NCBI GenBank assembly: GCA_022710725.1
Contig: JAKLGK010000006.1
Span: 257,605-321,604, forward strand
Source of the DNA: Verrucomicrobiota bacterium
GTDB taxonomy: Bacteria; Verrucomicrobiota; Kiritimatiellia; CAIQIC01; JAGNIJ01
DNA length: 64,000 nucleotides
Direction of reading: 5' to 3'
Below are positions 1-64,000 of this stretch, piece after piece (the stretch's first letter is position 1; each line of letters opens with the position of its first letter). The notes under the pieces were generated by a model. That model did not search any database. It saw only the letters and a program-made list of their open reading frames with translations, and was not told where the DNA came from. The position numbers were made by a program, and so were the translations under genes.

Positions 1-3
1 CAC

Positions 4-2688
4 GTGATCACCAACACGATGTGGAACAGCGACGAGGGTATCCCGCGATGGGATTGCCCCCCTTTCGACGAGGACAGCGACGAAACCACGTTCAGCGATT
101 TGGAGCAGCGGCATATCCGCGAGATATGGGAGCGCGTGGCGGAGGATTTTGCGCCCTTCGATGTGGACGTGACCACCGCGCCGCCGCCCGCCTGGCATTT
201 CCGGACGGGCCACGCGCTGATCACGTCCGCCTACGATGCCGAGGGCCGCGAGACGCCGCTTGTCTATCCGGGGGGCACGTACGGCGGACTCGCCTACCTG
301 AATGCCTTCACGAATTCCGCGTATTCCTACAACGCGGACAACTGCCGGTCGCCCGCGTGGATTCGGCAGAGCCTGAACCTGGACCTCTGCGTGCAGATCG
401 TGGCGGAAACCATCTCCCACGAACTGGGTCATAACCTGGGCTTGAGCCACGATGGCACCGCTTCCGGCGTCGAATACCACGCCGGCTTCGCCGCCACGAC
501 CAACGCGCCGTCGTGGGGGCCGATCATGGGTTCGGTGGCGGGCCGGGACGTCACCCAGTGGAGCCGGGGTGAGTACTCTGATGCCAACCAGAAGGAGGAC
601 GACCTCGCGATCATGGCCCTGCGGCTCGGGTATCTCGCCGACGATCACGGCGCGAGTAACGGCGCGGCCACGGCGATCTCGCCGGCCGGCTACGCCTTTT
701 CCGTCACCGGCCGGGTCGAGCAGACGTTGGACCGCGATGTCTTTGCGCTGACCACGGGCGTGGGCATCGTCACCGCGGCGGTGTATCCCTTCCGGGCGAC
801 CAACTTGAGCTGGGGCGCGAACGCGGACCTCGTTCTGTTGCTCTGCGCGTCCAACGGGACGGTGCTGGCCTCCAACAACGCGCCCGCGGACGTGAAGGCC
901 GTGCTCGCGCCGCGGCCGGTCGCCGCGGGGACCTATTACCTGCACGTGTACCCCGCCGGCGCCGGCTTCCCGTCCAACGCGTCGAGCAGCGGCTACACGG
1001 TCTACGGCTGTCTCGGCACCTACCGGCTCGCCGGCGCCGTGGCCCCGCCGGCGGACACGGTCGTCGTGACCGCGCCGACCCACGGCAGCCGTTTATTCCT
1101 TTCCAACGCGACGGAGATCGCGTGGCTGTCCGGTTTCACGAACCCGGTCCGTGTCGAGCTATGGCGGGGCGGGGCGATGCACACGATGATCGCGACGAAC
1201 CTCGCCAACCAGGGAACCCATTCGTGGACGGTCCCTGCGTCGGTAACGCCGGGGTACGGCTACCGCATGCGCGTGGCCCGTGCTGACAGCCCGGCCGTGT
1301 GCGGGGAAAGCGACGGCCAGGCGGCGGTCTATGGCTTGCCTGTTTCCCTTTTCTTCGAGAACTTCGACGGATCGGGCTCGTTGCCGGCGGGCTGGAACGA
1401 GGAATTCGTGACCAATACGGTTTCGTGGCGCCTGCAGGGCGGCGGCGGCGCGAGCGGAGGGAACAGCCCGGCCGCGGCGTATACCGGGTCCAACAACGCC
1501 CATTTTTTCAGTTCGCCCCGGGCGCAGACGCGGCTGGTCCTGCCGGCGCTGGACATCGGGGACGTTCTCGACCCGCGGCTGTCCTATCGCCTCTGCATGG
1601 CGGACATCGCCATGGAGCAACTGCGGGTGCTCTACCGGACCAATGCGCTGGCGGAATGGGCGCCGCTGACCAACTACTACGGCCGCTATTTCACTTCCTG
1701 GACCCAGCACTCGTTCCCCTTGAGCAACGCGGCGCCCGATTGCGCGCTGGCCTTCGAGGGACGGGCCGCTTCCAGTTCGTATGGAATCTGCGTCGATGAC
1801 GTCGAAGTGACCGGCATTGTCCTGGCCGGCGAGCTGTTGACCAATCGCCTGGAGGTCGCGTCCGATCTCGGGCTGCCCGACCCGCCCGCCGGGACGAACT
1901 GGCTCTCCGTCAATGCGCCGCGGACGATTTCCGCCGGGACCTCGCCGCTGACGGCGGGCTCGACACAGTTCGTGTGCGCGGGCTGGACCGGCACGGGGGA
2001 CGTGCCCGCGTCGGGCACGGAGACGGCGCTGGCCTTCACGCTCTATGTCCACTCCTCGGTCACCTGGCGGTGGCGTACCAACTACAGCTTCGACTGCTCC
2101 GCCGGAGACGACGGGACAGTCGCCGGCGCGACCAGCGGCTGGTACGCCGCGGGCGCCTTGATCACCGTGACCGCCGCGCCCAACCCGTACTGCGATTTTA
2201 CGGGGTGGGGCGGGGACGCGGCGGGTGATACGAACGACCTGGCGCTGACCGTCACATTGGACAGGCCGCGGCAGCTGGTCGCGAACTTTACGCCGCGCCT
2301 GGCGGCCCACCACGGCACGCCGGAATCCTGGCTGGCCGAGCATTATCCAGAGGCCGGCGATCTCGACGCCGTGGAGATCAGCGACACGGACGGCGATGGG
2401 CTGGAGGCCTGGCAGGAATACATCGCGGGAACGTTGCCCGGCGACGCCCTGTCGGTACTGGAGTTGGAGAGCGGCGGCGCGGTGAGCGAGGGCCAATGGC
2501 TCCTGCGCTGGCCGGCGATCTCGGGCCGTTCGTATTCCCTGTGGTTTTTCACCAACCCGATCTCGCCCGAGGACGTGCCCGTGGTCACCAGCCGCCTCGC
2601 CGGCGCGGACGGTGTCATGGCCTGCACCAACGCCATCCCACCGGAGATCCTGCGCGGTTTCTACCGCCTCACCGTGCGGCGCGAATGA
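4..2688 (+). CDS. Secreted metzincin-type zinc metalloprotease (reprolysin/M12B-like) with a long C-terminal beta-rich extension. The N-terminus may be truncated by the window edge (GTG start at 4).
   Basis: Extended zinc-binding motif HELGHNLGLSHDG (HExxHxxGxxHD) about 140 aa from the ORF start. The ORF is long and uninterrupted. The C-terminal region is Gly/Thr/Ala-rich and repetitive. Confidence 0.7.
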   Translation: MITNTMWNSDEGIPRWDCPPFDEDSDETTFSDLEQRHIREIWERVAEDFAPFDVDVTTAPPPAWHFRTGHALITSAYDAEGRETPLVYPGGTYGGLAYLNAFTNSAYSYNADNCRSPAWIRQSLNLDLCVQIVAETISHELGHNLGLSHDGTASGVEYHAGFAATTNAPSWGPIMGSVAGRDVTQWSRGEYSDANQKEDDLAIMALRLGYLADDHGASNGAATAISPAGYAFSVTGRVEQTLDRDVFALTTGVGIVTAAVYPFRATNLSWGANADLVLLLCASNGTVLASNNAPADVKAVLAPRPVAAGTYYLHVYPAGAGFPSNASSSGYTVYGCLGTYRLAGAVAPPADTVVVTAPTHGSRLFLSNATEIAWLSGFTNPVRVELWRGGAMHTMIATNLANQGTHSWTVPASVTPGYGYRMRVARADSPAVCGESDGQAAVYGLPVSLFFENFDGSGSLPAGWNEEFVTNTVSWRLQGGGGASGGNSPAAAYTGSNNAHFFSSPRAQTRLVLPALDIGDVLDPRLSYRLCMADIAMEQLRVLYRTNALAEWAPLTNYYGRYFTSWTQHSFPLSNAAPDCALAFEGRAASSSYGICVDDVEVTGIVLAGELLTNRLEVASDLGLPDPPAGTNWLSVNAPRTISAGTSPLTAGSTQFVCAGWTGTGDVPASGTETALAFTLYVHSSVTWRWRTNYSFDCSAGDDGTVAGATSGWYAAGALITVTAAPNPYCDFTGWGGDAAGDTNDLALTVTLDRPRQLVANFTPRLAAHHGTPESWLAEHYPEAGDLDAVEISDTDGDGLEAWQEYIAGTLPGDALSVLELESGGAVSEGQWLLRWPAISGRSYSLWFFTNPISPEDVPVVTSRLAGADGVMACTNAIPPEILRGFYRLTVRRE

Positions 2689-2974
2689 ACCGATCGCCGG
2701 CCCCCCCATTCGCGGACAAGGACGCGGCCATCCGCTGGCCCTGCCGATTCCGCCCGGCTGCAACGGCCGCGACAAGGCGCGGCCCTCCCGTTTGAGATAT
2801 CCAGTAACCCGTGACAAGGGACGCTGGAGGGCGCCGCTCCGTCGGCGCCGTCAGGCCGGGGCGCGACGTGCCGTCCACATCGCCTGCAGGATCTTGTCCG
2901 CGAATCGGAGGCCCCGTTTCTCCTTGCATTCGCCCGGGGTGTTGGGGATAAAACGGCGTGGTCGCATCGACGCC

Positions 2975-3349
2975 ATGAACTGTCCCGCGTGCAAAGCATC
3001 CATGGCCATCCTGGAATATAGCGGGGTGGAGCTGGATTTCTGTTTTTCCTGCAAGGGTTGCTGGCTGGACGCCGGCGAACTGGGCCTGATTCTCACCGGC
3101 GCGCCCGACCGGCCCGACGACCTGAAGCTGGAAAAGGCGTCGAAGGGCAAGCGGCGCTGCCCGCGCTGCGGGTCGCGCATGCTGGTGGGCCCGGCGCCCG
3201 CCACCGGCGTGGAAGTGGATGCCTGCCCGGCCGGCCACGGGTTCTGGCTCGATGCGGGCGAGCTGGAGCAGATCGTCCAGGCGCGCGGGGCGTCGGGGCG
3301 GGCCGCGGCCGTGGCGAAATTTTGCGCGGATGTTTTTGGTAAAAAATAA
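2975..3349 (+). CDS. Small double zinc-ribbon protein with two zf-TFIIB-like CxxC...CxxC modules.
   Basis: The repeated module MNCPACKASM...FCFSCKGCWLDAGELGLIL is followed by a second copy, RRCPRCGSRM...DACPAGHGFWLDAGELEQIV. The ATG at 2975 lies inside the longer 2612-3349 ORF, whose upstream part overlaps the protease gene and is probably not coding. Confidence 0.55.
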   Translation: MNCPACKASMAILEYSGVELDFCFSCKGCWLDAGELGLILTGAPDRPDDLKLEKASKGKRRCPRCGSRMLVGPAPATGVEVDACPAGHGFWLDAGELEQIVQARGASGRAAAVAKFCADVFGKK

Positions 3350-3367
3350 CAGGAAAAGGAGAGCGCC

Positions 3368-3919
3368 ATGGGTCTCTGGATAGTCATCGGTGTGATCGTA
3401 CTGGTGGTCCTCGCGTACATCGGGATGTACAACAGCCTCGTCTCCCTGCGCAACCAGGTGAAGAACGCCTGGTCGCAGATCGACGTGCAGCTCAAGCGTC
3501 GCCACGACCTGATCCCCAACCTGATCGAGACGGTCAAGGGCTACGTCAAGCACGAGCGGGACACGCTCGAGAACATCACCAAGGCCCGCACCAACGCCAT
3601 GCAGGCCAGCGGCGCGGCCGCGGCCGGCAAGGCGGAGGGCGAGTTGAGCGGGGCGATCAGCAAGCTGATGCTGGTCGTCGAGAACTACCCCGAGCTCAAG
3701 GCCAACCAGAATTTCCTCGCGCTGCAGGAGGAACTGTCCTCGACGGAGAACAAGGTCGGCTTCTCGCGGCAGTTCTACAACGACGCCGTGCTGCGCTTCA
3801 ACACGAAGGTCGAGACCTTCCCGTCGAACATCGTCGCCAACATGTTCGGTTTCAAGCAGGCCGAGTTCTTCGAGATCCAGGTCGCGACCGAGCGCGAGGC
3901 GCCGAAGGTGCAGTTCTGA
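3368..3919 (+). CDS. lemA: LemA family membrane protein.
   Basis: N-terminal TM helix followed by the characteristic LemA sequence YNSLVSLRNQVKNAWSQIDVQLKRRHDLIPNLIETVKGYVKHE. A GGAG ribosome-binding site lies upstream. Confidence 0.88.
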   Translation: MGLWIVIGVIVLVVLAYIGMYNSLVSLRNQVKNAWSQIDVQLKRRHDLIPNLIETVKGYVKHERDTLENITKARTNAMQASGAAAAGKAEGELSGAISKLMLVVENYPELKANQNFLALQEELSSTENKVGFSRQFYNDAVLRFNTKVETFPSNIVANMFGFKQAEFFEIQVATEREAPKVQF

Positions 3920-3999
3920 TGATGTAGGGGCGTCGCTTGCGACGCCCGCGGCCGCGAGCGCGCCGGGCGCCGGCGAGCGGCGCCCTTACGCCTCCCCTC

Positions 4000-5244
4000 A
4001 TGTGGGAAACCATCCAGTCGAACAAGCGGAAGTCGGCGGTGATGATCGTCCTGCTGGCGACCGTCCTGATGTTCGTCGGGTACGCGCTGGGCGCGGCGCT
4101 CGATCCCGCCGCGGGCGTGCTCGGCGTGCTCGCGGCGATGGTCATCTGGGTCGTGCTGACGCTGACCGCGTTCGCCGGCGGCGAGAAGATGCTGCTGGCC
4201 TCGGCCGGCGCGCGGGAGGTGTCGCGCGAGCAGGCGCCGCAGCTCTACAACCTGGTCGAGGAGATGAAGATCGCCTCCGGCCTGCCCGCCATGCCGCGGA
4301 TCTTCATCATGGATTCCGACGTGCCGAACGCCTTCGCGGTGGGGCTCAAGCCCGAGCGCGCGGCGGTCGCCGTGACGACGGGGCTCATGGCGCGGCTGAA
4401 CCGGGACGAACTGCAGGGCGTGATCGCGCACGAGATCGGGCACATCTCGAACCGCGATACGCTCTTCATGACCCTGGCCGGCGTCATGGTCGGCGCGATC
4501 GTGATCCTCGCGGACGTGTTCCGGCGCAGCCTGTGGTACGGCGGGGGGCGCCGCCGCTCGTCCTCGTCGTCGAAGGGCGGCCAGGCGCAGGCCGTCATCG
4601 CGATCGTGGCGATCGTGGTGGCCATCCTCGCGCCGATCCTGGCCCGGCTGCTCTACTTCGCCTGCTCGCGCAAGCGCGAGTACCTGGCCGACGCCTCCTC
4701 CGCCCAGTTCACGCGCTACCCCGAGGGCCTGGCCTCGGCGCTGGATAAAATCTCGCAGTTCAAGCCCGGCGCGCTGAAGGTGAACCAGGCGGTCTCGCCG
4801 ATGTTCATCATCAACCCCCTCGCCGCGACGGGGGGCGGGCTCTCCCTGTTCAGCACTCACCCGCCGACGGCGGATCGCATCCGCGTCCTGCGCGGGATGG
4901 GCAAGAGCGCCTCGCTGGCCGCGTACGAGGAGGCCTTCCGCGCCGCGCACAAGGGTTCCGGCGTGATCGCATCGCGGGACCTGGGCGCCTCGGTCGAGGC
5001 GGCCGCCCGGGAGGGCGCGGCGGGCGCCGCCGACCCGGCCGCGCAGTGGCGTTCCGCGCGCGACCTGCTGCACCAGGTCAATCGCTTCCTCGTGCTCCCG
5101 TGCGCGTGCGGCCTGAAGATCAAGCTGCCGCCCGACTTCAAGGACTCCTCCGTAACCTGCCCGCGCTGCGGCACGAAACACGAGGTGCCCGTGGCGGAAC
5201 TGGCCGCCGCCTCCGCCGCCCTCGAGGCGGCCGGCCGGAAATGA
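4000..5244 (+). CDS. HtpX-like M48 zinc metalloprotease with a C-terminal zinc ribbon.
   Basis: Two N-terminal TM helices and an HEIGHISNRD (HExxH) motif. A C-terminal CxCG...CPRCG zinc ribbon is present. The gene sits immediately downstream of lemA, a common LemA-M48 pairing. The start was chosen at MWETIQSNKRKS. Confidence 0.75.
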   Translation: MWETIQSNKRKSAVMIVLLATVLMFVGYALGAALDPAAGVLGVLAAMVIWVVLTLTAFAGGEKMLLASAGAREVSREQAPQLYNLVEEMKIASGLPAMPRIFIMDSDVPNAFAVGLKPERAAVAVTTGLMARLNRDELQGVIAHEIGHISNRDTLFMTLAGVMVGAIVILADVFRRSLWYGGGRRRSSSSSKGGQAQAVIAIVAIVVAILAPILARLLYFACSRKREYLADASSAQFTRYPEGLASALDKISQFKPGALKVNQAVSPMFIINPLAATGGGLSLFSTHPPTADRIRVLRGMGKSASLAAYEEAFRAAHKGSGVIASRDLGASVEAAAREGAAGAADPAAQWRSARDLLHQVNRFLVLPCACGLKIKLPPDFKDSSVTCPRCGTKHEVPVAELAAASAALEAAGRK

Positions 5245-6524
5245 CCGGTCCACGCGCCATCCTGATCCGAGGCGCCCGTCTGCTGGATCCCGTCCGGAAC
5301 CTGGACGCGCCCGGCGACCTTTTCCTCGCCGGCGGGCTTATCGCCGCGCCGCCTCTGCGTATCCCGCCGGACGCGGAGATCATCGAGGCGCGGGGACTCG
5401 CCGTCGCGCCGGGCTTCATCGACCTGCACGTGCACCTGCGCGAGCCGGGCGGCGAGGAGGCCGAGACGATCGAGACCGGCTGCCGCGCCGCCGCGCGCGG
5501 CGGGTTCACCACCGTCGTCGCCATGCCGAACACCCGCCCGCCGCTGGATACGCCCGAACTCGTCTCGGCGCAGATCCGCCGGGCGGAGGAGGCCGGGCTG
5601 TGCCGGGTGCGCCCGGCGGCGTGCATCACGAGCGGCCGGACCGGCGGCGCGCTCGCGCCGCTGGCCGAACTGGCCGCCGCGGGCGCCTGCGCGTTCACGG
5701 ACGACGGCACGACCGTGGCGGACGAGGCGCTGATGCGCCGCGCGCTGGAACAGGCCGCCGCGCTGGGGCGCCCGATCCTCGATCACGCGCAGGACCCGGC
5801 CCGCGAGAAACAGGGCGTCATGCACGAGGGGGCCTGGTCCGCGCGCTGGGGCCTGCCCGGCATCCCGTCCTCGGCGGAAATCGAGGTGGTCGAACGCGAC
5901 ATCCGGCTGGCGCGGGAGACCGGCGGCCGCGTGCATATCCAGCATGTATCCGCCGCCGGGAGCGCGGCCCTGATCCGGCGCGCGCGGGCCGCGGGCCTGC
6001 CGGTCAGCGGCGAGGCGACGCCGCACCACCTGGCCCTGACCGACGCCGACGTGCGGCCGGAGGACGCCCGCTGGAAGATGAACCCGCCGCTCCGGTCGGA
6101 AGCGGACCGCGCCGCGGTGCTCGGGGCGGTGGAGGAGGGAACAATTACCGTCCTGGCGACCGATCACGCCCCGCATACCGCGGCCGCGAAGGCGCGCGGA
6201 TTCCGCGACGCGCCGTTCGGCGTTATCGGGCTGGAGGCGGCGGTCGGCGTGACGTACACGCGGCTGGTCGCCGGCGGCCGGATGAGCGCGCTGGACTGGG
6301 TACGCCGCTGGACGTCCGGCCCCGCGCGCGTGCTCGGCCTGCCGGAGCCGTCGCTGGCGCCCGGCCTGCCGGCGGACGTGGCGCTGCTGGACCTGGATAC
6401 GGAATGGGAAATCCGGCCGGAGTCCTTCGCGTCGAAATCCCGGAACACGCCGTTCGAGGGCTGGCGCGTGCGCGGCCGGGCGGTGCGGACGTTCCTGGGA
6501 GGCCGCACGACCGCCCGCGCGTGA
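5241..6524 (+). CDS. pyrC: Dihydroorotase (class I amidohydrolase).
   Basis: DHOase motifs DLHVHLREPG, GGFTTVVAMPNTRPP, FTDDG, HIQHVSA and ATDHAPH. The ATG overlaps the upstream stop codon (ATGA). Confidence 0.85.
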   Translation: MTGPRAILIRGARLLDPVRNLDAPGDLFLAGGLIAAPPLRIPPDAEIIEARGLAVAPGFIDLHVHLREPGGEEAETIETGCRAAARGGFTTVVAMPNTRPPLDTPELVSAQIRRAEEAGLCRVRPAACITSGRTGGALAPLAELAAAGACAFTDDGTTVADEALMRRALEQAAALGRPILDHAQDPAREKQGVMHEGAWSARWGLPGIPSSAEIEVVERDIRLARETGGRVHIQHVSAAGSAALIRRARAAGLPVSGEATPHHLALTDADVRPEDARWKMNPPLRSEADRAAVLGAVEEGTITVLATDHAPHTAAAKARGFRDAPFGVIGLEAAVGVTYTRLVAGGRMSALDWVRRWTSGPARVLGLPEPSLAPGLPADVALLDLDTEWEIRPESFASKSRNTPFEGWRVRGRAVRTFLGGRTTARA

Positions 6525-6558
6525 GGGCCTCCTGCCGGCTTGACTTTCGTCGGGGCGG

Positions 6559-7512
6559 ATGTTTCCGTGTGCGCTCGTGAACGGGGTGAAAAGACCTTCC
6601 GTGTGGACGCTGGTTCTCGGTTGGAACCACGCCGAGGACACGATCGAATGCCTGCGCAGCCTCCAGGCCAGCGAGGGCGTGGACCTGAAACTTTTCTTCA
6701 CGGACAACGGCAGCGCGCCGGACCAGGTGGAACGGGTCTGCCGCGAGGTGCCGGCGGCCACGGTCATCCGCCATCCGCAGAACGTGGGGGTGCCGCGGGG
6801 CTTCAACGCGGGCATTGCCTACGCGCTCCAGCACGGCGCGGATTACCTCTTCATGGCCAACAACGACACGACCGTGGCCCCGGACACGATCCGGATCCTG
6901 GTCGAGGCCGCGGAGCGGGATCCCCGCGCGGGCATCATCATGCCGCGCATCTTCTATTATGACCACCGAGACCTGGTCTGGTCGGCGGGTTCCCGCTTCC
7001 GCCGCTTCCCGCCGGCGATCGTCATGCGCAAGGGCCGGGGCGGGTTCGAGCGGGAGGAGGACATCGAGTTCTCCAGCCTCTGCACGGTGCTGCTGCGGGG
7101 GCGGATGTTCAAGGACGCCGGCCTGATGGACCCGAACTTCGTCTTCTACTACGAGGACTACGACCTCTGCCTCCGCATCCGCGACGCGGGGTACGCGATC
7201 AAGCTCGTTCCCGCGGCGCGCTCGTGGCACAAGGTGGCCCGGATCACGCGCGCCGGCTCGACCAGCCCGACGTTCTGGCGGAACTACGGGCGGAGCGTCG
7301 CGATCTTCCAGCGGCTGCAGCGGCGGCGCCGCTGGCTGGCCGGGCCGGCCTTCCTGGCCTTCCAGTACTTCCGCGCGCTGGTCGAGGGCAAGCGGCAGGC
7401 GTGGGCGCCGTTCCGGGAGGGACTGCGCGAGGGCCGCGCCCTGGAGCTGAAGCCCGTGCCGCGCTGGGATCAGCCGCCGATGGATCCCGTCGAAGTGGCG
7501 CAGGCCCCCTGA
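6559..7512 (+). CDS. Family 2 glycosyltransferase (soluble, GT-A fold).
   Basis: N-terminal GT2 architecture (VLGWNHAEDTIECLRSL, FTDNGS, FMANNDT, and the DYDLC D-x-D-like region). Confidence 0.75.
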   Translation: MFPCALVNGVKRPSVWTLVLGWNHAEDTIECLRSLQASEGVDLKLFFTDNGSAPDQVERVCREVPAATVIRHPQNVGVPRGFNAGIAYALQHGADYLFMANNDTTVAPDTIRILVEAAERDPRAGIIMPRIFYYDHRDLVWSAGSRFRRFPPAIVMRKGRGGFEREEDIEFSSLCTVLLRGRMFKDAGLMDPNFVFYYEDYDLCLRIRDAGYAIKLVPAARSWHKVARITRAGSTSPTFWRNYGRSVAIFQRLQRRRRWLAGPAFLAFQYFRALVEGKRQAWAPFREGLREGRALELKPVPRWDQPPMDPVEVAQAP

Positions 7513-7582
7513 CGCGGCGGCCGGGCCGCCGGGAAAAACGCCGTTGCTTCCCGAAACCGGGTGTGTGATCATTTTACCCGCC

Positions 7583-8560
7583 ATGAAGCTCGTGGTGCAA
7601 ATCCCGGCCCTGAACGAGGAAAAGACGATCCAGGACGTCATCCGCTCCATCCCGCGGAATATCCCCGGCATCCGGTCTACGTCGGTCCTCGTGGTGGACG
7701 ACGGCTCGACCGACCGCACCAGCGCGCTGGCCGCCGAGGCGGGCGCGATCGTGGTCCGGCACGACCGCCGGCGGGGCGTCGGCGCGGCGTTCCGGACCGG
7801 CCTCCAGAAATCCATGGAACTCGACGCCGACGTCATCGTCACCATCGACGCCGACGGGCAGTTCAATCCGGAGGACATCCAGAAGCTGACCGAGCCCATC
7901 CTCCGGGGCGAGGCCGACTACGTGACCGCGTCGCGGTTCCTGGATCCGTCGCTGACCCCGGAGATGCCCCGCATGAAGCGGTGGGGCAACGACTTCATGG
8001 CGCGCTGGATCAGCTCGCTGGTGGGGCAGGATTTCAAGGACGTTTCCTGCGGGTTCCGGGCCTACGCGCGCGACGCCTACCTGCGGCTCGTGCTGCTCGG
8101 CGATTTCACCTACACGCACGAGACCTTTCTCACGCTGGCCTTCGCGCGCCTCCGGATCCGGGAAGTGCCGATCCTCGTCCGCGGCGTCCGGGAGCATGGC
8201 CAGTCGAGGGTGGCCAGCAACCTGTGGCGGTACGGCTGGCGCACGGCGGGGATCATCCTGCGGACCTACCGGGACTACCGCCCCCTACGGTTCTTCAACT
8301 ACGTGGCCGGCGTCCTGCTGGTGGCCGCGCTCGGGTTCCTCGGCTTCCTGATCTCCGTGAAGGTGCGCACCGGCATGTTCACGCCGCACAAGTGGTCCGG
8401 CTTCCTCGCCGCCGCGCTGGCCGGGGCCGCCCTGGTGCTGTTCCTGATCGGCCTGGTCGCGGAAATGCTGGACCGCCTGCGCGTGGCGCAGGATGAACTG
8501 GTCTTCCGGGTCCGGCGCATGGAGATGGACCTGAAGCGCGCGAAGCAGCAGCCGTCGTAA
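7583..8560 (+). CDS. Family 2 glycosyltransferase of the polyprenyl-phosphate sugar synthase type (ArnC/GtrB/DPM1-like), with two C-terminal TM helices.
   Basis: The N-terminus KLVVQIPALNEEKTIQDVI...VLVVDDGSTDRTS...IDADGQ is typical of DPM1/GtrB enzymes. Two hydrophobic helices near the C-terminus are consistent with ArnC/GtrB. Confidence 0.8.
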   Translation: MKLVVQIPALNEEKTIQDVIRSIPRNIPGIRSTSVLVVDDGSTDRTSALAAEAGAIVVRHDRRRGVGAAFRTGLQKSMELDADVIVTIDADGQFNPEDIQKLTEPILRGEADYVTASRFLDPSLTPEMPRMKRWGNDFMARWISSLVGQDFKDVSCGFRAYARDAYLRLVLLGDFTYTHETFLTLAFARLRIREVPILVRGVREHGQSRVASNLWRYGWRTAGIILRTYRDYRPLRFFNYVAGVLLVAALGFLGFLISVKVRTGMFTPHKWSGFLAAALAGAALVLFLIGLVAEMLDRLRVAQDELVFRVRRMEMDLKRAKQQPS

Positions 8561-8576
8561 CGCGGGAAGCCGGCGC

Positions 8577-9713
8577 ATGGCCAAGCCCCTCGTGCTGTCC
8601 TACTGGAACGTCAACCGGCCGGTCACCGGTGGCCTGCGGCGCGTAACCGCCCTGCTGGAGGCCCTCGGCCCCGACCTTGTCCTGTGCCAGCCCGAACCGG
8701 CCCACCCCGTGTACGAGACCGCGGCCTACCGCACGAACTGGACGCGCGCTGGAGGGGGCGGCATCAACCGCGGCCTGTTCCATTTCTTCCTGCCCGAACC
8801 CGCGCGCGCGGCGCGGGAAGCCTGGCGGCGCGTCCGGCCCGGGCTCATCGTGCATACCTCCATCTGGACCTTCTGGCCGCTGCGGCGGGCGGGCACGCCG
8901 ATGGTCCTCGACGCGCACGATGCGCTGGGCGCGGCCATGACCGGGCGGTACGGGCGGCGTCATCCGTTCACGCTCCTGGTGCGCGCCTGGGAACGCCGCG
9001 TGGCGCGGCGGGTGGACCGCCTCTTCGTCTGCTCGGACGTGGACCGGGCCTACTTCGCGCGCGAGTACGGGGTCTCCGAGGATCGGCTCTCGGTCGTCCC
9101 GAACGGGGTGCATGTCCGCCCGCCCGCGGAGGGGCCGTTGCCGGCCGGTTGGGAGGGGCGGCTGGCCGGCAAGACCGTGCTCTTCTTCATGGGGAAGCCG
9201 GCCTACCAGCCGAATGCCCAGGGCCTGCAATTCCTCCGCGACACGGTGCTGCCGGAACTGGAGCGGCGGCAGCCCGGCCGGTTCTGCGTCGTGGCCTGCG
9301 GCGGCGAGGCGCGGCCCGGCATGGCGCACCCGGCCCTTCATTTCGCGGGCGTGGTTTCCGACGAGGAGTTGCAGGCCTTCATCCGGCGCGCGGACCTGTG
9401 CCTTTCGCCCACGTTTTCGGGTTCCGGCACTCGGCTGAAAATCCTGGAGTGGCTGGCGGCGGGCAAGGCCGTGATTTCCACGCCCAAGGGCGCGGAGGGC
9501 CTGGGCGCGGTTCCGAGCCGGGATCTGGTCGAGGCCGAAGGCCGGGATTTCGCCGCCGCCATTCTGTCCCTCGCGGAGGCGCCGGATCGAGTCCGTGCCC
9601 TGGGACGGGCGGGCGCCGACTTCGTGCGCCAGCGGTACGACTGGTCGTCCAGCAGCCAGCCGCTGTGGCGGGAGGGGATGAGGCGTTGGCTCGATCCACG
9701 GCAGACCGGATGA
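8577..9713 (+). CDS. Family 1 (GT4-type) glycosyltransferase.
   Basis: A C-terminal GT1 signature (GSGTRLKILEWLAAGKAVISTPKGAEGL) in a GT-B-like layout. Confidence 0.78.
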   Translation: MAKPLVLSYWNVNRPVTGGLRRVTALLEALGPDLVLCQPEPAHPVYETAAYRTNWTRAGGGGINRGLFHFFLPEPARAAREAWRRVRPGLIVHTSIWTFWPLRRAGTPMVLDAHDALGAAMTGRYGRRHPFTLLVRAWERRVARRVDRLFVCSDVDRAYFAREYGVSEDRLSVVPNGVHVRPPAEGPLPAGWEGRLAGKTVLFFMGKPAYQPNAQGLQFLRDTVLPELERRQPGRFCVVACGGEARPGMAHPALHFAGVVSDEELQAFIRRADLCLSPTFSGSGTRLKILEWLAAGKAVISTPKGAEGLGAVPSRDLVEAEGRDFAAAILSLAEAPDRVRALGRAGADFVRQRYDWSSSSQPLWREGMRRWLDPRQTG

Positions 9714-11911
9714 ACGGCGTTCCCGCGAGTCGGCCCCGGCGGGCGGCGGCCTTCCTGCTCCGGCAGGCGCCTTTGCTGCTGGTCGGCGCCGTGATCCTGT
9801 GGGGCGCGTGCCGCATTCAAACCTATATCTGCGCCCAGGATCCCTCCACGTACATCGACCAGGCCCTGCGGTTACTGCGGGCGCCCTGGGGCTCGCCGGA
9901 GATGTGGCAGGCCCTCACCCGCTATTCGCCGCTGCACACCCTGGTGCTGGCCGGCAGCATCCGGTGCTTCGGCACCATGGCGCCCTACTGGGTGAACGTG
10001 TTCTTCGCGTGGGCTTTCCTGGCCTGCCTGTGGTGGTTCCTGGCGCGGCTCTGGCCGTCCGCGGGGGATCGCGCCCTGGCGCTGGCCGTCGCGGTGACCT
10101 GTCTGCTGGCCGGCCATGACGCGAATATCCAGTTTCTGGTGTATCCCTTCCGGGAGGCGTCGGCCTTCTTTTTCATCTTCCTGTCCTACGGGCTGCTGCT
10201 GAAGGGGGACGCGGAGGACCGGCGGAGTTTCAGCGCGCTGGCCGGCCTGGCGATGCTGCTCGGCGTGGCCGCCCGCGAGCCCTTTGTCATGGCCGTCCCG
10301 GGCCCGCTCCTCCTGGCCGTGACGGGCCGCGGCCGCCCCTGGGCGCGACGCCTGGCCCATGCCGGCCTGTTCCTGCTGCCGTTCCTGCTCGCCGGCGGCG
10401 CGTGGTTTACCGTCACGGCGATGACCGGGCAGGGCACGACCGCCCAGTTCAAGGACTGGGCCGAGCTGATGCAATCGCACGGCGCCGGAACCTTCGCGGC
10501 GCGCACGCTCGGCAACGTCCGGTACCTGGCCGGGGTCATTCTCGGCGAGATCGGGTGGTCGGGCGTCGCCCTGCTGGCGGCGGGGCTCTACCCGGGGCGT
10601 CGCGCCCGGATCGTCTACCTGCTGCTGGTCGTGCCGGCTCTTACGGTCGGCCTCTTTTACAGCACGTACAACATCTACATGCGCTACGTGATGTCCGTGC
10701 TGCTGTTCCTCGGGCCCTGGGCCGGGACCGGGCTGCTCAACCTGCTGGCGCTCGCGCGGTTCCTGGCCCGCGGGACGCGCCTGCGGCTGGCCTGGGCGCC
10801 GCTCGCGGGGAGCCTCCTGCTGCTGGGCTCCCTCGCGGTGCAACTGGCGAGCCTGCCGGCCAGCCCCTTCACGCGGCGGGAGGTCGGCGCGTTCCTCGGC
10901 CGGCTTTCAGGCCTGGGCACCGGAACCGTCTACTACGTGGAGCGGATGAACCGGGACATCTGGGCCGCGCTTCGCAATCATACCCACCTCGAAACCAGCC
11001 GCGCCCTCGATGTCCCCCGAAACCTGGAAGCCGGGCGGCCGATGGCGTTTCTGAAGCCGCTCAACGCCGCCAGCCGTGCCCGCGCCAAAGGACGCGAGGA
11101 CGGAGTTCGGATTGAGGAACTGCTTCTGCAATCGGGCGACCTGGTTCCGTGGCCGGGCGTGGTCGAGCCGTGGCGCCTGGGCCGGGGTGCATATGCCGTC
11201 CTGCAGGTCGTGCCGCGAAGCCGGACGTCGGTGAGCGAGCCGGTGGCCATCCCCGCCGGAACGGCCGGCGTCCTCTGGCTGAACTTCCGGGATGTCCGGC
11301 CGGAAGCCGTGAAGAAAATCCGCCTGCTCGGACCCGATGGCCGTGAACGCCTGGCCACGGAGATGATGGGGCAGGGCTTGCAGCCGGTGTGGTGGCCCGG
11401 CGATCCGGCCGAGGAAACCAATCTGGTTCTCGAGACGGCCTCGTCGGCGCCGCTGCCCGCGCGGGTGTACACCGGATTCCAGCCTGCGGCGGAGGCCCGT
11501 GAGTTTCCCCTGGACGCCCGGCGCCTGCTTTCGGCGACGCGGTGGTTCGAGCCGCCGTTCGGCCAGGCGCCGGCGCGCTTCAGCCCGGCCGTATTTTTTT
11601 CCGAGGGGGGCCGATTGCGGCTGCCCTGGCCGAACGATCCCCGCGCGGACCGGCTGCAACTGTCCCTCGAGGGCCGCGTGCCGCCCGACCGGGAAAAGAC
11701 GGGACAGCTCACCGTGCGGTCGGGTCCCCGGGAAGTGCCCTGCGAAGCGAACCGGGTGGGCTACCGCTCCTGGAACATTGACCTGACGATCGAGAGGGAG
11801 TCCGGCGCCCGCGAGGCCGTGCTGGAACTGTCTTACGAGCCGGTGAACACGAACAGGCCGCTCCATCTCACCGTGAGCCAGGCGGCCTTGCGCTACTTCG
11901 GCTCGGAATAG
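9710..11911 (+). CDS. Paralog A of a large GT-C-type membrane glycosyltransferase-like protein (ArnT/PMT-like polytopic N-terminal domain plus a ~400-aa C-terminal non-membrane domain).
   Basis: About ten predicted TM helices in the first ~330 aa and a conserved REP motif (AAREPFVMAV). The ATG overlaps the stop of the upstream GT1 gene (ATGA). It is paralogous to the proteins at 11893-14580 and 18505-20712. The C-terminal domain carries a VLWLNFRD motif shared with paralog C. Confidence 0.62.
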   Translation: MNGVPASRPRRAAAFLLRQAPLLLVGAVILWGACRIQTYICAQDPSTYIDQALRLLRAPWGSPEMWQALTRYSPLHTLVLAGSIRCFGTMAPYWVNVFFAWAFLACLWWFLARLWPSAGDRALALAVAVTCLLAGHDANIQFLVYPFREASAFFFIFLSYGLLLKGDAEDRRSFSALAGLAMLLGVAAREPFVMAVPGPLLLAVTGRGRPWARRLAHAGLFLLPFLLAGGAWFTVTAMTGQGTTAQFKDWAELMQSHGAGTFAARTLGNVRYLAGVILGEIGWSGVALLAAGLYPGRRARIVYLLLVVPALTVGLFYSTYNIYMRYVMSVLLFLGPWAGTGLLNLLALARFLARGTRLRLAWAPLAGSLLLLGSLAVQLASLPASPFTRREVGAFLGRLSGLGTGTVYYVERMNRDIWAALRNHTHLETSRALDVPRNLEAGRPMAFLKPLNAASRARAKGREDGVRIEELLLQSGDLVPWPGVVEPWRLGRGAYAVLQVVPRSRTSVSEPVAIPAGTAGVLWLNFRDVRPEAVKKIRLLGPDGRERLATEMMGQGLQPVWWPGDPAEETNLVLETASSAPLPARVYTGFQPAAEAREFPLDARRLLSATRWFEPPFGQAPARFSPAVFFSEGGRLRLPWPNDPRADRLQLSLEGRVPPDREKTGQLTVRSGPREVPCEANRVGYRSWNIDLTIERESGAREAVLELSYEPVNTNRPLHLTVSQAALRYFGSE

Positions 11912-14580
11912 AAGCCGACGCGGTCCACGGGAATGCCCAGTTGCCGGCTGTCGCCGACGCCCAGGAGTTCGTGCGGCGACCAGGTCGTACTGGACACGGT
12001 CAGCGTGTTGGTGCCCGGCTGCACCAGGGTCGCCGGGATGGCCGCCTCAACGCGGTTGGAATCCACCAGGTGGGCCGCCAGGTCCGTCCCGTTGAACGAC
12101 AGCGCGATCTCCGCCGGCGGCGCGTTGGTCGCGCGGATCTGCGGCTTGAAATCCACGCGCACGACCCGGTCCGTGCCGTCCGCCGCCAGCCAGAACGCCA
12201 GCACGCCCTTCCCGTCGGTCCATCGCATGGTGTCCTCCCCGCGGCCCTCGCGGGCATAGAAACCCGAGACGATGTGGGGGAAGTCCACGCCGCTGCCGAT
12301 ATCCACCGACCGGATGGCGGACAGATCATGGACGGTGATGCGATCCAGTTCCGGGGGGAAGGGCGGCTCGGGCGCGCCGGACATGACATCGAGCGTTTCC
12401 AGCCCGATGCGGCACACCTGGCCCTCGCGCGCGCCGGCGGGGATGCGCAGCACGCGGCGGTGAAAGATGTAGCTCCGCAGGATCCGCCGGGTCTCCGGCG
12501 GCTGGCCGTCGGGCGTAAAGCGCACGTCGACCGGCACCTCGAGGCTCTCCTTGGTCGTGGGGCGCACGCGGAGATAGAAGGATACCTGGATGAGATCGTT
12601 CGGGGGGTAGGGCATGGGCACGGCCACGGTCGCGCGGGCCGGCCAGTGCGGCTTGCGGCGCGTCTGGCCCTTGAGGATCGTGAAGCCCTCTTCCAGCACG
12701 GCGTCGTGCACCGTGTCGCCGCTGCTGGCGAAGCGCAGCACGAGCGGCTCGTCGCGCCGGACGAGTCCGGCCCCGAACGTGTTGGGAACCGGCTGGTCGG
12801 ATTCGAGCGTCAGGCGGTACGGAGGGGTAAAGGACGGCCAGTCCACTCGGTAGTATTGCGTGCCGTTGCCGACGCGCGGCGCGATGACCCGGCCGTTCAG
12901 GCTCAATCTCGCCCAACGGCGCGGCACGCCTTCCAGCCAGAGCGTCGCGCCGTTGAACAGGAGGATGTCGTCGGCGTCCGGGGCGGCCTCCAGCGTGAGG
13001 CTCGTCGCGGTATTGGTCCAGAGCGAAAGGCGCGAGAGCGCGAGGTCGCCCAGCCCGACGGCCGGCTGGAAGTGGTAGCGGTCCGCCGGGGCCCGGGCCA
13101 TGGTTTCCGTGTCGAACAGCTGCCGGACGATCCGGCCGAAGGGATCGTCCGTCGAATCCATGAGATACAGGGGATGCCCGGCGGCCAGCCGCTCTCGGAC
13201 ATGCTGATGAATTTCCACCTCCAGGTTCGTGGGATTCAGGATCGGAATCGCGTAGGCCTCGAGCCGGGTGAAGTAGGACACCAGCCCGCCGAGGCCGGGC
13301 GGGGTCAGGATGACGGCGTCCCGGGGCACGGCCTTTTCGATATCCGCTTTCAGCCGCCGCGCCTGCGGGATCTGGAACGGCGGCATCTCCGGCGGGCGCA
13401 GGAGCGGAATCACCGCGACCAGGACGAAGAGGGCCGCCAGGCTGCGGAGGGCCGGAAGGATCCATCGCTGCTTGCCGGCGGCGCACAGGAGGCGTTCCGC
13501 CAGGGCCAGCGCGCCGCAGGCGGCCAGGGGCACCGACCACAGCACGACGATGAAGAAGTACCGCTTCACGAAGACCCAGTAGAAGCAATAGAAGATGAAA
13601 TGGACCAGCGCGGCGGGCAGCAGCAGATCCCGCAGGAGGCTTCGTCGCCGCACAACGGCCAGGCCGATGCCATAGACCAGCCCGGCCGCGTACAGCCATC
13701 CGCCCCGCCACCAGAAATAGCGGAGGGCGTGGATGAGCGTGGGAACAAAGGCCCGAAGATGGAGTCCGGGCAGCAGGCGGCCCTCGACCACGGCCTGTGG
13801 CGGCACCACGGCATGCCCGGTGCGGAAGTACGATTGCAGCACCAGCGGCAGCACGCCCAGCGCCAGGAACGCGCCGAACAGGATCACCGAGCGGCCGAGC
13901 GGGATGGCGCGGTTCTTCCGCCACGCCGACAGGCCGTACCAGCCCATCACGGGGGCCATCAGCACCGCGGTCTCCCGGACGTCCGTGGCCAGGCCCAGCG
14001 CCAGCGCCGACAGCACCAGGGCGATCCAGGGCCGGCCGCCCCGGCCCAGGTAGGCGATCAGCAGAAGGACGGATGTCAGCAGCAGGACATGCGAGAGGGG
14101 ATCACGATAAGGATTGGTCAGGTAGACCAGGATTTCGGAATCGAAGTAAAGCAACCCGGCCGCGGCGGCGACGCCGGCGTACGCGGCCGCGCGCGCGTCC
14201 ATGCATTCCCGGGCCGCGAGGACGGTCAGCCGGGCGACCAGGAGCACGATCGCGACGAGCAGCGGCAGGTTCGAGACGAACACGTAGAATGGCCCGACCA
14301 GTCGAATCACGAAGCGGAGGAAGACCGGGTAGGCCAGGGGGAACCGCTGGAGGTGGTCGGTCGGGTGGAGGTTGTGGGCCAGCGTCAGCCAGTTCAGGGG
14401 ATCGGAGTACGGCTTCAGGTAGTAGTAGTTCCAGACGAACCACGCCAGGCCGGCGACCACGAAGGCGATCAGCGCGCCGGGCCGGGTAAGGGCGGACAGA
14501 ACGGCGGCGAGCCGCCGCGCGCCGGGCCCGGACAGGATCTTGTGGCGCCACGGATGGAGCATGCGCACCCGATGCCTCAC
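11893..14580 (-). CDS. Paralog B of the large GT-C-type membrane glycosyltransferase-like protein, convergent with paralog A.
   Basis: The same architecture as paralog A: a polytopic N-terminus (ARLTVLAAREC..., DVRETAVLMAPV) and a large C-terminal domain. A GTG start overlaps the stop of the upstream SGNH hydrolase gene (GTGA). Confidence 0.6.
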   Translation of the reverse strand: MRHRVRMLHPWRHKILSGPGARRLAAVLSALTRPGALIAFVVAGLAWFVWNYYYLKPYSDPLNWLTLAHNLHPTDHLQRFPLAYPVFLRFVIRLVGPFYVFVSNLPLLVAIVLLVARLTVLAARECMDARAAAYAGVAAAAGLLYFDSEILVYLTNPYRDPLSHVLLLTSVLLLIAYLGRGGRPWIALVLSALALGLATDVRETAVLMAPVMGWYGLSAWRKNRAIPLGRSVILFGAFLALGVLPLVLQSYFRTGHAVVPPQAVVEGRLLPGLHLRAFVPTLIHALRYFWWRGGWLYAAGLVYGIGLAVVRRRSLLRDLLLPAALVHFIFYCFYWVFVKRYFFIVVLWSVPLAACGALALAERLLCAAGKQRWILPALRSLAALFVLVAVIPLLRPPEMPPFQIPQARRLKADIEKAVPRDAVILTPPGLGGLVSYFTRLEAYAIPILNPTNLEVEIHQHVRERLAAGHPLYLMDSTDDPFGRIVRQLFDTETMARAPADRYHFQPAVGLGDLALSRLSLWTNTATSLTLEAAPDADDILLFNGATLWLEGVPRRWARLSLNGRVIAPRVGNGTQYYRVDWPSFTPPYRLTLESDQPVPNTFGAGLVRRDEPLVLRFASSGDTVHDAVLEEGFTILKGQTRRKPHWPARATVAVPMPYPPNDLIQVSFYLRVRPTTKESLEVPVDVRFTPDGQPPETRRILRSYIFHRRVLRIPAGAREGQVCRIGLETLDVMSGAPEPPFPPELDRITVHDLSAIRSVDIGSGVDFPHIVSGFYAREGRGEDTMRWTDGKGVLAFWLAADGTDRVVRVDFKPQIRATNAPPAEIALSFNGTDLAAHLVDSNRVEAAIPATLVQPGTNTLTVSSTTWSPHELLGVGDSRQLGIPVDRVGFYSEPK

Positions 14581-15656
14581 TCCACGGGCGCCTGCGGCTC
14601 GACCTCCGAGCGGGCGCTCTCGGGCTTGGCCATGCGCTCGTACATGGCTTCCCAGTACTTGTTGAGCTGCAGGGCCTCGTTGCGGGGGATGTAGGCGGCG
14701 TCGACCAGGCCCTCGTTGAGCAGGTAGTGGAAAATCGCCTCGGCGGCGATCCGGTGCGCAATCTCGCTCGGATGCCCGTCCGCGCCGGGCAGGGTTTCCA
14801 TCCGGGTCGGCGAACGGCCCCGGAGCGAATCCAGCAGGTCCAGATAGCGGATGTTCTCGGACTGGAGGTGGGCGATGATCTTGTCGTGTGCGAACTGGAA
14901 GGGGTAGGGGGTCCGGTCCACGAAGGACAGGCAGGGCCAGATCACCACGAGGAATTCAACCTGCTGGTCGCGGCAGGCCTTGTGGAAGTCGCGCGCGGCG
15001 TCCTGGAACAGCTTCCAGCCGCTGTAGTCGTCGTCGTACAGCCGTTCGTAGTAGCGATGGAAGCCCCGCCCGCTCTTCACGTCGCCGATCTTCTTGTTGA
15101 ACCACGCCAGGGCCCGCGAGCGGCGGATGAGCGGGGCCAGCCAGCCGGTGGGCACGGGGGGCATCATCTCCGTCCGCCAGGCGCGCAGTTCCTTGTAGTT
15201 GTTGAAATTTTCCGTGTCGTTCAGGTACATGGCCAGGATCACGAGGCGCGGCCGCGTCGCCAGGGCCTCGTCCAGGAACCCGCGCTGCATGTAGGTCGAG
15301 GTCCCGCCCTTGGCGAAGACGTCCACGGCGGCCGGCGTGGCGTCCTTCTTGAGGTTGAGCAGTCGCTCCAGCCGCATGCCGAAGGTGTCGTCCGGCTGCA
15401 CGCCCTGGCCGGTCGTGAACGAGTCGCCCACGATGGCGACGCGGAGCACGTGGTTGGTGTCCCGCACCCAGGGATGGATCCGTTCGGCGTCGGAAGCGAA
15501 GTAGAACCGGCTGCGGTCGAAGAGCGGGGTCTGCTTGATGGACTCCGGCATCGGGCCGCGCAGGCGCAGCGCGAGTTCCAGCGCCGCGAGCGCGCAGAAC
15601 AGTACAAACAGCATGAGGACGACGCGCAGGATGATGGATTTGACGATGGGCTTCAT
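14577..15656 (-). CDS. SGNH/GDSL-family hydrolase with an N-terminal membrane anchor (copy 1 of a tandem pair).
   Basis: GDS block VAIVGDSFTTGQG and catalytic DxxH block ADGHPSEIAHRIAAE. There is one N-terminal TM helix and a Pro/Glu-rich C-terminal tail. The start was chosen at MKPIVKSI. Confidence 0.72.
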   Translation of the reverse strand: MKPIVKSIILRVVLMLFVLFCALAALELALRLRGPMPESIKQTPLFDRSRFYFASDAERIHPWVRDTNHVLRVAIVGDSFTTGQGVQPDDTFGMRLERLLNLKKDATPAAVDVFAKGGTSTYMQRGFLDEALATRPRLVILAMYLNDTENFNNYKELRAWRTEMMPPVPTGWLAPLIRRSRALAWFNKKIGDVKSGRGFHRYYERLYDDDYSGWKLFQDAARDFHKACRDQQVEFLVVIWPCLSFVDRTPYPFQFAHDKIIAHLQSENIRYLDLLDSLRGRSPTRMETLPGADGHPSEIAHRIAAEAIFHYLLNEGLVDAAYIPRNEALQLNKYWEAMYERMAKPESARSEVEPQAPVE

Positions 15657-15706
15657 ATTTTCTTGATTACATCCGATTGTAAGGGCGGGGGCGGCGCGCC
15701 GCAACG

Positions 15707-16789
15707 TCATTCCGGGGTCAGGGGGGCGGGCTCGGCAACCGGCTCGCCGTGTCCGGCCAGCCTGTCCGCCTCGTCCTGCTTGACCGCGGTCACATCGTTC
15801 ATGAAGGCCGACAGGATGCGCCACTGCTCCTCCGGAGACCGGCTGGCGATTGCCGGCAGGTATTCGGGATAGATCAGCTTTTCGGCCAGCAGGTACTTCA
15901 GGATCGCCTCCGCGGCGATGCGGTGCCCGATCTCGTTCGGGTGGGCATCCACCCGCGGGATGGCTTGCAGCCGTTCCGACGGCAGCCCCTTGTAGACGGG
16001 GAGCAAATCCAGATACGGTATTCCGGCGGCATCGAGTTCCTCGTGGACCTGCTCATGGATCCAGTCGAACGGATAATCATCGATGTGGCTAAGGAGCGGA
16101 AAGACCACGGCCACCATCTTGATGTTGTTCCGGCGCGTGGTCTCGGAGAAATCCTTGAGCGCCTTGGTGAAAAGCTTCCAGCCGCCGTACTCCTTGTCGA
16201 ACAGCTTGCGGTTCATTTCCAGGTAGCCGCGGCGGGCGCGGGCATCCTCCAGTTTCTGGTATACAAGCGTGGCCAGGCGCGACCAGCCCAGCGAACGAGC
16301 GAACCAGCGGGAGGGTTGATGGGGCAGGGCATCCATGCGCCATCGCGTCAGTTCCTCCTTGCGCCGGGGGTCCTCGGTATCGTTCAGGCAGATGCCGAGG
16401 ATCAGCAGTTCCGGCTTCCATGCGACGGCTTCCTCCAGGAATTTCAACTCGCCGAAGGTGCACATGCCGCCCCGCGCCCAGACACGGACCTCGGCGGGCC
16501 GTTGACCGTCGTTGAGGTTCAGGAGGCGCTCGAGCCGCGCCCCGTAGGCATCCTGGGGCTGGCTTCCGGCGCCCACGGTGATGGAGTCGCCCAGCACGGC
16601 GATGCGCAGCGCGTTCGTCGCGCCGCGGCTCCACGGGTGCATCCTGGTCTCGCCGTCGTAAAAGGAAACGGGGGGGCGATCATGACGCAGTTGCTGGTCG
16701 GGCGCCACGCGGTAGTAGGCGCGCAGGCCCAGTTCGCAGAAGGCCAAGATCATCAATAACAGAATTCCCGAGAACACGATCTTTTTCAC
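15707..16789 (-). CDS. SGNH/GDSL-family hydrolase with an N-terminal membrane anchor (copy 2, paralog of 14577-15656).
   Basis: IAVLGDSITVGAGS and VDAHPNEIGHRIAAE motifs. The protein is collinear with the neighbouring paralog over its whole length. Confidence 0.72.
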   Translation of the reverse strand: MKKIVFSGILLLMILAFCELGLRAYYRVAPDQQLRHDRPPVSFYDGETRMHPWSRGATNALRIAVLGDSITVGAGSQPQDAYGARLERLLNLNDGQRPAEVRVWARGGMCTFGELKFLEEAVAWKPELLILGICLNDTEDPRRKEELTRWRMDALPHQPSRWFARSLGWSRLATLVYQKLEDARARRGYLEMNRKLFDKEYGGWKLFTKALKDFSETTRRNNIKMVAVVFPLLSHIDDYPFDWIHEQVHEELDAAGIPYLDLLPVYKGLPSERLQAIPRVDAHPNEIGHRIAAEAILKYLLAEKLIYPEYLPAIASRSPEEQWRILSAFMNDVTAVKQDEADRLAGHGEPVAEPAPLTPE

Positions 16790-16968
16790 GCTGGTCCGTC
16801 CGGTGTGAGCATGGGGCGATTTTGTAGCGCGTCGGCGGGCATTTCACAAGAGCGAACACCCGCAACCTTGCCGATACTTCTGATGAGTCTGCGCCGGCCC
16901 GGTCCACGGATGGGCTGGAACCTCTTATGTATCCTGTAGATGAAAAGCGGAGGCCGGTCAGCATCGCC

Positions 16969-16996
16969 ATGCTCACACTTCTAGAAGTGTGAGCAT
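16969..16996. repeat. 28-bp perfect palindrome ATGCTCACACTTCTAGAAGTGTGAGCAT (copy 1 of 2).
   Basis: Read directly from the sequence. Its reverse complement is identical. It lies in a 556-bp non-coding gap upstream of the SGNH hydrolase operon. Confidence 0.9.
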
Positions 16997-17073
16997 CAGT
17001 CCGGATAGGCAATTATGAGAACTGCGTCACAAGAATTTGCATTACAGCATATAGTGTCGATTTATATTAGCAT

Positions 17074-17093
17074 CACACTTCTAGAAGTGTGAG
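17074..17093. repeat. 20-bp perfect palindrome TCACACTTCTAGAAGTGTGA (copy 2), sharing a 23-bp identical core with copy 1.
   Basis: Read directly from the sequence. It is about 100 bp from copy 1, and the intervening segment is unusually AT-rich for this genome. Confidence 0.9.
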
Positions 17094-17345
17094 CACAAGT
17101 TTACTGACGTTTTTTTACAGGAACGATCCTCACTGGAGACCGAGCCGTGCCATCGCCGCCTGTTTCCATCCCAAAAGGAGGCCGGTCGGCATAGGCGCGA
17201 TGCGTTGGCGGCATGCCCTGTCGGATGCCGGTCCGTGACGACGTCAACGTTCCCGACGATTCCCCGACCAGTATTGGCGATCGGATCCGCGGGTGAATGC
17301 CGGGGCCGGGACTCCCGTGGGCGGCCGCCGGTCGCGACGCGCGGC

Positions 17346-18503
17346 TTAGGTCGCTTTCCCGCCGGCGAGATCCTGGAACACGGTCTCGTACCGCGCCGAA
17401 ATGACCTCCCACGAGAACTGGTCGCGCGCCCGCTGCCGGCCGGCTTCGCCCAGGCGCCGGCGCTCGGTGTCGTTCCGGAGAAGAGCCGCCACCGCAGCCC
17501 GCATGGCCTCGGCATCATCCGGCTCCACCAACCGGCCCGTGACACCGTCCTCCACGGCCTCCAGGATTCCGCCGACACGCGTGGCGACGGACGGCAACCC
17601 CGCCAGGGCCGCCTCGAGGAACACGATCCCGAAGCCCTCCACGTCTCCCGGGATGTCCCGGGCCGGCAGTGCGAAGACCCTTGCCTCACGGTACAGGGCC
17701 GCCACTTCCTCGTCGCGGAGCCGGCCGGCGAGATGCACGTGGCGGGCCAGCCCCAGCTCCTGCACGCGCCGCGCGATCAGGTCGCGCCTCCGCTCATGGT
17801 GCACAAGGGAATGATGAGCGTCGTCCCCGACCACGACGTACAACACGTCGGAAAATTCCCGGACCAGCGGGGGCATCACCTGCTCCACGAACTCGAGGAC
17901 CCCCTTGCGCCGGATGAGCCGACCGACGGTCATCAGCACGCGGCGCCCGGCCACGAGGTCCGACAATTCTTTCGGCAGCGGCGGCGGGGAGACGTCGGCG
18001 GGCGGCACGAGGACGCCAGGCGGAACGACAACGATCCGCTCCGGCCGCTGCCCGGCCGCGATCAGCAGGTCGCGCGTCCGCCCGCTGTTCGCGCACAGCC
18101 GGTCGGCCCGGCCGAACAGCCAGCGGACGGCGCGGGTGTACAACCATCCGGGGTAGAGGATGTCGCTGCCGTGCGCCAGCACGACCAGCGGCCGGCGGAA
18201 CAGCCGCGAGAGCATCCATCCCGCCGGCGCGGACACGACGCTCGAGCATGCGATCACGTCCGGCCGTTCCCCGCGGCAGAGCGAAAAACCCCGGGCAAGG
18301 GAAAACAAGACATAGGCTTTCAGACCCGGCCGCGCCGCGCGCCAGGTGTCCGGTTCCGGCGGTGCGTCCTTCGCATGGGCCGTGACCACGCGGACGGCGT
18401 GGCCCCTCGCCCGCAATCCGCGGACGAGATGTTCGGCGACGTACTCGATCCCGCCCGTGACCGGCGGGTAGTTCCAGGTGAGCATCAGGATGCGCAGGCC
18501 CAT
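17346..18503 (-). CDS. Family 1 (GT4-type) glycosyltransferase.
   Basis: N-terminus MGLRILMLTWNYPPVTGGIEYV and C-terminal GFGIVFLEAALAGLPSVAT...E motifs typical of GT4. Its start abuts the stop of the upstream GT-C gene. Confidence 0.8.
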   Translation of the reverse strand: MGLRILMLTWNYPPVTGGIEYVAEHLVRGLRARGHAVRVVTAHAKDAPPEPDTWRAARPGLKAYVLFSLARGFSLCRGERPDVIACSSVVSAPAGWMLSRLFRRPLVVLAHGSDILYPGWLYTRAVRWLFGRADRLCANSGRTRDLLIAAGQRPERIVVVPPGVLVPPADVSPPPLPKELSDLVAGRRVLMTVGRLIRRKGVLEFVEQVMPPLVREFSDVLYVVVGDDAHHSLVHHERRRDLIARRVQELGLARHVHLAGRLRDEEVAALYREARVFALPARDIPGDVEGFGIVFLEAALAGLPSVATRVGGILEAVEDGVTGRLVEPDDAEAMRAAVAALLRNDTERRRLGEAGRQRARDQFSWEVISARYETVFQDLAGGKAT

Positions 18504-18504
18504 G

Positions 18505-20712
18505 TCATTCCGTTTCGTTGCGGCCGGCCGCGGCCGGCTCAATCGCCGCTTGGACCGTTTCGGTGGCAAACCATAGCGTTGTCCCGCCGGGCGCATCAAT
18601 AAAAAGGTCGAGCGGCCTGGCCGCCTGCTGGGGATCCAATATCGCGCCCGTCCAAATCCTGGATTGGGGCAGGGCGACCGCCCAGTTCGTCACGGCCCGG
18701 CCATCCTGCTCGTACCGGAAGGACACCGTTCCCTGGAAGGGGGCCGCCTTCATGCCGAGGGCCAGGTTGAACGCGCCGTAGGATCCGTGCACGGCCGGCA
18801 GGCGGAGCCGTCCGCCCGACGAAGCGGGCGCGGCCAGCGCGGCGCCGACGAACGCCGGCTCAAACCAGCGCTCCAGGGACGGGCCGCGCTGGGGGCCGGC
18901 TTCGAACCGCGCCGGCTTGCCGGCCGGGACCACCGTGTACACGAAGCCGGAGGGACCCGGTCGGTCGCCCGATACGTCGACGAGGGCCGCCCCGGGCTCC
19001 GCCGGCTTCTCGAAGATGAAGGCCTGCAGAAACCGCGCATCCTCGACGAGCCACGAAGCCAGTGTTTGTCCCCCGTCCGTCCGGACCTCGACGCGCCGCG
19101 CGGCATTCGACGGGCCATCCTTGAAATCCAGCCAGAGCACGGCCGTGTCCCCGGCGGGCAGGGTCACGCGCGCGGAGACGCTCGTGGCGGACCAGGGCCG
19201 CACGTCGTACACGCCATACCGGCCGCCGCCGAGGGCCAGCTGGAGCGGTTGGCCGTCCGGGCCCACCCGCGCCTGGACGTCATGCCGGTAACGAAGGTGG
19301 CGCGACGCCGAGTTGGCCAGGTCCCGGCGAAAGGAGCCGGGCGGGAAGCAGTCGCGCGTCAGGGGCTCCAGGTAGAAACACCGGGCGCCGCCCCCGTCCA
19401 TCCCCGCGCGCGCGGGATCGGCGGGCCGGTGCGCCAGGTGATAGATCATCGTCTCGCCGAGATGCCGGCAGATCGGCTCGATCACCACGAGATCCTCCGG
19501 CCGCACGACCGCATCGAAGTCCCGGCGGAATTGCTCCACGTCCTGACGCGTTATCCGCGGGCCCCACGGCTGAAGGGTCCAGGCCGTGCGGATGAGCCCG
19601 ACGGCCAGCAGGGCGGCGGCCAGGACGCGCGCGGGTCCGGCGATGGGACGGCGGACCAGCCGGACAGCCAGAACGGACAATTTATCGATGGCCAGGTGAA
19701 GGCCGTACGCGGCGAACGGGCAGAGCGGCAGCAGCACGGCCAGGGCGTACCGGCGGTGCGCCGTGTAGGTCGCGTACAGGAAGAGATAAGCCAGGGCGCT
19801 GAACAGGAAGAACCAGAGCGCCGCGCGGTTGCGCCGCAACCCGGCGAGGCCCAGCAAGCCGAGCAGCAGCCACGGATAGCCCAGCGCGTCCCGGAGAAAG
19901 ACGAGCAGGGCGCGCAGGGAATGGACGTAGGCGTCCCGGAAGGCCGGGGGCGGCGTGTGCAGCAGCCGCGCGCTCCACCACTGCCATTGCCCGCTGGACG
20001 GGGAGCCCACGGCCTGCCGCGCCAGGAGCCAGGTCCCGCCGGCCAGCAGCCACGGCAGGATCGCGCCGAAAAAGCACGCCCGGCGCGCGCGCCCGCTTTC
20101 CTTCCGCCGAAAGAGCAGCCACAGGTACGGGCCGATGGCCCCGCAAACCGCCGGCTCCCGCATGGCGGCCGCGATGACGAACGCGCACCCTCCGGCGAAA
20201 AACAGGCCCGGCTTCCGCCGGTCGTCCGCCAGGAGAAAAAGGAGCCACCCCGCGGCCACGAACAGGAACGACGGCGTCTCGCGAAACGCGTACAGGAGAA
20301 AGTGCGCGTTCAGGACATACCCGCGCAGGAGGATCAGCAGCGTCGCGAGCAGGCCCAGCCCGGCGGCCCGGTCGTCCCCGAAAACGCGGCGGAGAACCAG
20401 GAGATACAGGCCCAGCAGGAGGCCGGCGAGCGCGACGTTGATCCAGGCGGTGACCCACGGCCCGGCCACCCGGATCGCCAGCGCCAGGAACAGCGGCCAT
20501 CCCGGCGCGACATGCGTAAGCGCCTGGCGGAATTCCGGGGAGGACCGGTCGGCGGACAGGATCGTGCGCGCGAAAATCCTGTGCGTGGCGTCGTCCTGGC
20601 CGCTGACCGCCGTCCGGATCTGCCAAGCGGCCAGGGCCAGGATGCCCAGGGCGAACAGCCAAGCCGCCAGGGGCGCCAGGCGGGGCGCCGGCACATGAGG
20701 TTTGGGGTCCAT
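18505..20712 (-). CDS. Paralog C of the large GT-C-type membrane glycosyltransferase-like protein.
   Basis: A polytopic N-terminus (AFRETPSFLFVAAGWLLFLL, AMREPAVCG) aligns with paralog A (PFREASAFFFIFLSYGLLL, AAREPFVMAV). The C-terminal domain carries VLWLDFKDG, matching VLWLNFRD in paralog A. Confidence 0.62.
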   Translation of the reverse strand: MDPKPHVPAPRLAPLAAWLFALGILALAAWQIRTAVSGQDDATHRIFARTILSADRSSPEFRQALTHVAPGWPLFLALAIRVAGPWVTAWINVALAGLLLGLYLLVLRRVFGDDRAAGLGLLATLLILLRGYVLNAHFLLYAFRETPSFLFVAAGWLLFLLADDRRKPGLFFAGGCAFVIAAAMREPAVCGAIGPYLWLLFRRKESGRARRACFFGAILPWLLAGGTWLLARQAVGSPSSGQWQWWSARLLHTPPPAFRDAYVHSLRALLVFLRDALGYPWLLLGLLGLAGLRRNRAALWFFLFSALAYLFLYATYTAHRRYALAVLLPLCPFAAYGLHLAIDKLSVLAVRLVRRPIAGPARVLAAALLAVGLIRTAWTLQPWGPRITRQDVEQFRRDFDAVVRPEDLVVIEPICRHLGETMIYHLAHRPADPARAGMDGGGARCFYLEPLTRDCFPPGSFRRDLANSASRHLRYRHDVQARVGPDGQPLQLALGGGRYGVYDVRPWSATSVSARVTLPAGDTAVLWLDFKDGPSNAARRVEVRTDGGQTLASWLVEDARFLQAFIFEKPAEPGAALVDVSGDRPGPSGFVYTVVPAGKPARFEAGPQRGPSLERWFEPAFVGAALAAPASSGGRLRLPAVHGSYGAFNLALGMKAAPFQGTVSFRYEQDGRAVTNWAVALPQSRIWTGAILDPQQAARPLDLFIDAPGGTTLWFATETVQAAIEPAAAGRNETE

Positions 20713-20838
20713 GTTGCTGCGGCAAATCGTATAACTCCGCGACCCTGCCCGTAAAGCATCAAGGTCCGGCCGGACCGCCTCGCTTTTTTTTGTGTGCCGG
20801 GAGTAAACTTGGCGTATAAAGAAGTGTAGGTTGCAATC

Positions 20839-21360
20839 ATGAGGCGCTCCTGTCAGGCCGGCGGCATAACCTGCGCGTTGCTTGCGGCGGGCTGGCTGGC
20901 GACGGCCTGGTCCGGCGAGGTCCCGCGCGTCGAGGTCGGGGGCGCGACCGTGTCGGAGGAAACGCCCGCCGTGCGGATTGTCCGGAAAATCGCGAGGCCG
21001 GCCGCCGTCGGCCGCCCCGTGGATGTCGTGGTCAGCAGCGGCGAATCCCCGCAGACGAACGGGTGGGATGTGGCGGACGGCGACCTCGAGACCGCGTGGG
21101 CGGGCCGCGCCGGCGAAAACGGCTGGTGGCTGGCGCTGGTCTACGAGCCCCCTCTGAAGATGACGGACATCGAACTGCTCCTGGCGCCTTCCTCGACGAC
21201 CAACGTCATGATCCTCGGCAGCGCGGATGCGCTGGACTGGATCGAACTGCCGGCGGCCCCGGAGTCGGGCCTGGACCGGATCCGCTATCTCTGGATCGTC
21301 TTCGAGCCGGATGCCTCCGGACGCCGGCCCGTGGTCCTGGAAGTCAAACCCATCCCGTAG
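20839..21360 (+). CDS. Small secreted protein, possibly an F5/8-type-C (discoidin/CBM32-like) carbohydrate-binding fold.
   Basis: Signal-peptide-like N-terminus (ALLAAGWLATAWSG). A GWDVADGDLETAWAG motif resembles the DGxxxTxW block of discoidin domains. Confidence 0.45.
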   Translation: MRRSCQAGGITCALLAAGWLATAWSGEVPRVEVGGATVSEETPAVRIVRKIARPAAVGRPVDVVVSSGESPQTNGWDVADGDLETAWAGRAGENGWWLALVYEPPLKMTDIELLLAPSSTTNVMILGSADALDWIELPAAPESGLDRIRYLWIVFEPDASGRRPVVLEVKPIP

Positions 21361-21410
21361 CCGCCGGCGCGCCCGGCGGGACCCATCCGGCGGGAGGACC
21401 GGACAGGCCT

Positions 21411-22670
21411 ATGCGAGTAACGGCTGTGCTCAAGGAATGCGTGCGGCAGGAAGTGGAGGCGCGCGCCTCCCCGTCGCGGCAACGCCGTCTCCAGTCCGCG
21501 CGGCTGGCGCGCCTGGTGGCCCGCGCCGCCGTGCGCGTGCCGTTCTATCGCGAGGCCTTCGCCGCCGCCTCGCTCGACCCGGCGATCGTGCGAGGTTTGG
21601 ACGACCTGGCGCGGATTCCCGTCACCCGCAAGCTGGAATACCGCCGCTGCCCGCCCGGGGAGCGGTTGGCCGCGGGCGTGCGTCCCGAGGACTGCCGCGT
21701 GGAGCACACGAGCGGGTCCACGGGGATCCCGCTGAACGTCTACCTCTCGGAAGGCGAGCAAGCCCAGCGCTCGGCGCTCTGGCTGCGCGCGCGGCTGCGG
21801 TGCGGATTGTGGCCCTGGCGGCGGCACCTCCTGGTCGGCTATTACCAGCCCCCGCCCGTGCCGTGGTTCCTGCGCCGGAGACGGATCCACGCGACGGCCG
21901 CCGAGGCCTGCGCGATCCTCGGGCATTTCCGGCCCCAGGTAATCGGCGCCTATACCTCGCAGCTGCTCCTCCTGGCCGTGGAACTCCAGCGCCGCGGCAT
22001 TCCGCCGCCGCGGCCCCGGGTGCTGCGCACGGGCGGCGAGACGCTGTCCCCGGCGGCGCGGCAACGGCTGGAACAGTTCTTCGGGGCGCCGGCGCGGGAT
22101 TTTTACGCGGCCGTCGAGTTCGGCCTCATCGGCTCCTCCTGCCCGGCGCGGGGCGGCTACCATCTTGCCTCGGGCGACCTGCTGGTGGAAATCGTGCGGG
22201 ACGGCCGCCCGGCGGCGCCGGGCGAGGAGGGGGAAGTCCTGGTCACCTCGCTCGTGGCGCACGCCATGCCGCTGATCCGGTACGAAATCGGCGACGTCGG
22301 CGCGCTCGCGCCCCTGGAGTCCTGTCCCTGCGGAAATCCCTTTCCGCGCCTGGCCGGCCTGTCGGGCCGCTCGGAGGATATGATCGTGCTGCCGGGCGGC
22401 CGCCGCGCCTCGCCGCGCCTGGCGGCCATCCCGTTCTGGGAAAACACCAGCATCCTCCAGTACCGCGTGACCCAGCGCGCCGTGGGCGAGTTCGAGGTGG
22501 AGGTGGTGCCCGACGGACCGCTCGACCCCGGGCTGGCCGACCGCGTGCGGAGCTATTTTCGCGAGCACTTCGAGGCCGCGCGCACGGACATCCGCGTGCG
22601 CGACCGGATCGATCCCGATCCGCAGGGCAAGCTGCGGAAGGTCGTCGTGCTGGCGTCAGACGGCCGGTGA
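21411..22670 (+). CDS. PaaK-like adenylate-forming enzyme (phenylacetate-CoA ligase / CapK / F390-synthetase family).
   Basis: The TSGSTGIPLNVYL P-loop-like motif is typical of the PaaK family, and the overall ~420-aa layout fits. The start is at MRVTAVLKE. Confidence 0.68.
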   Translation: MRVTAVLKECVRQEVEARASPSRQRRLQSARLARLVARAAVRVPFYREAFAAASLDPAIVRGLDDLARIPVTRKLEYRRCPPGERLAAGVRPEDCRVEHTSGSTGIPLNVYLSEGEQAQRSALWLRARLRCGLWPWRRHLLVGYYQPPPVPWFLRRRRIHATAAEACAILGHFRPQVIGAYTSQLLLLAVELQRRGIPPPRPRVLRTGGETLSPAARQRLEQFFGAPARDFYAAVEFGLIGSSCPARGGYHLASGDLLVEIVRDGRPAAPGEEGEVLVTSLVAHAMPLIRYEIGDVGALAPLESCPCGNPFPRLAGLSGRSEDMIVLPGGRRASPRLAAIPFWENTSILQYRVTQRAVGEFEVEVVPDGPLDPGLADRVRSYFREHFEAARTDIRVRDRIDPDPQGKLRKVVVLASDGR

Positions 22671-24272
22671 TCCCGCGCGGAAACGGTCCCAGTAAACCGA
22701 CGGGTCCTGCGCGACGCCGTTGACCCGCAATTCGACGTGGAGGTGCGGGTAGTCGTAGTCGCCCAGCCCGCGCGGGATGCCCGTGCGGCCGGAGTAGCCG
22801 ATGATCTCCCCCATGGCCACGGGGCCGCGCCGGCGGACGATCCGGTCGAGGTGGGCGTACAGGCTGACCGTGTTGGTGAAATGCCGGATGCGCACGGCCC
22901 GCCCGTACGCGCCATTCCAGCCCGCCCGCCGGATCTCGCCGTCCGCCATCGCGCGGACCGGCGTGCCGGGCTCGGCCGGCAGATCGATGCCTTCGTGGCG
23001 CCGGTCGGCGATCCGGTACGCGCCGAATGCGCCCACCGCCCGCGGCGCGGGCATGGCCTCGATCGGAGGGGCGAACCACGGCCGGCCGAGGCGCCGGATG
23101 ACGTCGCCGAGCGCGAGCTGGTTGGACCCCTTGAACAGCGCGACGTCGCCGGGCCGGAGTTCATCTTCCAGCCGGGCGAGCAGCTCGAACTTGCTGTCCG
23201 TCTGCGCCGTGCGCTCCGCCGGGAAGCCCGCCTCAACGGCGCCCTGAAGGATGAACTCCGAGAGCGGCGCGTACCCGAACAGCCGCTGGATGCCGGGGAA
23301 CGCGCGGGCCAGCCGGCGCCCGAGTTCGCGGTGCAGGTCCGGGCCGCGCTCGCCCAGCTCGAGCATGCTGCCGAGCACCACGACCTTGCGGCCGTCCAGC
23401 AGGTGCATCGCCTCCAGCGCCGCCCATGCGGCCTCGGGGTTGGAGCTGTAGGTGTCGTCGAGGACCGTCCACTCGCGGTTCGTTCCGACGCTCACGCGGG
23501 ACGGCGCCGGCCGGAACCGGGCCAGCCCGCGCCGCATCGCCTCGGCGTCCAGGCCGAAGAGCGACGCGCAGGAGGCGGCCGCGAGCAGGGGATACACGGC
23601 GTGGCGACCCAGCAGTTCCGATTCGATCCGCGCCAGGACGCGGCCTTCACGGACCAGGTCGAACCGCACGCCGCGCGCGTCGGCCTCCACGTTCCGCGCC
23701 CGGAAATCCGCCTCCTGTTCAACGCCGAACGTCTTCGCCCGCGGATCGCTCCGCAGCGTCCCCAGCAGGTCGTCGTCGGCATTGACGAGGAGCGTGCCGC
23801 CGGGTTTGAGCGCGCCGAGGAGCGCCTTCTTCTGTTCGAACACGCCCTCGCGACTGTGCAGCCATTGCAGGTGGGTATGGCCGATCATCGTGAGGATCAG
23901 CACGTCCGAGGCGACGGCGGCGTTCCAGCGCGGGGCGTTGGAGGCGCTTTGGATGCCGGCCTCCAGGACCAGGATCTGCCGGCGCCGCCGGGCGCCGAGC
24001 CGGAAGACGAACCGGTGCTGGTGGCAGTCGATATTGTCGTTGTCCCGCGTGCCCACCGTCTCGCATCGCTCCGCGAGCAGGCTCTGCAGCAGCAGGCACG
24101 TCGTCGTCTTGCCGCTGCTGCCGCTGATGAGAATGACGGGGACATCGGAGCGGTACGCCAGCCAGGCGCGCGTCGCCGCGCGCAGCAGCGGCCCGCCGCC
24201 CGGAATCCAGCCGGAGACGAGGCCGGCGGCTTTTCTCGCGCCCGCCCGCCAACCGGTTCCCGCGCCGTTCAT
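22656..24272 (-). CDS. Fusion protein of a MurF-like Mur-ligase (central and C-terminal domains) with a C-terminal M23/LytM metallopeptidase domain.
   Basis: Mur-ligase P-loop ILISGSSGKTTT and the MurF-type motif LDDTYSSNPEAA. These are followed in the same frame, with no stop, by an M23 domain with intact HEGIDL (HxxxD) and HLHVEL (HxH) zinc motifs. The start at MNGAGTG abuts the stop of the upstream pyruvyl transferase. Confidence 0.68.
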   Translation of the reverse strand: MNGAGTGWRAGARKAAGLVSGWIPGGGPLLRAATRAWLAYRSDVPVILISGSSGKTTTCLLLQSLLAERCETVGTRDNDNIDCHQHRFVFRLGARRRRQILVLEAGIQSASNAPRWNAAVASDVLILTMIGHTHLQWLHSREGVFEQKKALLGALKPGGTLLVNADDDLLGTLRSDPRAKTFGVEQEADFRARNVEADARGVRFDLVREGRVLARIESELLGRHAVYPLLAAASCASLFGLDAEAMRRGLARFRPAPSRVSVGTNREWTVLDDTYSSNPEAAWAALEAMHLLDGRKVVVLGSMLELGERGPDLHRELGRRLARAFPGIQRLFGYAPLSEFILQGAVEAGFPAERTAQTDSKFELLARLEDELRPGDVALFKGSNQLALGDVIRRLGRPWFAPPIEAMPAPRAVGAFGAYRIADRRHEGIDLPAEPGTPVRAMADGEIRRAGWNGAYGRAVRIRHFTNTVSLYAHLDRIVRRRGPVAMGEIIGYSGRTGIPRGLGDYDYPHLHVELRVNGVAQDPSVYWDRFRAGSPAV

Positions 24273-25507
24273 GGCCCGCTCCCTGCGCCGGCGGCGCGGC
24301 GCGATAAGGATCCTGACCGGGCGTCGCGGACCAGGTCGGCATAGCCGCTCTGGCACTCCGCCGCCAGGGGCGCCCAGCGCGCGGCCTGCTCCGACCGGAT
24401 TTCCTGCCCATGCCCGTGAAGCCGCGCCAGCTTCCCGAGCAGGAGATCCCCGCCGCCGGGCCCGGCGGCCGCGGCGATGTCCACGAGCTGTTCTTCGAGA
24501 CCGAGCCGCTCGAACAGGTTGCTGCTCTTGCGGACGTACCCGATCCCCAGGGTCGGGACGTTCATGCCGAGGGCCAGGATGGCGCTGTGGAGGCGCACCC
24601 CGACGAAAAGATCGCACAGGCCGGTGAGCGCCTTGATCCGCCGGGCCGGGATGTCCAGGTTCAGGATATGCGAGGGCAGGCGAAGCCGCCGCCCCAGGTC
24701 CAGCGATTCCAGGTCGTCGCCCTCCCAGGGGACGGCGTACATCGGGAAAAAAAGCAGGCGGAGCCGCCGGCCCTCGGAAAACCGGCCGAGGGCGCCGGCC
24801 AGGTTGTGCAGCAACTGCTCGTGGGTGGGCGGGGCCTCCGGCCGCCGGCCGGTCAGTCTCCATTTCCACTGGAGCGGAAAGAAACGGCGACCGATGTGGA
24901 ACCAGCGCCGCAGCCCGATCCCGATCCGGACCTCGTCCGGCCGAATCGGGACGCCCTGGTGCTCCAGTTCCGCGCGCGCCTCGGATTCGGCCGCGGGCTG
25001 GAGCCCCACGGCAGGATCCGGCAGGACCCGGATCGGCGGCGGGGGACGGGCCCATTGCCGGACCCACTCCGCCGAATCGTTGTCCCGCGCCGCGACGCCG
25101 TCGAGCTGGCGGATCGCCTGCCTCGCGAAGCACCGGCCCCACGCGGTGTCAATGGGGCCGATGCCGATCCCGCAGCCGATGATCGGGCAGCGCGTGCGCC
25201 GTCGCAGGGCCCGGAGCACGAAGGCCCAGTAGACGTTCTTGACCTTGCTCGAATCGTCCTGCAGGAGGTGCCCGCCGCCCCAGAGGACCAGTTCGAGGTC
25301 GCGCAGCAGCGTCGCGTTCTTCAGCAGCCGCGAAACGGAGGAGGCGGCGACCTCCACGCCCCACTCTGCGCGGTCCGCTTCGGGGGTGCGGGACACGACG
25401 GCGATGCGGGCGGCCGGATCGGCGGCCCGCAGGAAGTCCACCAGGGCCGCGCGGATCGCGCGGTCCCCGCGATTATGGCTCGTATCTCCGCCCAGGATCA
25501 GGATCAC
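24269..25507 (-). CDS. Polysaccharide pyruvyl transferase family protein (CsaB/WcaK-like).
   Basis: The N-terminus MILILGGDTSHNRGDRAIRAALVDFL and a size of ~410 aa are typical of the PS_pyruv_trans family. Confidence 0.65.
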   Translation of the reverse strand: MILILGGDTSHNRGDRAIRAALVDFLRAADPAARIAVVSRTPEADRAEWGVEVAASSVSRLLKNATLLRDLELVLWGGGHLLQDDSSKVKNVYWAFVLRALRRRTRCPIIGCGIGIGPIDTAWGRCFARQAIRQLDGVAARDNDSAEWVRQWARPPPPIRVLPDPAVGLQPAAESEARAELEHQGVPIRPDEVRIGIGLRRWFHIGRRFFPLQWKWRLTGRRPEAPPTHEQLLHNLAGALGRFSEGRRLRLLFFPMYAVPWEGDDLESLDLGRRLRLPSHILNLDIPARRIKALTGLCDLFVGVRLHSAILALGMNVPTLGIGYVRKSSNLFERLGLEEQLVDIAAAAGPGGGDLLLGKLARLHGHGQEIRSEQAARWAPLAAECQSGYADLVRDARSGSLSRRAAGAGSGP

Positions 25508-25510
25508 GGT

Positions 25511-26641
25511 TCAGGTCCCCGTGTTCGACAACGCTTCGCGGTAGCGGCGCCAGGCCGCCGACCAGTCATGCTCCATCGCGGCGCGGCGCGCGGCGGCGCC
25601 CAGCCGTTTCCGCAGGCCCGGGTCGCGGAGCCGGTCCAGGGCCGCGCGGATCGCGTCCGGGCGGCCGGGCTCGACCAGCAGCGCGTTCTCGCCGTCCCTC
25701 AACACGGAGGGGATACCCCCGACGGGCGTCGCGATCACGGCCAGGCCCGAGGCCATGGCCTCGAGCAACGCCAGCGGCAGGCCCTCCTGCAGCGAGGGCA
25801 ACGCGAACACGTCGGCGCCCTGCAGTCGCGCCGGCATGTCGGCCGGCGACACGGCGCCCGCAAACTCGACGCGGTCCTGCATCCCGCGCGAGGCCGCCAG
25901 CGCCCGCAATTCCGCCTCCTGCGGGCCGGTCCCGCAGAGGGCCAACCGCTCTTCGCCGGCCAGCGCGGCGACCAGGTGGCGGAGCCCCTTCCGCTCGATC
26001 AACTGGGCCGCCGCGATCACGCGCAGCGGGGCGTCCCCGGCCGGCCGCGGCCCGGCCGGGCGGAACAGTTCGGTGTCCACGCCGTTCGGTATGACGGAGA
26101 TGGACCCGCCGGGCCAGGTCCGGAGCGCCAGGTCGCGCAGCGAGTCGCTCACGGCGATGACGCGGTGGGCGTCGCGCCAGACCCGGCGGACCACCGGCTT
26201 GAGGGCGGCGTACAGGAGGCCGAACCGTTCGGGCTGGTAGCCGGGGACGTCCGAGCCGTGCAGCACGACGGCGTAGGGTATCCCGTGCCGCCGTTTCAGG
26301 CGCCGGGCCAGCAGGCCCGCCGGGAAGGAGAAATGCGCCAGCACGCGATCCGGCGGCGGGCCCGCAAACCGGTCGACGGCCCGGCGCGCGGCGAGGTAGA
26401 AGCGGCCGAGTTCCGCGGCCGTGTGCCGGGTCCACTCCTTCTTGGGGGCGCGGATGCGCCGGATGGCCGCGCCGTCGCGCGTCTCCTCCGCGGGCAGTCG
26501 TCCGCCGAGGTCGGAGGTCAGCACGTCCACGGCCCAGCCGTCGCGCGCGGCCTCGCGGGCGAGATACCCGGCGGCCAGTTCCGCGCCGCCGTGATAGGGG
26601 GGAAATCCGTGGCAGATCACCAGGAGGCGCGGGTTACTCAT
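25511..26641 (-). CDS. Family 1 (GT4-type) glycosyltransferase.
   Basis: RLLVICHGFPPYHGGAELAAGYLAREA near the N-terminus and a C-terminal LPSLQEGLPLALLEAMASGLAVIAT...E GT4 motif. Confidence 0.8.
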   Translation of the reverse strand: MSNPRLLVICHGFPPYHGGAELAAGYLAREAARDGWAVDVLTSDLGGRLPAEETRDGAAIRRIRAPKKEWTRHTAAELGRFYLAARRAVDRFAGPPPDRVLAHFSFPAGLLARRLKRRHGIPYAVVLHGSDVPGYQPERFGLLYAALKPVVRRVWRDAHRVIAVSDSLRDLALRTWPGGSISVIPNGVDTELFRPAGPRPAGDAPLRVIAAAQLIERKGLRHLVAALAGEERLALCGTGPQEAELRALAASRGMQDRVEFAGAVSPADMPARLQGADVFALPSLQEGLPLALLEAMASGLAVIATPVGGIPSVLRDGENALLVEPGRPDAIRAALDRLRDPGLRKRLGAAARRAAMEHDWSAAWRRYREALSNTGT

Positions 26642-27563
26642 CCCCGTTTTTTCCGCGTTGCTGTTCGAGTTCCCAGAAGAGGCTGTTGTGAGAACTGATT
26701 TCCTTGCGCAGGCTGGCGATCTGGTCCGCGAGCAGCCCGAACAGGAACAGGATCACGCCGGCCAGGATGGCGAGGATCGCGCCGCCGACGATCTTCAGGC
26801 GGAAGGCCATGATCTCGTAGAGCTGGTATACGGCGCCGACGGTCATCAGCGCCACGGCCGGCACGCCGAGGACGCGCAGGGGATCGAACAGCATCACCAG
26901 CCGGAGCGCCAGCAGCACGGCCTTGATGCCGTCGCTGAAAATGCGGACCGAGCTCTTGCCGACGCGCGGCCCGCAGTGGACGGGCACGAAGACGTAGGAG
27001 TGGCGGCTCTTGATGACGAACATCAGCGAGGTGATGGAAAACGAGAACCCCTCCGGCAGCAGGTCCAGCATGCGCATGAACAGCAGGCGCCGCCCGGCGC
27101 GCAGGCCGCAGTTGAGGTCGGGGATTTTCCGGCCCGCCAGGAACTGGCAAACGTGCTGCAGCAGCCACTTGCCGGGCTTCCGGACGAGCGGGATGCCGGC
27201 GCCGGGAGGCCGCGCGCCGAAGACGCATTCGTGCCGCTCGAGCTCCTCCAGCAGCCTCGGCAGGTCGGCGACATCATGCTGACCGTCGCTGTCGAAGAAG
27301 AGCACGTTCCGCGCCTGGGTAGCCAGGATGCCGGTTTTCAGCGAGGCCCCGTATCCGCGGTTCGAGGAGTGCCGCCGGACGATCACCCGTTCGCCCAACC
27401 CCGCCAGCACCTTGTCCGTGCCGTCGTCGGAGCCGTCGTCCACCGCGATGATTTCCATGTCGCGGTTTTCGGCGAAGCGGACGAGGGCTTCCAGTACGGG
27501 CCCCACCGCTTCCCGCTCGTTGAACACGGGCACGATCACGGCCAGATGACTCGATCGCTTCAT
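26634..27563 (-). CDS. Family 2 glycosyltransferase of the polyprenyl-phosphate sugar synthase type (ArnC/GtrB/DPM1-like), with C-terminal TM helices.
   Basis: LAVIVPVFNEREAV...IIAVDDGSDDGTD...FDSDGQHD motifs plus two C-terminal hydrophobic helices. Confidence 0.8.
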   Translation of the reverse strand: MKRSSHLAVIVPVFNEREAVGPVLEALVRFAENRDMEIIAVDDGSDDGTDKVLAGLGERVIVRRHSSNRGYGASLKTGILATQARNVLFFDSDGQHDVADLPRLLEELERHECVFGARPPGAGIPLVRKPGKWLLQHVCQFLAGRKIPDLNCGLRAGRRLLFMRMLDLLPEGFSFSITSLMFVIKSRHSYVFVPVHCGPRVGKSSVRIFSDGIKAVLLALRLVMLFDPLRVLGVPAVALMTVGAVYQLYEIMAFRLKIVGGAILAILAGVILFLFGLLADQIASLRKEISSHNSLFWELEQQRGKNGDE

Positions 27564-27639
27564 GGCATCGCCCCGGGGGAAAGATAAGGCAACAAGGGCC
27601 GCCGCGGCAAGGGAAAGCGGCCGGCGGGAGGGGGGCCCG

Positions 27640-27667
27640 TTGACTTTTCAAGGGCAGCTTGTAGAGT
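27640..27667 (+). promoter_or_regulatory. Candidate sigma70-like promoter (TTGACT, 16-nt spacer, TAGAGT) upstream of nqrA.
   Basis: Hexamers were read from the sequence about 40 bp upstream of the nqrA ATG. No strong Shine-Dalgarno is present, so this is speculative. Confidence 0.3.
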
Positions 27668-27707
27668 ACTGCGGAGTCTCTGACCGGCTGGACGACGCCG
27701 GGCCTTC

Positions 27708-29078
27708 ATGAACACGTGCACGCTTAAAAAGGGCATGAATATACCGCTGGGCGGGGCGCCGGAGGCCGTTCTGGCCGAGGGGGGGCCCGCGGCGCGAATC
27801 ACCCTTTACCCGAACGAGTTTGAGGGGATCAAGCCCCGGCCCGCGGTCAAGGTCGGCGACGCGGTGAAGCGCGGCACCATCCTATATTATAGTAAGAGGC
27901 ACGCCGCCCTCACATTCCGCTCGCCGGCCGCGGGAACCGTCGAGGAACTTGCGCTGGGGCATCGCCGCATGCTGGAGCGCATCGTGATCCGGTTCGGCGC
28001 GTCGGACGACGTGGAGCCGCTGTCCCGCTTCGAGGCCGGGCGGATCGGGAGCTTGTCCCGCGAGCAGATTCTGGCGGCGCTGCTGGATACGGGCTATCTC
28101 GCCTTGCTGAAGCAGAGGCCGTTCTCCCGCATTCCCGACCCGGCCGCCCGGCCAAAATCCATTTTTGTCAACGCCATGAACACGGCGCCGTTCCAGCCGG
28201 ACGCGGCCGTGATCGTCCGCGGACAGGAAACCGCATTCCAGGCCGGCCTGGACGCGATGACCCGGCTCACGGCCGGGAAGGTGCGGCTGTGCCTGCCCGG
28301 CGGCCGGGCCGACCTGCCCCCGGCGCTGACCGCCGCGAAGAACGTGGAGATACATTACTTCGCAGGCCCGCATCCCGCGGGCAATTCCAGCGTGCATATC
28401 CACCACCTCGACCCGATTCGCCCGCACGACGTGGTCTGGACGGTCAGGGCCGTGGACCTCGTGCAGATCGGGCGGCTCCTGCTCGACGGCGCCATGCCGC
28501 CGGACCGCGTCGTCACGCTGGCGGGGCCCGGCGTGCGCGAGGGCGAACGTCGCTATTATCGGGTCCGGCTCGGCGCGCCGATCGAGGCGCTGCTCCAGGG
28601 CCGCCTCGCGCCCGGGGAGCAGCGGATCGTCGCGGGCGACGTGCTGGCCGGCAAGCGCGTGGCGCCGGACAGCGCGCTCCGGTTCCAGGATTCGGGAATC
28701 TGCGTCCTGCCCGAGGGCCGGGAGCGGCATTTCCTGGGCTGGATCGCGCCGGGCTGGAACCGGTTCAGCTGGTCGCCGACTTTCCTCTCCACCTGGCTGC
28801 GGCGCGGGGCGCAGTGGGCGCTGGACACGAGCCGCCGCGGCAGTCCGCGGGCCATGGTGCTGACCGGCCTGTACGACCGCTACGTTCCGATGCGGATCAT
28901 GACCGATTACCTCCTGCGCGCGGTGCTGGCGCGCGACACGGACGAGGCCGTGAAACTGGGCCTCCTGGAGGTCGATCCCGAGGACTTCGCGCTGTGCGCG
29001 TTCGCCTGCCCGTCGAAGATGGACCTCGTCGGCATCATCCGCCGCGGCCTGGCCGAGGCGGAGAAGGAAGGGATTTGA
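27708..29078 (+). CDS. nqrA: Na+-translocating NADH:quinone oxidoreductase subunit A.
   Basis: N-terminus TLKKGMNIPLGGAPE, the expected length and the operon position. Confidence 0.88.
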   Translation: MNTCTLKKGMNIPLGGAPEAVLAEGGPAARITLYPNEFEGIKPRPAVKVGDAVKRGTILYYSKRHAALTFRSPAAGTVEELALGHRRMLERIVIRFGASDDVEPLSRFEAGRIGSLSREQILAALLDTGYLALLKQRPFSRIPDPAARPKSIFVNAMNTAPFQPDAAVIVRGQETAFQAGLDAMTRLTAGKVRLCLPGGRADLPPALTAAKNVEIHYFAGPHPAGNSSVHIHHLDPIRPHDVVWTVRAVDLVQIGRLLLDGAMPPDRVVTLAGPGVREGERRYYRVRLGAPIEALLQGRLAPGEQRIVAGDVLAGKRVAPDSALRFQDSGICVLPEGRERHFLGWIAPGWNRFSWSPTFLSTWLRRGAQWALDTSRRGSPRAMVLTGLYDRYVPMRIMTDYLLRAVLARDTDEAVKLGLLEVDPEDFALCAFACPSKMDLVGIIRRGLAEAEKEGI

Positions 29079-29158
29079 ACGGAAGGCGCGAAGGGCGCGA
29101 AGACGGAAGAGCAGGAGCAGGAGCAAGAAGCTGAATCCTGTACCCTAGAAATGCTTCG

Positions 29159-30367
29159 ATGAAAATTGCGGAACAGATGCTGGACAGGATGCGTCCGCTG
29201 TTTGCGCCGGGCAGGCCGCTGCATCTTTTCCATGCCGTGTTCGACGCGACGGACACCTTCCTGCTTACCCCGCCGGACGTGACGGACGGGCCGCCGCACG
29301 TCCGGGACGCGGTGGACATGAAGCGGGTGATGATGTTCGTGGTCATCGCCCTGATCCCCTGCACACTGTTTGGCGTCTTCAACGCTGGGTATATGTACAA
29401 CACGGTCAACGGGGTGCCCGGGGCTGGCTTCGTGCAGCACGTTCTCCGGGGCCTGCGCCTCGTGCTTCCGATCATCATCACGTCGTACGCCGTCGGCGGG
29501 TTCTGGGAGGTCGTATTCGCCACGGTGCGCAAGCACGAGATCAACGAGGGCTTCCTGGTGACCGGCCTGCTGTTCCCGCTGACCCTGCCTCCGACGATCC
29601 CGCTCTGGCAGGTGGCGGTGGGGATCTCGTTCGGGGTGGTGATCGGCAAGGAGATCTTCGGCGGCACGGGGTTCAACGTGCTCAACCCGGCGCTGACCGC
29701 GCGGGCGTTCCTCTACTTTGCATACCCGGCGCAGATCTCGGGCGACAAGGTCTGGGCCGGCGTGGCCGACTGGGCGCACGTGGCCGACGGGTTCACGGGC
29801 GCGACTTCGCTGGCCGCGGCCAAGGCGGCGCCGGCCGGCGCGAACGCGATGGAGTTCCTCAAGGAATCCGGCTTCACGCTCCAGCGCATGATCGTCGGCC
29901 TGGAGCCCGGCAGCATCGGCGAGACGTCCGCGATCGCGGTGGCGCTCGGCCTGCTGGTCCTCGTGCTGACGGGCATCGGCTCCTGGCGGATCATCGCGGG
30001 CGGCCTGCTGGGCCTGGCGGTGACGGGCACGCTGCTCAACCTCCTCCCCGAGGCGACTCGCCTGGCGAACCCGGTGCTCCAGTTGCCCTTCTACTTCGAC
30101 TTGGTCATGGGCGGCGTTTTCTTCGGCATCGTGTTCATGGCCACCGACCCGGTTTCCGCGGCGGCTACGCCCGCGGGCAAGTGGATCTACGGGTTCCTGA
30201 TCGGCCTGATGACCGTCGTCATCCGCGCGTTCAATCCCGCGTACCCGGCGGGGAACATGCTGGCCATCCTGTTCTGCAACGTGACGGCCCCGCTGCTGGA
30301 CCATATCGTGCTGCAGGCGCACATCCGCGGACGGCAACGCTACCTGGCGAGGATGAACCATGGCTAA
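29159..30367 (+). CDS. nqrB: Na+-NQR subunit B.
   Basis: A polytopic membrane protein with a conserved NqrB/RnfD-like core. It is second in the operon. Confidence 0.88.
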   Translation: MKIAEQMLDRMRPLFAPGRPLHLFHAVFDATDTFLLTPPDVTDGPPHVRDAVDMKRVMMFVVIALIPCTLFGVFNAGYMYNTVNGVPGAGFVQHVLRGLRLVLPIIITSYAVGGFWEVVFATVRKHEINEGFLVTGLLFPLTLPPTIPLWQVAVGISFGVVIGKEIFGGTGFNVLNPALTARAFLYFAYPAQISGDKVWAGVADWAHVADGFTGATSLAAAKAAPAGANAMEFLKESGFTLQRMIVGLEPGSIGETSAIAVALGLLVLVLTGIGSWRIIAGGLLGLAVTGTLLNLLPEATRLANPVLQLPFYFDLVMGGVFFGIVFMATDPVSAAATPAGKWIYGFLIGLMTVVIRAFNPAYPAGNMLAILFCNVTAPLLDHIVLQAHIRGRQRYLARMNHG

Positions 30368-31088
30368 GGGCGACGCCTATACGCTGGGCTACGCGGCGGC
30401 CGTTTGCGTCGCGTGCAGCCTGCTGCTGTCGGGCACGGCCGCCCTCCTGAAGTCGAAGCAGGACTTCCAGGTGGAACTGGATCGCAAGGTCAACGTGCTC
30501 AAGGCGTTCGGCGTCGCCACGATCGACGGGCAGGGGCGGGCCATCGGCGGCGAGGAGGTCGAGAAGATCTTCGGCGAGCACATCTCGGAGGTCGTGCTCG
30601 ACGGGGAGACGGGGCAGGTCCTGCCCGGCCTCGCGGTCCGCGACGTGTCCCGGGACGACCTGGAGGGCAAGAAGAAGCTGCCCCTGTTCCTCTGGAAGGA
30701 CGGGGACCGCGTGACGCGCTATGCCTTCCCGATTTCGGGGAAGGGCCTGTGGTCCACGATCTACGGGTACCTCGCCCTCGGCGAGGACTTGAGCACGATC
30801 CTCGGCGTGACCTTCTACCGCCACGGCGAGACGCCCGGCCTCGGCGCGGAGATCTCCACCGACGCCTTCCAGAAGCAGTTCGTCGGCAAGAAGGTTTTCA
30901 AGGACGGGCGGCTGCAGCCGATCGAGGTGGTCAAGGGGCGCGTGGCGAACCGTTATCCGGAGGGAAGCGACCGCGCCGTGGACGGCATCAGCGGCGCGAC
31001 GCTGACGGGCAACGGGATCAACCGTTTCCTGAACGGGGACCTTGAGAAGTACGAGACATACTTTGCCGGCATTCGCGGCGGAGGATGA
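30360..31088 (+). CDS. nqrC: Na+-NQR subunit C (FMN-binding).
   Basis: [18 protein letters not shown] and [12 protein letters not shown]-attachment region. Confidence 0.88.
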
Positions 31089-31714
31089 GCGGCATGGCGG
31101 GCAACCTTAAAAAGGTGCTGGTGGATCCGTTGTCGGAGAACAACCCGGTGACGATACAGATCCTCGGCATCTGCTCGTCGCTGGCCGTCACCGTCAAGCT
31201 GGAGACCGCGCTGGTCATGGCGATCGGGCTGACGGTGGTCACCGCCGGCTCGAACTGGGTCATCTCGCTGCTGCGCAACACGATCCCGAGCAAGATCCGG
31301 ATGATCGTGGAGATGGCCGTGGTGTCGGTGCTGGTGATCGTGGCGGACCAGTTCCTGCGGGCCTACCTGTTCGAGATCAGCCGGCAGTTGAGCGTGTTCG
31401 TGGGCCTGATCATCACCAACTGCATCGTCATGGGGCGGCTGGAGGCCTATGCTCTTCAGAATCCGCCGGGGTTGTCGTTCCTCGACGGGATCGGCAACGG
31501 ATTGGGCTACAGCCTCGTGCTGGTCATCGTCGCGTCGGTGCGCGAGATCCTCGGCTCGGGGAAGTGGCTCGGCTTCCGGGTCATCCCGGAGGCGGCCTAC
31601 AGCGCGGGGTACATCAACAACGGGTTCATGCTGCTGGCCCCGGGCGCGTTCATCGTGCTGGGGCTGCTGATCTGGGTGCAGCGGACGCTGTCGAAGAAGT
31701 TTGAAACGGACTAA
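31085..31714 (+). CDS. nqrD: Na+-NQR subunit D.
   Basis: NqrD/RnfE-like membrane protein ([21 protein letters not shown]). Confidence 0.88.
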
Positions 31715-31722
31715 GGGCGAAC

Positions 31723-32337
31723 ATGGAACTGATCAGCCTGGCGATACGGTCGATCTTCATCGAGAACATCCTGCTCTCGACGTTCCTCGGGATGTGCTCG
31801 TTCCTGGCCATCTCGAAGCGGATCGACACGGCCATGGGCCTGGGCGCGGCGGTGATCTTCGTCCAGTTCATCACCGTGCCGGCGAACTGGGCGATCAAGC
31901 ATTTCTTCCTGGAGCCCGGCGCCCTGGCCTGGACGGGGGTCCCGGCCCTGGCGGCGCTGGACCTATCGTTCCTGATTTTCATCTGCTTCATCGCCGTCAT
32001 CGCCTGCCTCGTGCAGTTCGTCGAGATGGTCCTGGACCGGTTCTTCCCGCCGCTCTACCAGTCGCTCGGCATCTTCCTGCCGCTGATCACGGTCAACTGC
32101 GCGATCCTCGGCGGCTCGCTGTTCATGGTCGAGCGCAACTACACCTTCGTGCAGTCCGTCGTGTACGGCTTCTCGTCCGGCGCCGGCTGGGCGCTGGCCA
32201 TCACCTGCATGGGCGCGATCCGCAAGAAGCTGCGCTACTCCAACATCCCGCCGGGCCTGAAGGGCCTCGGGATCACGATGCTGCTGACGGGCCTGATGGC
32301 GATGGCGTTCATGTGCTTCTCGGGGATCAGCCTGTAG
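31723..32337 (+). CDS. nqrE: Na+-NQR subunit E.
   Basis: NqrE/RnfA-like membrane protein ([19 protein letters not shown]). Confidence 0.88.
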
Positions 32338-32346
32338 GCGGAAAAC

Positions 32347-33573
32347 ATGGAACACCCGGTCCTCTACATCCTGGCGAGCGTGGCGGTGTTCACGGGGATC
32401 ATCCTGTTCCTCACCGCCGGCCTGATGATCGCGTCGCGCCGCCTGGCGCCGAGCGGGCCCGTGACCATCGACATCAACGAGGGCTACAAGAAGCTGACGG
32501 TGGACGCGGGGGCCACGCTGCTGTCCTCGCTGGCTTCCGAGCGCATCTTCCTGCCGTCGGCCTGCGGCGGCGGCGGGACCTGCGCGATGTGCAAGTGCAC
32601 CGTGACCGACGGCGGCGGGAGCATCCTGCCGACGGAGACCGGGCATATCAGCAAGCAGCAGGCCAAGGAGGGGCTGCGCCTGGCGTGCCAGTTGAAGGTC
32701 AAGCGCGACCTCAAGATACGGATCCCGTCCGACGTGCTCGAGATCCGGAAGTTCGAGGGCACGGTGCGGTCGAACCGCAACGTGGCGACGTTCATCAAGG
32801 AGCTGGTGATCGACCTTCCCGCGGGCACGGACCTCAAGTACCGGGCGGGCGGGTACATCCAGATCGACATCCCGCCGTACGAGCTGGCCTACCGCGATTT
32901 CGACATCGACGAGCGGTTCCGCGACGCGTGGGACGCGTTCAGGCTCTGGGACCTGAAGGTGAAAAGCGCCGAGCCCATCTTCCGAGCCTACTCCATGGCG
33001 AGCTATCCCGCCGAGGGCAACCTGGTGAAGCTCAACGTCCGCATCGCCACGCCGCCGCCCGGGATGAACGCGCCGCCGGGGATCGCGTCGAGTTACATCT
33101 TCGGCCTCAAGCCTAGCGACAAGGTCGTGGTCAGCGGGCCGTACGGCGAGTTCTTCGCCAGGGAGAGCGACCGCGAGATGCTGTACATCGGCGGCGGCGC
33201 GGGCATGGCCCCGCTGCGCAGCCACATCATGGACCTGCTGGTCACGAAGAAATCGAATCGCAAGATCAGCTTCTGGTACGGCGCGCGGTCGCTGCGCGAG
33301 ATGTTCTACGAGGAGGACTTCCGGAAGCTGGAGCGGGAGCACCCGAACTTCAAATTCCATATCGCGTTGAGCGAGCCGCGACCCGAGGATGACTGGAAGG
33401 GGCCCGTGGGTTTCATCCATTCGGTCGTCCACGACCGCTACCTGGCGAACCACGAAGACCCGTCCGAGATCGAGTATTACATGTGCGGCCCGCCGCCCAT
33501 GATCGCCGCCGTCAACGCCATGCTGTACAATGTCGGCGTGGACAAGGACATGATTGCCTACGACGAGTTCTGA
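32347..33573 (+). CDS. nqrF: Na+-NQR subunit F (2Fe-2S ferredoxin and FAD/NADH-binding reductase).
   Basis: N-terminal TM helix, 2Fe-2S motif CGGGGTCAMCKC, and an FNR-like domain with RAYSMAS and MLYIGGGAGMAP. Confidence 0.9.
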   Translation: MEHPVLYILASVAVFTGIILFLTAGLMIASRRLAPSGPVTIDINEGYKKLTVDAGATLLSSLASERIFLPSACGGGGTCAMCKCTVTDGGGSILPTETGHISKQQAKEGLRLACQLKVKRDLKIRIPSDVLEIRKFEGTVRSNRNVATFIKELVIDLPAGTDLKYRAGGYIQIDIPPYELAYRDFDIDERFRDAWDAFRLWDLKVKSAEPIFRAYSMASYPAEGNLVKLNVRIATPPPGMNAPPGIASSYIFGLKPSDKVVVSGPYGEFFARESDREMLYIGGGAGMAPLRSHIMDLLVTKKSNRKISFWYGARSLREMFYEEDFRKLEREHPNFKFHIALSEPRPEDDWKGPVGFIHSVVHDRYLANHEDPSEIEYYMCGPPPMIAAVNAMLYNVGVDKDMIAYDEF

Positions 33574-33576
33574 CGC

Positions 33577-34659
33577 ATGCTCGTCCAGCCCCGCAGAATG
33601 AATCCATGGAAGCTGCTCTGGGTCCTGGCGGTGATCTTGGCCTTCGCCGCCTTCACCTGGCGCCGCGATCCGCCGGGTCCGAAAAATCCCTCGTGGGCCG
33701 GAGAGACGATGGGCACCCTGTACTCGATCAAGCTGGCCGATTCGCCGTTGGGGCAGGGCGCGCTGCGCGAATTGCAGGCCGAGGTGGACCGCTGCCTGGT
33801 CGAGGTTAACCGCGAAATGTCCCACTACCAACCGGACAGCGAACTTTCGCAGTTCAATCGTCACGAATCCGCCGAGCCGTTCCCGGTGTCGCCCGGGTTC
33901 GCGAGCGTAGTCCGCTTTGCCCTCGAGTTAAACCGGCGGTCGGGCGGTGTTTTCGATCCCACGCTGGGCCCGCTCATCGACTTGTGGGGATTCGGCGCGC
34001 CGGGTCATGTGAGCGAGCCGCCTTCGCCGGCGCAGGTCGAGGAGGCGCGGGCGCGGATCGGCGGACAGCATCTCTCCGTCACTCCGGCGGGACAGCTGGT
34101 CAAGGGGATTCCCAGCCTTCGCCTGAACCTGGGCGCCGTGGCCAAGGGCTACGGGGTGGACGAAGTGGCGCGGGTGATCCGCGCGAACGGCATCAGCAAC
34201 CTGTTCGTCGAGATCGGCGGCGAAGTCGTCACCGCCGGCCACAATGCCGAGGGGCAAGCGTGGCGGATCGGCGTGGATGCGCCGCGCCCCGATGCGCTGC
34301 CCGGGCAGGAGTTGGAGACCATCCTTCACCTGTCCGGCCTCGCGGTCGCCACGTCCGGCGACTACCGGAACTACTTCGTGGACGGCGCAGGGATGCGGTT
34401 CACGCACATTCTCGATCCGCGCACCGGCCGGCCGATCCAGCATAACCTGGCCAGCGTCTCCGTGGTGGCGCCGGATTGCATGACGGCGGATGGCCTGGCC
34501 ACGACGCTGTTCGTCATGGGCGCCGAGGAGGGGATGAAGTGGATCGGGTCCTGGCCGGGCGTCGAGGCGCTTTTCATCCTGCGGGAGCCCGATGGCCGGT
34601 TCGTCTGCCGGCCGACCCCGGGCTTCGTGGCCTTGACCGGCTGTGCGCTCCCCGAGTGA
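33577..34659 (+). CDS. apbE: FAD:protein FMN transferase (flavin transferase for NqrB/NqrC).
   Basis: ApbE-family motifs (FDPTLGPLIDLWGFG, AKGYGVD, TSGDYRNYF). It is in the canonical position after nqrF. Confidence 0.85.
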   Translation: MLVQPRRMNPWKLLWVLAVILAFAAFTWRRDPPGPKNPSWAGETMGTLYSIKLADSPLGQGALRELQAEVDRCLVEVNREMSHYQPDSELSQFNRHESAEPFPVSPGFASVVRFALELNRRSGGVFDPTLGPLIDLWGFGAPGHVSEPPSPAQVEEARARIGGQHLSVTPAGQLVKGIPSLRLNLGAVAKGYGVDEVARVIRANGISNLFVEIGGEVVTAGHNAEGQAWRIGVDAPRPDALPGQELETILHLSGLAVATSGDYRNYFVDGAGMRFTHILDPRTGRPIQHNLASVSVVAPDCMTADGLATTLFVMGAEEGMKWIGSWPGVEALFILREPDGRFVCRPTPGFVALTGCALPE

Positions 34660-34757
34660 TCCCCGCGCGTCCGGGCGCCGGGTCGTCTTCCTGGCTCCGG
34701 CTGTTCTGCTCATGCCGGCTCGTTCAGGGCCCCCGCCCGCCAATCCTGCCGGACTTG

Positions 34758-34791
34758 TATTCATATATAGCCATATGGCTATATATGAATA
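34758..34791. repeat. 34-bp perfect AT-rich palindrome TATTCATATATAGCCATATGGCTATATATGAATA.
   Basis: Read from the sequence and self-complementary. It lies in the apbE-sppA intergenic region and is 76% AT in a ~68% GC context. Confidence 0.9.
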
Positions 34792-34923
34792 AAAGACCGG
34801 CTTTTTCGCAACGCGGAGCCGGGCGGGCCAGCGGGGACGGCGACGGGCAATCTGGCTCGGCGCATCGTTGCCGCCAATAGCCGCGCTTGCGCCGGCCGCG
34901 GGCAGGCCTTATCCTTTGAGCCC

Positions 34924-35931
34924 ATGGACAAAACGCACTCGGGCTCTCATGTCGGATTCTGGGCCGTCATCCTGCTGCTGCTGATCGCGCTCGTCGGCAG
35001 CCTGGCGATGAACGCCGGGCTTCTCCTGGGCCGCGCCCTGACGGGCTGGAGCCCGGAAGAGGAGGAAGCCGAAGACGAGTTTCCCGCCTTCGACGAGGTC
35101 TGGTCGTGGGGGGAGGGCGAGGCCAAGGTGGTCCGCATCCCCATCCAGGGCGAGTTGTTCCACTATGTCTCGGAGGGCTCCCTTTTCTCGCCCTCGTTCG
35201 ACCCGATCGAATCAATCCTCCGGCAGATCCGCGCGGCGCAGAACGACGAGGACGTCGTGGCCCTCATCCTGGAAGTCAGCTCGCCGGGCGGCGACATGAC
35301 GTCCGCCGACGAAATCTACCAGGCGGTCCAGAAATTCAAGGCCAGCGGCGAGGATCGCCGCGTGATCGCCCACGTCCAGGACCTGGCGGCCTCCGGCGGG
35401 TATTACGCCATCCTGCCGGCCGACCGGATCGTCGCCGAGCCCACCGCCATGCTGGGCTCCATCGGCGTGATCATGCAGACGCTCAACTGGAAGACGCTCG
35501 GCGAGAAGCTGGGCATCGCCGATACCACCATCAAGTCCGGCGAGCACAAGGACCTGCTCAATCCCTTCCGCGAAGTGTCGGAGGAGCAGCGGGCGATCCT
35601 CCAGAAGATCGTGGATTCCGCGTACAGCCGGTTCTTCGATCTCGTGGTGACCAACCGCGGCGTCGAGCCGGCGAAGCTGCGCGAGCTCGCGGACGGGCGG
35701 GTCTTCGACGCGTCCGTAGCCCTGGAAGGGGGGCTGATCGACGACATCGGCTACTGGACCGACGTGCTCGACCAGTTGCCGGAAGTGACCGGGGAGGACT
35801 CCGTGAAGATCGTGCGGTATTCCCACTCGCTGACTTTCTCCGACTGGCTGGGCTCCGTGCATGCGCGTTTCCGGTGGCCCCGCTGGATCCAGTCGGACGC
35901 CCCCCGCCTGATGTACCTGTGGCGGCCGTGA
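34924..35931 (+). CDS. sppA: Signal peptide peptidase SppA (S49 family, 36K type).
   Basis: N-terminal TM helix and the S49 catalytic region LAASGGYYAI. The size and layout fit the SppA 36K type. Confidence 0.78.
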   Translation: MDKTHSGSHVGFWAVILLLLIALVGSLAMNAGLLLGRALTGWSPEEEEAEDEFPAFDEVWSWGEGEAKVVRIPIQGELFHYVSEGSLFSPSFDPIESILRQIRAAQNDEDVVALILEVSSPGGDMTSADEIYQAVQKFKASGEDRRVIAHVQDLAASGGYYAILPADRIVAEPTAMLGSIGVIMQTLNWKTLGEKLGIADTTIKSGEHKDLLNPFREVSEEQRAILQKIVDSAYSRFFDLVVTNRGVEPAKLRELADGRVFDASVALEGGLIDDIGYWTDVLDQLPEVTGEDSVKIVRYSHSLTFSDWLGSVHARFRWPRWIQSDAPRLMYLWRP

Positions 35932-36033
35932 GCGCCGGTCCGGCCTCTCCGGGGATGGGAAATGCGCGCCCGTTTTCCAAGCAACGGAAAAACTAGGCAT
36001 CCGGCGGGGTTTCGCTAGAATAACCAAGGAGAG

Positions 36034-37128
36034 ATGCTCTACCGCCTCATAGTGTTGAGCGGGCCGCTCAAGGGCCGCCGCCTGACCGTGGAGCGCGCCC
36101 CGACCACGGTCGGCCGCGATCCTGCCTGTTCCATTCATCTGGACGACGAGGAGGTGGCGCTCCGGCACGCCGTGTTCGAGCATAACGACACCGGGCTGGT
36201 CGTCCGCGATCTCGGCACGATGAACCGCGTGCTGGTGAACAAGCGGGAGGTCCGCGAGGCGCACCTGCGGCATGGCGACGAGATCGAGATCGGCCGGACC
36301 CGCTTTCTTGTCCAGGCCCTCCTCCAGACCGAGGTCGAGGCGCCGGCGGAAGAGGAGGGCGAGCCCCGCCGCGGGCTGGGCGCGACGCCGAGGGTCCTGC
36401 TGCTGCTTCTCCTCTTTCTCGCGCTGTTCATCGCGTACCAGCGATGGGCCGCCCAGCGCACCCGCCCGACGACCGCGTTCCGTCCCCCGGTCGAGACGCC
36501 GGCCGTCGCGCCGTCCAATGTCCCCGCCCCGATCGAGCCGCCCGCCTTGCCGCCCCAGATGGAGGAAGAACTCCGGTCCATGCGGGCGACGCTGGCCACG
36601 ATCAAGGAGACCGTCGAGGACCTGGGCACCCGGACCGCCATGCCGCCCGCCGCGCCGGTCAGCCCGGCGGTCCCGTCGGAGCCCCCGGTCCCTTCGCCGG
36701 ACTACACGGCGTGGCTCGCCATCGAGAGCGTCGAACAGGTCAAGCTGCCCCAGGACGACTCCCCCGACGAAGCCCGCCTGCTGCGCCTGCGCCTGCGCGC
36801 GGCGCCGGGCGTGACCATCGAGCCCGACGGCGTGCGGATGGAGGTCCAGCTGTTCATCCGCGAGGAGGAGACGCTGCGCATCTTCCCCGCCCGCGTCGAG
36901 GTGCTCGTCAGCCCGCCCGAATTTCACGACGGGGTTCTGACCAACGGCGGCTCGGCGATCGCCACGATGCAGTGCCGGGTCCCCGGCGCCGCGGGCCGCC
37001 TGGGCCGGTACTACGGGTTCCGGCTGAAACTGTTCTACAAGGACGTGCTCCAGGCCGAGGTGGACCGGCCGCGCACCCTCGCCGCCGACCTGTGGCGCGA
37101 GACCGACGGCGAGCTTTCTCCGGACTGA
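36034..37128 (+). CDS. FHA-domain membrane protein (N-terminal FHA, central TM helix, Pro-rich linker, C-terminal domain of unknown function).
   Basis: FHA motifs TVGRDPACSIHLDD, ALRHAVF, DLGTMNRVLVN and HGDEIEIGRTRF. One hydrophobic helix (VLLLLLLFLALFIAY) is present. Confidence 0.68.
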   Translation: MLYRLIVLSGPLKGRRLTVERAPTTVGRDPACSIHLDDEEVALRHAVFEHNDTGLVVRDLGTMNRVLVNKREVREAHLRHGDEIEIGRTRFLVQALLQTEVEAPAEEEGEPRRGLGATPRVLLLLLLFLALFIAYQRWAAQRTRPTTAFRPPVETPAVAPSNVPAPIEPPALPPQMEEELRSMRATLATIKETVEDLGTRTAMPPAAPVSPAVPSEPPVPSPDYTAWLAIESVEQVKLPQDDSPDEARLLRLRLRAAPGVTIEPDGVRMEVQLFIREEETLRIFPARVEVLVSPPEFHDGVLTNGGSAIATMQCRVPGAAGRLGRYYGFRLKLFYKDVLQAEVDRPRTLAADLWRETDGELSPD

Positions 37129-37134
37129 TCCGCC

Positions 37135-37914
37135 ATGCGCGAGAAGATATCCGCCTGCGTCATCTGCTTCAACGAGGAGCGGAAGATACGCCGCTGCCTC
37201 GCCAGCCTCTCGTGGTGCGACGAGATCATCGTGATGGACAGCTTCAGCACCGACCAGACCCCGGCCATCTGCCGCGAGTACACGGAACGGTTCTACCAGC
37301 ACGAGTGGCTCGGGTACATCGCCCAGCGCAACATGGTCCGCGACCTGGCGTTGTACCCGTGGATCCTCTACCTGGATTCCGACGAGGAGGTCTCGCCCGC
37401 GTTGCGCGACGAGATCCTGGCCGAGTTCGAGCGTGGCACCGATCCCTTCGTGGGCTACGAATTCCCGCGCCAGGTGTATTACATCGGGCGCTGGATCCGG
37501 CACGGCGAGTGGTACCCCGACGTCAAGCTGCGCCTGTTCCGCAAGAGCCGCGGCCGCACGGAGGGGATCGAGCCGCACGACACCGTGGTCGTCAAGGGCC
37601 CCGTCCAGCGGCTCCAGGCGCCCGTCTGGCACTATACCTACGACGATTTGCGCGACCACATGGACACCGCCAACCGGTTTTCCACGATCTCGGCCCAGCA
37701 GAAGTTCGTGCAGGAAGTGCCGTTCCGGTGGCTGGACCTGTTCCTGCGGCCGCCCTTCCATTTCCTCAAGGGCTACGTCCTGCGGGCCGGGTTCCTCGAC
37801 GGGATGCACGGCTTCATCATTGCCGTCATCAGCGCCTACGCCGCGTTCGCCAAGTATGCCAAGCTGTGGGAGCTCGAACGCCGGCACAAGCACCACTTCC
37901 GCGAACTGCCGTAG
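37135..37914 (+). CDS. Family 2 glycosyltransferase (LPS-core/KdtX-WaaE-like small GT2).
   Basis: ISACVICFNEERKIRRCLASL...IVMDSFSTDQT...DSDE motifs. Confidence 0.72.
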   Translation: MREKISACVICFNEERKIRRCLASLSWCDEIIVMDSFSTDQTPAICREYTERFYQHEWLGYIAQRNMVRDLALYPWILYLDSDEEVSPALRDEILAEFERGTDPFVGYEFPRQVYYIGRWIRHGEWYPDVKLRLFRKSRGRTEGIEPHDTVVVKGPVQRLQAPVWHYTYDDLRDHMDTANRFSTISAQQKFVQEVPFRWLDLFLRPPFHFLKGYVLRAGFLDGMHGFIIAVISAYAAFAKYAKLWELERRHKHHFRELP

Positions 37915-37921
37915 GGCAGGG

Positions 37922-38419
37922 TCAGCCTTTTTCCAGCCGGTACTCCAGCATCTTGTCCCCGTCGAAAAGGAACCGGCCATGGAATGGCGTGCCGGCCAGC
38001 ATCAGGGGAATCCACACGCGGTCATCCTCCCACATGCGGTCGAAGGGGATTTGGTCCAGCGGGGTCCACAACGGGATCGCCTCGCCGGTCTCCTGCGGCT
38101 CGCCCTCGATGCCGGTCGCCGTGAAAACGTAGCCGTGGATGGAAAACCCGTCCACGAACTGGAACATCAGTTCGCCCGCCTCGCGGACGCCGGTAGGGGT
38201 GACGACCAGCTCCTCCTGCACCTCGCGGATCGCCGCCTGCCGGGGCGTCTCGCCCGGGTCCAGCCGGCCGCCGGGTCCGTTGATCTTGCCCGCGCCCAGC
38301 CCCTTTTTCTTGTGGATCAGCAACACCTGCCCGTCGCGGATCACGAACATCAGCGTCGCGCGCTCGGTCGGGTTCCAGTGCGCCCAGTCCACCTCGGAGA
38401 AATGCGAATATCGTTTCAT
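37922..38419 (-). CDS. NUDIX hydrolase (MutT-like).
   Basis: NUDIX box [26 protein letters not shown] (GX5EX7REUXEEXGU). Confidence 0.8.
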
Positions 38420-38464
38420 GGAATGACCAGGAAATACACGAAAGACACGGAAACGGAAAGGCTC

Positions 38465-40663
38465 TTATTGACCCGCCGCGGCCCGCCGGATCAGTTCCAG
38501 GAACGAGCGTACCTTGTCGTTGCCGGGGTCCGCGCGGAGACAAGCTGCAATCACGGCCTCCGCGTCGTTGAATTTCCGCCGTTGCATGAGCACGTCGGCC
38601 AAGCGGTAGTTGGCCTCCGGGCTGTCGGGGTACAGGGCTAGGGCCTGGCGAAAAGCATATTCGGCCTCATCGAACAGGCCCCGATAGGCATAGAGGCCGG
38701 CGATGGCGCAACGAAGCTTGCAGAAGCTCCTGCGAGCCGCCACGTCCCGCAGGAAGGCAGGCCGGTCGAGCAGGCGCCGGGAATACCAGTTCCAGAATGC
38801 GCGGTCCTGGTTTACAAGCTCCGGCGGGAGCGACGGCAGCGGCTCGGCATGGAGCCTCATGATCAGGCCGTGGGGCGCGAGGTGCGGGAACATCCACGGG
38901 ATGACGTAGCTCTCCTCGATGTAGAAGGCGTGCCGGTCCTTGTTCGCCTCGAAAAACCGCCGAGCCAGTATCCCATTAATCGCCATGACGCCGGCTACGC
39001 CTTGGACGGTGACCCGATCGCCCTGGGGCTTGGCGCCGGTGCCCGGCGGCAGACGGCCCGCCTGAAGTTCTTCCATGTACTGATAGAATGCGGCGTCCGC
39101 ATCCGCCGGGGACGGGATACGTATAGCGCCTCCGTAAAGGTCCCGCAGGGCATTCAGGTAGGTACGGTCCGCGAGCGCATTCTGGGTCAGCAGGAATACG
39201 TCGGGCCGGATCCCGGCGGAGAAGATCATGTACGTGGGCACGAACCGTCCGGGGTCCGTGCCGCCAAACAGGAGAGCGCCGCGTTCCAGCGGCGGCGGAT
39301 AGTCGCGGGCGGGCAGCGGTGTTTCTCCGGGTTGGAGGTCCGCGACGATGCCGCCGAGGCCTTCCAGTTGATGGCGCCCGAACTGCCAGCCGAAGTCATG
39401 ACCACTCTGACTGCTGCCGCCATACACGCGGACCAGCTCCCGGTCCCGCTGCTGACGGACCAGTGGCACTAATGGGAGCAGGAGAGCGGCGAAGAACACC
39501 GAGGCCAGGACGGGCCGGTGCCGGGAGGCCGCGCTGAAGATCCATCCGAGTCCAAGTCCGATGAGGATGGCGGCGAGGGCATAGGAGGGTATCCACACCA
39601 CGCGGCAATAGTACAGCGTCTGGTGGTCGAGCGGTGGATTCATGCCGATCGTCGTGCCCGTGCCGTAGAGCAGGAAGGCCGCCAGCAAGGCCGGCTTCCA
39701 CAGGCCGCCATGCCGCATGCCGAACAACGCGGGGATGCCGAGGACCAGCACCGGTGTCGAGAACTGCGCGGCCAGCAGGCGGATATAGGTGGCCATCTGA
39801 GCTAGGAAGACGTCGGGAGCGCTGAAAACGGGCGTCAGCGTCATGTGTTCGTACTGCCCGCGCGTGACGAGGTGGATGAATCCGTCGAGCGTCCGCGCAT
39901 AGCCCCAGTTGACCGGCGGATTCTGCGCAGAGGCGAGGGGGAGGTAGGCCATCGGGAGGAGCCCCAACGCCAGACACAGCAGGAGCGCGGGGACCTGCCT
40001 CCACGTCCCCCGCTTGGCCCAGGCGGCTGCAAACAGGGGAATCATCAGCACGAAGGTGGGGCTGTTCAGGAACCCGATCCCCAGCAGGAAGGCCAGCGGA
40101 TAGAGAAAACGTTTCCCGTCATCCAATACCCCGCCCTGTAGCAGCGCGAGGAACAAAACCACGGAGAACACGTTCAGTGTATTGGTTTCCGCGATGACCG
40201 ATTGCGCCCACATGAATGGACTGAACGCGAACAGGAGGCCGGCCGACGTCCCGGCGATCCAAGCCGCGCAGCTCGCCTGTGGATCGGAGACCCCCCGGGA
40301 TTCGGACCGAACGGAGCGGCTGACCATGTGCGCGACCAGCCCGCATGAAAGGCTGCCGAAAAACGCGGACATAAAATTAACGCCCCACGCCGGGTTGGGC
40401 GCGCCGTGATAGCGGACGAAGCCGAAGAGCTTCTGGAAGAACCAGGCCAGCAAGGTCCACACGGGGTAGCCCGGCGGGTTGGCAACGCCGAGGCTGTCGG
40501 CTGCCGTGACGAGCGAGCCCGAGTACTCCAGCGTAACCGAGGGAGCCAGTGTGATCGTGTACAGGAGAAGGGAAATTCCGGAAACCAGCCAGAAGACAGG
40601 CGGCGACGTGTGGCTTCCGCTTGTCATGAGCGTTGAGACAACCTGCCGCGGTGATGCGTTCAC
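38465..40663 (-). CDS. DUF2723-type GT-C membrane glycosyltransferase-like protein (TMEM260-like, putative O-mannosyltransferase family) with a C-terminal TPR region.
   Basis: The N-terminal region YSGSLVTAADSLGVANPPGYPVWTLLAWFF resembles the DUF2723 signature (DSGEL...GIAHPPGYPL). The protein is polytopic, with TPR-like repeats at the C-terminus (YAFRQALALYPDSPEANYRLADVLMQRRKFNDA). Confidence 0.55.
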   Translation of the reverse strand: MNASPRQVVSTLMTSGSHTSPPVFWLVSGISLLLYTITLAPSVTLEYSGSLVTAADSLGVANPPGYPVWTLLAWFFQKLFGFVRYHGAPNPAWGVNFMSAFFGSLSCGLVAHMVSRSVRSESRGVSDPQASCAAWIAGTSAGLLFAFSPFMWAQSVIAETNTLNVFSVVLFLALLQGGVLDDGKRFLYPLAFLLGIGFLNSPTFVLMIPLFAAAWAKRGTWRQVPALLLCLALGLLPMAYLPLASAQNPPVNWGYARTLDGFIHLVTRGQYEHMTLTPVFSAPDVFLAQMATYIRLLAAQFSTPVLVLGIPALFGMRHGGLWKPALLAAFLLYGTGTTIGMNPPLDHQTLYYCRVVWIPSYALAAILIGLGLGWIFSAASRHRPVLASVFFAALLLPLVPLVRQQRDRELVRVYGGSSQSGHDFGWQFGRHQLEGLGGIVADLQPGETPLPARDYPPPLERGALLFGGTDPGRFVPTYMIFSAGIRPDVFLLTQNALADRTYLNALRDLYGGAIRIPSPADADAAFYQYMEELQAGRLPPGTGAKPQGDRVTVQGVAGVMAINGILARRFFEANKDRHAFYIEESYVIPWMFPHLAPHGLIMRLHAEPLPSLPPELVNQDRAFWNWYSRRLLDRPAFLRDVAARRSFCKLRCAIAGLYAYRGLFDEAEYAFRQALALYPDSPEANYRLADVLMQRRKFNDAEAVIAACLRADPGNDKVRSFLELIRRAAAGQ

Positions 40664-40671
40664 TTCCGCCG

Positions 40672-43600
40672 TCAGACGTTGAAGTACTTCGCTGCTGGAT
40701 GGTGCGCCACGAGCGCGGAAGTGGTCACCTCCGGCACCATCATGAAATTGTCCGACAGGCTCACCCCGATATCGGCCGCGTGGACCAGGTCGCAGCAGAC
40801 CTTGTTCATGGAGAGGTCCGGGCAGGCCGGGTAGCCGAACCCGTACCGCGAGCCCCGGTATTTCTGCACAATGTAATCCTGGATCGCCAGCTTCGGCTCG
40901 GTGAAGCCCAACTCCGCGCGCATCCGGGCGTGCCAGTACTCGGCCAGCGCGTCGGTGACCTCGACCGCCAGGCCGTGCAGCAGGAAGTAGTCCTGGTAAT
41001 GATCACGCTGCAGCAGCCGGGCGTTCTCGGTCTCGAGCCCGGGCCCGAGCGTCACGACCATAAACCCGATCACGTCCTCGTCGCGCCGGAAGAAATCGGG
41101 GATCGAAAGGCCCGGCGAACGGGATTGGCGAGGGAAGACCATGCGGATCGGTTCTCCGCCTTCCGAGGGGAACACCGTCAGCGCCTCGCCTTCGGCCCGG
41201 CACCAGAACCAGCCGTGTGCCGCCTTCGGCCGGAAGAGGCCCGACTCGGCGCACTGCTTCTTCAGCGCTTCGAGACGGGGCTTCACCTCGTCCTCGATCA
41301 GCCGGTCGTATTCCTCCGCGCCCATCTTGCCGCGCCGGTAACCCCAGCGCCCGCGGATCAGCGCAGTCTCGTTCAGGTGCGGATACACGTCCTCCAGCCG
41401 GATGCTCTCCGTGATCCGGTGGCCGAGGAACGGCGGCTTGGGCGGCGGCAACGAGAGATCAATCGATACCGGGGGCGCCTCGAAATCGGGGGGCGGCGCG
41501 CTGGGTGGCCGCGGTTGCGCTTTTTCCAGGCGGCCGGTCTCGGACAACTCGCGCATTCTGGCCAGGCCCTCGAAGGCGTCCTTGCAGTACACGACGGGCG
41601 CGGAGTAGCGGGGCTGGCACGAGTCGGCCACGAACCCCGGCGTCAGCGCCGCGCCGCCCAGGAAAACGGGGATCCGGATGCCGGCGGCCTCCAGCGCCTT
41701 CATGTTCTCCGCCATGATCGCGGCGGATTTCACCAGCAGTCCGCTCATTCCCAGCACGTCGGCCTTGTGCTCGCGCACGGCCGCGATCATCCGCTCGATC
41801 GGGATCTTCGTGCCCAGGTTGACGACGTGGAAGCCGTTGTTGCTCAAGATGATGTCCACGAGGTTCTTGCCGATGTCGTGGACGTCGCCCGCGACGGTGG
41901 CGAGGACCATCAGGCCGCGCCGCCCGCCGGACTCGTCCTTCTTCATGTGCGGCTTGAGCAGGTCGACGGCTTTCTTCATGACCTCGGCGGATTTCAGCAC
42001 GAAGGGCAGTTGGAGGATGCCGTCGTTGAACAGGCGGCCGACCTCCTTCATCGCCGGGATCAGGATCTCGTTCAGGATGAATTCCGCCGGGTGCTGGCCG
42101 AGCAGTGCGGGGATCGCGGCCTCCAGCGGCTGCGGCCGTCCCTTGATCACGGCCCGGGCCAGCGCTTCCGCCGGCGGCAGGGCGGCCGCGGCGGCCTCCG
42201 CCCCCGCGTCGACGGCTCCCTCGAAGAACCGTATGAAGTTCTCCAGCGGGTCGCCCGCCGACGCGTCGTTGTCCAGCAGCGCGCCGGCCACGCGCAGGGC
42301 GTCGGGCGCGATGTCCGTCAGCGGCACGATGGACGCGACGTTGATGATGCACGCGTCCATGCCGGCCTTCAGGCAGCGGTCGAGAAAGACGGTGTTGAGC
42401 ACCTTCCGGCCCGCGGGCTTGAGGCCGAAGGAGATGTTCGACAGGCCGAGGATCGTCCGGACGTCCGGCAGTTCCTTCTTGATCCGGCGGATCGCCTCCA
42501 GGGTCTCCAGGGCGGCTGTGCGCAGCGTCGGGTCGCCGCTGCCGATGGTGAAGGTCAGCGTGTCCACGAACAGCGCGTCCCGCCGGATGCCCTCGGCCTC
42601 GCAGAACTCGACCAGCCGCCGCGCGATGGCGACCTTGCGGTCCGCGGTCATGGCCATGCCGGTCTCGTCGATCGTCAGGCAGACCAGCCCGGCGCCGAAT
42701 TTCCGCGCGAGCCCGGCGACGTGCCGCGCGCGTTCCTCGCCGGACTCGAAGTTGATGGAATTGACCAGCGCGCGCCCGCCGTAGAGCTTGAGCGCGGCCT
42801 CGGTGACATCGGCCTGCGTGGAATCGATCATCAGCGGGGCGCGGCACTCGCGGGCGGCGCGCGCAACGAGGATCTCCATGTCCTTCTTCTCGTCGCGGCC
42901 CGCGTAGGCGCAGCTCAAGTCGAGGACGTGGGCGCTGGCCTCCTCCTGCTCCGGAAGCACGGCGAAGGCGTCGTCGTACTTGTCCGCCAGCAGGGCGTCG
43001 CGGAACTTCTTCGAGCCCGTGGCGTTCGCGCGCTCGCCGATGTACAGCGGCGGCGGGTCCTGCGTCAGGTCCACCGGCGAGAACACGCTCGCGGCCTGCT
43101 GCGGCGCGCGCGCGGCGCGGGCCGGGGCCTGGAACCCGCGCAGGCCCTGGGCCAGCGCGCGGATATGGTCCGGCGTCGTGCCGCAGCAGCCGCCGACGAC
43201 GTTCAGGCCGACCTCGCGGGCCATCGCGCCGAGTTTCTCCGCGAAGAACGCGGGTCCGAGCGGGTAGCGGACCCCGCCGGCCTTCATCTCCGGCAGGCCG
43301 GCGTTCGGCATGCAGGCCAGGAGGCGGGGCCAGTTCGCCGCCAGGTAGTCCAGGTGAAGGCGCATCGCCTCGGGCCCGGTCGCGCAGTTGAGGCCCAGGA
43401 TGTGGATGGGGTAAGGCGACAGCGCGGCCACGACGGCGGCGATGGACGACCCGATCAGCAGCGTGCCGGTCTGCTCCACGGTCACGGAGACGTACAGCGG
43501 AACCTTCGCCGAGCGGCCGACGACGTCGTCGTACGCCGCCAGCCCCGCCTTGATCTGGAGCAGGTCCTGGCAGGTTTCCAGCAGGATGCCATCCGCGCCG

Positions 43601-44043
43601 CCTTCGAGCAGGCCCTCGATCTGGACCCGCAGCGCCGCGCGCAGTTCGTCGAACCCCACCTGGCCGAGCGTCGGCAGCCGGGTGCCGGGCCCTATGGAGC
43701 CGAAGACGAAACGCGGTTTTTCAGGGGCCGTGAAAGAAGCCGCCGCCTCGCGGGCCAGCCGGGCGGCCGCCCGGTTGATCTCCCGCGCGCGGCCGCTCAA
43801 TTCGTATTCCCCGAGCGTGATGGGCGAGGCGCCGAACGTGTTCGTCTCGACGGCGTCGCTGCCGGCCTCGAAATAGGCGCGATGGATGGACCCGATGATG
43901 TCCGGGGCGGTGACGTTGAGCAATTCGTTGCACCCGTCGCGGCCCTGCCAGGCGTCCGCCGGCACGGCGCGGGCCTGGATCTGGGTGCCCATGGCCCCGT
44001 CCATCACGAAAACGCCCTGTAGAATTCTGGCCAGCAAGTCCAT
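40672..44043 (-). CDS. metH: Cobalamin-dependent methionine synthase.
   Basis: Hcy-binding, pterin-binding, B12-binding (DxHxxG-like ATVAGDVHDIGKNLV) and AdoMet-activation domains are collinear. The start is at MDLLARILQG. Confidence 0.9.
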   Translation of the reverse strand: MDLLARILQGVFVMDGAMGTQIQARAVPADAWQGRDGCNELLNVTAPDIIGSIHRAYFEAGSDAVETNTFGASPITLGEYELSGRAREINRAAARLAREAAASFTAPEKPRFVFGSIGPGTRLPTLGQVGFDELRAALRVQIEGLLEGGADGILLETCQDLLQIKAGLAAYDDVVGRSAKVPLYVSVTVEQTGTLLIGSSIAAVVAALSPYPIHILGLNCATGPEAMRLHLDYLAANWPRLLACMPNAGLPEMKAGGVRYPLGPAFFAEKLGAMAREVGLNVVGGCCGTTPDHIRALAQGLRGFQAPARAARAPQQAASVFSPVDLTQDPPPLYIGERANATGSKKFRDALLADKYDDAFAVLPEQEEASAHVLDLSCAYAGRDEKKDMEILVARAARECRAPLMIDSTQADVTEAALKLYGGRALVNSINFESGEERARHVAGLARKFGAGLVCLTIDETGMAMTADRKVAIARRLVEFCEAEGIRRDALFVDTLTFTIGSGDPTLRTAALETLEAIRRIKKELPDVRTILGLSNISFGLKPAGRKVLNTVFLDRCLKAGMDACIINVASIVPLTDIAPDALRVAGALLDNDASAGDPLENFIRFFEGAVDAGAEAAAAALPPAEALARAVIKGRPQPLEAAIPALLGQHPAEFILNEILIPAMKEVGRLFNDGILQLPFVLKSAEVMKKAVDLLKPHMKKDESGGRRGLMVLATVAGDVHDIGKNLVDIILSNNGFHVVNLGTKIPIERMIAAVREHKADVLGMSGLLVKSAAIMAENMKALEAAGIRIPVFLGGAALTPGFVADSCQPRYSAPVVYCKDAFEGLARMRELSETGRLEKAQPRPPSAPPPDFEAPPVSIDLSLPPPKPPFLGHRITESIRLEDVYPHLNETALIRGRWGYRRGKMGAEEYDRLIEDEVKPRLEALKKQCAESGLFRPKAAHGWFWCRAEGEALTVFPSEGGEPIRMVFPRQSRSPGLSIPDFFRRDEDVIGFMVVTLGPGLETENARLLQRDHYQDYFLLHGLAVEVTDALAEYWHARMRAELGFTEPKLAIQDYIVQKYRGSRYGFGYPACPDLSMNKVCCDLVHAADIGVSLSDNFMMVPEVTTSALVAHHPAAKYFNV

Positions 44044-44185
44044 TTGTTCCTCTCCGCGCAAACGGTCACGATACCAGCGGACAGGTAAAAAGCCAGCCGG
44101 TTTGCGCCATAAGAAGCTGGATGGAGGAGCGAACTCCCGCGAGCCCACGCGGCGTCGCGGAGATCCGCCCTCCATGGACCTCGCA

Positions 44186-46087
44186 TTACGGGCGGGGGAC
44201 GACGCCTATCGGCGCGGACGAGACCTCGTTGCTCGCGCCGGAAATGGCAACGCGGTAGTAGGCTTGGGGAACCGTGCCCGAATCCCACACGTTCGTGAAC
44301 CCGGTCAGCGCGCCCGCGACGGGGATGTTGGAAGCCACGCAGGTCCAGCCGTCGCCGTCGGCCATGCTGGTCGACCGGTAGAGATCGTACGTGCGGCCGG
44401 AATCGAATCCTTCCTGCCCGCTCTGCCACGCGACGGCCACGGCGTTGGATTCCGAAGGCAGGGCCTCGATCAGTTGAAGCACGGAAGCTCCGTTCGTGGG
44501 ATCGGTGTTCGCGCTGAATTCCTGCCCGTTGAGCAGCCCGTCGCCGTCGGGATCGAAGCCGGCGTCGGCGGCGTTTGTCGGGTTGAGGTCGAAGACGATT
44601 TCCCACCAGTTCGGCATGCCGTCCGCGTCGTCATCGTCGAGCCCCACGGCCCGGTAGGCGTCCACGCGGCCCCAGCCGTACGTGTTGTTGGGCACGTTCG
44701 TCCCGGACAGGCCGCCGCATACCTGGGTCGTGGTGCGGGGCAGGGCCGTGCGCGTGAGCAGTTTCTCGATCCGGTCCACCTGGCCCCGCAACCCGGGATG
44801 CGCGGAGAGCACCAGCGCCACCGTGCCCGCGACATGCGGCCCGGCCATGCTCGTGCCGGTCTTGTAGCCGAATCCGGTGCCCGGCACGCAGGAGCGGACG
44901 CTGGTGCCCGGCGCGCTGATGTCGGGCTTCATCCGCCCGCTGCCGTCCGCCGTCGCCGGCCCGCGGCTGCTGCCGCTGTTGATGTTGTCGCTGGAGTCCG
45001 TGTTGCCGACGGTGAAGGAGTCCTCGTAGAAGGACGGCGGATCGCTGACCGTGCCGCAGGACGAGCCGCTGTTGCCCGCCGAGACCACCACGACGATGCC
45101 CGCGGCCCGCGCGGCGGCGACCACGCCGCTCAAGACGTTGGGGTCCGTGCAGCCCTCGGCGGTGGGGCATCCCCAGGAGTTGTTGATCACGTCCGGCGCC
45201 CTGGCCGGGTCGGGGTTCCCGTTGGCCAGGTCGGTGGGCGCAACGAACCACTGGAAGCACTCGGCATACGTGGCCGGGGTGCCCCAGCCGACGTTCATGT
45301 TGCGGCAGCCGATCCACCGCGCGCCGGGGGCGACGCCCACCTGGTTGGTCCCGTCGTCGCCAACCATCGTGCCCATGGTATGCGTGCCGTGGGTGCCGTC
45401 GTCGCACGGGACCGGCGAATCCGGTCCGCAGCCGCCGCCCCCGCTGTGGATGGCGTCGTGCCAGTTGTAATTATGGTCGGCGCTCTCGCCGTCCCAACCA
45501 CGATACTGGGCCTTCAGGGCCGCATGGTCCCAGTCGTAGCCGGTGTCCTGTCCGCCGACGATGACGCCCTGCCCGGTGAAGCCCAGGGCCCAGGCGCCGG
45601 TCGCGTTGATCTTGCTGATGTTCCACTCCGCAGCCGCGGGCGCGTCCGGGGCGCGCGGCGCCGCCCGGTCGCGCGGCAGGCGCGCGTCCACCCAGGGATT
45701 CGCGGACAGGCGGCGAACGTCGGGCCGCTCCGCCAACTCGCGGACCAGGGACGCGTTGCCGTGCACGAGGAGCATATTGTCGATCCAGAAGGCTTGTTGA
45801 ATTGCGCCCAGCGTTTGCAGGCGCGCGCGCAGGGCCGGCTGCGTCCGCGCGGCGGTCTGGGTTAGCGCGCGGTACACGAACCGGCCCTTTTCATCCTTCG
45901 TGCGCAAGGCGTCCGCGCCCGACAGGTCCGCGCGCTCCTGGAGAAAAACGAGGAATTCCGTTTGCGCATCACCGGAGCCGTCAACGGATTGCAGCACGCG
46001 CGGGTCCACCTTGTCCTGCCATTCGCCGGCCGCGGGGTGGCCGGCCAGCAGCGCGAAGAGCAGGCTCGAATGAAGCAGCCGTTTCAT
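44186..46087 (-). CDS. Secreted subtilisin-like serine protease (S8) with a C-terminal beta-domain.
   Basis: Signal peptide plus the S8 catalytic triad blocks (VIVGGQDTGYDWDH, HGTHTMGTMVG, GTSMAGPHVAG). Confidence 0.85.
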   Translation of the reverse strand: MKRLLHSSLLFALLAGHPAAGEWQDKVDPRVLQSVDGSGDAQTEFLVFLQERADLSGADALRTKDEKGRFVYRALTQTAARTQPALRARLQTLGAIQQAFWIDNMLLVHGNASLVRELAERPDVRRLSANPWVDARLPRDRAAPRAPDAPAAAEWNISKINATGAWALGFTGQGVIVGGQDTGYDWDHAALKAQYRGWDGESADHNYNWHDAIHSGGGGCGPDSPVPCDDGTHGTHTMGTMVGDDGTNQVGVAPGARWIGCRNMNVGWGTPATYAECFQWFVAPTDLANGNPDPARAPDVINNSWGCPTAEGCTDPNVLSGVVAAARAAGIVVVVSAGNSGSSCGTVSDPPSFYEDSFTVGNTDSSDNINSGSSRGPATADGSGRMKPDISAPGTSVRSCVPGTGFGYKTGTSMAGPHVAGTVALVLSAHPGLRGQVDRIEKLLTRTALPRTTTQVCGGLSGTNVPNNTYGWGRVDAYRAVGLDDDDADGMPNWWEIVFDLNPTNAADAGFDPDGDGLLNGQEFSANTDPTNGASVLQLIEALPSESNAVAVAWQSGQEGFDSGRTYDLYRSTSMADGDGWTCVASNIPVAGALTGFTNVWDSGTVPQAYYRVAISGASNEVSSAPIGVVPRP

Positions 46088-46135
46088 CAGCCTCTTTTTG
46101 TACCAGCCGCGGGCGATCAGGTATAGTATGCTTAT

Positions 46136-46525
46136 TTGAGGGAAAAATGTTTGGAGAAGGGACGGGCGAATATGGCGTCAACTAAAACAGGGAAACAGTC
46201 AGGCGAGTTGATGTCCAGGGCGCTACCGCTGGCCGGGCTGGCGGACTACCAGGCCGGCGCCGTAGTCAGCCGCACGATCCTCTCCAAGAAGGCCGGCACG
46301 GTGACCGTGTTCGCGTTCGACAAGGGGCAGGGTTTGAGCACCCATTCCGCGCCGTATGACGCGATGGTCTGGATCCTTGACGGCGAGGCGCGCATCACGA
46401 TTTCCGGAAAGGGGCTGCGGGCGAAGACCGGCGACATGGTCATCATGCCGGCGAACCAGCCGCACGCCCTCAAGGCCGCGAAGCCTTTTAAAATGGCTCT
46501 AGTCATGATCAAGAGCGAGTCATGA
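46136..46525 (+). CDS. Cupin-domain protein. The true start is probably the internal Met at about 46172 (MASTKTGK).
   Basis: Small beta-barrel cupin-like sequence (MVWILDGEARITISGKG...GDMVIMPANQPHAL). Confidence 0.55.
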   Translation: MREKCLEKGRANMASTKTGKQSGELMSRALPLAGLADYQAGAVVSRTILSKKAGTVTVFAFDKGQGLSTHSAPYDAMVWILDGEARITISGKGLRAKTGDMVIMPANQPHALKAAKPFKMALVMIKSES

Positions 46526-46686
46526 ATCAGCTCGTGCAACTGGGCATCGTGCTGGGCATCGTGGCGCTGTGCGTTGTCGGGCTCGGATTCGCGTTGACTC
46601 GCCGCAACCGCCGCCATGGCTCCTGCAGCTGCAAGGGTCTCTCCGGCGAAAAGTCATCCTGTGCCTGTTCTTCCCCTGAATCCTGA
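46522..46686 (+). CDS. Small (54-aa) membrane peptide with a Cys-rich tail, resembling FeoB-associated Cys-rich membrane proteins. It is below the ORF-track size cut-off.
   Basis: Read from the sequence: MNQLVQLGIVLGIVALCVVGLGFALTRRNRRHGSCSCKGLSGEKSSCACSSPES. It has one TM helix followed by a Cys-rich tail (CxC and CxC pairs). The ATG overlaps the cupin stop. Confidence 0.4.
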   Translation: MNQLVQLGIVLGIVALCVVGLGFALTRRNRRHGSCSCKGLSGEKSSCACSSPES

Positions 46687-46694
46687 ATCCTCCC

Positions 46695-47984
46695 ATGACC
46701 CGCAAAGGCAACATCCAGTGGCTCCTCGGCGAGTTGCCCGGATGGGTAGGCCAGGGCGTCCTGACGCCGGAGCAGGCGGAATCCTTGCGCCGCCACTATC
46801 GCTCCGCCCAACCGGCCGCGGGCCGCGGGTGGCTGCTGACGCTCTTCGCGATCCTGGGCGCCGTGCTGATCGGGTTCGGCATCATCCTCCTACTGGCGCA
46901 CAACTGGGAACAGATATCCCGTCCCGTGCGCGCGGGGATGTCCCTCGCCCTCCTGCTGTTCGGCCAGGTCATGGCGGGCCGCGCGGTCGTTCGCCAGGCT
47001 GCGGCCGCGGGCCTGCGGGAGGCGTCCTCCGCGTTTCTCATGCTGGTGGCGGGCGCGTCGCTGGCCCTGATTGCCCAGACGTATCACGTGGCAGCCGACA
47101 TGGAGTCGTTCATCCTGACCTGGATGCTGCTCGGTTTGCCGCTGGTCTACACGCATCGCGCGGTCCTGCCGGCCGTGTTCTATCTCGCCGGGGTTTCCTC
47201 CTGGAGCCTGATGGCCCTGGAGACCTGCGGGCCGACGGGCTACTGGCTTCTGATCGCCCTCTTGCTGCCGTTCCTGTGGGCCCGGATCCGGGAAGACCGG
47301 TACCAGGCCCGCGCCGCGCTGCTGTTGTGGGGGCTGGCGGTCAGCCTGCTGATCCTGTCCGGGGTCATTACGGGTGAACAGGAAGACGAGTATCTCCTGC
47401 TGATGTTCAGCCTGCTGCTCGCGTCGTTCTACCTGGCCGACGCGCTCTGGCTGGAAGGGGCGCCGACGGCCTGGCAGCGCCCGACGAAGCTGCTGGGCGC
47501 CGGCGGCATCGTGATCATGGCCTTCATCTTGAGCTTCGAGTGGGAGGCCGGGCGGCTCTCATTCCAGGAATACGCGGCGTTCGTGGGCGGCGGCCTGTCC
47601 GGCGTCCTGCTCGGCGTGTGCCTTCCGCTGCTGTACCTCGCGACGGCAGGGCGGGCCGTGCTGGGCGGGCGCGGGGGCCGGATGGTATTCGGAGTCTTTC
47701 CGCTGCTCGTGTGGATCGGCGTGCTGGCGGGCCAGGGGCGGGGCTGGCTCATCGCCAACGGCTACCTGTTCGGGCTTGGTCTGTTCCTGCTGGTGTCCGG
47801 CGCCCGGCAGCGGCAGTTGGGCAAGACCAACGGCGGCATGTTGATCCTGGGCGCCCTCATCATCATACGCTTTTTCGACTCGGACCTGTCCTTCGTGGCT
47901 AAAGGCATTGTCTTTATCCTCCTGGGGCTCGGTTTTCTCGGCGCCAACTGGATCATGCTGCGGCGGAAGGGAGGCGCGCCATGA
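46695..47984 (+). CDS. Polytopic membrane protein, DUF2157-like.
   Basis: About 11 TM helices. It is paired with a downstream GDYXXLXY-type protein, which is the usual gene neighbourhood for this family. Confidence 0.5.
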   Translation: MTRKGNIQWLLGELPGWVGQGVLTPEQAESLRRHYRSAQPAAGRGWLLTLFAILGAVLIGFGIILLLAHNWEQISRPVRAGMSLALLLFGQVMAGRAVVRQAAAAGLREASSAFLMLVAGASLALIAQTYHVAADMESFILTWMLLGLPLVYTHRAVLPAVFYLAGVSSWSLMALETCGPTGYWLLIALLLPFLWARIREDRYQARAALLLWGLAVSLLILSGVITGEQEDEYLLLMFSLLLASFYLADALWLEGAPTAWQRPTKLLGAGGIVIMAFILSFEWEAGRLSFQEYAAFVGGGLSGVLLGVCLPLLYLATAGRAVLGGRGGRMVFGVFPLLVWIGVLAGQGRGWLIANGYLFGLGLFLLVSGARQRQLGKTNGGMLILGALIIIRFFDSDLSFVAKGIVFILLGLGFLGANWIMLRRKGGAP

Positions 47985-48532
47985 ACCGCCGCGTCCTGCT
48001 CGTCCTCTTCCTCGCCGCCTGTGTCGCGCAGTGGGTCGCTGCGACCTGGAAGATCGCCGAACGCGAGCTGATCCTGCGCCTTGGCCATGTGTACAAGTTC
48101 AAGACGGCGCCGATGGATCCCGTGGACGCCTTCCGCGGCCGCTACGTGGCCGTCCGGGTGGAGCAGAACACCGCGCCGTTTGAAGGCCCCTGGACGCGCA
48201 AGCAAGGCGGCTGGTTTTTCGCGGAGTTGGCCGTCGGCGAGGACGGGTTCGCCCGGTTCGTCCGGTTACATCGCCGGCCGCCGGCCGGCGCGCCGGCGAT
48301 CCGCACGAGGATTGCCTCGTTCAACGTGCAGGAACAAAAAGCCTGGCTCAACCTTCCGCTGGACCGGTTCTACATGAGCGAGCGACAGGCCCCCGAGGCC
48401 GAGCGCGCCTACCGCGAGCACAGCCGGCAGGACGCGCAGGACGCCTGGCTGGCCGTCCGCGTCTGGCGCGGGCGCGCGGCCATCGAGAATCTCTACATCG
48501 GCGACCGGCCCATCCTCGACGTCGTTCGGTAA
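47981..48532 (+). CDS. GDYXXLXY-domain protein (partner of DUF2157).
   Basis: N-terminal TM helix and a FRGRYVAVRVE region matching the GDYXXLXY motif class. It overlaps the upstream gene by 4 nt. Confidence 0.45.
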   Translation: MNRRVLLVLFLAACVAQWVAATWKIAERELILRLGHVYKFKTAPMDPVDAFRGRYVAVRVEQNTAPFEGPWTRKQGGWFFAELAVGEDGFARFVRLHRRPPAGAPAIRTRIASFNVQEQKAWLNLPLDRFYMSERQAPEAERAYREHSRQDAQDAWLAVRVWRGRAAIENLYIGDRPILDVVR

Positions 48533-48679
48533 GCCGGCCCCGCGAAGCGTTCGGGCGAGCCGTATCTCTTTATCCCCCGGTTGATTGCAGCATGCGTCTC
48601 CCGCGGGCGGGACGAAAGGAATCCCGCGGCGCGACTACAGGGCTGAAGTCCCGGCCCGTATCGGTCCGCGGAATCGAGA

Positions 48680-49906
48680 GTGGAGAAGGGCATGAAAAAG
48701 GCAATCGCGGTATTCGGTTTTATAATGATGTCCTGGTGCGCGTCCGCGCAAATCGTCCAGGACGGGGACATGGAGGCGGCGGACACGAATGCATGGCTGG
48801 ACTGGAGCGTGCCGTTCGTCAAGGCCAAGGAATTCGACGCGGAACGCGGTTCGACGGTTCTCCACGTGGCGACCGGCGGCGTGCAGCAGTTGAATCTGCC
48901 CGTGACCGCCGGCGCCGAGTACACGCTGCGCTTGTCGGCCAAGGTGAAGACCGGCACGTTGCGCGTGGTCCTGGGCATCGGCGATTCCAACAGCGACTTC
49001 GAGAACCGGTACTATGATTTGAGCGCCGCCAACTACGGGACCTGGAACGCCATGGAGCGCCGGTTCACCGTGCCCGCCGGTTTTACCCACGACTTCCGCC
49101 TGGCCCTGGTCGCCAGCGCCGGCGAGGCCTGGGCCGACGACGTGGAGATCACGGCCGGGCAGGATGCGCGGATCGTCCTGGACGGCGACATGGAGAACGC
49201 TCAACTTGGCCAGTGGTGGCGCTGGGGCACGCCCGAGTTGAAGGAGAAAAGCGCGGCCGATCCGCACGCGGGCGCGCAATCGCTCCATTTCCGGACATTC
49301 AGTGGGACCAACTGGATCGCCAACCGCAGCGGCCTGCAGCAGCGTTTCGTCCCCGTCGCAACGGGGCGTTGGTATCGCTTGAGCTTCTGGTACCGCGTCG
49401 CATCCGGCACGCTGTGTCCCCGACTGGGCCACAACGATTCCAACAACGACTACCAGCTCGGGCTTGGCGAGTTTCCCGTCCTGGCCGCGACCGGCGGCGA
49501 GTGGCGTTTCTACGAGCGGGCGTTCAGGACCCCTGATGCCATCACGGGCGATTTCCGAATAGTGCTGCCCCTCAATCCCTATAATTATCTGACCCGGACC
49601 ACCAACGATTTCGCCGAGGCCGAGGTGGACGACCTGGCCATCGAGCCCTACGACGCGAAGAGGGATCTCATCCCGGACCTGGACATCGCGGTGACCGGCG
49701 CGGAGGGCCTGTTCCAGTGGCCGGTCACGAACGGGCTGGTGTATTCCCTGGAGTACACGACCAACCTGACGCCGGGGTCCGTCTGGCGGGCCGTGCGGAA
49801 CTACGGCGGGCTGCCGGGATTCGACGGGCAATGCTCGGCGACCGTGGACGTGTCGAAGGTGCTGACGGGATATTCCAACTTCTTCTTCCGGGTCCGCGCC
49901 CAGTAG
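48680..49906 (+). CDS. Secreted protein with two tandem CBM4/9-like (carbohydrate-binding, beta-sandwich) repeats. The likely start is at MKKAIAVF (about 48692).
   Basis: Signal peptide. An internal repeat (IVQDGDMEAADTNAWLDW... versus IVLDGDMENAQLGQWWRWG...) is typical of CBM_4_9 modules. Confidence 0.45.
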   Translation: MEKGMKKAIAVFGFIMMSWCASAQIVQDGDMEAADTNAWLDWSVPFVKAKEFDAERGSTVLHVATGGVQQLNLPVTAGAEYTLRLSAKVKTGTLRVVLGIGDSNSDFENRYYDLSAANYGTWNAMERRFTVPAGFTHDFRLALVASAGEAWADDVEITAGQDARIVLDGDMENAQLGQWWRWGTPELKEKSAADPHAGAQSLHFRTFSGTNWIANRSGLQQRFVPVATGRWYRLSFWYRVASGTLCPRLGHNDSNNDYQLGLGEFPVLAATGGEWRFYERAFRTPDAITGDFRIVLPLNPYNYLTRTTNDFAEAEVDDLAIEPYDAKRDLIPDLDIAVTGAEGLFQWPVTNGLVYSLEYTTNLTPGSVWRAVRNYGGLPGFDGQCSATVDVSKVLTGYSNFFFRVRAQ

Positions 49907-49915
49907 TCGCCGCTG

Positions 49916-50566
49916 TCAGCGGAACCCGATGACCTTGAAGAACCCGCCTGCCGCGGACGGCGGCAGGTCGTTGCTGCAAACGCCCCCCGGCCCGGCGGCG
50001 GCCGCGCCGTTGGTCCTCCACGAGCCCGCCAGACTGTCGGCGGAAAGCACGCGGTAGCTGAAGCCGGTCGCGCCGGACATGACGACGCGCAGCGCGCCGT
50101 TCTCTGTCCATTCAATCCGCTCCACGGCCGCCGTGACCGGCGGGAGATGCCCCAGCAGGCGGGGGACGAAGGTCGGCTCGTATTGGATGCCCGTCGTGCG
50201 GTCGAGGTAGGCGAGGGGATTCCCGGGATCGATCACGCAGATCAGCGGGAGCGTGTAGGATCCCAGTCCTCCCGTGTAAGGATTTTCCTCCGTGGACGTG
50301 TCCACGGGGCAGAACCAGCAGACGTAGTCCGCATCGAGGATCGAGCGCACCGAGTTCGTCTCGCAGACCGTGTACTTCATGTAGTGGCAGTTCCCGCAGG
50401 ACTCCCGTCCCGCCAGCAGCAGGATGAGCCGTCCGGAATTCAGCGCCTGCTCGACCGCCGCGGCCCGGGAATCGCACCATTCAATGGAATCGCTTCGCGC
50501 GGGAGCGGCGAACCCGAGGGTTGCCGCCGCGAAGATAAGGAGGCCGGGCCTGTTGATGCGAGACAT
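49916..50566 (-). CDS. Secreted thioredoxin-like protein with a CxxC motif.
   Basis: Signal peptide and the sequence LLLAGRESCGNCHYMKY, which fits a thioredoxin-like fold. Confidence 0.45.
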   Translation of the reverse strand: MSRINRPGLLIFAAATLGFAAPARSDSIEWCDSRAAAVEQALNSGRLILLLAGRESCGNCHYMKYTVCETNSVRSILDADYVCWFCPVDTSTEENPYTGGLGSYTLPLICVIDPGNPLAYLDRTTGIQYEPTFVPRLLGHLPPVTAAVERIEWTENGALRVVMSGATGFSYRVLSADSLAGSWRTNGAAAAGPGGVCSNDLPPSAAGGFFKVIGFR

Positions 50567-50737
50567 GGTTTCCAGAGACCGTCGTATGATTACCCCAGAA
50601 AGCCGCGTCCGCAAATGGAAATGAAGAATGGATCGCCATGCGCCCGGCTTGGCCATTTCATCCAGGGACGGGGGGCCGTACAAGACGGATCAACAGGCAG
50701 GTTGATTTTCTGGTTGACCGCCAGAAGAATGCCGGGT

Positions 50738-50755
50738 ATTGTCTGATTGTGAAAT
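50738..50755. promoter_or_regulatory. Rex operator TTGTGAAATGATTCACAA, a perfect match to the Rex-box consensus TTGTGAAnnnnTTCACAA.
   Basis: Read from the sequence about 30 bp upstream of the rex start codon. It is an 18-bp inverted repeat. Confidence 0.6.
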
Positions 50756-50786
50756 GATTCACAATGTGAATCGGATAACGAAATAA

Positions 50787-51413
50787 ATGTTATCTTCTGA
50801 AAATACGGGAGTTCCGGCGAGGACCGTAGAAAGGCTTGTGCTTTATCGCCGGCTATTGAATGGCCTTACCGAGCAGGGCGTGGAGTTCATTCACTCCCAC
50901 GAAATCGCCGAGAAGGCCAATAATTCGGCCGCCCAGGTGCGGCGCGACCTGATGGCGATCGGCTACACCGGCAACCCGGCGCGCGGCTACGCGGTGAACG
51001 ACCTGGTCCGCAGCATCAACGGGCTTTTCGAGCAGAAACGCGACCAGAAGGCCGCGCTCGTCGGCATCGGCAAACTCGGGCGCGCGATCCTCGGGTACTT
51101 CGCGCTGCGCCAGGCCCGGCCGCGGATCGTCGCGGCCTTCGATAGCGACCCGGCCAAGGGACAGGGCGAGTTCGCCGGCTGCCCGTGCTATCCGGTGGAC
51201 GCGCTGACGTCCGTGATCGCCCGCGATGGCATCACGGTCGGCATCCTGACCGTCCCCGCGGATTTCGCCCAGCCGGTGACGGACCTGATGCTGGTCGCCG
51301 GCGTCCGGGGCATCCTGAATTTCGCGCCGACGCCGCTGAAGACGCCGGCATGGGCGGTGGTGGACAACGTGGACATTGCGACGAAGCTTGAGAAGGTGGC
51401 GTTTTTCTGTTGA
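50787..51413 (+). CDS. rex: Redox-sensing transcriptional repressor Rex.
   Basis: N-terminal winged-helix region (RLVLYRRLL...HEIAEKANNSAAQVRRDLMAIGYTG) and a Rossmann NADH-binding region (ALVGIGKLGRAI). Confidence 0.85.
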   Translation: MLSSENTGVPARTVERLVLYRRLLNGLTEQGVEFIHSHEIAEKANNSAAQVRRDLMAIGYTGNPARGYAVNDLVRSINGLFEQKRDQKAALVGIGKLGRAILGYFALRQARPRIVAAFDSDPAKGQGEFAGCPCYPVDALTSVIARDGITVGILTVPADFAQPVTDLMLVAGVRGILNFAPTPLKTPAWAVVDNVDIATKLEKVAFFC

Positions 51414-51425
51414 GGTACGGCCTCC

Positions 51426-53387
51426 ATGCTTAAGACCAAACTATTCCAGGCGTTCGCGGCGCTGGCGATCGTGTTCGGGCTGCTCTCCTCCGTCATCGGC
51501 ATCCAGATCATCCGCAAGCGGGTGATGGGCGAGGCGCAGAACCAGGTGAGCCTCGACATCGGCAGCGCATGGGCGATCTTCAATTCCAAGCTGCACGACC
51601 TGGAAACGGTCCTGGATCTCGTCGCCATCAAGAAGATCGTGGTGGACGCCGCATCCGAACACGACTGGGCGTCCGAGGACATCCAGCAGCGGCTCGAGAC
51701 CATCCGCACGAGCTTCGGCCTGGATTTCCTGACCGTGGTCTCGCCGGAAGGCCAGGTGGTGCTGCGCGCCGCGCCCCCGTACCGTACCGGCGACTTCCAG
51801 AAGCAGAACCCTGTGGTGCTGCGCGCGCTGAAGGGGGAGCACGCCTCCGGCGTGACGCTGATGTCGCAGCCCGAGCTGGACCTCGAGGCCGAGGGCCTGT
51901 CCGAGAAGGCGTTCCTGGTGCTGGAGAAGACCCCGCGCGCCCGGGCGACCCCGCTGACCGAGGAGAGTCGGGGCATGGTCCTCGCGACCGGCGTGCCGAT
52001 TTTCAAGGGCCCCCAGTTGCTGGGGGCGGTCTACGCCGGCGTTTTGCTCAACCGCAACCAGGACCTCGTGGACCGGATGACGGAGGTTATCTACAAGAAC
52101 GAGCAGTACAAGGGCCTCGCCATGGGCACGGCGACGATTTTCCTGAAGGACTGCCGCGTCGCCACCACCGTGCGTCTGCCCAACGGCAACCGGGCGATCG
52201 GCACGCGCGTCTCCAAGGAAGTCGCGGACCGCGTCCTGGACAACGGCCTGCCGTGGATCGGCCCCGCCTTCGTGGTCAAGGAGCCGTACCTCACTGCCTA
52301 CGATCCCATCCGCGGCTTCGACGGCGAGGTCATCGGCATGCTGTACGTCGGCCGGCTGGAGCGGCCGTTCAAGGCCCTGAGCCGGAATATCATGATGCGG
52401 TACGCCGGCCTGTCGGTTTTCGGCCTCGCGGCCGCGCTGGTCCTGGCCTTCATCATGGCCGGCCGGCTGGCGAATCCCATCCACCGGCTGGTGGAAGCCT
52501 CGCAGCGCATGCGGAAGGGCGAGCCGCACACCCCCGTCGAATGCCGGAGTTCCTGCGGCGAGATCGAGAACCTCGTCGTCGCCTTCAACGAGATGGCCAC
52601 GGCCCTCGAGGAGCGCGAGGGCCGCCTGAAGGAAGCCAACGAGAAGCTGGAGAAGACCAACGAGGCCGTCTCCGCCCTCAACTTGAGCTACATGGACATG
52701 CTGGGCTTCGTTTCGCACGAACTGAAGAGCCCGGTGGCCTCGATCATGAACTACGTCTTCCTGCTGCGGCAGCAGAAGCTCGGGCCGCTGACGCCGGGCC
52801 AGGAGAAGGCCGCGCGCAACATCGAGACCAACAGCAAGCGCATCGTGGAGATGGTCCGCCACTACCTGAACCTCTCCCGCATCGAGACCGGCGAGCTGCG
52901 GCCCGTGCCGACCCGCGTCGCGGTCGCCGACGAGGTCGTGCGCCCGCTGCTGGAGGCCTCGGAGGGCGACGCCCAGGCCCGCCGCATGCGCGTGGAGAGC
53001 CGCATCGGCGACGACCTGCGGCTGAAGACGGACCTGAACATGACCCGCGAGGTCTTCGAGAACCTGGTCAGCAACGCGATCAAGTACGGCCGCGACGACG
53101 GGCTGCTCCAGCTCGACGCGCAGCGCCGGGACGGCTTCGTCGAGTTCAGCGTGTTCAACGAGGGCGCCGGCATCCCGCGCGACAAGATCGAAACGGTCTT
53201 CCAGAAATTCACGCGCCTCGAGGAGGCCGACGGGACCCGCCACCAGAAGGGCACGGGCCTCGGGCTCTTCATCACGCGCCACATCGTCGAGGCCCACGGC
53301 GGCCGGATCCAGGTCGAATCCGAGCCGGGCCAGTGGGTCCGTTTCCGTTTCACGCTTCCGGTCTTCCCCGAACAGGAGAAAGCATAA
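51426..53387 (+). CDS. Sensor histidine kinase with a periplasmic Cache-type sensor domain (TM, Cache, TM, HAMP, HisKA, HATPase).
   Basis: Two TM helices flank a ~300-aa extracytoplasmic domain. H-box VSHELKSP is present, along with the ATPase G-boxes NAIKYG and GTGLGLFI. Confidence 0.85.
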   Translation: MLKTKLFQAFAALAIVFGLLSSVIGIQIIRKRVMGEAQNQVSLDIGSAWAIFNSKLHDLETVLDLVAIKKIVVDAASEHDWASEDIQQRLETIRTSFGLDFLTVVSPEGQVVLRAAPPYRTGDFQKQNPVVLRALKGEHASGVTLMSQPELDLEAEGLSEKAFLVLEKTPRARATPLTEESRGMVLATGVPIFKGPQLLGAVYAGVLLNRNQDLVDRMTEVIYKNEQYKGLAMGTATIFLKDCRVATTVRLPNGNRAIGTRVSKEVADRVLDNGLPWIGPAFVVKEPYLTAYDPIRGFDGEVIGMLYVGRLERPFKALSRNIMMRYAGLSVFGLAAALVLAFIMAGRLANPIHRLVEASQRMRKGEPHTPVECRSSCGEIENLVVAFNEMATALEEREGRLKEANEKLEKTNEAVSALNLSYMDMLGFVSHELKSPVASIMNYVFLLRQQKLGPLTPGQEKAARNIETNSKRIVEMVRHYLNLSRIETGELRPVPTRVAVADEVVRPLLEASEGDAQARRMRVESRIGDDLRLKTDLNMTREVFENLVSNAIKYGRDDGLLQLDAQRRDGFVEFSVFNEGAGIPRDKIETVFQKFTRLEEADGTRHQKGTGLGLFITRHIVEAHGGRIQVESEPGQWVRFRFTLPVFPEQEKA

Positions 53388-53390
53388 ACC

Positions 53391-55550
53391 ATGGCCACGC
53401 CGAAGGATAAAGTGCTGCAGATGCGCCGAGGGGCCGTCATGCGGCTATTCGAATCCAAGTTCCAGAATCCCACCCGCATCACCGTGGGCTCCGCGACGTG
53501 CGAAAACGCCGCGGGCGCCGGGGCCGTCTACGACGCGTTTGCCGAGCTGTTGTCAAAGCCCGGCGCGCCGAAGGTGGCCCTCGGGCGCGTCGGCTGCACC
53601 GGCCGCTGCGACCTCGAGCCCGTCGTCTCCGTGATCGCGCAGGGGCACATCCCCGTGAAGTACGTCAAGGTCACGCCCGCCCGCGCGGAGAAGATCGTCG
53701 AGCAGCACATCCGCGGCGGGAAGATCGTGGACGAGTTCACGATGCGGCACGTGGCGAATCTCCCGATGACCGGCAAGGTCGTTGGCGTGTGCGGCGGGAT
53801 GCATTGCCGCCAGGGGCAGGGCATCCGGGAGGCCTTCCTCCGGGGCGTGGAGGAGCAGGGCCTGAAGGAGCAGGTGGCGGTCACGACCTCCGCGTGCTTC
53901 GGCCTTTGCGAACGCGGGCCCAACGCCTTCGTCTATCCCGACGGCGTGCTCTACCAGAAGCTCACGCCCGAGAAGGTGGCGAAGATCGTCGAGAAGCACC
54001 TGAAGGGCGACCGGCCGGTGGCCGAGTGCGCGTGGGGCGGCAAGCGGATCGCGAACCGGTTCCTCCCGCTCTACGGCGACGAGGCCTTTTTCGGCAAGCA
54101 GCTGCGCCTGACGCTTCGCAACTGCGGCGTGATCGATCCCGAGAGCCTCGACGAATACGTCGCCGTCGAGGGCTACGACGCGCTGGCAAGAGTGCTGACC
54201 GAGATGTCGCCGAAGCAGGTGGTGGACGCCGTGGTCAAGTCCGGCCTGCGCGGGCGCGGCGGCGGCGGATTCCCGACGGGGACCAAGTGGCAGTTCGCGG
54301 CGTCGCAGAAGGCCGACCAGAAGTACATGGTCTGCAACGCCGACGAGGGCGACCCCGGCGCGTTCATGGACCGCAGCACGATCGAGGGCGACCCGCACAC
54401 GATCCTCGAGGGCCTGATGATCGGCGGCTATGCCATCGGCGCGAACCAGGGCTACGTCTACATCCGCGCGGAGTACCCGCTGGCCATCAAGCGGCTCGAG
54501 CGCGCCATCGCGGACGCCCGCGCGGCGGGCCTGCTGGGCAGAAACATCCTGGGCTCGAAGTTCGATTTCGACATCGAGCTGCGGCTCGGCGCCGGCGCGT
54601 TCGTCTGCGGCGAGGAGACGGCGCTGCTGAAGTCCATCGAGGGCTCGCGCGGCATGCCGCGGCCCCGGCCGCCGTTCCCGACCACGGCCGGCCTCTGGGG
54701 CAAGCCGACGGTGATCAACAACGTCGAGACACTGGCCAACGTGCCGGTCGTGATCATCGACGGGCCGGAGTGGTTCGCGTCGCTGGGCACGGCGAAGAGC
54801 AAGGGGACCAAGGTCTTCTCCCTCGCCGGCAAGGTCAACAACACGGGCCTGGTCGAGGTGCCGATGGGCACGACGCTGCGCGAGGTCGTCTACGACGTCG
54901 GCGGCGGCATCAAGGGCGGCAAGGCGTTCAAGGCCGTGCAGACCGGCGGCCCCGCGGGCGGCTGCATGCCGGCGGCGGCGCTGGACACGCCCGTGGATTA
55001 CGACTCGCTCGCCGCGGCGGGCAGTATCATGGGCTCGGGCGGGATGATCGTGATGGACGAGGACACCTGCATGGTGGACGTCGCGCGGTTCTTCCTCGAG
55101 TTCACGCAGGACGAGTCCTGCGGCAAGTGCACGCCCTGCCGCGAGGGCACCAAGCGCATGCTGGAGATGCTCGAGCGGATCACGAAGGGGCAGGGGCAGG
55201 AGGGCGACGTCGAGAAGCTCTTGCGCCTGGCCGACACGGTGAAGAAGGCGTCGCTGTGCGGCCTGGGCCAGGCGGCGCCCAACCCGGTGATCAGCACGAT
55301 CAAGCATTTCCGCGACGAGTACGACGCGCACATCCGCGAAAAGAAATGCCCGGCCGGCGTATGCGCCTCGCTGGTGACCTACTCGGTCATCCCGGAGAAC
55401 TGCACCGGCTGCACGGCCTGCGCGCGGAAGTGCCCGGTGAAGTGCATCGACGGCGCGCCGAAGAAGGCGCACGTGATCGACCAGGAGCAGTGCATCCGGT
55501 GCGGCCAGTGCCTCGCCGCGTGCAAGTTCGACGCCATCTTGAGGAAATGA
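53391..55550 (+). CDS. hydB: NuoF-like flavoprotein subunit of a multimeric (bifurcating-type) [FeFe] hydrogenase (HydB).
   Basis: N-terminal thioredoxin-like 2Fe-2S region (CTGRCDLEP), the NuoF core GRGGGGFPTGTKW, and C-terminal 2x[4Fe-4S] (CTGCTACARKCPVKC, CIRCGQC). Confidence 0.85.
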   Translation: MATPKDKVLQMRRGAVMRLFESKFQNPTRITVGSATCENAAGAGAVYDAFAELLSKPGAPKVALGRVGCTGRCDLEPVVSVIAQGHIPVKYVKVTPARAEKIVEQHIRGGKIVDEFTMRHVANLPMTGKVVGVCGGMHCRQGQGIREAFLRGVEEQGLKEQVAVTTSACFGLCERGPNAFVYPDGVLYQKLTPEKVAKIVEKHLKGDRPVAECAWGGKRIANRFLPLYGDEAFFGKQLRLTLRNCGVIDPESLDEYVAVEGYDALARVLTEMSPKQVVDAVVKSGLRGRGGGGFPTGTKWQFAASQKADQKYMVCNADEGDPGAFMDRSTIEGDPHTILEGLMIGGYAIGANQGYVYIRAEYPLAIKRLERAIADARAAGLLGRNILGSKFDFDIELRLGAGAFVCGEETALLKSIEGSRGMPRPRPPFPTTAGLWGKPTVINNVETLANVPVVIIDGPEWFASLGTAKSKGTKVFSLAGKVNNTGLVEVPMGTTLREVVYDVGGGIKGGKAFKAVQTGGPAGGCMPAAALDTPVDYDSLAAAGSIMGSGGMIVMDEDTCMVDVARFFLEFTQDESCGKCTPCREGTKRMLEMLERITKGQGQEGDVEKLLRLADTVKKASLCGLGQAAPNPVISTIKHFRDEYDAHIREKKCPAGVCASLVTYSVIPENCTGCTACARKCPVKCIDGAPKKAHVIDQEQCIRCGQCLAACKFDAILRK

Positions 55551-55552
55551 CC

Positions 55553-57319
55553 ATGTCCACCACCGAGAACGAAGTCACCCTGTCGATCGACGGCATCGTC
55601 ACCAAGGCGCCGGCCGGGTCCACGATCATGGATGCCGCCGACTCCGTCGGGATCAAGATCCCGCGGCTCTGCTACCACCCGCACTTGAGCATCCTCGGCG
55701 CGTGCCGCGTGTGCCTGGTCGAGGTCGAGGGCCAGCGCAACCCGGTCGCGTCCTGCGCCTATCCCGTCGCGGACGGCATGAAGGTCCGGACCTCCTCCAA
55801 CCAGCTCCGGCGCCTGCGCCGCGACGTGGTGGAGCTGATCCTCGACAGCCACCCGAAGGACTGCCAGACCTGCGAGCGCAACGGGAACTGCGAGCTCCAG
55901 AAGCTGTCCTACGACCTGGGCATCCGCGAGCGGTTGTTCGAGGGCGAGCGCAAGCAGCCGCCGAAGGACCTGTCTTCGCCGGCCGTCATCCGCGACCCGG
56001 AGAAGTGCATCCTGTGCGGGCGGTGTGTCCGCGTATGCAACGAGGTGCAGGGTGTTTACAACTTGAGCCAGCACCAGCGCGGCTTCCAGATCTGCGTCGC
56101 GCCAGCCCACGAGGGCGACATGCTGAACTCGGTGTGCGTGCAGTGCGGCCAGTGCGCGAACGTCTGCCCGACGGCGGCGATCATCGAGCACAGCGCCACC
56201 GACGAGGTGTTCAAGGCGCTGGAGGATCCAGCCAAGCACGTCGTGGTCCAGACCGCGCCGTCCATCCGCGCGGCGATCGGCGAGGGGTTCGGCTTCGAGC
56301 CCGGCACGCCGGCGACGGGCAAGATGATCAGCGCGCTGCGCACGCTCGGTTTCGACCGGGTGTTCGACACGAACTTCGGCGCCGACCTGACGATCGTCGA
56401 GGAGGCGCACGAGTTCATCCGGCGCCTGAAGAACAACGACCGACTGCCGCTGATCACGTCCTGCTCGCCGGGCTGGATCAAGTTCATGGAGCATTTTTAT
56501 CCCGAGCTGATCCCGCACGCGTCGACGTGCCGCTCGCCGATGACGATGCTCTCCGTGCTGCTGAAGACGTACTACGCGGAGAAGCAGGGGCTCGACCCGA
56601 AGAACATCTACGTGGTCGGCGTCATGCCCTGCACGGCGAAGAAGTACGAGGCGCGCCGGCCCGAGCACGCGGACGCGAACGGGGTGCCGTACACCGACGC
56701 CGTGCTCACGACGCGCGAGCTGATCTGGATGATGAAGACCTTCGGGATCGAGTTCAAGCACCTGCACGACGGCGACTTCGACAACCCGCTGGGCTTCTCC
56801 TCCGGCGCGGCGGACATCTTCGGCACGACGGGCGGCGTGATGGAGGCCGCGCTGCGTACGGCGTACGAGACCGTCACCGGCCAGCCGTGCGAGAACCTGG
56901 ACTTCGTCGAGGTGCGCGGCGTCGAGGGCGTGAAGGAGTCGAAGGTGAAGATCGGCGACCAGACGCTGAACGTGGCCGTGTCCAACGGCCTGCAGAACGC
57001 CAAGCGGCTGTTCGACCGCGTGCTGAAGGGGGACAAGAAGTACCACATGATCGAGGTCATGGCGTGCCCCGGCGGGTGCATCGGGGGCGGCGGCCAGCCG
57101 TACCCGCCGCCGGGCCTGCACATCATGGACGCCAAGCTCCTGCGCATGCGGGCCAAGGCGCTGTACGCGATCGACCACCACAAGCAGATTCGGAAGTCGC
57201 ACGAGAACCCGTACATCCAGCAGCTCTACAAGCACTACCTCGGCGAGCCGAATAGTCCCAAGGCCCATGAACTGCTGCACACGCATTACGAAGCCAAACT
57301 GCCCCGGGGGACCCGATGA
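55553..57319 (+). CDS. hydA: [FeFe] hydrogenase catalytic subunit (group A3-like, N-terminal 2Fe-2S and FeS clusters plus H-cluster).
   Basis: H-cluster motifs TSCSPGW (L1), MPCTAKKYE (L2) and EVMACPGGCIGGGGQP (L3), plus an N-terminal 2Fe-2S ferredoxin region. Confidence 0.9.
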   Translation: MSTTENEVTLSIDGIVTKAPAGSTIMDAADSVGIKIPRLCYHPHLSILGACRVCLVEVEGQRNPVASCAYPVADGMKVRTSSNQLRRLRRDVVELILDSHPKDCQTCERNGNCELQKLSYDLGIRERLFEGERKQPPKDLSSPAVIRDPEKCILCGRCVRVCNEVQGVYNLSQHQRGFQICVAPAHEGDMLNSVCVQCGQCANVCPTAAIIEHSATDEVFKALEDPAKHVVVQTAPSIRAAIGEGFGFEPGTPATGKMISALRTLGFDRVFDTNFGADLTIVEEAHEFIRRLKNNDRLPLITSCSPGWIKFMEHFYPELIPHASTCRSPMTMLSVLLKTYYAEKQGLDPKNIYVVGVMPCTAKKYEARRPEHADANGVPYTDAVLTTRELIWMMKTFGIEFKHLHDGDFDNPLGFSSGAADIFGTTGGVMEAALRTAYETVTGQPCENLDFVEVRGVEGVKESKVKIGDQTLNVAVSNGLQNAKRLFDRVLKGDKKYHMIEVMACPGGCIGGGGQPYPPPGLHIMDAKLLRMRAKALYAIDHHKQIRKSHENPYIQQLYKHYLGEPNSPKAHELLHTHYEAKLPRGTR

Positions 57320-57834
57320 CAGCCCAGGAAGAAAAAGTCACCACGCTGGCCGAACTGCCCGAGCCCATCGCGCGGTTCATCGACGAGACGCGCGACCGGC
57401 CGAACGCGGACAGCTACCTCGTGGCCGTGCTGCAGATGATCCAGAAACATTTCGGCTACCTGCCCGCCGGCGCGCTGAACACCGTGTCGCAGAAGATGCA
57501 GATCCCGGCCGCGAAGGTGACCGGGGTGGCGACGTTCTACCACTTCTTCACCTTCGTCCCCAAGGGCAAGCACACCGTGTCCGTGTGCATGGGCACGGCC
57601 TGCTACGTCAAGGGTGCGGGGATCCTGGTGGACCGCCTGAAGGACCTGCTCGGCATCCGGCAGATCGGCCACGCGTCGAAGGACGGCCAGTTCACGCTGG
57701 AGGTCGCCCGCTGTGTGGGCGCCTGCGCCCTGGCGCCGGTGCTGATCGTGGACGACAAGGTCTACGCCAACGTCCGGCCGGACGAACTGCCGAAAATCCT
57801 GTCGAAATATGGTTTCAAACCGAAAGCGGAATAG
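57316..57834 (+). CDS. hydC: NuoE-like 2Fe-2S thioredoxin-like subunit of the hydrogenase (HydC).
   Basis: CMGTACYVKG...CVGACALAP 2Fe-2S motif. It overlaps the hydA stop. Confidence 0.8.
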   Translation: MTAQEEKVTTLAELPEPIARFIDETRDRPNADSYLVAVLQMIQKHFGYLPAGALNTVSQKMQIPAAKVTGVATFYHFFTFVPKGKHTVSVCMGTACYVKGAGILVDRLKDLLGIRQIGHASKDGQFTLEVARCVGACALAPVLIVDDKVYANVRPDELPKILSKYGFKPKAE

Positions 57835-57875
57835 TTATATGTAACAGGCAGGGCGCGTTGGCGCAACGCGCCGTG

Positions 57876-58307
57876 ATGCGAATGAGCGACGGCAAGACCA
57901 TCCTGATCGTGGACGACGATCCCGACTTCGTGGAATCCAACCGGGACCTCCTCGAGGCCTACGGCTACTCCGTCCACGCCGCGCACAACGGCGCCGACGG
58001 CCTGGACCTGGCGCGGAAGGTCAGGCCGGACGTGCTGATCCTCGACGTGATGATGGCGACCAACACCGAGGGTTTCGAGGTGGCGCGCAAGATCCCCGAG
58101 ACGCCCGAGTTGAAGGGGCTCCGCGTGCTGCTGGTCACGGGCGTCACGAAGGACATGCACCTGCCTTTCGGCTTCGAGCCGGACGCGAGTTGGCTTCCGG
58201 TGGACCGCGTGCTTGAAAAACCCATAGCCCCCAACCGGCTCCTGACCGAGATCCAGAAGGTGCTGGGCGAGGCGAACCCCAAAGGAGAGAACTCCCATGC
58301 CGGCTAG
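57876..58307 (+). CDS. Single-domain response regulator (receiver only), copy 1 of a tandem pair.
   Basis: Receiver-domain residues ILIVDDD, LILDVMM (phospho-Asp), LLVTG and EKP (Lys). No output domain is present. Confidence 0.75.
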   Translation: MRMSDGKTILIVDDDPDFVESNRDLLEAYGYSVHAAHNGADGLDLARKVRPDVLILDVMMATNTEGFEVARKIPETPELKGLRVLLVTGVTKDMHLPFGFEPDASWLPVDRVLEKPIAPNRLLTEIQKVLGEANPKGENSHAG

Positions 58308-58689
58308 CAAGAAAACCATCCTGATCGTGGATGACGATCGCGATTTCGTGGAATCGAACAAGGACCTGCTCGAGGCCAACGGGTACCGCGTGATTTCCGC
58401 CCACGACGGCGCGAGCGGCCTGGCGCTGGCCAAGAAGGAGCGGCCGGCCCTGATGATTCTCGACGTCATGATGGCGACGAACACGGAGGGGTTCGAGGTC
58501 AGCCGGAGAATCCCCGAGTCGCCCGAGCTCAAGAACATGCCGGTCCTCATGGTCACGGGCATCCGCAAGGAGATGCACCTGCCCTTCGCCTTCGAGCCGG
58601 ACGAGACCTGGCTGCCGGTATCCAGCCTGTTCGAAAAGCCCATCGAGCCCGCCACGCTGCTGGCCGAGATCAAGAAGCGGATCGGGTGA
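58297..58689 (+). CDS. Single-domain response regulator (receiver only), copy 2 of a tandem pair.
   Basis: About 60% identical to copy 1 over its full length (TILIVDDDRDFVESNKDLLEANGY...MILDVMMATNTEGFEV...). It overlaps copy 1 by 11 nt. Confidence 0.8.
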   Translation: MPASKKTILIVDDDRDFVESNKDLLEANGYRVISAHDGASGLALAKKERPALMILDVMMATNTEGFEVSRRIPESPELKNMPVLMVTGIRKEMHLPFAFEPDETWLPVSSLFEKPIEPATLLAEIKKRIG

Positions 58690-58716
58690 CGCGGGCGGAG
58701 CCGCGCCCGCTCCGAA

Positions 58717-59286
58717 CTACTGCTTCGCGAGAAGGGCCGCGTAAGCGCAGCCTACGCGGGGCGTTGTGCGGAGGATGAACCCCGTTTCCTTCGCGATCCT
58801 CACTTCCGCCTCGAAAGCCGGCCCGTCCACGTGCCCCTTGGGCTCGGCGATGAGCAACGTGCCGCCCGGCTTGAGCGCCCGGTGAAAAGCGGCCAGCAGG
58901 CGTTGGACATCCGGCACCTCGTGGATGACCGCGAAGGCCAGGATGAAATCCATGGCGCCTTCGAATTCCTGCAACCCGAAGTCCTCGTGCCCGCAACGCC
59001 GGATGAAGATCCGGCCCGAAAGCCCGCGCCGGGCCGCGCGCCGTTTCAGCTGGTCCAGCATGCCGTCCTGGACATCCACAGCGTACACCCGGCCGGTCGG
59101 CCCGACGAGTTCGGCCAGCGGCAGCGTGAAGAACCCCATGGCGCAGCCGAAATCCAGCGCGCGCATGCCGGGCCGGACGCAGGGCGCGAGGATCTTCCGG
59201 GGATCCTGGAGCAACCTGCGGAGCGGGTTCAGCAGGAGCCAGCCGATCCAAACGGGACAGGCATGGTGTTTATGCGGGGCTGTCAT
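58717..59286 (-). CDS. Class I SAM-dependent methyltransferase.
   Basis: Motif I ALDFGCAMGFF and the post-I acidic residue VYAVDV. About 190 aa. Confidence 0.68.
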   Translation of the reverse strand: MTAPHKHHACPVWIGWLLLNPLRRLLQDPRKILAPCVRPGMRALDFGCAMGFFTLPLAELVGPTGRVYAVDVQDGMLDQLKRRAARRGLSGRIFIRRCGHEDFGLQEFEGAMDFILAFAVIHEVPDVQRLLAAFHRALKPGGTLLIAEPKGHVDGPAFEAEVRIAKETGFILRTTPRVGCAYAALLAKQ

Positions 59287-59292
59287 GATGTA

Positions 59293-60282
59293 TTACTCCG
59301 CCGGTTGAAGCCGCAGGGAATCCCCCCGCTCCAGGCTGGCCGTGCGGCCGGCCAGTCGGATGGCGCGCCGCGCGGATTCCAGGTCCGCGCAAACGCGCTT
59401 GTCGTACAGGCGGTAGCTGGCGCGGTACGAATCAGGAGTCCCGTTGACCATGATCACGTTGCAACCGAAACGCAAGCCGGCGGCGAAGCCCTCGGACGGA
59501 TCGAGCGTGGCCAGCGCGGTCGTGGCGGGCAGGTGCGTGCCGGGCGACGCGATGCGGGCCAGCGCCAGCAGGCGGAGCACGGTCTCCCGCTCGCCAGCCT
59601 GCTGGTCGGCGAACGGAGTGTCCGCCTGCGGAAGGAACGGGCCGATCCCGGCCATGTCGGGCTGGAAATCCTGCAGGAAGAGTATTTCGCCCGCCAGGTC
59701 CTCCGCGGTCTGACCCGGCAGGCCGACGAGAAAACCGACGCCTACCTGGTAGCCCAGTTCGCGCAGCCGTTCGATGATGCTCATCCGCACGGCGTGGGAC
59801 TGGCCGGGATGAATGCGGTCGTACAGCGTGGCGTTGACGGTCTCGTGCTTCAGCAGGTAGCGATCCGCGCCCGCCTCGCGAAAGGCCTCGTAGTCCTCCA
59901 GGGGCCGCTCGCCGATGGACAGCGTGATGGCCGCGCCGGGCGCGTCGGTCTTGATGTCCCGGATGATGTCGCACAGCATGGCCGTGGTGTAGTGCGCGTC
60001 GTCACCGGATTGCAGGATGACGGTGCGGAGGCCCCAGCGCAGGAGGGTGGACGCGGCCTGCCGGATTTCCGCGGGGCTCATGCGGTAGCGCTTGAGGCGG
60101 CGATTCTCGCGGCGCAGCCCGCAGTACCGGCAACTCCGCGCGCAGCAATTGGAGAACTCCACGATGCCGCGCAGGAACACCCCCTCGCCGCAATGCTCCC
60201 GCCGCGCCGCGTCCGCCCGGCCCCTCAACGCATGCGAGTCCGGGGCCCGGAGCTCATCAAGAATATCGTTCTTCGACAGCAT
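59293..60282 (-). CDS. hydE: [FeFe] hydrogenase maturase HydE (radical SAM). The longer ORF could start at 60339 instead.
   Basis: Radical-SAM motif FSNCCARSCRYCG (CxxxCxxC) and a BioB/HydE-like layout. It lies next to hydG and hydF. Confidence 0.72.
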   Translation of the reverse strand: MLSKNDILDELRAPDSHALRGRADAARREHCGEGVFLRGIVEFSNCCARSCRYCGLRRENRRLKRYRMSPAEIRQAASTLLRWGLRTVILQSGDDAHYTTAMLCDIIRDIKTDAPGAAITLSIGERPLEDYEAFREAGADRYLLKHETVNATLYDRIHPGQSHAVRMSIIERLRELGYQVGVGFLVGLPGQTAEDLAGEILFLQDFQPDMAGIGPFLPQADTPFADQQAGERETVLRLLALARIASPGTHLPATTALATLDPSEGFAAGLRFGCNVIMVNGTPDSYRASYRLYDKRVCADLESARRAIRLAGRTASLERGDSLRLQPAE

Positions 60283-60366
60283 CGGAATCCTCAACTGCGA
60301 AACACGCGAAATACGCGAAAGAAAAGATGAGGAACTCAATTTTCGCGCGTTTCGTAGTTCCTTCTT

Positions 60367-61863
60367 CTACAGGAACAAATCCCGCTCCCCCCGCGCCGTC
60401 CGTTCGTAGAACTGCATGAACACCGGATAGCCCTTCGGGTTCTGCTCCCGTATCTCGGCCAGTTCGTGCTGCAGCACTTTTTCGCCCGCCGCCTGCGTGG
60501 CCGGGCTGGCGAAGTCGTCCAGCCACTCGCGGAACGTCAGGACCGCGTTCAGCTTGCAGAACTTCCCTTCGCGCCCGCTGCGGAGCAGGTCCATGATGCA
60601 CTGGCCCGTCCGCCCGCACCGGTAGCCGGCCGTGCAGAACGAAGTAATATAGCCCATCTCCGCGAGTTCGCGCACCACGTCGTCGAGACTGCGGGTGTCG
60701 CCCAGCAGAAACTGTTGGCGCGAGCCCTGTTGCGACTCGTAGGCTTCGCTGTACGCGCCGACCCCGATGCGCGACGACGCGTCGGTCTGCGTGCAGCCGA
60801 GCGGGATCAGCCGCCGCCGCATCCCGGCGTTTTCCCGCGCGGTCAGGATCATGCCGGTGTACGGCACGGAGAGCCGGAGGACGACCACCGCGCGCTCCAT
60901 GTCCTCGTCGCTTACGAGGAACCCGGACTCCTGCGTGAAGGGCGTGCTCTCCGCGGGCTCGAGGCGGGGGAAGGAGATCGTGTGCGGGCCGATTCCGAAC
61001 GCGCGCTCCAACTCCCGCGCGTGATAAAGAAGCCCCATGACCTCGAAGCGCCAGTCGGCCAGGCCGAACAACGCGCCGAGACCGACGTCGTCGATCCCGG
61101 CCTCCATCGCCCGGTGCATGGCGTACAACCGCCAGGCGTAGTCGCCCTTGATCGTGCCGGCGGGATGCAGCCGGGCATACGTGTCGTGGTGGTAGGTCTC
61201 CTGGAAAACCTGGTACGTGCCGAGCCCGACCTCGTGCAGAATCTTCAGTTCCTCCACCCGCAGGGGCGGCGCGTTGACGTTGATGCGCCGGATCTGCCCG
61301 AAGCCGATCCGCGCCTTGACCCTGGCGCTGTAAATCGTGCGCAGCGATTCCGCCATGTAGTCAATCGCGGAATCCGGATGCTCCCCGTAAACGACAATTA
61401 ACCTCTTGTGACCGATTTGCCCGGCCAGCACCTCGGCCTCGCGCCGGATCTCGTCCTGCGTCAGCACGCGTCGCTCGATCGCCGCGTTGGCGCAGCGCAG
61501 CCCGCAGTAGAGGCAGTTGTTGACGCACCGGTTGCTTAAATAGAGAGGGGCGAACGTGACGATGCGGTTGTCGTAGACCTTCCGCTTGATCCGCGCGGCG
61601 GCCGTCTTCATCTCCGTCCACAGGTCGGGATCGGTGACGTGCAGCAGGGCGGCGGTCTCGTCCGGTTCCAGGGTCTGGATGGCCTCGGATTTCGCGATGA
61701 TGGCGCGGATGCGAGCGGGATCAGGCTCCCGGTTCGCGCGCAGCCGCGCTTCGATCTCGGCGTCGGGGATGAAATCGCCGTCGTCGGTCCGGTACTTGTC
61801 GATCTGGTCCCGCGCAATGCGGTTGCGGATCCAGGAGGAGCGTTCGGTGAGTTGTGTGGTCAT
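60367..61863 (-). CDS. hydG: [FeFe] hydrogenase maturase HydG (radical SAM tyrosine lyase, ThiH-like). An alternative start at 61899 is possible.
   Basis: Radical-SAM motif SNRCVNNCLYCG. A length of ~500 aa and a C-terminal Cys-containing region are consistent with HydG. Confidence 0.78.
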   Translation of the reverse strand: MTTQLTERSSWIRNRIARDQIDKYRTDDGDFIPDAEIEARLRANREPDPARIRAIIAKSEAIQTLEPDETAALLHVTDPDLWTEMKTAAARIKRKVYDNRIVTFAPLYLSNRCVNNCLYCGLRCANAAIERRVLTQDEIRREAEVLAGQIGHKRLIVVYGEHPDSAIDYMAESLRTIYSARVKARIGFGQIRRINVNAPPLRVEELKILHEVGLGTYQVFQETYHHDTYARLHPAGTIKGDYAWRLYAMHRAMEAGIDDVGLGALFGLADWRFEVMGLLYHARELERAFGIGPHTISFPRLEPAESTPFTQESGFLVSDEDMERAVVVLRLSVPYTGMILTARENAGMRRRLIPLGCTQTDASSRIGVGAYSEAYESQQGSRQQFLLGDTRSLDDVVRELAEMGYITSFCTAGYRCGRTGQCIMDLLRSGREGKFCKLNAVLTFREWLDDFASPATQAAGEKVLQHELAEIREQNPKGYPVFMQFYERTARGERDLFL

Positions 61864-61877
61864 GAGAGGGTCGGGGT

Positions 61878-63140
61878 TCAGGACGGGGCTCCTGCCCACG
61901 CCGTCTTGCTTTGCGCCTTCTGTTCAATTCCGAATGGTTCCAGCACCCGGGGCAGCACGCCTTGCAGGTGCGAGATGCACAGGCCGTAGTTCGTGATCGG
62001 CACGCCCGCCGCGGCGGCCTTCTCGATCCGGGCCAGCACCTCGCGCTGGGTCAGCATGCACGCGCCGCACAGGATGATGAGCGAGTACGACGCCACGTCG
62101 TCCGGCCAGTCGCGGCCCGAGCAGACCGTAACCTCCACGTCGAACCCGAGATGCTTCTTCAGCCAGCGCGGGATCTTTACGCGGCCGATGTCGTCCTCCA
62201 CGGCGTGGTGCGTACAGGCCTCGGCGATCAGCACGCGGTCGCCGGGCCGCAGCCGGTCGATGGCCGACACGCCCTCGGTCTGCCGCGCGAGGTCGCCGCG
62301 GAACCGGGAGAAGAGGATCGAAAACGTCGTGCACTTCACGCCGGGCGGCGTCTCCGCGACCATCCGGTGGACGACCTGGGAGTCGCACACCACAAGATCC
62401 GGCGGGCGAGCCAGTTGCGAAAGCAGGGCGGTGTACTCGGTTTCCCGGCAGACGGCGACCATTTCGCCGTGGTCCAGCGCGTCGCGGATCGCCTGGACCT
62501 GCGGGAGAATGATCCGCCCTTTCGGCGCCTCCTTGTCGATCGGGATGATCAGCACGATCAGCCCGCCGGGCGGGACCAGGTCGCCGAGCAGGCTGGGCGC
62601 CGCGACGACATGGTCGGGGCAGATTTCCAGCAGGTGCTCCTTGAACTGGTGAACCACGCGATCGCGCTCCGCGCCCGTGAACGGGTGACTGGCACACTGG
62701 AGCAGGCGCGGGATTTTCGCGCGGACCGCTTCGATAAAAGCGGCCGTCGGTTGTTCCAGGTCCGCTTTATTGATGACCGCGATGACCGGCGTCTTGCGTT
62801 TGGTGAATTCGCCGAGCAGTTCGTCCTCGAACGCCGTCCAGCGGTTCGGCTCCAGCAGCAGGACCGCGACATCGCTGCGATCCAGCGCGCGGCGGGTGCG
62901 GTCGACCCGGCCGGCCCCGAGCTCGGACGTGTCGTCGAGACCGCCGGTGTCCAGGAACGCAACCGGGCCGACGGGCAGCAGTTCCATGGCCTTCTCCACG
63001 ACGTCCGTGGTCGTGCCGGGTATGGGCGAAGTCAGGGCGACGTCCTGGCCTGCGACGAGGTTCAGGAAGCTGGACTTCCCGACGTTCGTCCGGCCGAAGA
63101 GGCCGATGTGCAGCCGCAGGGATTTGGGTGTTTTTTCCAT
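61878..63140 (-). CDS. hydF: [FeFe] hydrogenase maturation GTPase HydF.
   Basis: N-terminal GTPase motifs GRTNVGKSS (G1), DTGG (G3) and NKAD (G4). A C-terminal cluster-binding region with CxH...C is present. Confidence 0.8.
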   Translation of the reverse strand: MEKTPKSLRLHIGLFGRTNVGKSSFLNLVAGQDVALTSPIPGTTTDVVEKAMELLPVGPVAFLDTGGLDDTSELGAGRVDRTRRALDRSDVAVLLLEPNRWTAFEDELLGEFTKRKTPVIAVINKADLEQPTAAFIEAVRAKIPRLLQCASHPFTGAERDRVVHQFKEHLLEICPDHVVAAPSLLGDLVPPGGLIVLIIPIDKEAPKGRIILPQVQAIRDALDHGEMVAVCRETEYTALLSQLARPPDLVVCDSQVVHRMVAETPPGVKCTTFSILFSRFRGDLARQTEGVSAIDRLRPGDRVLIAEACTHHAVEDDIGRVKIPRWLKKHLGFDVEVTVCSGRDWPDDVASYSLIILCGACMLTQREVLARIEKAAAAGVPITNYGLCISHLQGVLPRVLEPFGIEQKAQSKTAWAGAPS

Positions 63141-63203
63141 GAGCTTGATTCAATTGTAGGAAGCCGGCTTGCTGGCGACTGCTATCGCGAGCAAGCTCGC
63201 TTC

Positions 63204-63452
63204 CTACTTCGAGGTCATCGCCGATTTGACAGACACGCCCTCGATCTGGCCCAGCTTGCCCGTCAGGCTGCCGACCTCGTCTGTGGTCGCGCGGACGATC
63301 AGGGTGATGACGCTATGGTCCTCTTCCAGGTGGGGAATGCCCATGCGGCCGTAGATCAGGTTGCCGAACTCGGTCAGCACCTGGTTGACCAGCCCCGCGC
63401 TCTTCTTGCGGTTCTCCACGACGATCCCGACGAATCCCAGTCTTTTCTTCAT
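63204..63452 (-). CDS. Small TM1266-like putative iron-only hydrogenase system regulator (ACT/NikR-C-like fold).
   Basis: 82-aa protein, MKKRLGFVGIVVENRKKSAGLVNQVLTEFGNLIYGRMGIP..., adjacent to hydF as in characterised hyd maturase clusters. A GGGAGGA ribosome-binding site lies upstream. Confidence 0.55.
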   Translation of the reverse strand: MKKRLGFVGIVVENRKKSAGLVNQVLTEFGNLIYGRMGIPHLEEDHSVITLIVRATTDEVGSLTGKLGQIEGVSVKSAMTSK

Positions 63453-63647
63453 ATGTTCCTCCCGATAATAAAAAAACCGGCCCGCCTGAGAGGCGATGCC
63501 GGATGCATTTTTTCCGTTCCGCCCTTGAACTCAGAGTTTGCGCTCCTCGTCGCAGGTTTCGCGCACTGTACATGCCGCCGAGTCCGGCGTCAAGGCCGAC
63601 CGGGTTTTCGTTTGGCCTGCGGGGCGGGCGGGGGTAGCATGTCCCGC

Positions 63648-64000
63648 ATGCGGATCGCGTTTCTATTGCAGGACACCGGGCGCATTTACGGGGCCGAGCG
63701 GGCGACGCTGGACCTCGCGCGCGGCCTGCGGTCCGCCGGCGTCGAGGTCGCCGCGTGGCTGATCGAGGAATCGCGGCTGGGGCTGGAAAAGAGCGAGTTG
63801 AAAACCGCGATCCTCGAGGCGGGCCTGGAGTGTTCCGCGTTGCCGGTTCACAGCGCCTTCTCGCGCGATCTTCTTCGGATGCTCCGGGAAAAAGCGGGAC
63901 GCGAAAAACCAGATGTCCTTCATACGATCGGCCCGAAGGCCACGGTGCATGCGGCGTGGGCCTTGCGGGGCCGGGTGCCGCTGGTGACCACGGTCCACGG
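63648..64000 (+). CDS. Family 1 (GT4-type) glycosyltransferase, N-terminal fragment truncated by the window end.
   Basis: Translation MRIAFLLQDTGRIYGAERATLDLARGLRSAGVEVAAWLIEE...PDVLHTIGPKATVHAAWALRGRVPLVTTVHG matches the Glyco_trans_4 N-terminal domain. It is not in the ORF track because no stop codon lies within the window. Confidence 0.5.
   Translation, partial: MRIAFLLQDTGRIYGAERATLDLARGLRSAGVEVAAWLIEESRLGLEKSELKTAILEAGLECSALPVHSAFSRDLLRMLREKAGREKPDVLHTIGPKATVHAAWALRGRVPLVTTVH

Follow-up and report, generated by a model that had tools for sequence, protein, structure and literature searches.

The stretch of Kiritimatiellia DNA analysed here (the window, 64,000 nucleotides) contains an island of glycosyltransferase genes. 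The initial annotation read it as a candidate for an undescribed envelope glycosylation system, and the questions raised are whether its three large membrane proteins, A, B and C, are GT-C enzymes, what would supply them with sugar and what they would act on. The island was found to occupy positions 6559-27563, extending past 20712, where it had been thought to end. The right-hand extension adds an ArnC-like GT2, a GT4, a pyruvyl transferase and a Mur-ligase/M23 fusion. GT2b (26634-27563) forms the right end, and nqrA follows at 27708.

Within 6559-20712, three GT2 genes had been counted, including two ArnC-like ones with TM helices. Two were found, G1 (6559-7512, + strand) and G2 (7583-8560, + strand). 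Only G2 resembles DPM1/ArnC/GtrB and carries TM helices at its C-terminus; G1 is soluble and rhamnosyltransferase-like. In place of three GT1 genes the same range holds two GT4 genes, at 8577-9713 (G3, + strand) and 17346-18503 (G8, - strand). The genes at 14577-15656 and 15707-16789 were rejected as GT1 candidates; both encode SGNH/GDSL-family proteins that have a single TM helix at the N-terminus. Beyond this range come a third GT4 (25511-26641) and a second ArnC-like GT2 (26634-27563).

The three long open reading frames were present as described, with GC3 of coding type (0.83-0.88). A (9710-11911, + strand) is 733 aa and C (18505-20712, - strand) is 735 aa in the public gene calls for the same organism, which give B (11893-14580, - strand) as 889 aa from an ATG at 14562; from the GTG at 14580 it would be 895 aa. 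B and A are convergent, and their 3' ends overlap by 19 bp. Translational coupling had been noted at three junctions. The ATGA overlap of the G3 stop and the A start was confirmed at 9710-9713. The GTGA overlap at 14577-14580 is present in the DNA, but with the B start of the public calls it is replaced by a 14-nt gap. One base lies between the C stop and the G8 start (TGA-C-ATG at 18507-18501).

The three proteins had been called mutual paralogs. A and C were related by BLASTP (30% identity over 645 aa, E 1e-37). The similarity of B to A or to C was not significant by BLASTP, and homology was found by profile-profile comparison of the A/C family with the B family (hhalign probability 100%, E 1.5e-54, 657 columns); bridging sequences also connect B with A and C. 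The proposed triplication is not a recent event: A-type, B-type and C-type are subfamilies of old standing, also found together in distant relatives.

In each protein the N-terminal ~390 aa form a polytopic domain, and the next 350-500 aa a soluble one. The predicted model has ~11 TM helices, which would place the C-terminal domain in the periplasm; the N-terminus carries positive charge. Structural matches included Emb, AftA, AftB and AftD. The C-terminal beta domains showed a moderate similarity to carbohydrate-binding modules (CBMs), which is no proof that they bind carbohydrate. A, B and C have the fold of lipid-sugar-dependent GT-C glycosyltransferases, so that the core of the GT-C relay idea holds on structural evidence, while the sequence-family evidence for it fails. 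None of the three proteins matched the PMT, PMT_2, DUF2723 and GT39/83 models that had been suggested as a check, with the threshold as loose as E<=10. TPR and MIR domains were lacking, and no GT-C model in Pfam or NCBIfam matched A, B or C.

Remote sequence links were found only with a PMT_2 protein and with TMEM260. The A/C profile aligned with a PMT_2+TPR protein across the PMT_2 region of that protein (hhalign 95.4%, E 1.8e-8), 2 of the 66 family members gave weak PMT_2 matches, and the best PDB match of the B profile was the O-mannosyltransferase TMEM260 (weak, E 0.25). PMTs have ~11 TM helices, the number predicted here. The proteins might thus be protein O-glycosyltransferases of the PMT/TMEM260/TMTC type, acting on envelope or secreted proteins with a donor from G2 or GT2b. 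We regard this as unlikely, because the C-terminal domains resemble carbohydrate-binding beta sandwiches and not the protein-binding MIR/TPR modules of PMT, TMTC and TMEM260, and because the conserved neighbours (GT4, pyruvyl transferase, SGNH) build or modify glycans. Moreover, the canonical TMEM260-like+TPR gene of the same window (38465-40663) belongs to a separate family, just marginally related to A, B and C.

Four motifs were invariant and common to the three proteins: DxxxY/W, FRE/YRD, REP/RET and RY. The R-E-P/T motif reported initially was confirmed and hardly varies: it reads R189-E190-P191 in A, R202-E203-T in B and REP in C. By helix counting, TM5 and TM6 may have FRE and REP at their cytoplasmic ends, so that these motifs may be structural and not catalytic. 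The acidic residue sought in the first loop was found as an invariant Asp at the loop start after TM1 (A D44, B D60, C D40), with Q39-D40 of C aligning with D44 of A. In A, TM1 is directly followed by this Asp, which occupies the N-cap position of the first-loop helix; a Tyr comes four residues later (D44...Y48). The invariant residues of the B family include S59-D60-P61, R159 and R340-Y341. A GT-C-like fold could also belong to scaffolds, transporters or glycan-binding sensors without enzyme activity. This is highly improbable, given that the loop-1 Asp and the Arg-Tyr pair (R325-Y326 in A) were invariant or nearly so across 66+19 diverse sequences and that linkage with a donor synthase is conserved.

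G2 (325 aa) belongs to the gene string of A, two genes upstream, and carries two TM helices towards its C-terminus (241-259 and 274-292). Its best NCBIfam matches were AglJ (3.5e-37), Dol-P-hexose transferase, PpgS and ArnC, all under the equivalog cut-offs, and its PDB relatives were DPMS (5mlz, 3e-12), ArnC (~1e-9) and GtrB (5ekp, full-length alignment). GT2b (- strand, 309 aa), 27% identical to G2, matched AglJ (2.7e-25), PpgS (1.9e-15) and ArnC (3e-14) over residues 6-275, and its C-terminal TM helices correspond to hydrophobic segments at ~208-249 and ~261-279. On these similarities, G2 and GT2b probably make lipid-linked sugar donors for the GT-C enzymes. Synthases of the DPMS/ArnC/GtrB type make monophosphate-linked single sugars, and one of this type, at 71% identity, is the most conserved neighbour of the GT-C family. 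It is thus very unlikely that A, B and C are ligases, polymerases or oligosaccharyltransferases using polyprenyl-diphosphate oligosaccharides, with the GT2 synthases serving another purpose. The island lacks an initiating phosphoglycosyltransferase and Wzx, and the WWD (WWDxG-type) motif is absent from A, B and C, which argues that they are not oligosaccharyltransferases.

Other genes of the island suggest a glycan that is assembled and modified. G1 (317 aa) is a rhamnosyltransferase/GlfT1-like GT2 (Pfam Glycos_transf_2, 1e-16; a weak NCBIfam rhamnosyltransferase match) with no TM helix and no PDB relative, and is kept with the GT-C family in the closest relative only. The GT4 proteins are G3 (378 aa, GT-B; Pfam Glyco_transf_4 and Glyco_trans_1_4), G8 (385 aa; Glycos_transf_1, 5e-33) and the product of 25511-26641 (- strand, 376 aa; Glycos_transf_1, 2e-33; EpsE-like by NCBIfam). 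Upstream of B on the same strand lies G6 (14577-15656, - strand), 359 aa also in the public calls, with a Pfam Lipase_GDSL_2 match and its TM helix as anchor. Its paralog G7 (15707-16789, - strand, 360 aa, 40% identity) is likewise anchored and matched Lipase_GDSL_2 (1.5e-11) and, weakly, AlgX. A CsaB/WcaK-like polysaccharide pyruvyl transferase (24269-25507, - strand, 412 aa) matched Pfam PS_pyruv_trans (5.5e-30) and NCBIfam CsaB (2.6e-38, under the cut-off). Its stop overlaps the start of a 538-aa Mur-ligase-like protein fused to a C-terminal M23 peptidase (22656-24272, - strand; Mur_ligase_M 2e-26, Mur_ligase_C 2e-12, Peptidase_M23 5e-24 in Pfam).

Two genes are possibly part of the island. 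G10 (20839-21360, + strand, 173 aa) has a hydrophobic N-terminus, signal-peptide-like by eye, gave a weak F5/8 type C Pfam match (1.6e-3, under the cut-off) and is conserved in one relative (L010). A PaaK/DVU_1553-like adenylate-forming enzyme (21411-22670, + strand, 419 aa) gave partial NCBIfam matches to DVU1553_fam_AMP (1.7e-38) and PaaK (4e-31) and a weak Pfam AMP-binding match. The segment 16790-17345 is a non-coding gap without codon bias and with lower GC, and gave no Rfam match. It holds two perfect 20-bp palindromes (16973-16992 and 17073-17092; exactly two matches against none expected), both kept in the 84%-identity relative while their flanks diverge; they are probably operators, accompanied by a promoter, for G7-G6-B.

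The suggested check of synteny showed the whole block in identical order in that relative. In distant relatives, whose GT-Cs are just 30-39% identical, the G2 orthologs reached 71% (L003 and L013, adjoining GT4 and family GT-Cs). Those of G3 (51% in L003 and L013, 45% in L005), G8 (53% in L004, 48% in L014), G6 (35%, adjoining a B-type gene in L005) and G7 (44% in L005) fell between 35 and 53%, beside family GT-Cs. In L005 a pyruvyl transferase also adjoins family genes. Two or three family paralogs each were found in L001, L004, L005, L013 and L014; the convergent A-type/B-type pair recurred in L001 and L013, and C-type orthologs in L004 and L011. Since the old subfamilies travel together, the three types probably differ in the position or step at which they act, and may work as hetero-oligomers. 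Genes of Arn-like character also adjoin family members in relatives (a formyltransferase and a polysaccharide deacetylase in L004, a DegT aminotransferase in L001, a GT9 heptosyltransferase in L013), and would fit an ArnT- or EptA-type remodelling of lipid A or of the LPS/lipooligosaccharide core, and not of a polymer. This is quite unlikely, as no aminosugar genes were found in the window, ArnT has no large CBM-like domain, and three large beta-domain paralogs with GT4, pyruvyl transferase and SGNH genes better suit a more complex glycan.

We consider it fairly probable that the island encodes a lipid-linked-sugar-dependent periplasmic glycosylation relay acting on an envelope glycan. By homology, G2 and GT2b would work at the cytoplasmic face, charging polyprenyl phosphate with a sugar taken from a nucleotide sugar, and a protein encoded outside the island would flip the product. 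A, B and C, which share the fold of such enzymes, would accept this polyprenyl-phosphate sugar in the periplasmic leaflet, where the loop-1 Asp and the Arg-Tyr pair would serve catalysis and phosphate/sugar binding, by analogy with ArnT and the GT136 enzyme, and would transfer the sugar to an acceptor held by their C-terminal domains. The gene context suggests a glycan as acceptor, for which the GT4 enzymes and G1 would assemble a lipid-linked precursor in the cytoplasm; the CsaB-like enzyme would add pyruvyl groups, and the two membrane-anchored SGNH proteins would carry out an O-acyl modification in the periplasm. The presence of three GT-Cs against just two donor synthases counts against the relay; initially, three different sugars or acceptor sites had been proposed. 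No flippase (GtrA/SMR, MATE, DedA), initiating phosphoglycosyltransferase, Wzx/Wzy, ABC exporter or outer-membrane exporter was found in the island or the rest of the window, so the acceptor pathway is incomplete here.

The three-component system of Citrobacter youngae O1/O2 (Kelly et al. 2024, PMC11127046) combines a polyprenyl-P-ribose synthase, a MATE flippase and the GT136 GT-C ORF12, the last acting in the periplasm on a glycan that is already complete. Compared by published features, A, B and C resemble this enzyme in its 11 TM helices, small helical periplasmic domain after TM1 and C-terminal beta-rich CBM, and D44...Y48 and R325-Y326 of A parallel its catalytic D31...Y35 and essential R349-Y350 (PMC11127046). 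The island differs in its DPMS/ArnC/GtrB-type GT2 in place of a phosphoribosyl synthase, its lack of a flippase gene, its three paralogous GT-Cs instead of one and their restriction to PVC bacteria. In contrast to GtrA/GtrB/Gtr* O-antigen glucosylation and ArnC/ArnT lipid A modification, it has no GtrA or ArnE/F-type flippase, and its GT-Cs are much larger, carry CBM-like domains, occur several per locus and gave no match to the HMMs of the PMT_2/GT83 and Gtr families. Several paralogous large GT-Cs with C-terminal CBM-like periplasmic domains are likewise encoded together in the case of EmbC/EmbA/EmbB and Aft. The mycobacterial Emb/Aft and PIM/LM/LAM pathways also have a dedicated synthase for polyprenyl-phosphate sugar donors and cytoplasmic GT4s that build the primer (established knowledge and PMC11127046). 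Here the phylum is a Gram-negative PVC one, the TM helices number ~11 versus 15-16, and HMMs detected no sequence similarity of A, B or C to Emb or Aft.

The kind of system proposed initially is already known from Gtr, Arn, the GT136 three-component systems and Emb/Aft, and the GT-C family alone is undescribed. The system is most likely a variant of known extracytoplasmic cell-envelope glycan decoration, and the finding is a new PVC-restricted GT-C family within a probable Gtr/Arn/Emb-like relay.

The gene map of the glycan island was built from GC3 frame analysis, Pfam and NCBIfam scans, and public gene calls for the same organism, in a window of high GC content (~64-73%). Beyond a dihydroorotase gene on the left flank (5046-6524), the + strand carries G1 (6559-7512), a soluble GT2; G2 (7583-8560), a GT2 with two C-terminal TM helices; G3 (8577-9713), a GT4; and A (9710-11911, 733 aa), one of three large membrane proteins without a family match. 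On the - strand lie the second of these, B (11893-14562 or 14580; 889 or 895 aa), then G6 (14577-15656) and G7 (15707-16789), two SGNH/GDSL proteins with one N-terminal TM helix each, the GT4 gene G8 (17346-18503), and the third, C (18505-20712, 735 aa). The convergent 3' ends of A and B overlap by 19 bp (11893-11911). The island extends past 20712, to 27563, and is followed on the right by nqrA (27708). The additional segment encodes, on the + strand, a 173-aa protein (20839-21360) that begins with a hydrophobic stretch resembling a signal peptide and weakly matches F5/8 type C (discoidin-type), and a PaaK/DVU_1553-like adenylate-forming enzyme (21411-22670) that Pfam barely detected. On the - strand it encodes a Mur-ligase/M23 fusion (22656-24272, 538 aa), a CsaB-like pyruvyl transferase (24269-25507), a third GT4 (25511-26641), and GT2b (26634-27563), a GT2 with C-terminal TM helices.

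The initial annotation had counted three GT2 genes, two of them ArnC-like, and three GT1 genes within 6559-20712. By Pfam and NCBIfam this range holds two GT2 genes, one of them ArnC-like, and two GT4 genes; the GT1 reading of the genes at 14577-16789 was ruled out by Pfam, which identified both as SGNH/GDSL proteins. The three large ORFs, with their membrane-plus-soluble architecture and R-E-P/T motif, proved to be real. As for translational coupling, the ATGA overlap at 9710 was confirmed, one base was found between C and G8, where stop and start had been said to abut, and the GTGA overlap at 14580 belongs to a start unused by public annotations.

G7 and G8 are separated by a non-coding gap of 556 bp (16790-17345) containing two perfect copies of a 20-bp palindrome, TCACACTTCTAGAAGTGTGA, at 16973-16992 and 17073-17092. 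The copies lie 100 bp apart and flank an AT-rich stretch, and the palindrome occurs twice in the window versus zero expected occurrences. Both are kept in a close relative in which A is 84% identical; the sequence around them has diverged. Their probable role is as operators for the G7-G6-B genes, upstream of which they lie. An Rfam scan of the window returned zero matches. The Mur-ligase/M23 fusion has an unusual architecture, with Mur-ligase middle and C-terminal domains followed by a C-terminal M23 peptidase domain, and the ATG of its gene shares bases with the pyruvyl transferase stop codon. The genes for the 173-aa protein and the PaaK-like enzyme (20839-22670) are both kept in the close relative. 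At the left edge, a large protein cut by the window start (4-2688, + strand) gave reprolysin-like M12B metalloprotease, MAM-like and InlB B-repeat matches.

No Pfam or NCBIfam model matched A, B, or C, even at E<=10. The Pfam check proposed for GT-C membership (PMT_2, PMT, DUF2723, GT39/83) was therefore negative: none of the three reached the gathering score of PMT_2 (PF13231), PMT, GT39 or GT83, and the HMM of TMEM260-like/DUF2723 proteins (PF11028) gave no match. Remote links were detected with family profiles, made from 66 sequences for A and C and from 19 sequences for B. Weak PMT_2 matches occurred in two of the 66 A/C family members (best 1.5e-5), and hhalign aligned the A/C profile with a PMT_2+TPR protein over the PMT_2 region of the latter (95.4%, E 1.8e-8). 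The best PDB match of the B profile was the human O-mannosyltransferase TMEM260 (E 0.25), and the TMEM260-like protein encoded in the window itself scored 64% with the B family and 9% with the A/C family (hhalign). The A/C profile had zero matches among PDB sequences. When the PMT_2+TPR protein P0165 was used to search the PDB, TPR matches dominated and no bridge to ArnT emerged. The WWDxG motif of STT3, PglB and AglB (GT66) was also sought; A, B, and C contain no WWD, and therefore an oligosaccharyltransferase reading was ruled out.

The window's TMEM260-like protein is a fourth, canonical GT-C (38465-40663, - strand; 732 aa; DUF2723, 1e-21) with C-terminal TPR repeats. Between it and a 259-aa GT2 (37135-37914, + strand) lies a NUDIX gene (37922-38464), and next to the GT2 is an FHA-domain protein (36034-37128, + strand). 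The TMEM260-like and GT2 set at 36034-40663 could be a separate protein O-glycosylation module.

The mutual paralogy of A, B, and C was borne out by different routes. BLASTP aligned A with C over 645 residues (30% identity, E 1e-37) and detected no similarity between B and either of them. The A/C and B profiles aligned with each other by hhalign (probability 100%, E 1.5e-54, 657 columns) across the membrane domain and the greater part of the soluble region, and bridging proteins match both groups. The family is small. Word-indexed homolog searches with A and with the A/C profile were nearly empty, and the family was recovered solely by an exhaustive HMMER search of 1.84 billion proteins, which yielded only 195 relatives (representatives at 50% identity). 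The few named members are all 'hypothetical' proteins from bins of Kiritimatiellia, Lentisphaerae and 'Spartobacteria', and a 'hypothetical' protein from a Kiritimatiellia metagenome-assembled genome has exactly the sequence of A. No earlier description of the family was found in the literature, the sole related match being a paper on GT136.

Structure prediction bore out the proposed GT-C fold. AlphaFold2 gave a pLDDT of 43 for A with a 3-sequence alignment; this was replaced by the 66-sequence alignment, which produced a confident model (pLDDT 93.3, pTM 0.90). The N-terminal polytopic membrane domain has the GT-C architecture, with ~11 membrane helices and two short helices within the loop after TM1, and is followed by a mixed subdomain and then two beta-sandwich regions. 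The structure figures listed with the A model were 22.3 for Pmt4, 21.0 for both AglB and ALG12, 19.3 for ArnT (417 residues aligned), 18.6 for STT3B, 18.4 for AftB, 18.0 for AftA and 17.4 for PglB. The remote sequence links to PMT_2+TPR, PMT_2 and TMEM260 proteins point the same way as the model and these figures.

Four mutually aligned motifs are common to all three subfamilies. The first is an Asp opening the first loop helix, in QD44PxxY of A, SD60PxxW of B and Q39-D40 of C. The others are F-R148-E in A and Y-R159-D in B, the R-E-P/T motif (R189-E190-P in A, R202-E203-T in B), and an Arg-Tyr pair (R325-Y326 in A, R340-Y341 in B). A conserved acidic residue had been expected in the first loop, and D44 is invariant in the 66 A/C sequences, as is D60 in the 19 B sequences, the two being aligned by hhalign. 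In the A model, D44 directly follows TM1 and opens helix 44-57. By the positive-inside rule D44 should face the periplasm, because the N-terminus of A is Arg-rich, and because the number of helices is odd the C-terminal domain would be periplasmic as well. By helix counting, FRE and REP may sit close to where TM5 and TM6 end on the cytoplasmic side, and these motifs could have a structural role instead of a catalytic one.

In architecture, the closest described analogue, compared by published description only, is ORF12 of Citrobacter youngae, a GT136 enzyme (PMC11127046). It combines 11 TM helices with a helical domain behind TM1 and an O-antigen-binding CBM at the C-terminus, and its essential residues are D31, E34, Y35 and R349-Y350. 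The D31...Y35 and R349-Y350 pattern of ORF12 matches D44...Y48 and R325-Y326 of A. With GT136 considered through its published description only, A, B, and C are an unclassified, PVC-restricted GT-C family.

On the donor side, the NCBIfam models closest to G2 were AglJ, Dol-P-hexose transferases, PpgS and ArnC, all under the equivalog cut-offs. Its closest PDB matches were Pyrococcus DPMS (3e-12) and ArnC (~1e-9), and GtrB aligned over residues 3-299, nearly the full length. GT2b is of the same type, AglJ/PpgS/ArnC-like with C-terminal hydrophobic segments, and likewise missed the equivalog cut-offs. Both proteins thus combine a GT2 domain with C-terminal TM helices, as do the DPMS/ArnC/GtrB-type families, which make polyprenyl-monophosphate sugars. 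As in three-component systems, a predicted polyprenyl-phosphate sugar synthase is encoded with a GT-C, here in the form of G2 and GT2b. From the conserved DPMS/ArnC/GtrB-like GT2 neighbours we infer that A, B, and C use a polyprenyl-phosphate-linked sugar donor. Neither the island nor the window contains a GtrA/SMR, MATE or ArnE/F flippase gene, and both also lack an initiating phosphoglycosyltransferase, Wzx/Wzy, ABC exporter or outer-membrane exporter.

The relative with A at 84% identity shares the genes of the block and their order, from the left flank as far as the PaaK-like gene, at which its retrieved locus stops. In more remote relatives, whose GT-Cs show no more than 30-39% identity, the module is still present. 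Orthologs of G2 (71% identical) are followed by orthologs of G3 (51%) in loci L003 and L013, with the G2-G3-A order conserved in L003 and interrupted by insertions in L013. L004 and L014 have G8 orthologs (48-53%) next to family GT-Cs, and an SGNH ortholog (35-44%) abuts a B-type gene in L005. An A-type and a B-type gene also meet tail to tail in L001, overlapping by 68 bp, and in L013, where they are 12 bp apart. About three family members each occur in L004, L005 and L014, the third being an A/C-B hybrid in L014 and, in L005, a truncated 899-aa gene at the locus edge assigned by size only. Since A-, B- and C-type members persist together in distant relatives, they are old, co-travelling subfamilies. 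A recent triplication was ruled out, as orthologs of each type elsewhere are closer than the paralogs here.

Neighbouring genes vary among the relatives, which suggests that lineages differ in the sugars and decorations used. They include a DegT aminotransferase, a GFO/IDH oxidoreductase and a VTT/DedA-like membrane protein in L001 (5609-9391), a formyltransferase and a polysaccharide deacetylase in L004 (9525-11140), methyltransferases and an acyltransferase in L012, and a GT9 heptosyltransferase in L013. The Arn-like genes of L004 and L001 hint that some lineages transfer amino sugars, and some may use DedA-type flippases; in relatives a VTT/DedA-like or DUF2304 gene adjoins the GT2. In the loci L005 (20518-21821) and L013 (14992-17247), a GT2 of ~245 aa lies next to DUF2304, and L013 additionally encodes a protein of 751 aa that matches DUF2304 and ALG3 in Pfam. 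These genes resemble another type of GT-C together with a PpgS/Rv3632-like donor module. In L014 (1-2541), a 945-aa protein matches FGE-sulfatase and, weakly, PMT_2 in Pfam; family GT-Cs and large secreted proteins with CBM6/CBM35 are encoded nearby.

The best-supported reading of the island is a relay for glycosylation in the periplasm that draws on polyprenyl-phosphate sugars. The analysis established homology, the fold, the conserved motifs and the linkage of the genes. The central idea of the initial annotation drew support from structure and context and none from the HMM test proposed for it. Donor type, acceptor class, topology and catalytic roles are assigned here by inference. G2 and GT2b would make lipid-linked monosaccharides, which would be flipped by a protein encoded by genes other than those of the island or window. 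A, B, and C would then move the sugars onto a glycan acceptor held by their CBM-like domains. The acceptor precursor would be built and modified in the cytoplasm by the GT4 enzymes, G1 and the pyruvyl transferase, and the two anchored SGNH proteins would modify the glycan in the periplasm. Protein O-glycosylation by A, B, and C is a possible alternative, as is modification of lipid A or core. The locus is similar in organisation to mycobacterial embCAB and the Aft genes, with several large paralogous GT-Cs bearing CBM-like domains. The pathway logic of such a Gtr/Arn/GT136/Emb-like relay is already familiar, and it would be the GT-C family that is new.

A more speculative proposal, which we regard as rather unlikely, is that Kiritimatiellia and Lentisphaerae build much of an envelope polymer extracytoplasmically instead of only adding decorations to it, through A-, C- and B-type GT-Cs acting sequentially or as hetero-oligomers in analogy to EmbA-EmbB or Pmt1-Pmt2. 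Such assembly may use two polyprenyl-phosphate sugars on a GT4-made primer. If true, it would be a Gram-negative counterpart of mycobacterial arabinan/lipomannan assembly or of the eukaryotic luminal ALG steps, carried out by a GT-C family in no database yet.

Sequence reveals GT-C enzymes poorly, and new families are still founded on single characterised members (GT136, 2024). A, B, and C would add one more such family, restricted to PVC bacteria, for which there are a confident model, candidate catalytic residues and a conserved set of synthase, GT4 (two) and SGNH genes. That A-, C- and B-type members so regularly occur together raises the question of whether they act stepwise or as a complex. 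The family also offers a way into the scarcely characterised envelope glycans of Kiritimatiellia and Lentisphaerae.

Follow-up and report, generated by a model that had tools for sequence, protein, structure and literature searches.

The question raised by this locus is whether two copies of one palindrome, lying in a non-coding gap in front of a hydrolase operon, are operators for a transcription factor or repeats of another kind. The gap extends from 16790 to 17345 (556 bp) in the 64-kb window, the term that we use for the whole stretch of DNA that was analysed and that belongs to a metagenome-assembled genome of Kiritimatiellia, and is bounded by the GTG start codon of an SGNH/GDSL hydrolase gene (15707-16789, minus strand; Pfam PF13472) and by the stop codon of its upstream neighbour, a GT4 glycosyltransferase gene (17346-18503, minus strand). 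The initial annotation described this gap as non-coding and locally AT-rich, in agreement with the GC content of 0.39-0.49 that we obtained for 16950-17149, compared with ~0.65-0.75 for the flanking genes. The hydrolase gene is the first of the presumed target operon, in which it is followed by a second SGNH gene and by a gene for an 889-aa protein. Judging from position alone, the two palindromes would control this operon. A search of the region for tRNA genes found none, and three open reading frames were rejected as genes, namely a mini-ORF inside the first palindrome (MLTLLEV), a 96-codon ORF starting at an ATG in the outer arm of the same palindrome and a plus-strand ORF at 17089-17238, none of which has a Pfam match or is conserved in the related species.

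The operon-proximal site, O1, is a perfect 28-bp palindrome, ATGCTCACACTTCTAGAAGTGTGAGCAT, located at 16969-16996 as previously described. Its 20-bp palindromic core, TCACACTTCTAGAAGTGTGA, recurs at 17073-17092 and, together with a following GCA, makes up the distal site O2 (17073-17095), in which the interior-facing arm is degenerate; neither site is assigned to a strand. The start-to-start offset is exactly 100 bp, which sharpens the earlier estimate of about 100 bp, and the second copy with its 23-bp identical core had also been recognised correctly, but was placed at 17074-17096, one base off. The common stretch of 23 nt can be read either as a direct repeat (16973-16995 and 17073-17095) or as a perfect inverted repeat (16970-16992 and 17073-17095) with 80 nt between the arms. 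The motif is rare, occurring at one locus in the window, and since the 20-mer core had no match in 100 dinucleotide-preserving shuffles of the window, even with up to 3 mismatches allowed, chance does not account for the pair. Sites of the type CACACTT-N4-AAGTGTG occur across lineages, nearly all of those found outside the window being intergenic. Symmetry is perfect in many sites and in many cases reaches several bases past the conserved core; the palindrome is extended by at least 7 bp in 29% of sites, compared with 2% of mismatched arm pairs. The T..A and C..G positions of the arms covary, and much of the arm symmetry is lineage-specific. The exact 18-mer is also found in Saccharimonadales, Empedobacter, Amphibacillus, Desulfosporosinus and Patescibacteria. 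We put these occurrences down to coincidence among palindromes of the hairpin or terminator type, because ~9 random matches are expected and several of the occurrences precede T-runs. CRP/FNR sites (TGTGA-N6-TCACA) presumably do not account for the palindromes, in which the arms are everted, nor, we assume, does the NrdR box, which has ACAC-N8-GTGT arms but an AT-only centre and is restricted to nrd genes. We likewise take it that the Rex, CIRCE and LexA motifs, parS and SlmA sites do not fit.

The spacer between the two sites (16997-17072, not assigned to a strand) is AT-rich, with a GC content of about 0.4, and contains hexamers resembling promoter elements. One of them, CATAAT, lies on the minus strand at 17017-17012 and precedes O1 by 15 nt; TATAGT (17050-17055) and TATATT (17063-17068) lie on the plus strand. 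These hexamers may have promoter activity. A candidate alternative promoter for the SGNH gene is the block TTGTGA-17 nt-TACAAA (16821-16849, minus strand), which was read from the sequence and is the best-conserved segment of the gap outside the operators when aligned with the corresponding locus of the related species (L059). A consensus promoter scan returned no convincing sigma-70 promoter directed towards the SGNH gene, since both of its calls lie on the opposite strand and the TTGTGA/TACAAA block was not called. This block ends 7 nt before a third copy of one operator arm, CCATGCTCACAC, an isolated half-site at 16803-16814 on the minus strand, 14 nt upstream of the SGNH start codon. The half-site was overlooked in the initial annotation; it is conserved in the related species, where it reads CCATTCTCACAT, and may have a functional role.

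Five two-site modules, all with a spacing of exactly 100 bp, were identified, three of them in this species (the window, L063 and L034) and two in the relative (L059 and L065). O1, O2 and the exact distance between them are conserved in the orthologous gap at L059. The interiors of the five modules keep their length and are not alignable with one another, and the alignment score of the window interior with that of the relative falls inside the range of shuffled sequences. Conservation of the arms is uneven in each module, being stronger on the outer than on the inner side. The identical O1 28-mer is found in the predicted promoter of a tandem ArsR-like regulator gene of the same metagenome-assembled genome (L063/L055) and at L034, where the layout TGTAATG-N22-TATAAT-N15-operator matches that of the window. 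The central tetranucleotide is CTAG at every site of the window species; at both loci of the relative it is ATCG in the distal and CGAT in the proximal site, and a species-specific centre of this kind would be the expected outcome of co-evolution with a binding protein. Outside the window lineage the second site follows the regulator gene, about 600-790 bp away. The copies found are few and lie at promoter regions, rather than being dispersed in large numbers, which on the earlier proposed check of copy number and location points towards a regulon. The sites and their spacing are kept in the related species, unlike a chance palindrome occurring nowhere else and unconserved in orthologous gaps, the possibility that the initial annotation had raised against its own reading. 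The genes near the sites are the SGNH operon, nitrilase-family and aldehyde dehydrogenase genes, and in other lineages ilvC, eda-murCB, holA and trmO. The candidate regulon therefore looks functionally mixed and lacks a physiological theme, a point that counts against operators.

The association of the palindrome with one regulator gene is found throughout the lineages compared. In nine out of nine (L056/L047, L051, L055/L063, L038, L065, L067, L069/L070, L071 and L072) a gene encoding a tandem ArsR-like protein has a palindrome of the family in front of its start codon, at a distance of 0-25 nt, the arms being altered to GTACCTCTAGAGGTAC in L067, and the identities among these proteins go down to 35%. 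In the lineages for which this stretch was spelled out (L063, L065, L069, L071 and L072), a TTGACA or TTGACC box precedes the palindrome by 3-6 nt. The centre of the palindrome forms a -10-like hexamer in L063, L065, L069 and L071, and the ATG is formed by the outer arm or abuts it. Where the TTGACA box is present, the palindrome is thus predicted to overlap the promoter of the regulator gene. The regulator gene that shares a genome with the window locus has the layout TTGACA-4 nt-palindrome-ATG; this regulator, P0010, with the identical 28-bp site, is encoded on contig JAMIJE010000036.1 of GCA_035913195.1, and the window locus is found on contig JAMIJE010000022.1 of the same assembly.

The candidate regulator is a protein of ~188 aa that comprises two ArsR/SmtB winged-helix domains in a single chain (188 aa at L055:1381-815, minus strand). 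It has Pfam matches to HTH_20, HTH_5 and TrmB, and matches the NCBIfam ArsR/SmtB model NF033788 twice, with 83.9 bits against a cut-off of 55. Searches of the PDB with phmmer using each half retrieved SmtB, NolR, HlyU and CadC. The AlphaFold2 model (pLDDT 94, pTM 0.87) contains two complete ArsR folds, each with alpha1-alpha5 plus a wing, and Foldseek analysis of each half retrieved SmtB, CzrA, NolR and SqrR, with a TM-score of about 0.7 to SmtB and CzrA; among solved structures, Foldseek found none with a tandem ArsR arrangement. The recognition helices of the two domains differ, and the only invariant cysteine is that of a WRTCR motif. With a full two-domain profile (E<=1e-30) the family amounts to about 400 clusters at 50% identity, and our literature search returned nothing on the motif strings or on tandem ArsR proteins.

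We consider it likely that O1 and O2 are operators of this tandem ArsR/SmtB-type regulator, encoded elsewhere in the genome, and that they function as a paired-operator switch. The conservation of the sites and their spacing and the association with the regulator gene support the earlier proposal of paired operators upstream of the SGNH operon. The dimeric factor invoked in that proposal can now be given a candidate, although this is a single-chain tandem protein and not a classical dimer. Protein binding, repression rather than activation, looping, the promoter used and the sensing of a signal are elements that we infer. The regulator probably represses its own gene, where the palindrome fills the space between the TTGACA -35 box and the start codon, and probably also controls a few other promoters, including that of the SGNH hydrolase operon. 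In the window lineage the putative operators are always paired, exactly 100 bp apart, around an AT-rich segment with promoter-like hexamers, and protein bound at O1 and O2 may interact across this segment through a short DNA loop or wrap, which would occlude or trap the promoter in the manner known from the paired operators of gal, lac and deo. A signal that releases the protein would then let the SGNH operon, which modifies polysaccharide, be expressed. A point against this mechanism in its simple form, with one chain per site, is that it does not explain why many sites are perfect palindromes, commonly symmetrical past the conserved core, when the two domains have unlike recognition helices. 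The initial annotation gave the distance as about ten helical turns, which does not hold, since 100 bp corresponds to 9.5 turns at 10.5 bp per turn; looping in phase would therefore need roughly 11 bp per turn. The distance equals 9.0 turns only at roughly 11.1 bp per turn, the figure reported for in-vivo looping.

A more specific version of this mechanism, which we regard as speculative and rather unlikely, holds that a single asymmetric chain occupies each operator in a fixed orientation and that two chains pair across the 100 bp as an obligate mini-loop 'repressosome'. It is hinted at by the module having the form of a dyad of dyads, given that the outer arms are better conserved and that the ATCG and CGAT centres of the relative mirror each other at both loci. 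Extrusion of the outward-extending, unusually perfect palindromes as cruciforms or hairpins might also be put to use by the assembly. If correct, the 'repressosome' would be a portable promoter-control cassette at every target of an uncharacterised regulator conserved across the PVC group.

The perfection of the palindromes, the covarying T..A and C..G positions and the symmetry past the conserved core would also be expected of elements that act after transcription as stable hairpins, examples being a site of RNase III action or of processing, a stabilising element in the 5'-UTR, a roadblock or an attenuator. In its RNA version, this explanation makes the arm copy at 16814-16803 an alternative pairing partner that masks the ribosome-binding region, and an arm of O1 is indeed perfectly complementary, over 12 nt, to the sequence immediately preceding the SGNH start. 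The pairing is uncompensated in the relative, in which the half-site has a G to T change and O1 has no matching change. Folding of the palindrome region gave a structure far more stable than those of shuffled sequences (z = -6.6), but this is a trivial consequence of the palindromes, and the fold of the long 5'-UTR is not better than shuffles (z = -1.0). The symmetry is of the DNA-level type, with almost no G-U type asymmetry, and distal sites lie upstream of the predicted promoters and would not be transcribed with the gene. A terminator scan of 16600-17500 found no terminator-like site, which speaks against an intrinsic terminator, and a search of Rfam 15 gave nothing that reached the gathering threshold; below it, the top hit was a eukaryotic snoRNA model at E = 0.18, attributable to chance. 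We therefore judge hairpin function improbable as the explanation, though it could coexist with protein binding.

The initial annotation also offered a MITE-like or REP-like element as an alternative to operators. In this view, as we assessed it, the module would be an AT-rich insertion of ~128 bp with palindromic repeats at its ends, and a transposase encoded elsewhere would have spread it. Identical ends around an AT-rich segment in a GC-rich genome, the dispersal of the palindrome family across many intergenic regions of related metagenomic genomes, and covarying arms with palindromes that run into the flanks, as in hairpin-forming REP elements, are all in keeping with such an origin. However, the five modules have interiors of unrelated sequence, and no target-site duplication abuts the ends, where the flanks are CATCGCC|O1 and O2|CAAGTTT. 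At the orthologous position in the relative the operators and their spacing have been kept while the interior and flanks diverged, a sign of purifying selection acting on the sites and not of decay. The neighbours of the copies examined are housekeeping genes or the regulator, with neither a transposase nor a RAYT gene among them, and transposase genes are absent within 10 kb of the window locus. Copy number is low, long contigs having a single match each (contigs of 320 kb and 133 kb are examples), and searches of viral contigs and plasmids yielded no palindrome matches. A mobile element, which is left unsupported by this comparison of interiors, ends, neighbours and replicons, is very improbable. 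A single direct repeat occurs nearby, at 16942-16966 and 17169-17195, but O2 is not adjacent to it. The notion of a REP or hairpin element had also been downgraded in view of the regulator gene beside the sites and the largely lineage-specific arm symmetry.

Metagenome contigs ending at O1 raised the idea of an invertible promoter, in which O1 and O2 are inverted repeats recognised by a site-specific recombinase and an AT-rich promoter segment of ~80 bp flips to turn the SGNH/polysaccharide operon on or off. The two sites are mutually inverted repeats and enclose an AT-rich, promoter-like stretch in front of a surface-polysaccharide operon, the asymmetric centres of the relative make its sites strict inverted repeats (28/29 positions), the arrangement of a 10-bp arm, 8-bp centre and 10-bp arm resembles the core sites of tyrosine recombinases, and contigs from three samples break at O1. 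We dropped this idea as scarcely credible. The segment has the same orientation in 12 assemblies in all (assembled sequence): six contigs that span the locus and three that extend over both sites agree at 100% identity, and three contigs of the related species share their orientation. The breaks occur at O1 only and fit an assembly artefact: the 28-mer of O1 equals its reverse complement, and with MEGAHIT at k=29 the overlap of the contig pair is 28 nt, or k-1. Among the genes called up to 10 kb away on each side there is no recombinase gene, many lineages have these palindromes singly and in the regulator's promoter, and 80 bp is very short for synapsis.

We know of almost no experimentally defined transcription factors in Kiritimatiellia and their PVC relatives. 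A conserved regulator family is now paired, by prediction, with a DNA motif, enabling regulons to be predicted straight from metagenome-assembled genomes, and the rigid 100-bp two-operator module together with a covalent ArsR pseudo-dimer provides a compact natural system for studies of short-loop repression. For the window locus, the result points to signal-dependent control of the SGNH operon and, through it, of the acylation or de-acylation of an exopolysaccharide. Paired operators under a repressor are a well-known principle; the putative regulator-operator pair described here is new. Like REP/REPIN sequences and MITEs, the palindromes form a short intergenic family, sometimes as inverted pairs about 100 bp apart, but they differ in their low copy number, the lack of a conserved interior and of a RAYT or transposase, and the consistent association with a winged-helix regulator gene. 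Invertons, such as those of Bacteroides capsular polysaccharide loci and fimS, similarly have inverted repeats flanking a short promoter-bearing segment and a link to a surface-polysaccharide operon, whereas here one orientation is seen in 12 assemblies, no recombinase is nearby and the repeats double as sites in the regulator promoter. The closest known regulators are the autoregulated ArsR/SmtB repressors (SmtB, CzrA, CadC, NolR, HlyU, BigR/SqrR and SdpR), with which each regulator half shares the winged-helix fold and signature, and which likewise have an inverted-repeat operator overlapping the regulator's own predicted promoter. In contrast to these, two protomers are fused here as a covalent pseudo-dimer of ~188 aa, and the operators are longer (24-32 bp) and often perfect palindromes; those of SmtB and CzrA are 12-2-12 sites. 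Looping pairs are known from gal OE/OI with GalR and HU (about 114 bp) and lac O1/O3 (92 bp), as well as from deo and ara. The window module resembles these pairs in that equivalent operators enclose the promoter region at a mutual distance of about 100 bp, with an exact spacing while the interior drifts and an AT-rich interior that is presumably bendable. It differs from them in that all known targets in the lineage use one and the same 100-bp module of fixed spacing, that looping is a proposal here and that the regulator is not a LacI/GalR-type tetramer, its modelled monomer having two DNA-binding domains.

The 556-bp gap at 16790-17345 was confirmed: an SGNH/GDSL hydrolase gene (15707-16789, minus strand) has its GTG start codon at one edge, and a GT4 glycosyltransferase gene (17346-18503, minus strand) has its stop codon at the other. 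In this uncultured Kiritimatiellia bacterium, the SGNH gene is followed downstream by a second SGNH gene and then by a gene for an 889-aa protein, and the surroundings as a whole are a cluster for polysaccharide biosynthesis that includes GT2, GT4, pyruvyl transferase and Mur-ligase-like genes. The gap contains two palindromes, near which the GC content is 0.39-0.49, compared with ~0.7 within genes. The operon-proximal site, O1, is a perfect 28-bp palindrome (ATGCTCACACTTCTAGAAGTGTGAGCAT, 16969-16996), and the distal site, O2, is a second occurrence of its 20-bp core (TCACACTTCTAGAAGTGTGA, 17073-17092), where a GCA after the core brings the sequence common to both sites to 23 nt. The two sites start exactly 100 bp apart and, because the core is palindromic, are simultaneously direct and inverted repeats. 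With up to three mismatches allowed, the core has no further match in the remainder of the 64-kb window and was absent from 100 dinucleotide-preserving shuffles of it. A third copy of one arm, the isolated half-site CCATGCTCACAC (16814-16803, minus strand), lies 14 nt before the SGNH start. O1 also contains a 7-codon mini-ORF that is the same on both strands (ATG CTC ACA CTT CTA GAA GTG TGA, 16969-16992); it is not kept in other lineages and is therefore probably meaningless. An imperfect direct repeat of ~25 nt, AAAAG(C)GGAGGCCGGTC(A/G)GCAT, occurs at 16942-16966, abutting O1, and at 17169-17195, ~75 nt past O2, and has a weaker counterpart in a related species.

Three contigs from this relative (L059, L061 and L062), which carry a GT4 orthologue in the 90%-identity cluster of the window's GT4 and have the same gene order, could be aligned with the window across the gap, which is itself strongly diverged. 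The relative keeps both sites, likewise spaced exactly 100 bp apart, and the 82 nt separating the 18-mers are equal in length in both species. This interior shows no significant similarity in either orientation (alignment score -2 in the same orientation, with a shuffle mean of -6.8 and sd of 4.3, and -13 with the segment inverted). Both arms, CACACTT and AAGTGTG, are unaltered, and the central tetranucleotide changes from CTAG in the window to ATCG (distal) and CGAT (proximal) in the relative, which makes its two sites strict inverted repeats of each other (28 of 29 positions match). The pattern shows that selection acts on the sites and the distance separating them rather than on the sequence in between. 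An RNA hairpin is an unlikely but possible additional layer of function; it is not needed, and the sole testable long-range pairing lacks compensation in the relative.

At two loci, a pair of sites brackets a small gene whose product, according to Pfam, has a TrmB/IclR-like N-terminal half and an HTH_20/ArsR C-terminal half, both winged-helix. We located homologues by tblastn and exact look-ups, and in every lineage examined a palindrome of the family immediately precedes the regulator gene: at L056/L047, L051 (65% identity), L055/L063 in the window's species (39% identity), L038 (35% identity), L065 in the relative, a Verrucomicrobia contig with arms altered to GTACCTCTAGAGGTAC (L067), L069/L070, L071 from Lentisphaerae, and L072. 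The window's exact 28-bp sequence (TCATGCTCACACTTCTAGAAGTGTGAGCATGA) precedes the gene of a 188-aa protein, P0010, on contig JAMIJE010000036.1, which belongs to the same MAG (GCA_035913195.1) as JAMIJE010000022.1, the contig bearing the window locus. In L063, L065, L069 and L071, the palindrome is preceded at 3-6 nt by a TTGACA/TTGACC box (L072 likewise has a TTGACA box upstream), the centre of the palindrome has in its right half a -10-like hexamer (TAGAAG, GATAAG, TAAAGT or CAAAGT) at 16-17 nt from this -35 box, and the regulator ATG is found 5-7 nt beyond this hexamer, made by or abutting the outer arm. The palindrome thus looks likely to cover wholly a predicted leaderless promoter of the regulator gene. 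In three lineages, uvrC (alone or together with an MFS transporter gene) lies just upstream of this gene, and in a fourth the regulator gene adjoins an ERCC4/HhH nuclease gene (L063, L065, L069/L070 and L051), a possible hint of a link to DNA damage or stress.

NCBIfam assigns the protein to the ArsR/SmtB family, with two matches to NF033788 (83.9 bits, cut-off 55), and a PDB sequence search matched residues ~12-85 and 108-175 separately to SmtB, NolR, HlyU, CadC and BigR-like proteins. An AlphaFold2 model built from 49 homologues (pLDDT 94, pTM 0.87) contains two complete alpha1-alpha5 plus wing units packed against each other, each of which resembles SmtB, CzrA, NolR and SqrR in Foldseek (target TM ~0.7); this search found no solved protein with the tandem arrangement. 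By family, fold and tandem-half matches, the predicted regulator is thus a covalently fused ArsR pseudo-dimer. Its two recognition helices differ, whereas the sites are symmetric. A profile search (E<=1e-30) returned 396 clusters at 50% identity, the named members coming from Verrucomicrobia, Lentisphaerae and Kiritimatiellia. Our literature search found no paper on the protein or the motif, and this PVC regulator family appears to be uncharacterised.

All known sites in the window's species and its relative sit in pairs exactly 100 bp apart: in the window's SGNH gap (16974 and 17074), at the regulator's own promoter (L063, 3799 and 3899), in a gap from which genes for an aldehyde dehydrogenase and a nitrilase-family protein diverge (L034, 6723 and 6823), and in the relative's SGNH gap (L059, 7341 and 7441) and regulator promoter (L065, 2380 and 2480). 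L034 very probably comes from the window's species, since an identical regulator copy is present in the same assembly, ERZ795054. The five interiors do not align with one another, and the centre is uniform at all sites within a species (CTAG, or ATCG/CGAT). Within each module, conservation is stronger in the outer arms than in the inner arms, which gives the entire module dyad symmetry. Other lineages instead have the second site just past the regulator gene, at a distance of 600-790 bp, or have sites spaced by 34 or 44 bp. A distance of 100 bp corresponds to 9.5 turns at 10.5 bp per turn and 9.0 at 11.1; the spacings of 34, 44 and 100 bp are each near an integral multiple of 11.1 bp. The layout TGTAATG-N22-(T/C)ATAAT-N15-proximal operator is common to L034 and the window, which suggests a putative promoter inside the AT-rich spacer, reading through the proximal operator to the downstream gene. 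For the SGNH operon, the candidate promoters are the interior CATAAT (17017-17012) and TTGTGA-17 nt-TACAAA (16849-16821, minus strand), a conserved promoter-like block a short way before the SGNH start codon. The relative (L059) keeps this block and also the half-site CCATGCTCACAC, which falls at the transcription start predicted for the block. Promoter-like hexamers are also present on the plus strand of the spacer and might drive an antisense transcript.

Scanning species-representative genomes with the 18-mer CACACTTCTAGAAGTGTG gave eight loci, three of them in one MAG, ELA687 (62-64% GC), in the form GCCATTCTCACACTTCTAGAAGTGTGAGAATGGC. The other five are single palindromes in unrelated low-GC or Patescibacteria genomes (Saccharimonadales, Empedobacter, Amphibacillus, Desulfosporosinus and Patescibacteria) and were discounted because ~9 chance matches are expected; at L013, L015, L017, L019 and L020, the 18-mer sits at the tip of palindromes that resemble hairpins or terminators. 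In metagenomes, scanning for TCACACYTCTAGARGTGTGA yielded 38 loci, mostly of 60-70% GC. All fetched sequence together contains 45 distinct CACAC-N8-GTGTG sites, and arms at other spacings are essentially absent; nearly all of the sites are intergenic, many in long promoter-containing gaps, beside unrelated housekeeping genes such as ilvC, eda-murCB, holA and trmO. The Y/R positions covary, being T..A or C..G everywhere except at a single mixed site. Palindromy extends at least 7 bp past the conserved core in 29% of sites, compared with 2% for arms paired between different sites. These dispersed palindromes gave a first impression of REP-like elements, which was downgraded when the regulator gene was found beside sites and much of the symmetry proved to be lineage-specific arm variation (ATGC, ATTC, TGTC, AATC); such variation does not account for a residue of very long perfect palindromes of up to 46 bp. 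The MITE- or REP-like insertion proposed in the initial annotation fails: interiors are not conserved between modules, target duplications and copy number tell against it, no transposase gene lies within 10 kb either side of the gap, and viral contigs and plasmids gave no matches. Perfect palindromes of 42-46 bp were seen at L051 (1433-1478), L057, L052, L022 and L023, with outer parts not kept between sites; such perfection goes beyond what recognition by a protein would by itself demand, and may stem from a structural role (cruciform or hairpin) or from the 'perfecting' of quasi-palindromes by template switching. Tandem sites TGTCACACCTCTAGAGGTGTGACA with a 34-bp period and a third degenerate copy occur beside an HTH_17/Sel1-like ORF (L027 507-600, L048 and L050), and two differing palindrome variants 44 bp apart (L018 157-235/L045) may reflect paralogous regulators.

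Contigs of the same species, gathered by exact-protein look-ups, include assemblies from three independent samples that break precisely at O1 (contig ends L001, L002, L010, L011 and L012), which raised the possibility of population heterogeneity, for example an invertible promoter. However, six gap-spanning contigs and three others that cross the spacer and O2 match the window with 100% identity and in its orientation, the breaks are confined to the 28-bp palindrome, and the overlap within a MEGAHIT contig pair is 28 nt, equal to k-1 at k=29, where the graph would branch because the 28-mer is its own reverse complement. The breaks are therefore likely to be an assembler artefact of a self-reverse-complementary k-1-mer, which could fragment MAGs at operators of this type. 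Inversion of the segment between O1 and O2 fails on these orientation data and on the absence of recombinase genes within 10 kb either side.

The feature is real, non-random and functionally constrained, and its original reading as paired operators of a transcription factor is supported by the conserved sites and spacing and by a candidate regulator with the same palindrome at its own gene. In the best-supported interpretation, the tandem ArsR-like regulator has O1 and O2 as its operators, which would place the SGNH operon among its targets. By analogy with the gal, lac and deo operator pairs, proteins at the two sites may interact across the AT-rich 100 bp and so shut an enclosed or adjacent promoter until a signal releases repression. 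At the regulator gene, the site is predicted to cover the promoter in full, a layout that is classic for autorepression. Repression from paired operators is a well-known kind of system, of which the variant features here are the apparently uncharacterised regulator family of PVC bacteria, the fused ArsR architecture and the rigid 100-bp dyad-of-dyads module.

Follow-up and report, generated by a model that had tools for sequence, protein, structure and literature searches.

A MurF-type ligase lacking the uridine-binding domain is fused to a predicted cytoplasmic M23 peptidase in a glycan operon of Kiritimatiellia

Few cell wall enzymes have been studied as well as Mur ligases and M23 peptidases, both of which are drug targets. 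The two are viewed as working against each other, one on either side of the membrane, M23 being a family of zinc peptidases that cut D-Ala-mDAP, D-Ala-D-Ala, and related bonds. An extracytoplasmic location is typical of active M23 members, although not strictly defining. Bifunctional proteins in which a Mur ligase is joined to another cell wall enzyme have been described, i.e., MurE-MurF (NF008896; PDB 8f5d), MurC-Ddl (NF011171), and MurF-Alr (NF008897), but these join two synthetic steps. The lipid II isoglutaminyl synthase MurT/GatD pairs a Mur-ligase core devoid of the uridine-binding domain with a hydrolytic activity at the C-terminal side of the ligase, in this case a glutaminase on a separate chain, and its substrate is membrane-linked rather than UDP-linked (PMC6085368). 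Recycled tetrapeptides are trimmed in the cytoplasm by LdcA and LdcV, as UDP-MurNAc-tetrapeptide is not a substrate of MurF (10.1101/771642), while Mpl uses tri-, tetra-, and pentapeptides (PMC3060825). The gene described here joins a synthetic and a hydrolytic enzyme in one polypeptide. Our full-text literature searches found no description of a Mur-ligase/M23 fusion or of a cytoplasmic M23 peptidase, which agrees with the view, put forward in a preliminary description of this DNA, that the architecture is not that of a described family.

In the window, by which we mean the whole 64-kb stretch of DNA analyzed, the fusion gene is a single ORF encoding 538 aa with no internal stop (Table 1). 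A Pfam search of the product finds Mur_ligase_M (PF08245; E 2e-26, 93.6 bits) followed by Mur_ligase_C (PF02875; E 1.7e-12, 48.7 bits), which is the domain order of the Mur ligase superfamily, and then Peptidase_M23 (PF01551; E 5e-24, 84.8 bits, profile positions 2-96 of 96), each above its gathering cut-off. This bears out the MurF-like ligase plus M23 architecture of the preliminary description, and the four motifs that it named, ISGSSGKTTT (aa 49-58), LDDTYSSNPEAA (aa 271-282), HEGID, and HLHVEL, are all present in the translation. A longer ORF of 828 aa, starting from a GTG at 25142, was rejected because its extension covers the pyruvyl-transferase gene in another frame and because homologues are 517-580 aa long.

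Table 1. Coordinates of the fusion gene, its parts, and its neighbors in the window
Feature	Position	Strand	Detail
GT2 glycosyltransferase	26634..27563	-	opens the operon; nqrA is divergent
GT4 (Glycos_transf_1) glycosyltransferase	25511..26641	-	same operon
CsaB/WcaK-type polysaccharide pyruvyl transferase	24269..25507	-	PF04230, E 5.5e-30; upstream, same operon
Whole fusion gene	22656..24272	-	N-less MurF-like ligase, linker, M23 peptidase; single ORF, three Pfam domains
N-terminal 40 aa	24153..24272	-	short basic helical extension and helix before the P-loop strand (AF2, profile)
Mur_ligase_M	23568..24128	-	aa 49-235 (Pfam); ATP-binding central domain
P-loop GSSGKTTT	24099-24122	-	within Mur_ligase_M
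Mur_ligase_C	23124..23489	-	aa 262-383 (Pfam); carries DDTYSSNP, GSMLELGERG, KGS
DDTYSSNP	23436-23459	-	MurF counterpart is DDxYNANP
Inter-domain linker	23001..23087	-	aa 396-424 (LGRPWFAPPIEAMPAPRAVGAFGAYRIADR)
Peptidase_M23	22701..23000	-	aa 425-524 (Pfam)
HEGID	22983-22997	-	aa 426-430, M23 domain
HLH	22737-22745	-	M23 domain, inside HLHVEL (aa 510-515)
PaaK/CapK-like adenylate-forming enzyme	21411..22670	+	419 aa; convergent neighbor

Since the window belongs to a metagenome-assembled genome of an uncultured Kiritimatiellia bacterium, we considered whether a truncated murF-like gene and an adjacent M23 gene could have been joined by a sequencing or assembly error. This was the sole reason for raising the possibility, to which we attach practically no weight, and no support for it was found. 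The same product, 100% identical, is encoded by 16 contigs that come from independent assemblies (NCBI, JGI, and ENA), and the reading frame is continuous across the junction, as first reported. The same fusion occurs in homologues at 44-89% identity and in archaeal bins, and among the bacterial fusions the linker sequence is kept even in homologues as distant as 44% identity. Purifying selection acts on both halves, with dN/dS of 0.12-0.31, a range that holds for the M23 part itself, while the linker shows 0.09-0.40, and GC3 is nearly equal in the two halves (0.92 and 0.94). The identical contigs, the fused homologues, the conserved linker, and the low dN/dS rule out a frameshift or chimera at the junction, and the fusion ORF is a genuine gene.

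The ligase half is, by profile, sequence, and fold comparison, MurF-type. Its top NCBIfam match is murF (TIGR01143), with 201.6 bits over profile positions 62-417 of 418, which is below the curated cut-off of 288.6. The best PDB sequence match is Pseudomonas aeruginosa MurF (4cvk), aligned over aa 44-393, and the best Foldseek match is Acinetobacter baumannii MurF (4qf5), with an rmsd of 2.0 over 377 columns. An affinity to FolC/CapB was rejected, as the preliminary description had supposed, since MurF, MurE, MurD, and MurC models top the NCBIfam list, while FolC is absent from the best 25 matches listed and cyanophycin synthetase reaches just 44 bits. Membership of the MurT family was also rejected: no MurT model is among the best 25 NCBIfam matches listed, and the C-terminal domain is PF02875, not DUF1727. 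In addition, MurT lacks the active-site His (PMC6085368), which the fusion protein keeps.

The fusion shares with MurF the central and C-terminal domains and all the ATP/Mg catalytic motifs. By alignment, the Mg-binding Glu of Mur_ligase_M is Glu104 (in LEAG); the domain also contains His134, and its Lys148 corresponds to the carbamylated lysine. These residues, together with G51-T58, do not vary across six fusion homologues and match up with P. aeruginosa MurF in the alignment; DDxY..NP, MLELG, and KGS are also invariant across the fusions. However, where MurF has the acceptor-side loops GNxNNxIGxP and GEI, the fusion has RDNDNIDCHQHR and NAxRW, and DDTYSSNP retains the D, D, Y, N, and P of the MurF motif but has SS for NA, so that NAN becomes SSN. 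The fusion also differs from MurF at its N terminus. PF01225, the uridine-binding N-terminal region of MurF, has no match in the 538-aa protein, and since the TIGR01143 profile aligns only from position 62, we conclude that this domain is missing, as initially noted. The 40 aa that stand in for the approximately 80-aa MurF domain are predicted by AF2 to form helices at aa 8-22 and 24-40 (pLDDT 51-70) and show the highest dN/dS in the protein (0.26-0.82).

As for the M23 half, its five catalytic residues are intact. The zinc ligands and catalytic His (H426, D430, H474, which lies in YAHL, H510, and H512) do not vary among the nine M23 domains aligned, very distant members included, as anticipated for the metal ligands in the preliminary description. 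The closest PDB and NCBIfam matches of aa 413-524 are M23 peptidoglycan peptidases, and the domain shares the M23 fold, HxxxD, HxH, and catalytic His with NMB0315 (3slu), NGO1686-type proteins (6muk), ShyC, MepM, DipM, Csd3, and Pgp3. However, it differs from ordinary M23 domains by a shortened N-terminal loop and by an insertion of 7-8 residues ending in YDY before HxH; in our protein, the family-specific insertion IPRGLGDYDY directly precedes HLH. The corresponding YDY[PT]HLH is missing from the closest ordinary M23 proteins. Moreover, while the M23 peptidases just listed act on the sacculus and are either exported or anchored in the membrane, and ordinary M23 comparators, Omnitrophota relatives included, have hydrophobic N-terminal anchors, no signal peptide or membrane segment was found in any fusion (maximum KD19 ≤1.75). 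The M23 domain is therefore predicted to be cytoplasmic, which would be an unusual placement for the family. The absence of an export signal from the whole protein had no place in the preliminary description.

The two halves are connected by a linker that is probably flexible, because AF2 gives pLDDT <50 for aa 411-424, and in this model no fixed coupling of the active sites is evident. Such an arrangement would suit an M23 domain that does not act on the same molecule as the ligase, serving instead as a peptide-binding or targeting module in place of the N-terminal domain, or as a VanX-like D-Ala-D-Ala dipeptidase controlling the dipeptide pool. The loss of the N-terminal domain in most fusions agrees with a replacement, but one member retains this domain together with M23. 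Degenerate regulatory M23 domains normally lack the catalytic residues, whereas here all five are invariant and the domain is under purifying selection. We thus give this explanation little credence, even though noncatalytic M23 domains with degenerate folds are known (PMC9662197).

The fusion gene does not stand alone. GT2, GT4, pyruvyl-transferase, and fusion genes form a series of four minus-strand genes with abutting or overlapping ends, the ATG of the fusion sharing 4 bp (ATGA) with the stop of the pyruvyl-transferase gene. The extracellular polysaccharide (EPS)-like operon of the preliminary description is thus confirmed in its GT2 and pyruvyl transferase, while the gene taken for a GT1 is a GT4. 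The pyruvyl transferase reaches 132 bits against the CsaB model TIGR03609, under its cut-off. The 3' end of the convergent PaaK/CapK-like gene shares 15 bp with that of the fusion gene, and its product matches the NCBIfam DVU_1553-family AMP ligase (E 4e-38) and PaaK (E 1e-30), both under their cut-offs. No mur/dcw genes lie within the 64-kb window, which places the fusion outside a dcw cluster, unlike MurF. A promoter/terminator scan of the operon gave no signal above background.

This context raises the possibility, which we regard as unlikely, that the ligase modifies a carboxylate of the lipid-linked oligosaccharide made by the operon with an amino acid or a dipeptide, and that M23 binds or trims this peptide. 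The target could be a uronic acid or a pyruvyl ketal, whose chemistry resembles that of the lactyl group in MurNAc. The overlapping stops and starts of the four-gene operon, its maintenance in Kiritimatiellia relatives, and the presence of a second carboxylate-activating enzyme as a conserved convergent neighbor in these genomes all speak for it. Likewise, a new acceptor without UDP would agree with the loss of the uridine-binding domain and with the rebuilt acceptor loops, and an N-less Mur ligase working on lipid-linked substrates has its precedent in MurT. However, no flippase, polymerase, or priming transferase was recognized beside the operon. Furthermore, the pyruvyl transferase-fusion arrangement is also found in L004, L005, and L021-L025, but the GT2-GT4-pyruvyl-transferase context is retained only in close Kiritimatiellia relatives at 76-89% protein identity, where synteny says little. 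Hence, peptide decoration of a nonpeptidoglycan polymer, one of the two roles initially proposed, is not well supported.

Relatives in other lineages, for which the preliminary description had suggested a search, point elsewhere. Proteins of this architecture are extremely rare. Searches of 5.8 billion and 1.84 billion proteins yielded about ten sequence clusters, which derive from Kiritimatiellia, Binatia, and DPANN archaea. Neither the Binatia homologues nor P0116 and P0118 have glycan genes nearby, and their contexts are uninformative on function: Rotamase_2 and DUF3604 upstream and a Trans_reg_C/TPR gene downstream in Binatia (L001-L003); acyl-CoA dehydrogenase, cytochrome c, and P450 for P0116 (L011); and ABC exporters for P0118 (L019). 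Such unrelated neighbors outside Kiritimatiellia would suit a self-contained activity on common metabolites. The archaeal relatives, on the other hand, adjoin peptidoglycan or ddl genes. In Woesearchaeota-binned contigs, the full-length MurF::M23 (P0264/P0147) occupies the murF slot of a peptidoglycan cluster, flanked by a MurC/Mpl-like ligase and a FemAB-like gene on one side and mraY on the other, with murG, murB, and murA nearby, and P0264 passes the TIGR01143 cut-off of 288.6 with 369.6 bits. In a Nanoarchaeota-binned contig, the flanking genes of an N-less fusion are ddl and an Acetyltransf_6/FemAB-like gene. Since a full-length MurF::M23 fills the murF slot, this M23 subtype would work beside a genuine MurF in the cytoplasm. 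These two relatives are, by analogy, the best clue to function. The analogy has to be read against the trees: the fusions form one clade in the M23 tree, with 31/100 bootstraps, but not in a rough, poorly resolved NJ tree of the ligase halves. A shared origin of bacterial and archaeal fusions is thus weakly supported by the sequences, which makes any transfer of function from the DPANN contexts one by analogy.

We consider it quite possible, if short of probable, that the fusion works in the cytoplasm, where it would shorten a peptide stem ending in D-Ala and then lengthen it again, the carrier of the stem not being linked to UDP. According to this model, a soluble enzyme with two activities would edit the C-terminal end of a peptidoglycan-type stem. 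The M23 domain would remove the terminal residue(s) of an unusable stem, such as a recycled tetrapeptide with just one D-Ala at its end, exposing the carboxylate of the preceding residue, which the MurF-derived ligase would activate with ATP as an acyl phosphate and couple to a new dipeptide or amino acid, most likely D-Ala-D-Ala or something near it. The SSN in place of the MurF NAN means that D-Ala-D-Ala is not assured as the incoming group. UDP-MurNAc-tripeptide is probably not the acceptor, given that the uridine-binding domain is missing and the loops on the acceptor side are rebuilt; a free or recycled peptide may take this role or, by analogy with MurT, a lipid-linked intermediate, which in Kiritimatiellia could be the glycan of the cotranscribed GT2, GT4, and pyruvyl-transferase genes. 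We infer the order of the reactions, the bond cleaved, and the identities of acceptor and incoming residue. The proposed logic is that of the LdcA/LdcV-Mpl-MurF trio, i.e., cytoplasmic trimming of the stem followed by re-addition of D-Ala-D-Ala, but in the trio the steps are divided among separate proteins, neither LdcA nor LdcV belongs to M23, and the MurF acceptor is UDP-bound. The swapping of terminal residues by a remodelling enzyme, the other role initially proposed, comes close to trimming and re-extension and fits the evidence better than polymer decoration does. The translational coupling to the pyruvyl transferase in the Kiritimatiellia glycan operon is left unexplained by a pure recycling role. 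As for the chemistry, DD-carboxypeptidases and L,D- and D,L-endopeptidases are known among M23 enzymes (PMC9662197; PMC8269130), but no M23 enzyme with L,D-carboxypeptidase activity is reported in the review PMC9662197, which counts against trimming.

The DD-carboxypeptidase activity of the M23 enzymes Csd3 and Pgp3 (PMC9662197) would equally serve a maker of tetrapeptide precursors, in which the ligase adds D-Ala-D-Ala and M23 removes the last D-Ala in the cytoplasm to supply L,D-transpeptidases, whose need for tetrapeptide donors is stated in PMC13344953. In keeping with this, the 20 kb examined of the archaeal peptidoglycan cluster contain a monofunctional Transgly gene and no PBP transpeptidase. 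However, such a route would cost ATP and D-Ala for no obvious gain where the periplasm can perform the step, and it leaves the loss of the UDP-binding domain unexplained. We hold it to be improbable.

A conserved fusion under selection and without export signal would imply that peptide trimming in the cytoplasm is tied to ligation of the D-Ala-D-Ala type. Should the protein serve in repair or salvage, it would represent a new branch of peptidoglycan recycling and would explain how some lineages cope without LdcA, including the genome-reduced DPANN archaea, in whose peptidoglycan cluster the MurF::M23 fusion occurs together with a MurC/Mpl-type ligase. Should it decorate a pyruvylated glycan, a new kind of peptide-bearing envelope polymer would be at hand. 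With low confidence, we suggest that this is the first cytoplasmic M23 metallopeptidase to share a polypeptide with a UDP-independent MurF derivative, and that it either returns dead-end tetrapeptide stems, free or lipid-linked, to pentapeptides by an undescribed salvage or repair route or, in Kiritimatiellia, both assembles and trims a peptide attached to a pyruvylated lipid-linked sugar through the carboxylate of the latter, the product being a murein-like, peptide-bearing glycan without MurNAc.

Proteins resembling only one of the two halves also exist. Paenibacillus harenae encodes an N-less MurF-like protein without M23 (P0011), in an uninformative gene context. A stand-alone M23 protein from Woesearchaeota (L009), whose neighbors are likewise uninformative, has the YDY insertion. 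The nearest stand-alone M23 relatives are anchored proteins of 161 aa, the named ones being from Omnitrophota.

The fusion is a real gene, and an artefactual origin, the probability of which we put close to nil, is refuted. A single open reading frame (ORF) encodes both the ligase and the peptidase, in agreement with the preliminary description, which had claimed an in-frame fusion with no stop codon at the junction; all the motifs quoted there are present in the 538-aa translation. The ATG and the stop codon of the preceding gene share 4 bp (ATGA), and a GGGAG Shine-Dalgarno-like box lies on the 5' side of the ATG. A longer ORF, initiating at a GTG at 25142, was set aside because the extension runs out of frame through the pyruvyl-transferase gene; since the homologues are, in addition, all 517-580 aa long, 24272 was taken as the start. 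The identical 538-aa product, whose source organism NCBI gives as 'Kiritimatiellia bacterium', is encoded on 16 contigs of independent assemblies, with sources including NCBI GCA_035453605.1, two JGI metagenomes and ENA ERZ761563. Moreover, five three-domain homologues (P0002-P0006) share 89, 79, 76, 49, and 46% identity with the window protein, and the dN/dS against three orthologues is 0.17-0.25 for the ligase, 0.09-0.40 for the linker (which is largely conserved in the alignment of fusion homologues), and 0.12-0.31 for M23. The GC3 values of the ligase and M23 halves are 0.92 and 0.94, respectively.

By its sequence, the window protein belongs to both the Mur ligase superfamily and peptidase family M23. 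The ligase had initially been called MurF-like rather than FolC or CapB, which the profile ranking bears out: murF TIGR01143 is the top NCBIfam model, FolC is not among the best 25 matches listed, and the cyanophycin synthetase model reaches only 44 bits. Nevertheless, the protein falls short of MurF proper in score (201.6 bits vs. a cut-off of 288.6, over profile positions 62-417 only), in genomic location, and in its missing N-terminal domain, which in Mur ligases binds the uridine of the substrate. The closest solved structures by sequence are Pseudomonas aeruginosa MurF (4cvk) and, for the peptidase, Neisseria M23 enzymes (3slu and 6muk). An AlphaFold2 model (mean pLDDT 89.3, pTM 0.86), in which pLDDT drops below 50 only at the ends and in linker residues 411-424, has Acinetobacter baumannii MurF (4qf5) as its top PDB fold match, with an rmsd of 2.0 over 377 columns. 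The protein retains the machinery for ATP and Mg and a C-domain of MurF type, and the P-loop, E104, H134, K148, D272, D273, Y275, and P279, together with the MLELG and KGS motifs, are invariant in the fusion alignment. On the acceptor side, the clade-specific RDNDNIDCHQHR and NAxRW stand in for the canonical loops GNxNNxIGxP and GEI, and SSN takes the place of the NAN in the MurF motif DDxYNANP. In the M23 domain, H426, D430, H474, H510, and H512 are likewise invariant. This invariance of all the catalytic residues weakens the reading of the M23 domain as a binding module or a D-Ala-D-Ala dipeptidase, which we regard as improbable.

Coordinates of the fusion, its domains, its surroundings in the window, and related loci
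Feature	Location	Strand	Remarks
Fusion ORF	window 22656-24272	-	538 codons, zero internal stops
Mur_ligase_M	aa 49-235		Pfam E 2e-26
Mur_ligase_C	aa 262-383		Pfam E 1.7e-12
Peptidase_M23	aa 425-524		Pfam E 5e-24
Extended envelope-glycan region	window 6544-20712		two GT2, two GT4, two SGNH/GDSL hydrolase genes
Large proteins with no family match, same region	window 9872-10843; 10907-11866; 11893-14580; 18505-20712		
173-aa ORF	window 20839-21360	+	signal-like N-terminus; no Pfam/NCBIfam match
Housekeeping stretches	window 27708-34659; 40672-44205; 53388-55550; 59293-63149		
Archaeal-bin peptidoglycan cluster	L016 7620-17399		72.9-kb JGI contig Ga0209542_10000847; also L017, L018, L010
MurF::M23 without N-terminal domain	L015 4247-5851	-	Nanoarchaeota-binned JAHJQL010000047.1; region L015 460-7962
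P0011, Paenibacillus harenae	L007 10001-11101		366-aa MurF-like ligase without N-terminal domain and without M23

The architecture is rare. A word-seeded HMMER search of 5.8 billion proteins returned six fusion clusters, to which an exhaustive profile search of 1.84 billion cluster representatives added P0116, P0118, P0147, and a fragment (P0117). Every fused M23 domain carries an insertion of 7-8 residues, ending in YDY[PT], immediately before HxH, a site at which the nearest ordinary M23 proteins read STGPHLHFE, the canonical sequence. When YDY[PT]HLH[FV]ExR was back-translated and scanned over one genome per species, seven loci were found among 185,579 species: two in bins named Woesearchaeota, one in a bin named Nanoarchaeota, one in a bin named Methanosarcinales (the same protein as P0147), one in Binatia, one in a 'Verrucomicrobia' MAG (the same protein as P0003), and one (the same protein as P0116) on a 73%-GC contig labelled Enterobacteriaceae. 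The latter contig (L011, CAZGUU010000061.1), titled 'uncultured Enterobacteriaceae bacterium', is probably mis-binned or mislabelled. Neither a full-text literature search nor a 2022 review of the M23 family (PMC9662197) yielded a ligase fusion or an M23 enzyme acting in the cytoplasm, consistent with the initial view that this is not a described family.

Among the relatives, those in archaeal bins have the informative contexts. P0264 and P0147 retain the MurF N-terminal domain, P0264 scoring above the murF cut-off (369.6 bits), and the gene order around them is MurC/Mpl-like ligase, FemAB-like gene, MurF::M23, and MraY, so that the fusion sits in the murF slot of a peptidoglycan cluster. Genes for MurG, MurB, MurA, a monofunctional transglycosylase, a flippase-like protein, and a Wzy_C protein are nearby, and no MurD, MurE, or Ddl was seen in the 20 kb covered. 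The cluster is of bacterial type, and its contigs are binned as Woesearchaeota or Methanosarcinales; it could represent a peptide-scavenging murein pathway of a DPANN archaeon. The Nanoarchaeota-bin fusion lacks the N-terminal domain, as does the window protein; its gene is convergent with ddl and an Acetyltransf_6/FemAB-like gene and is preceded on the same strand by genes for a B12-binding radical-SAM enzyme and a methyltransferase.

Bacterial fusions without the N-terminal domain form a well-supported clade on M23 (95/100 bootstraps) and are monophyletic on the ligase. Their nearest neighbor in a rough ligase tree, in which the archaeal ligase halves do not group with the bacterial ones, is P0011. 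The acceptor-loop and DDSFSSNP motifs of P0011 resemble those of the window protein, which points to a broader family of MurF derivatives that are independent of UDP and annotated as MurF. In the M23 tree, all the fused domains and one stand-alone Woesearchaeota M23 fall together, beside Omnitrophota-type proteins, but with only 31/100 support. The closest stand-alone relatives among the matches listed, with 37-47% identity, are a large family of ~161-aa M23 proteins with N-terminal anchors (P0383-P0502), the named ones from Candidatus Omnitrophota, which have an insertion before HxH but not the YDY signature. A profile built from the fused M23 domains (A3) returned no fusion protein in its best 120 matches, although fusions were expected to be top scorers; this probably reflects word-index candidate selection, and absence from that set is not evidence of absence. 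Since the YDY signature is common to the fusions, it is plausible that they arose once and that transfer and loss of the N-terminal domain came afterwards. On either history, a YDY-type M23 has been kept joined to a MurF-type ligase across very distant lineages.

No signal-like or membrane-spanning hydrophobic segment is present in any fusion (maximal 19-residue Kyte-Doolittle mean ≤1.75), the maxima falling within buried ligase helices, and ordinary M23 comparators have N-terminal anchors. Since Mur ligases require ATP and the fusions have no export segment, a cytoplasmic site of action is predicted for the whole protein, its catalytically complete M23 domain included. In that compartment, recycled tetrapeptides need trimming by LdcA, or by the nonhomologous LdcV, as MurF does not accept UDP-MurNAc-tetrapeptide (10.1101/771642). 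In MurF, the UDP part occupies a pocket apart from the large one for ATP, tripeptide, and D-Ala-D-Ala (PMC10618370). The bonds cut by M23 enzymes include D-Ala-mDAP, D-Ala-D-Ala, L-Ala-D-Glu, Gly-Gly, and D,L bonds (PMC9662197; PMC8269130). We tentatively propose, as a reading that may well prove wrong, that the fusion works in the cytoplasm on a peptide stem ending in D-Ala, which it would first trim and then extend again, the carrier of the stem not being bound to UDP. Cleavage by the M23 domain would free the acceptor carboxylate of the stem, to which the ligase would then attach a new dipeptide or amino acid. The carrier may be a free peptide from recycling or an intermediate linked to lipid. 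We infer the order of the reactions, the bond cleaved, and the substrates. That ligation might instead come first, followed by DD-carboxypeptidase trimming to give tetrapeptide donors for L,D-transpeptidases, seems a long shot. The window protein resembles MurT/GatD in logic, as a Mur ligase without N-terminal domain paired with a hydrolase, but has no homology to MurT at family level. In each of the known Mur fusions (MurE-MurF, MurC-Ddl, and MurF-Alr), two synthetic steps are coupled. The surprise for specialists is a selected, catalytically complete, and by prediction cytoplasmic M23 domain welded to a MurF derivative, whose putative function raises questions that are directly testable with recombinant protein.

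The fusion is the fourth and last gene of a minus-strand set, after those for GT2, GT4, and a CsaB/WcaK-type pyruvyl transferase, and successive genes of the set overlap or adjoin. On one side lies the nqr operon, transcribed divergently, and on the other a convergent gene for a PaaK/CapK-like adenylate-forming enzyme. No mur or dcw gene lies within the 64-kb window, and the location first reported, a polysaccharide-type operon rather than mur genes, thus stands. Since these glycan genes are co-transcribed with the fusion, a lipid-linked sugar is a serious candidate for the carrier in Kiritimatiellia. The composition of the operon also supports peptide decoration of its pyruvylated glycan, which we nonetheless consider unlikely since this context is not kept beyond close relatives. 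The four-gene arrangement recurs in Kiritimatiellae relatives at 76% identity, and the pyruvyl-transferase link also in an 89%-identity relative, but it is absent at the Binatia locus (Rotamase_2 and DUF3604 upstream, a Trans_reg_C/TPR gene downstream), around P0116 (acyl-CoA dehydrogenase, cytochrome c, and P450), and around P0118 (ABC exporters). A housekeeping MurF is expected elsewhere in the genome since Kiritimatiella glycovorans, the cultured reference of the phylum, builds a wall of peptidoglycan that contains DAP and perhaps ornithine (PMC5148204).

The window's housekeeping genes comprise a complete nqrABCDEF with apbE, the B12-dependent methionine synthase metH, a NuoF-like flavoprotein, and the [FeFe]-hydrogenase maturases HydE, HydG, and HydF. 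No recognizable flippase, polymerase, or priming transferase was found in the extended glycan region. The 173-aa ORF probably encodes a real small secreted protein of carbohydrate-binding type, since it shares 68% identity with the C-terminal portion of an 819-aa GDSL/BACON/F5_F8-type-C protein at a related locus (L004); the minus-strand ORF overlapping this region starts only at 20712.
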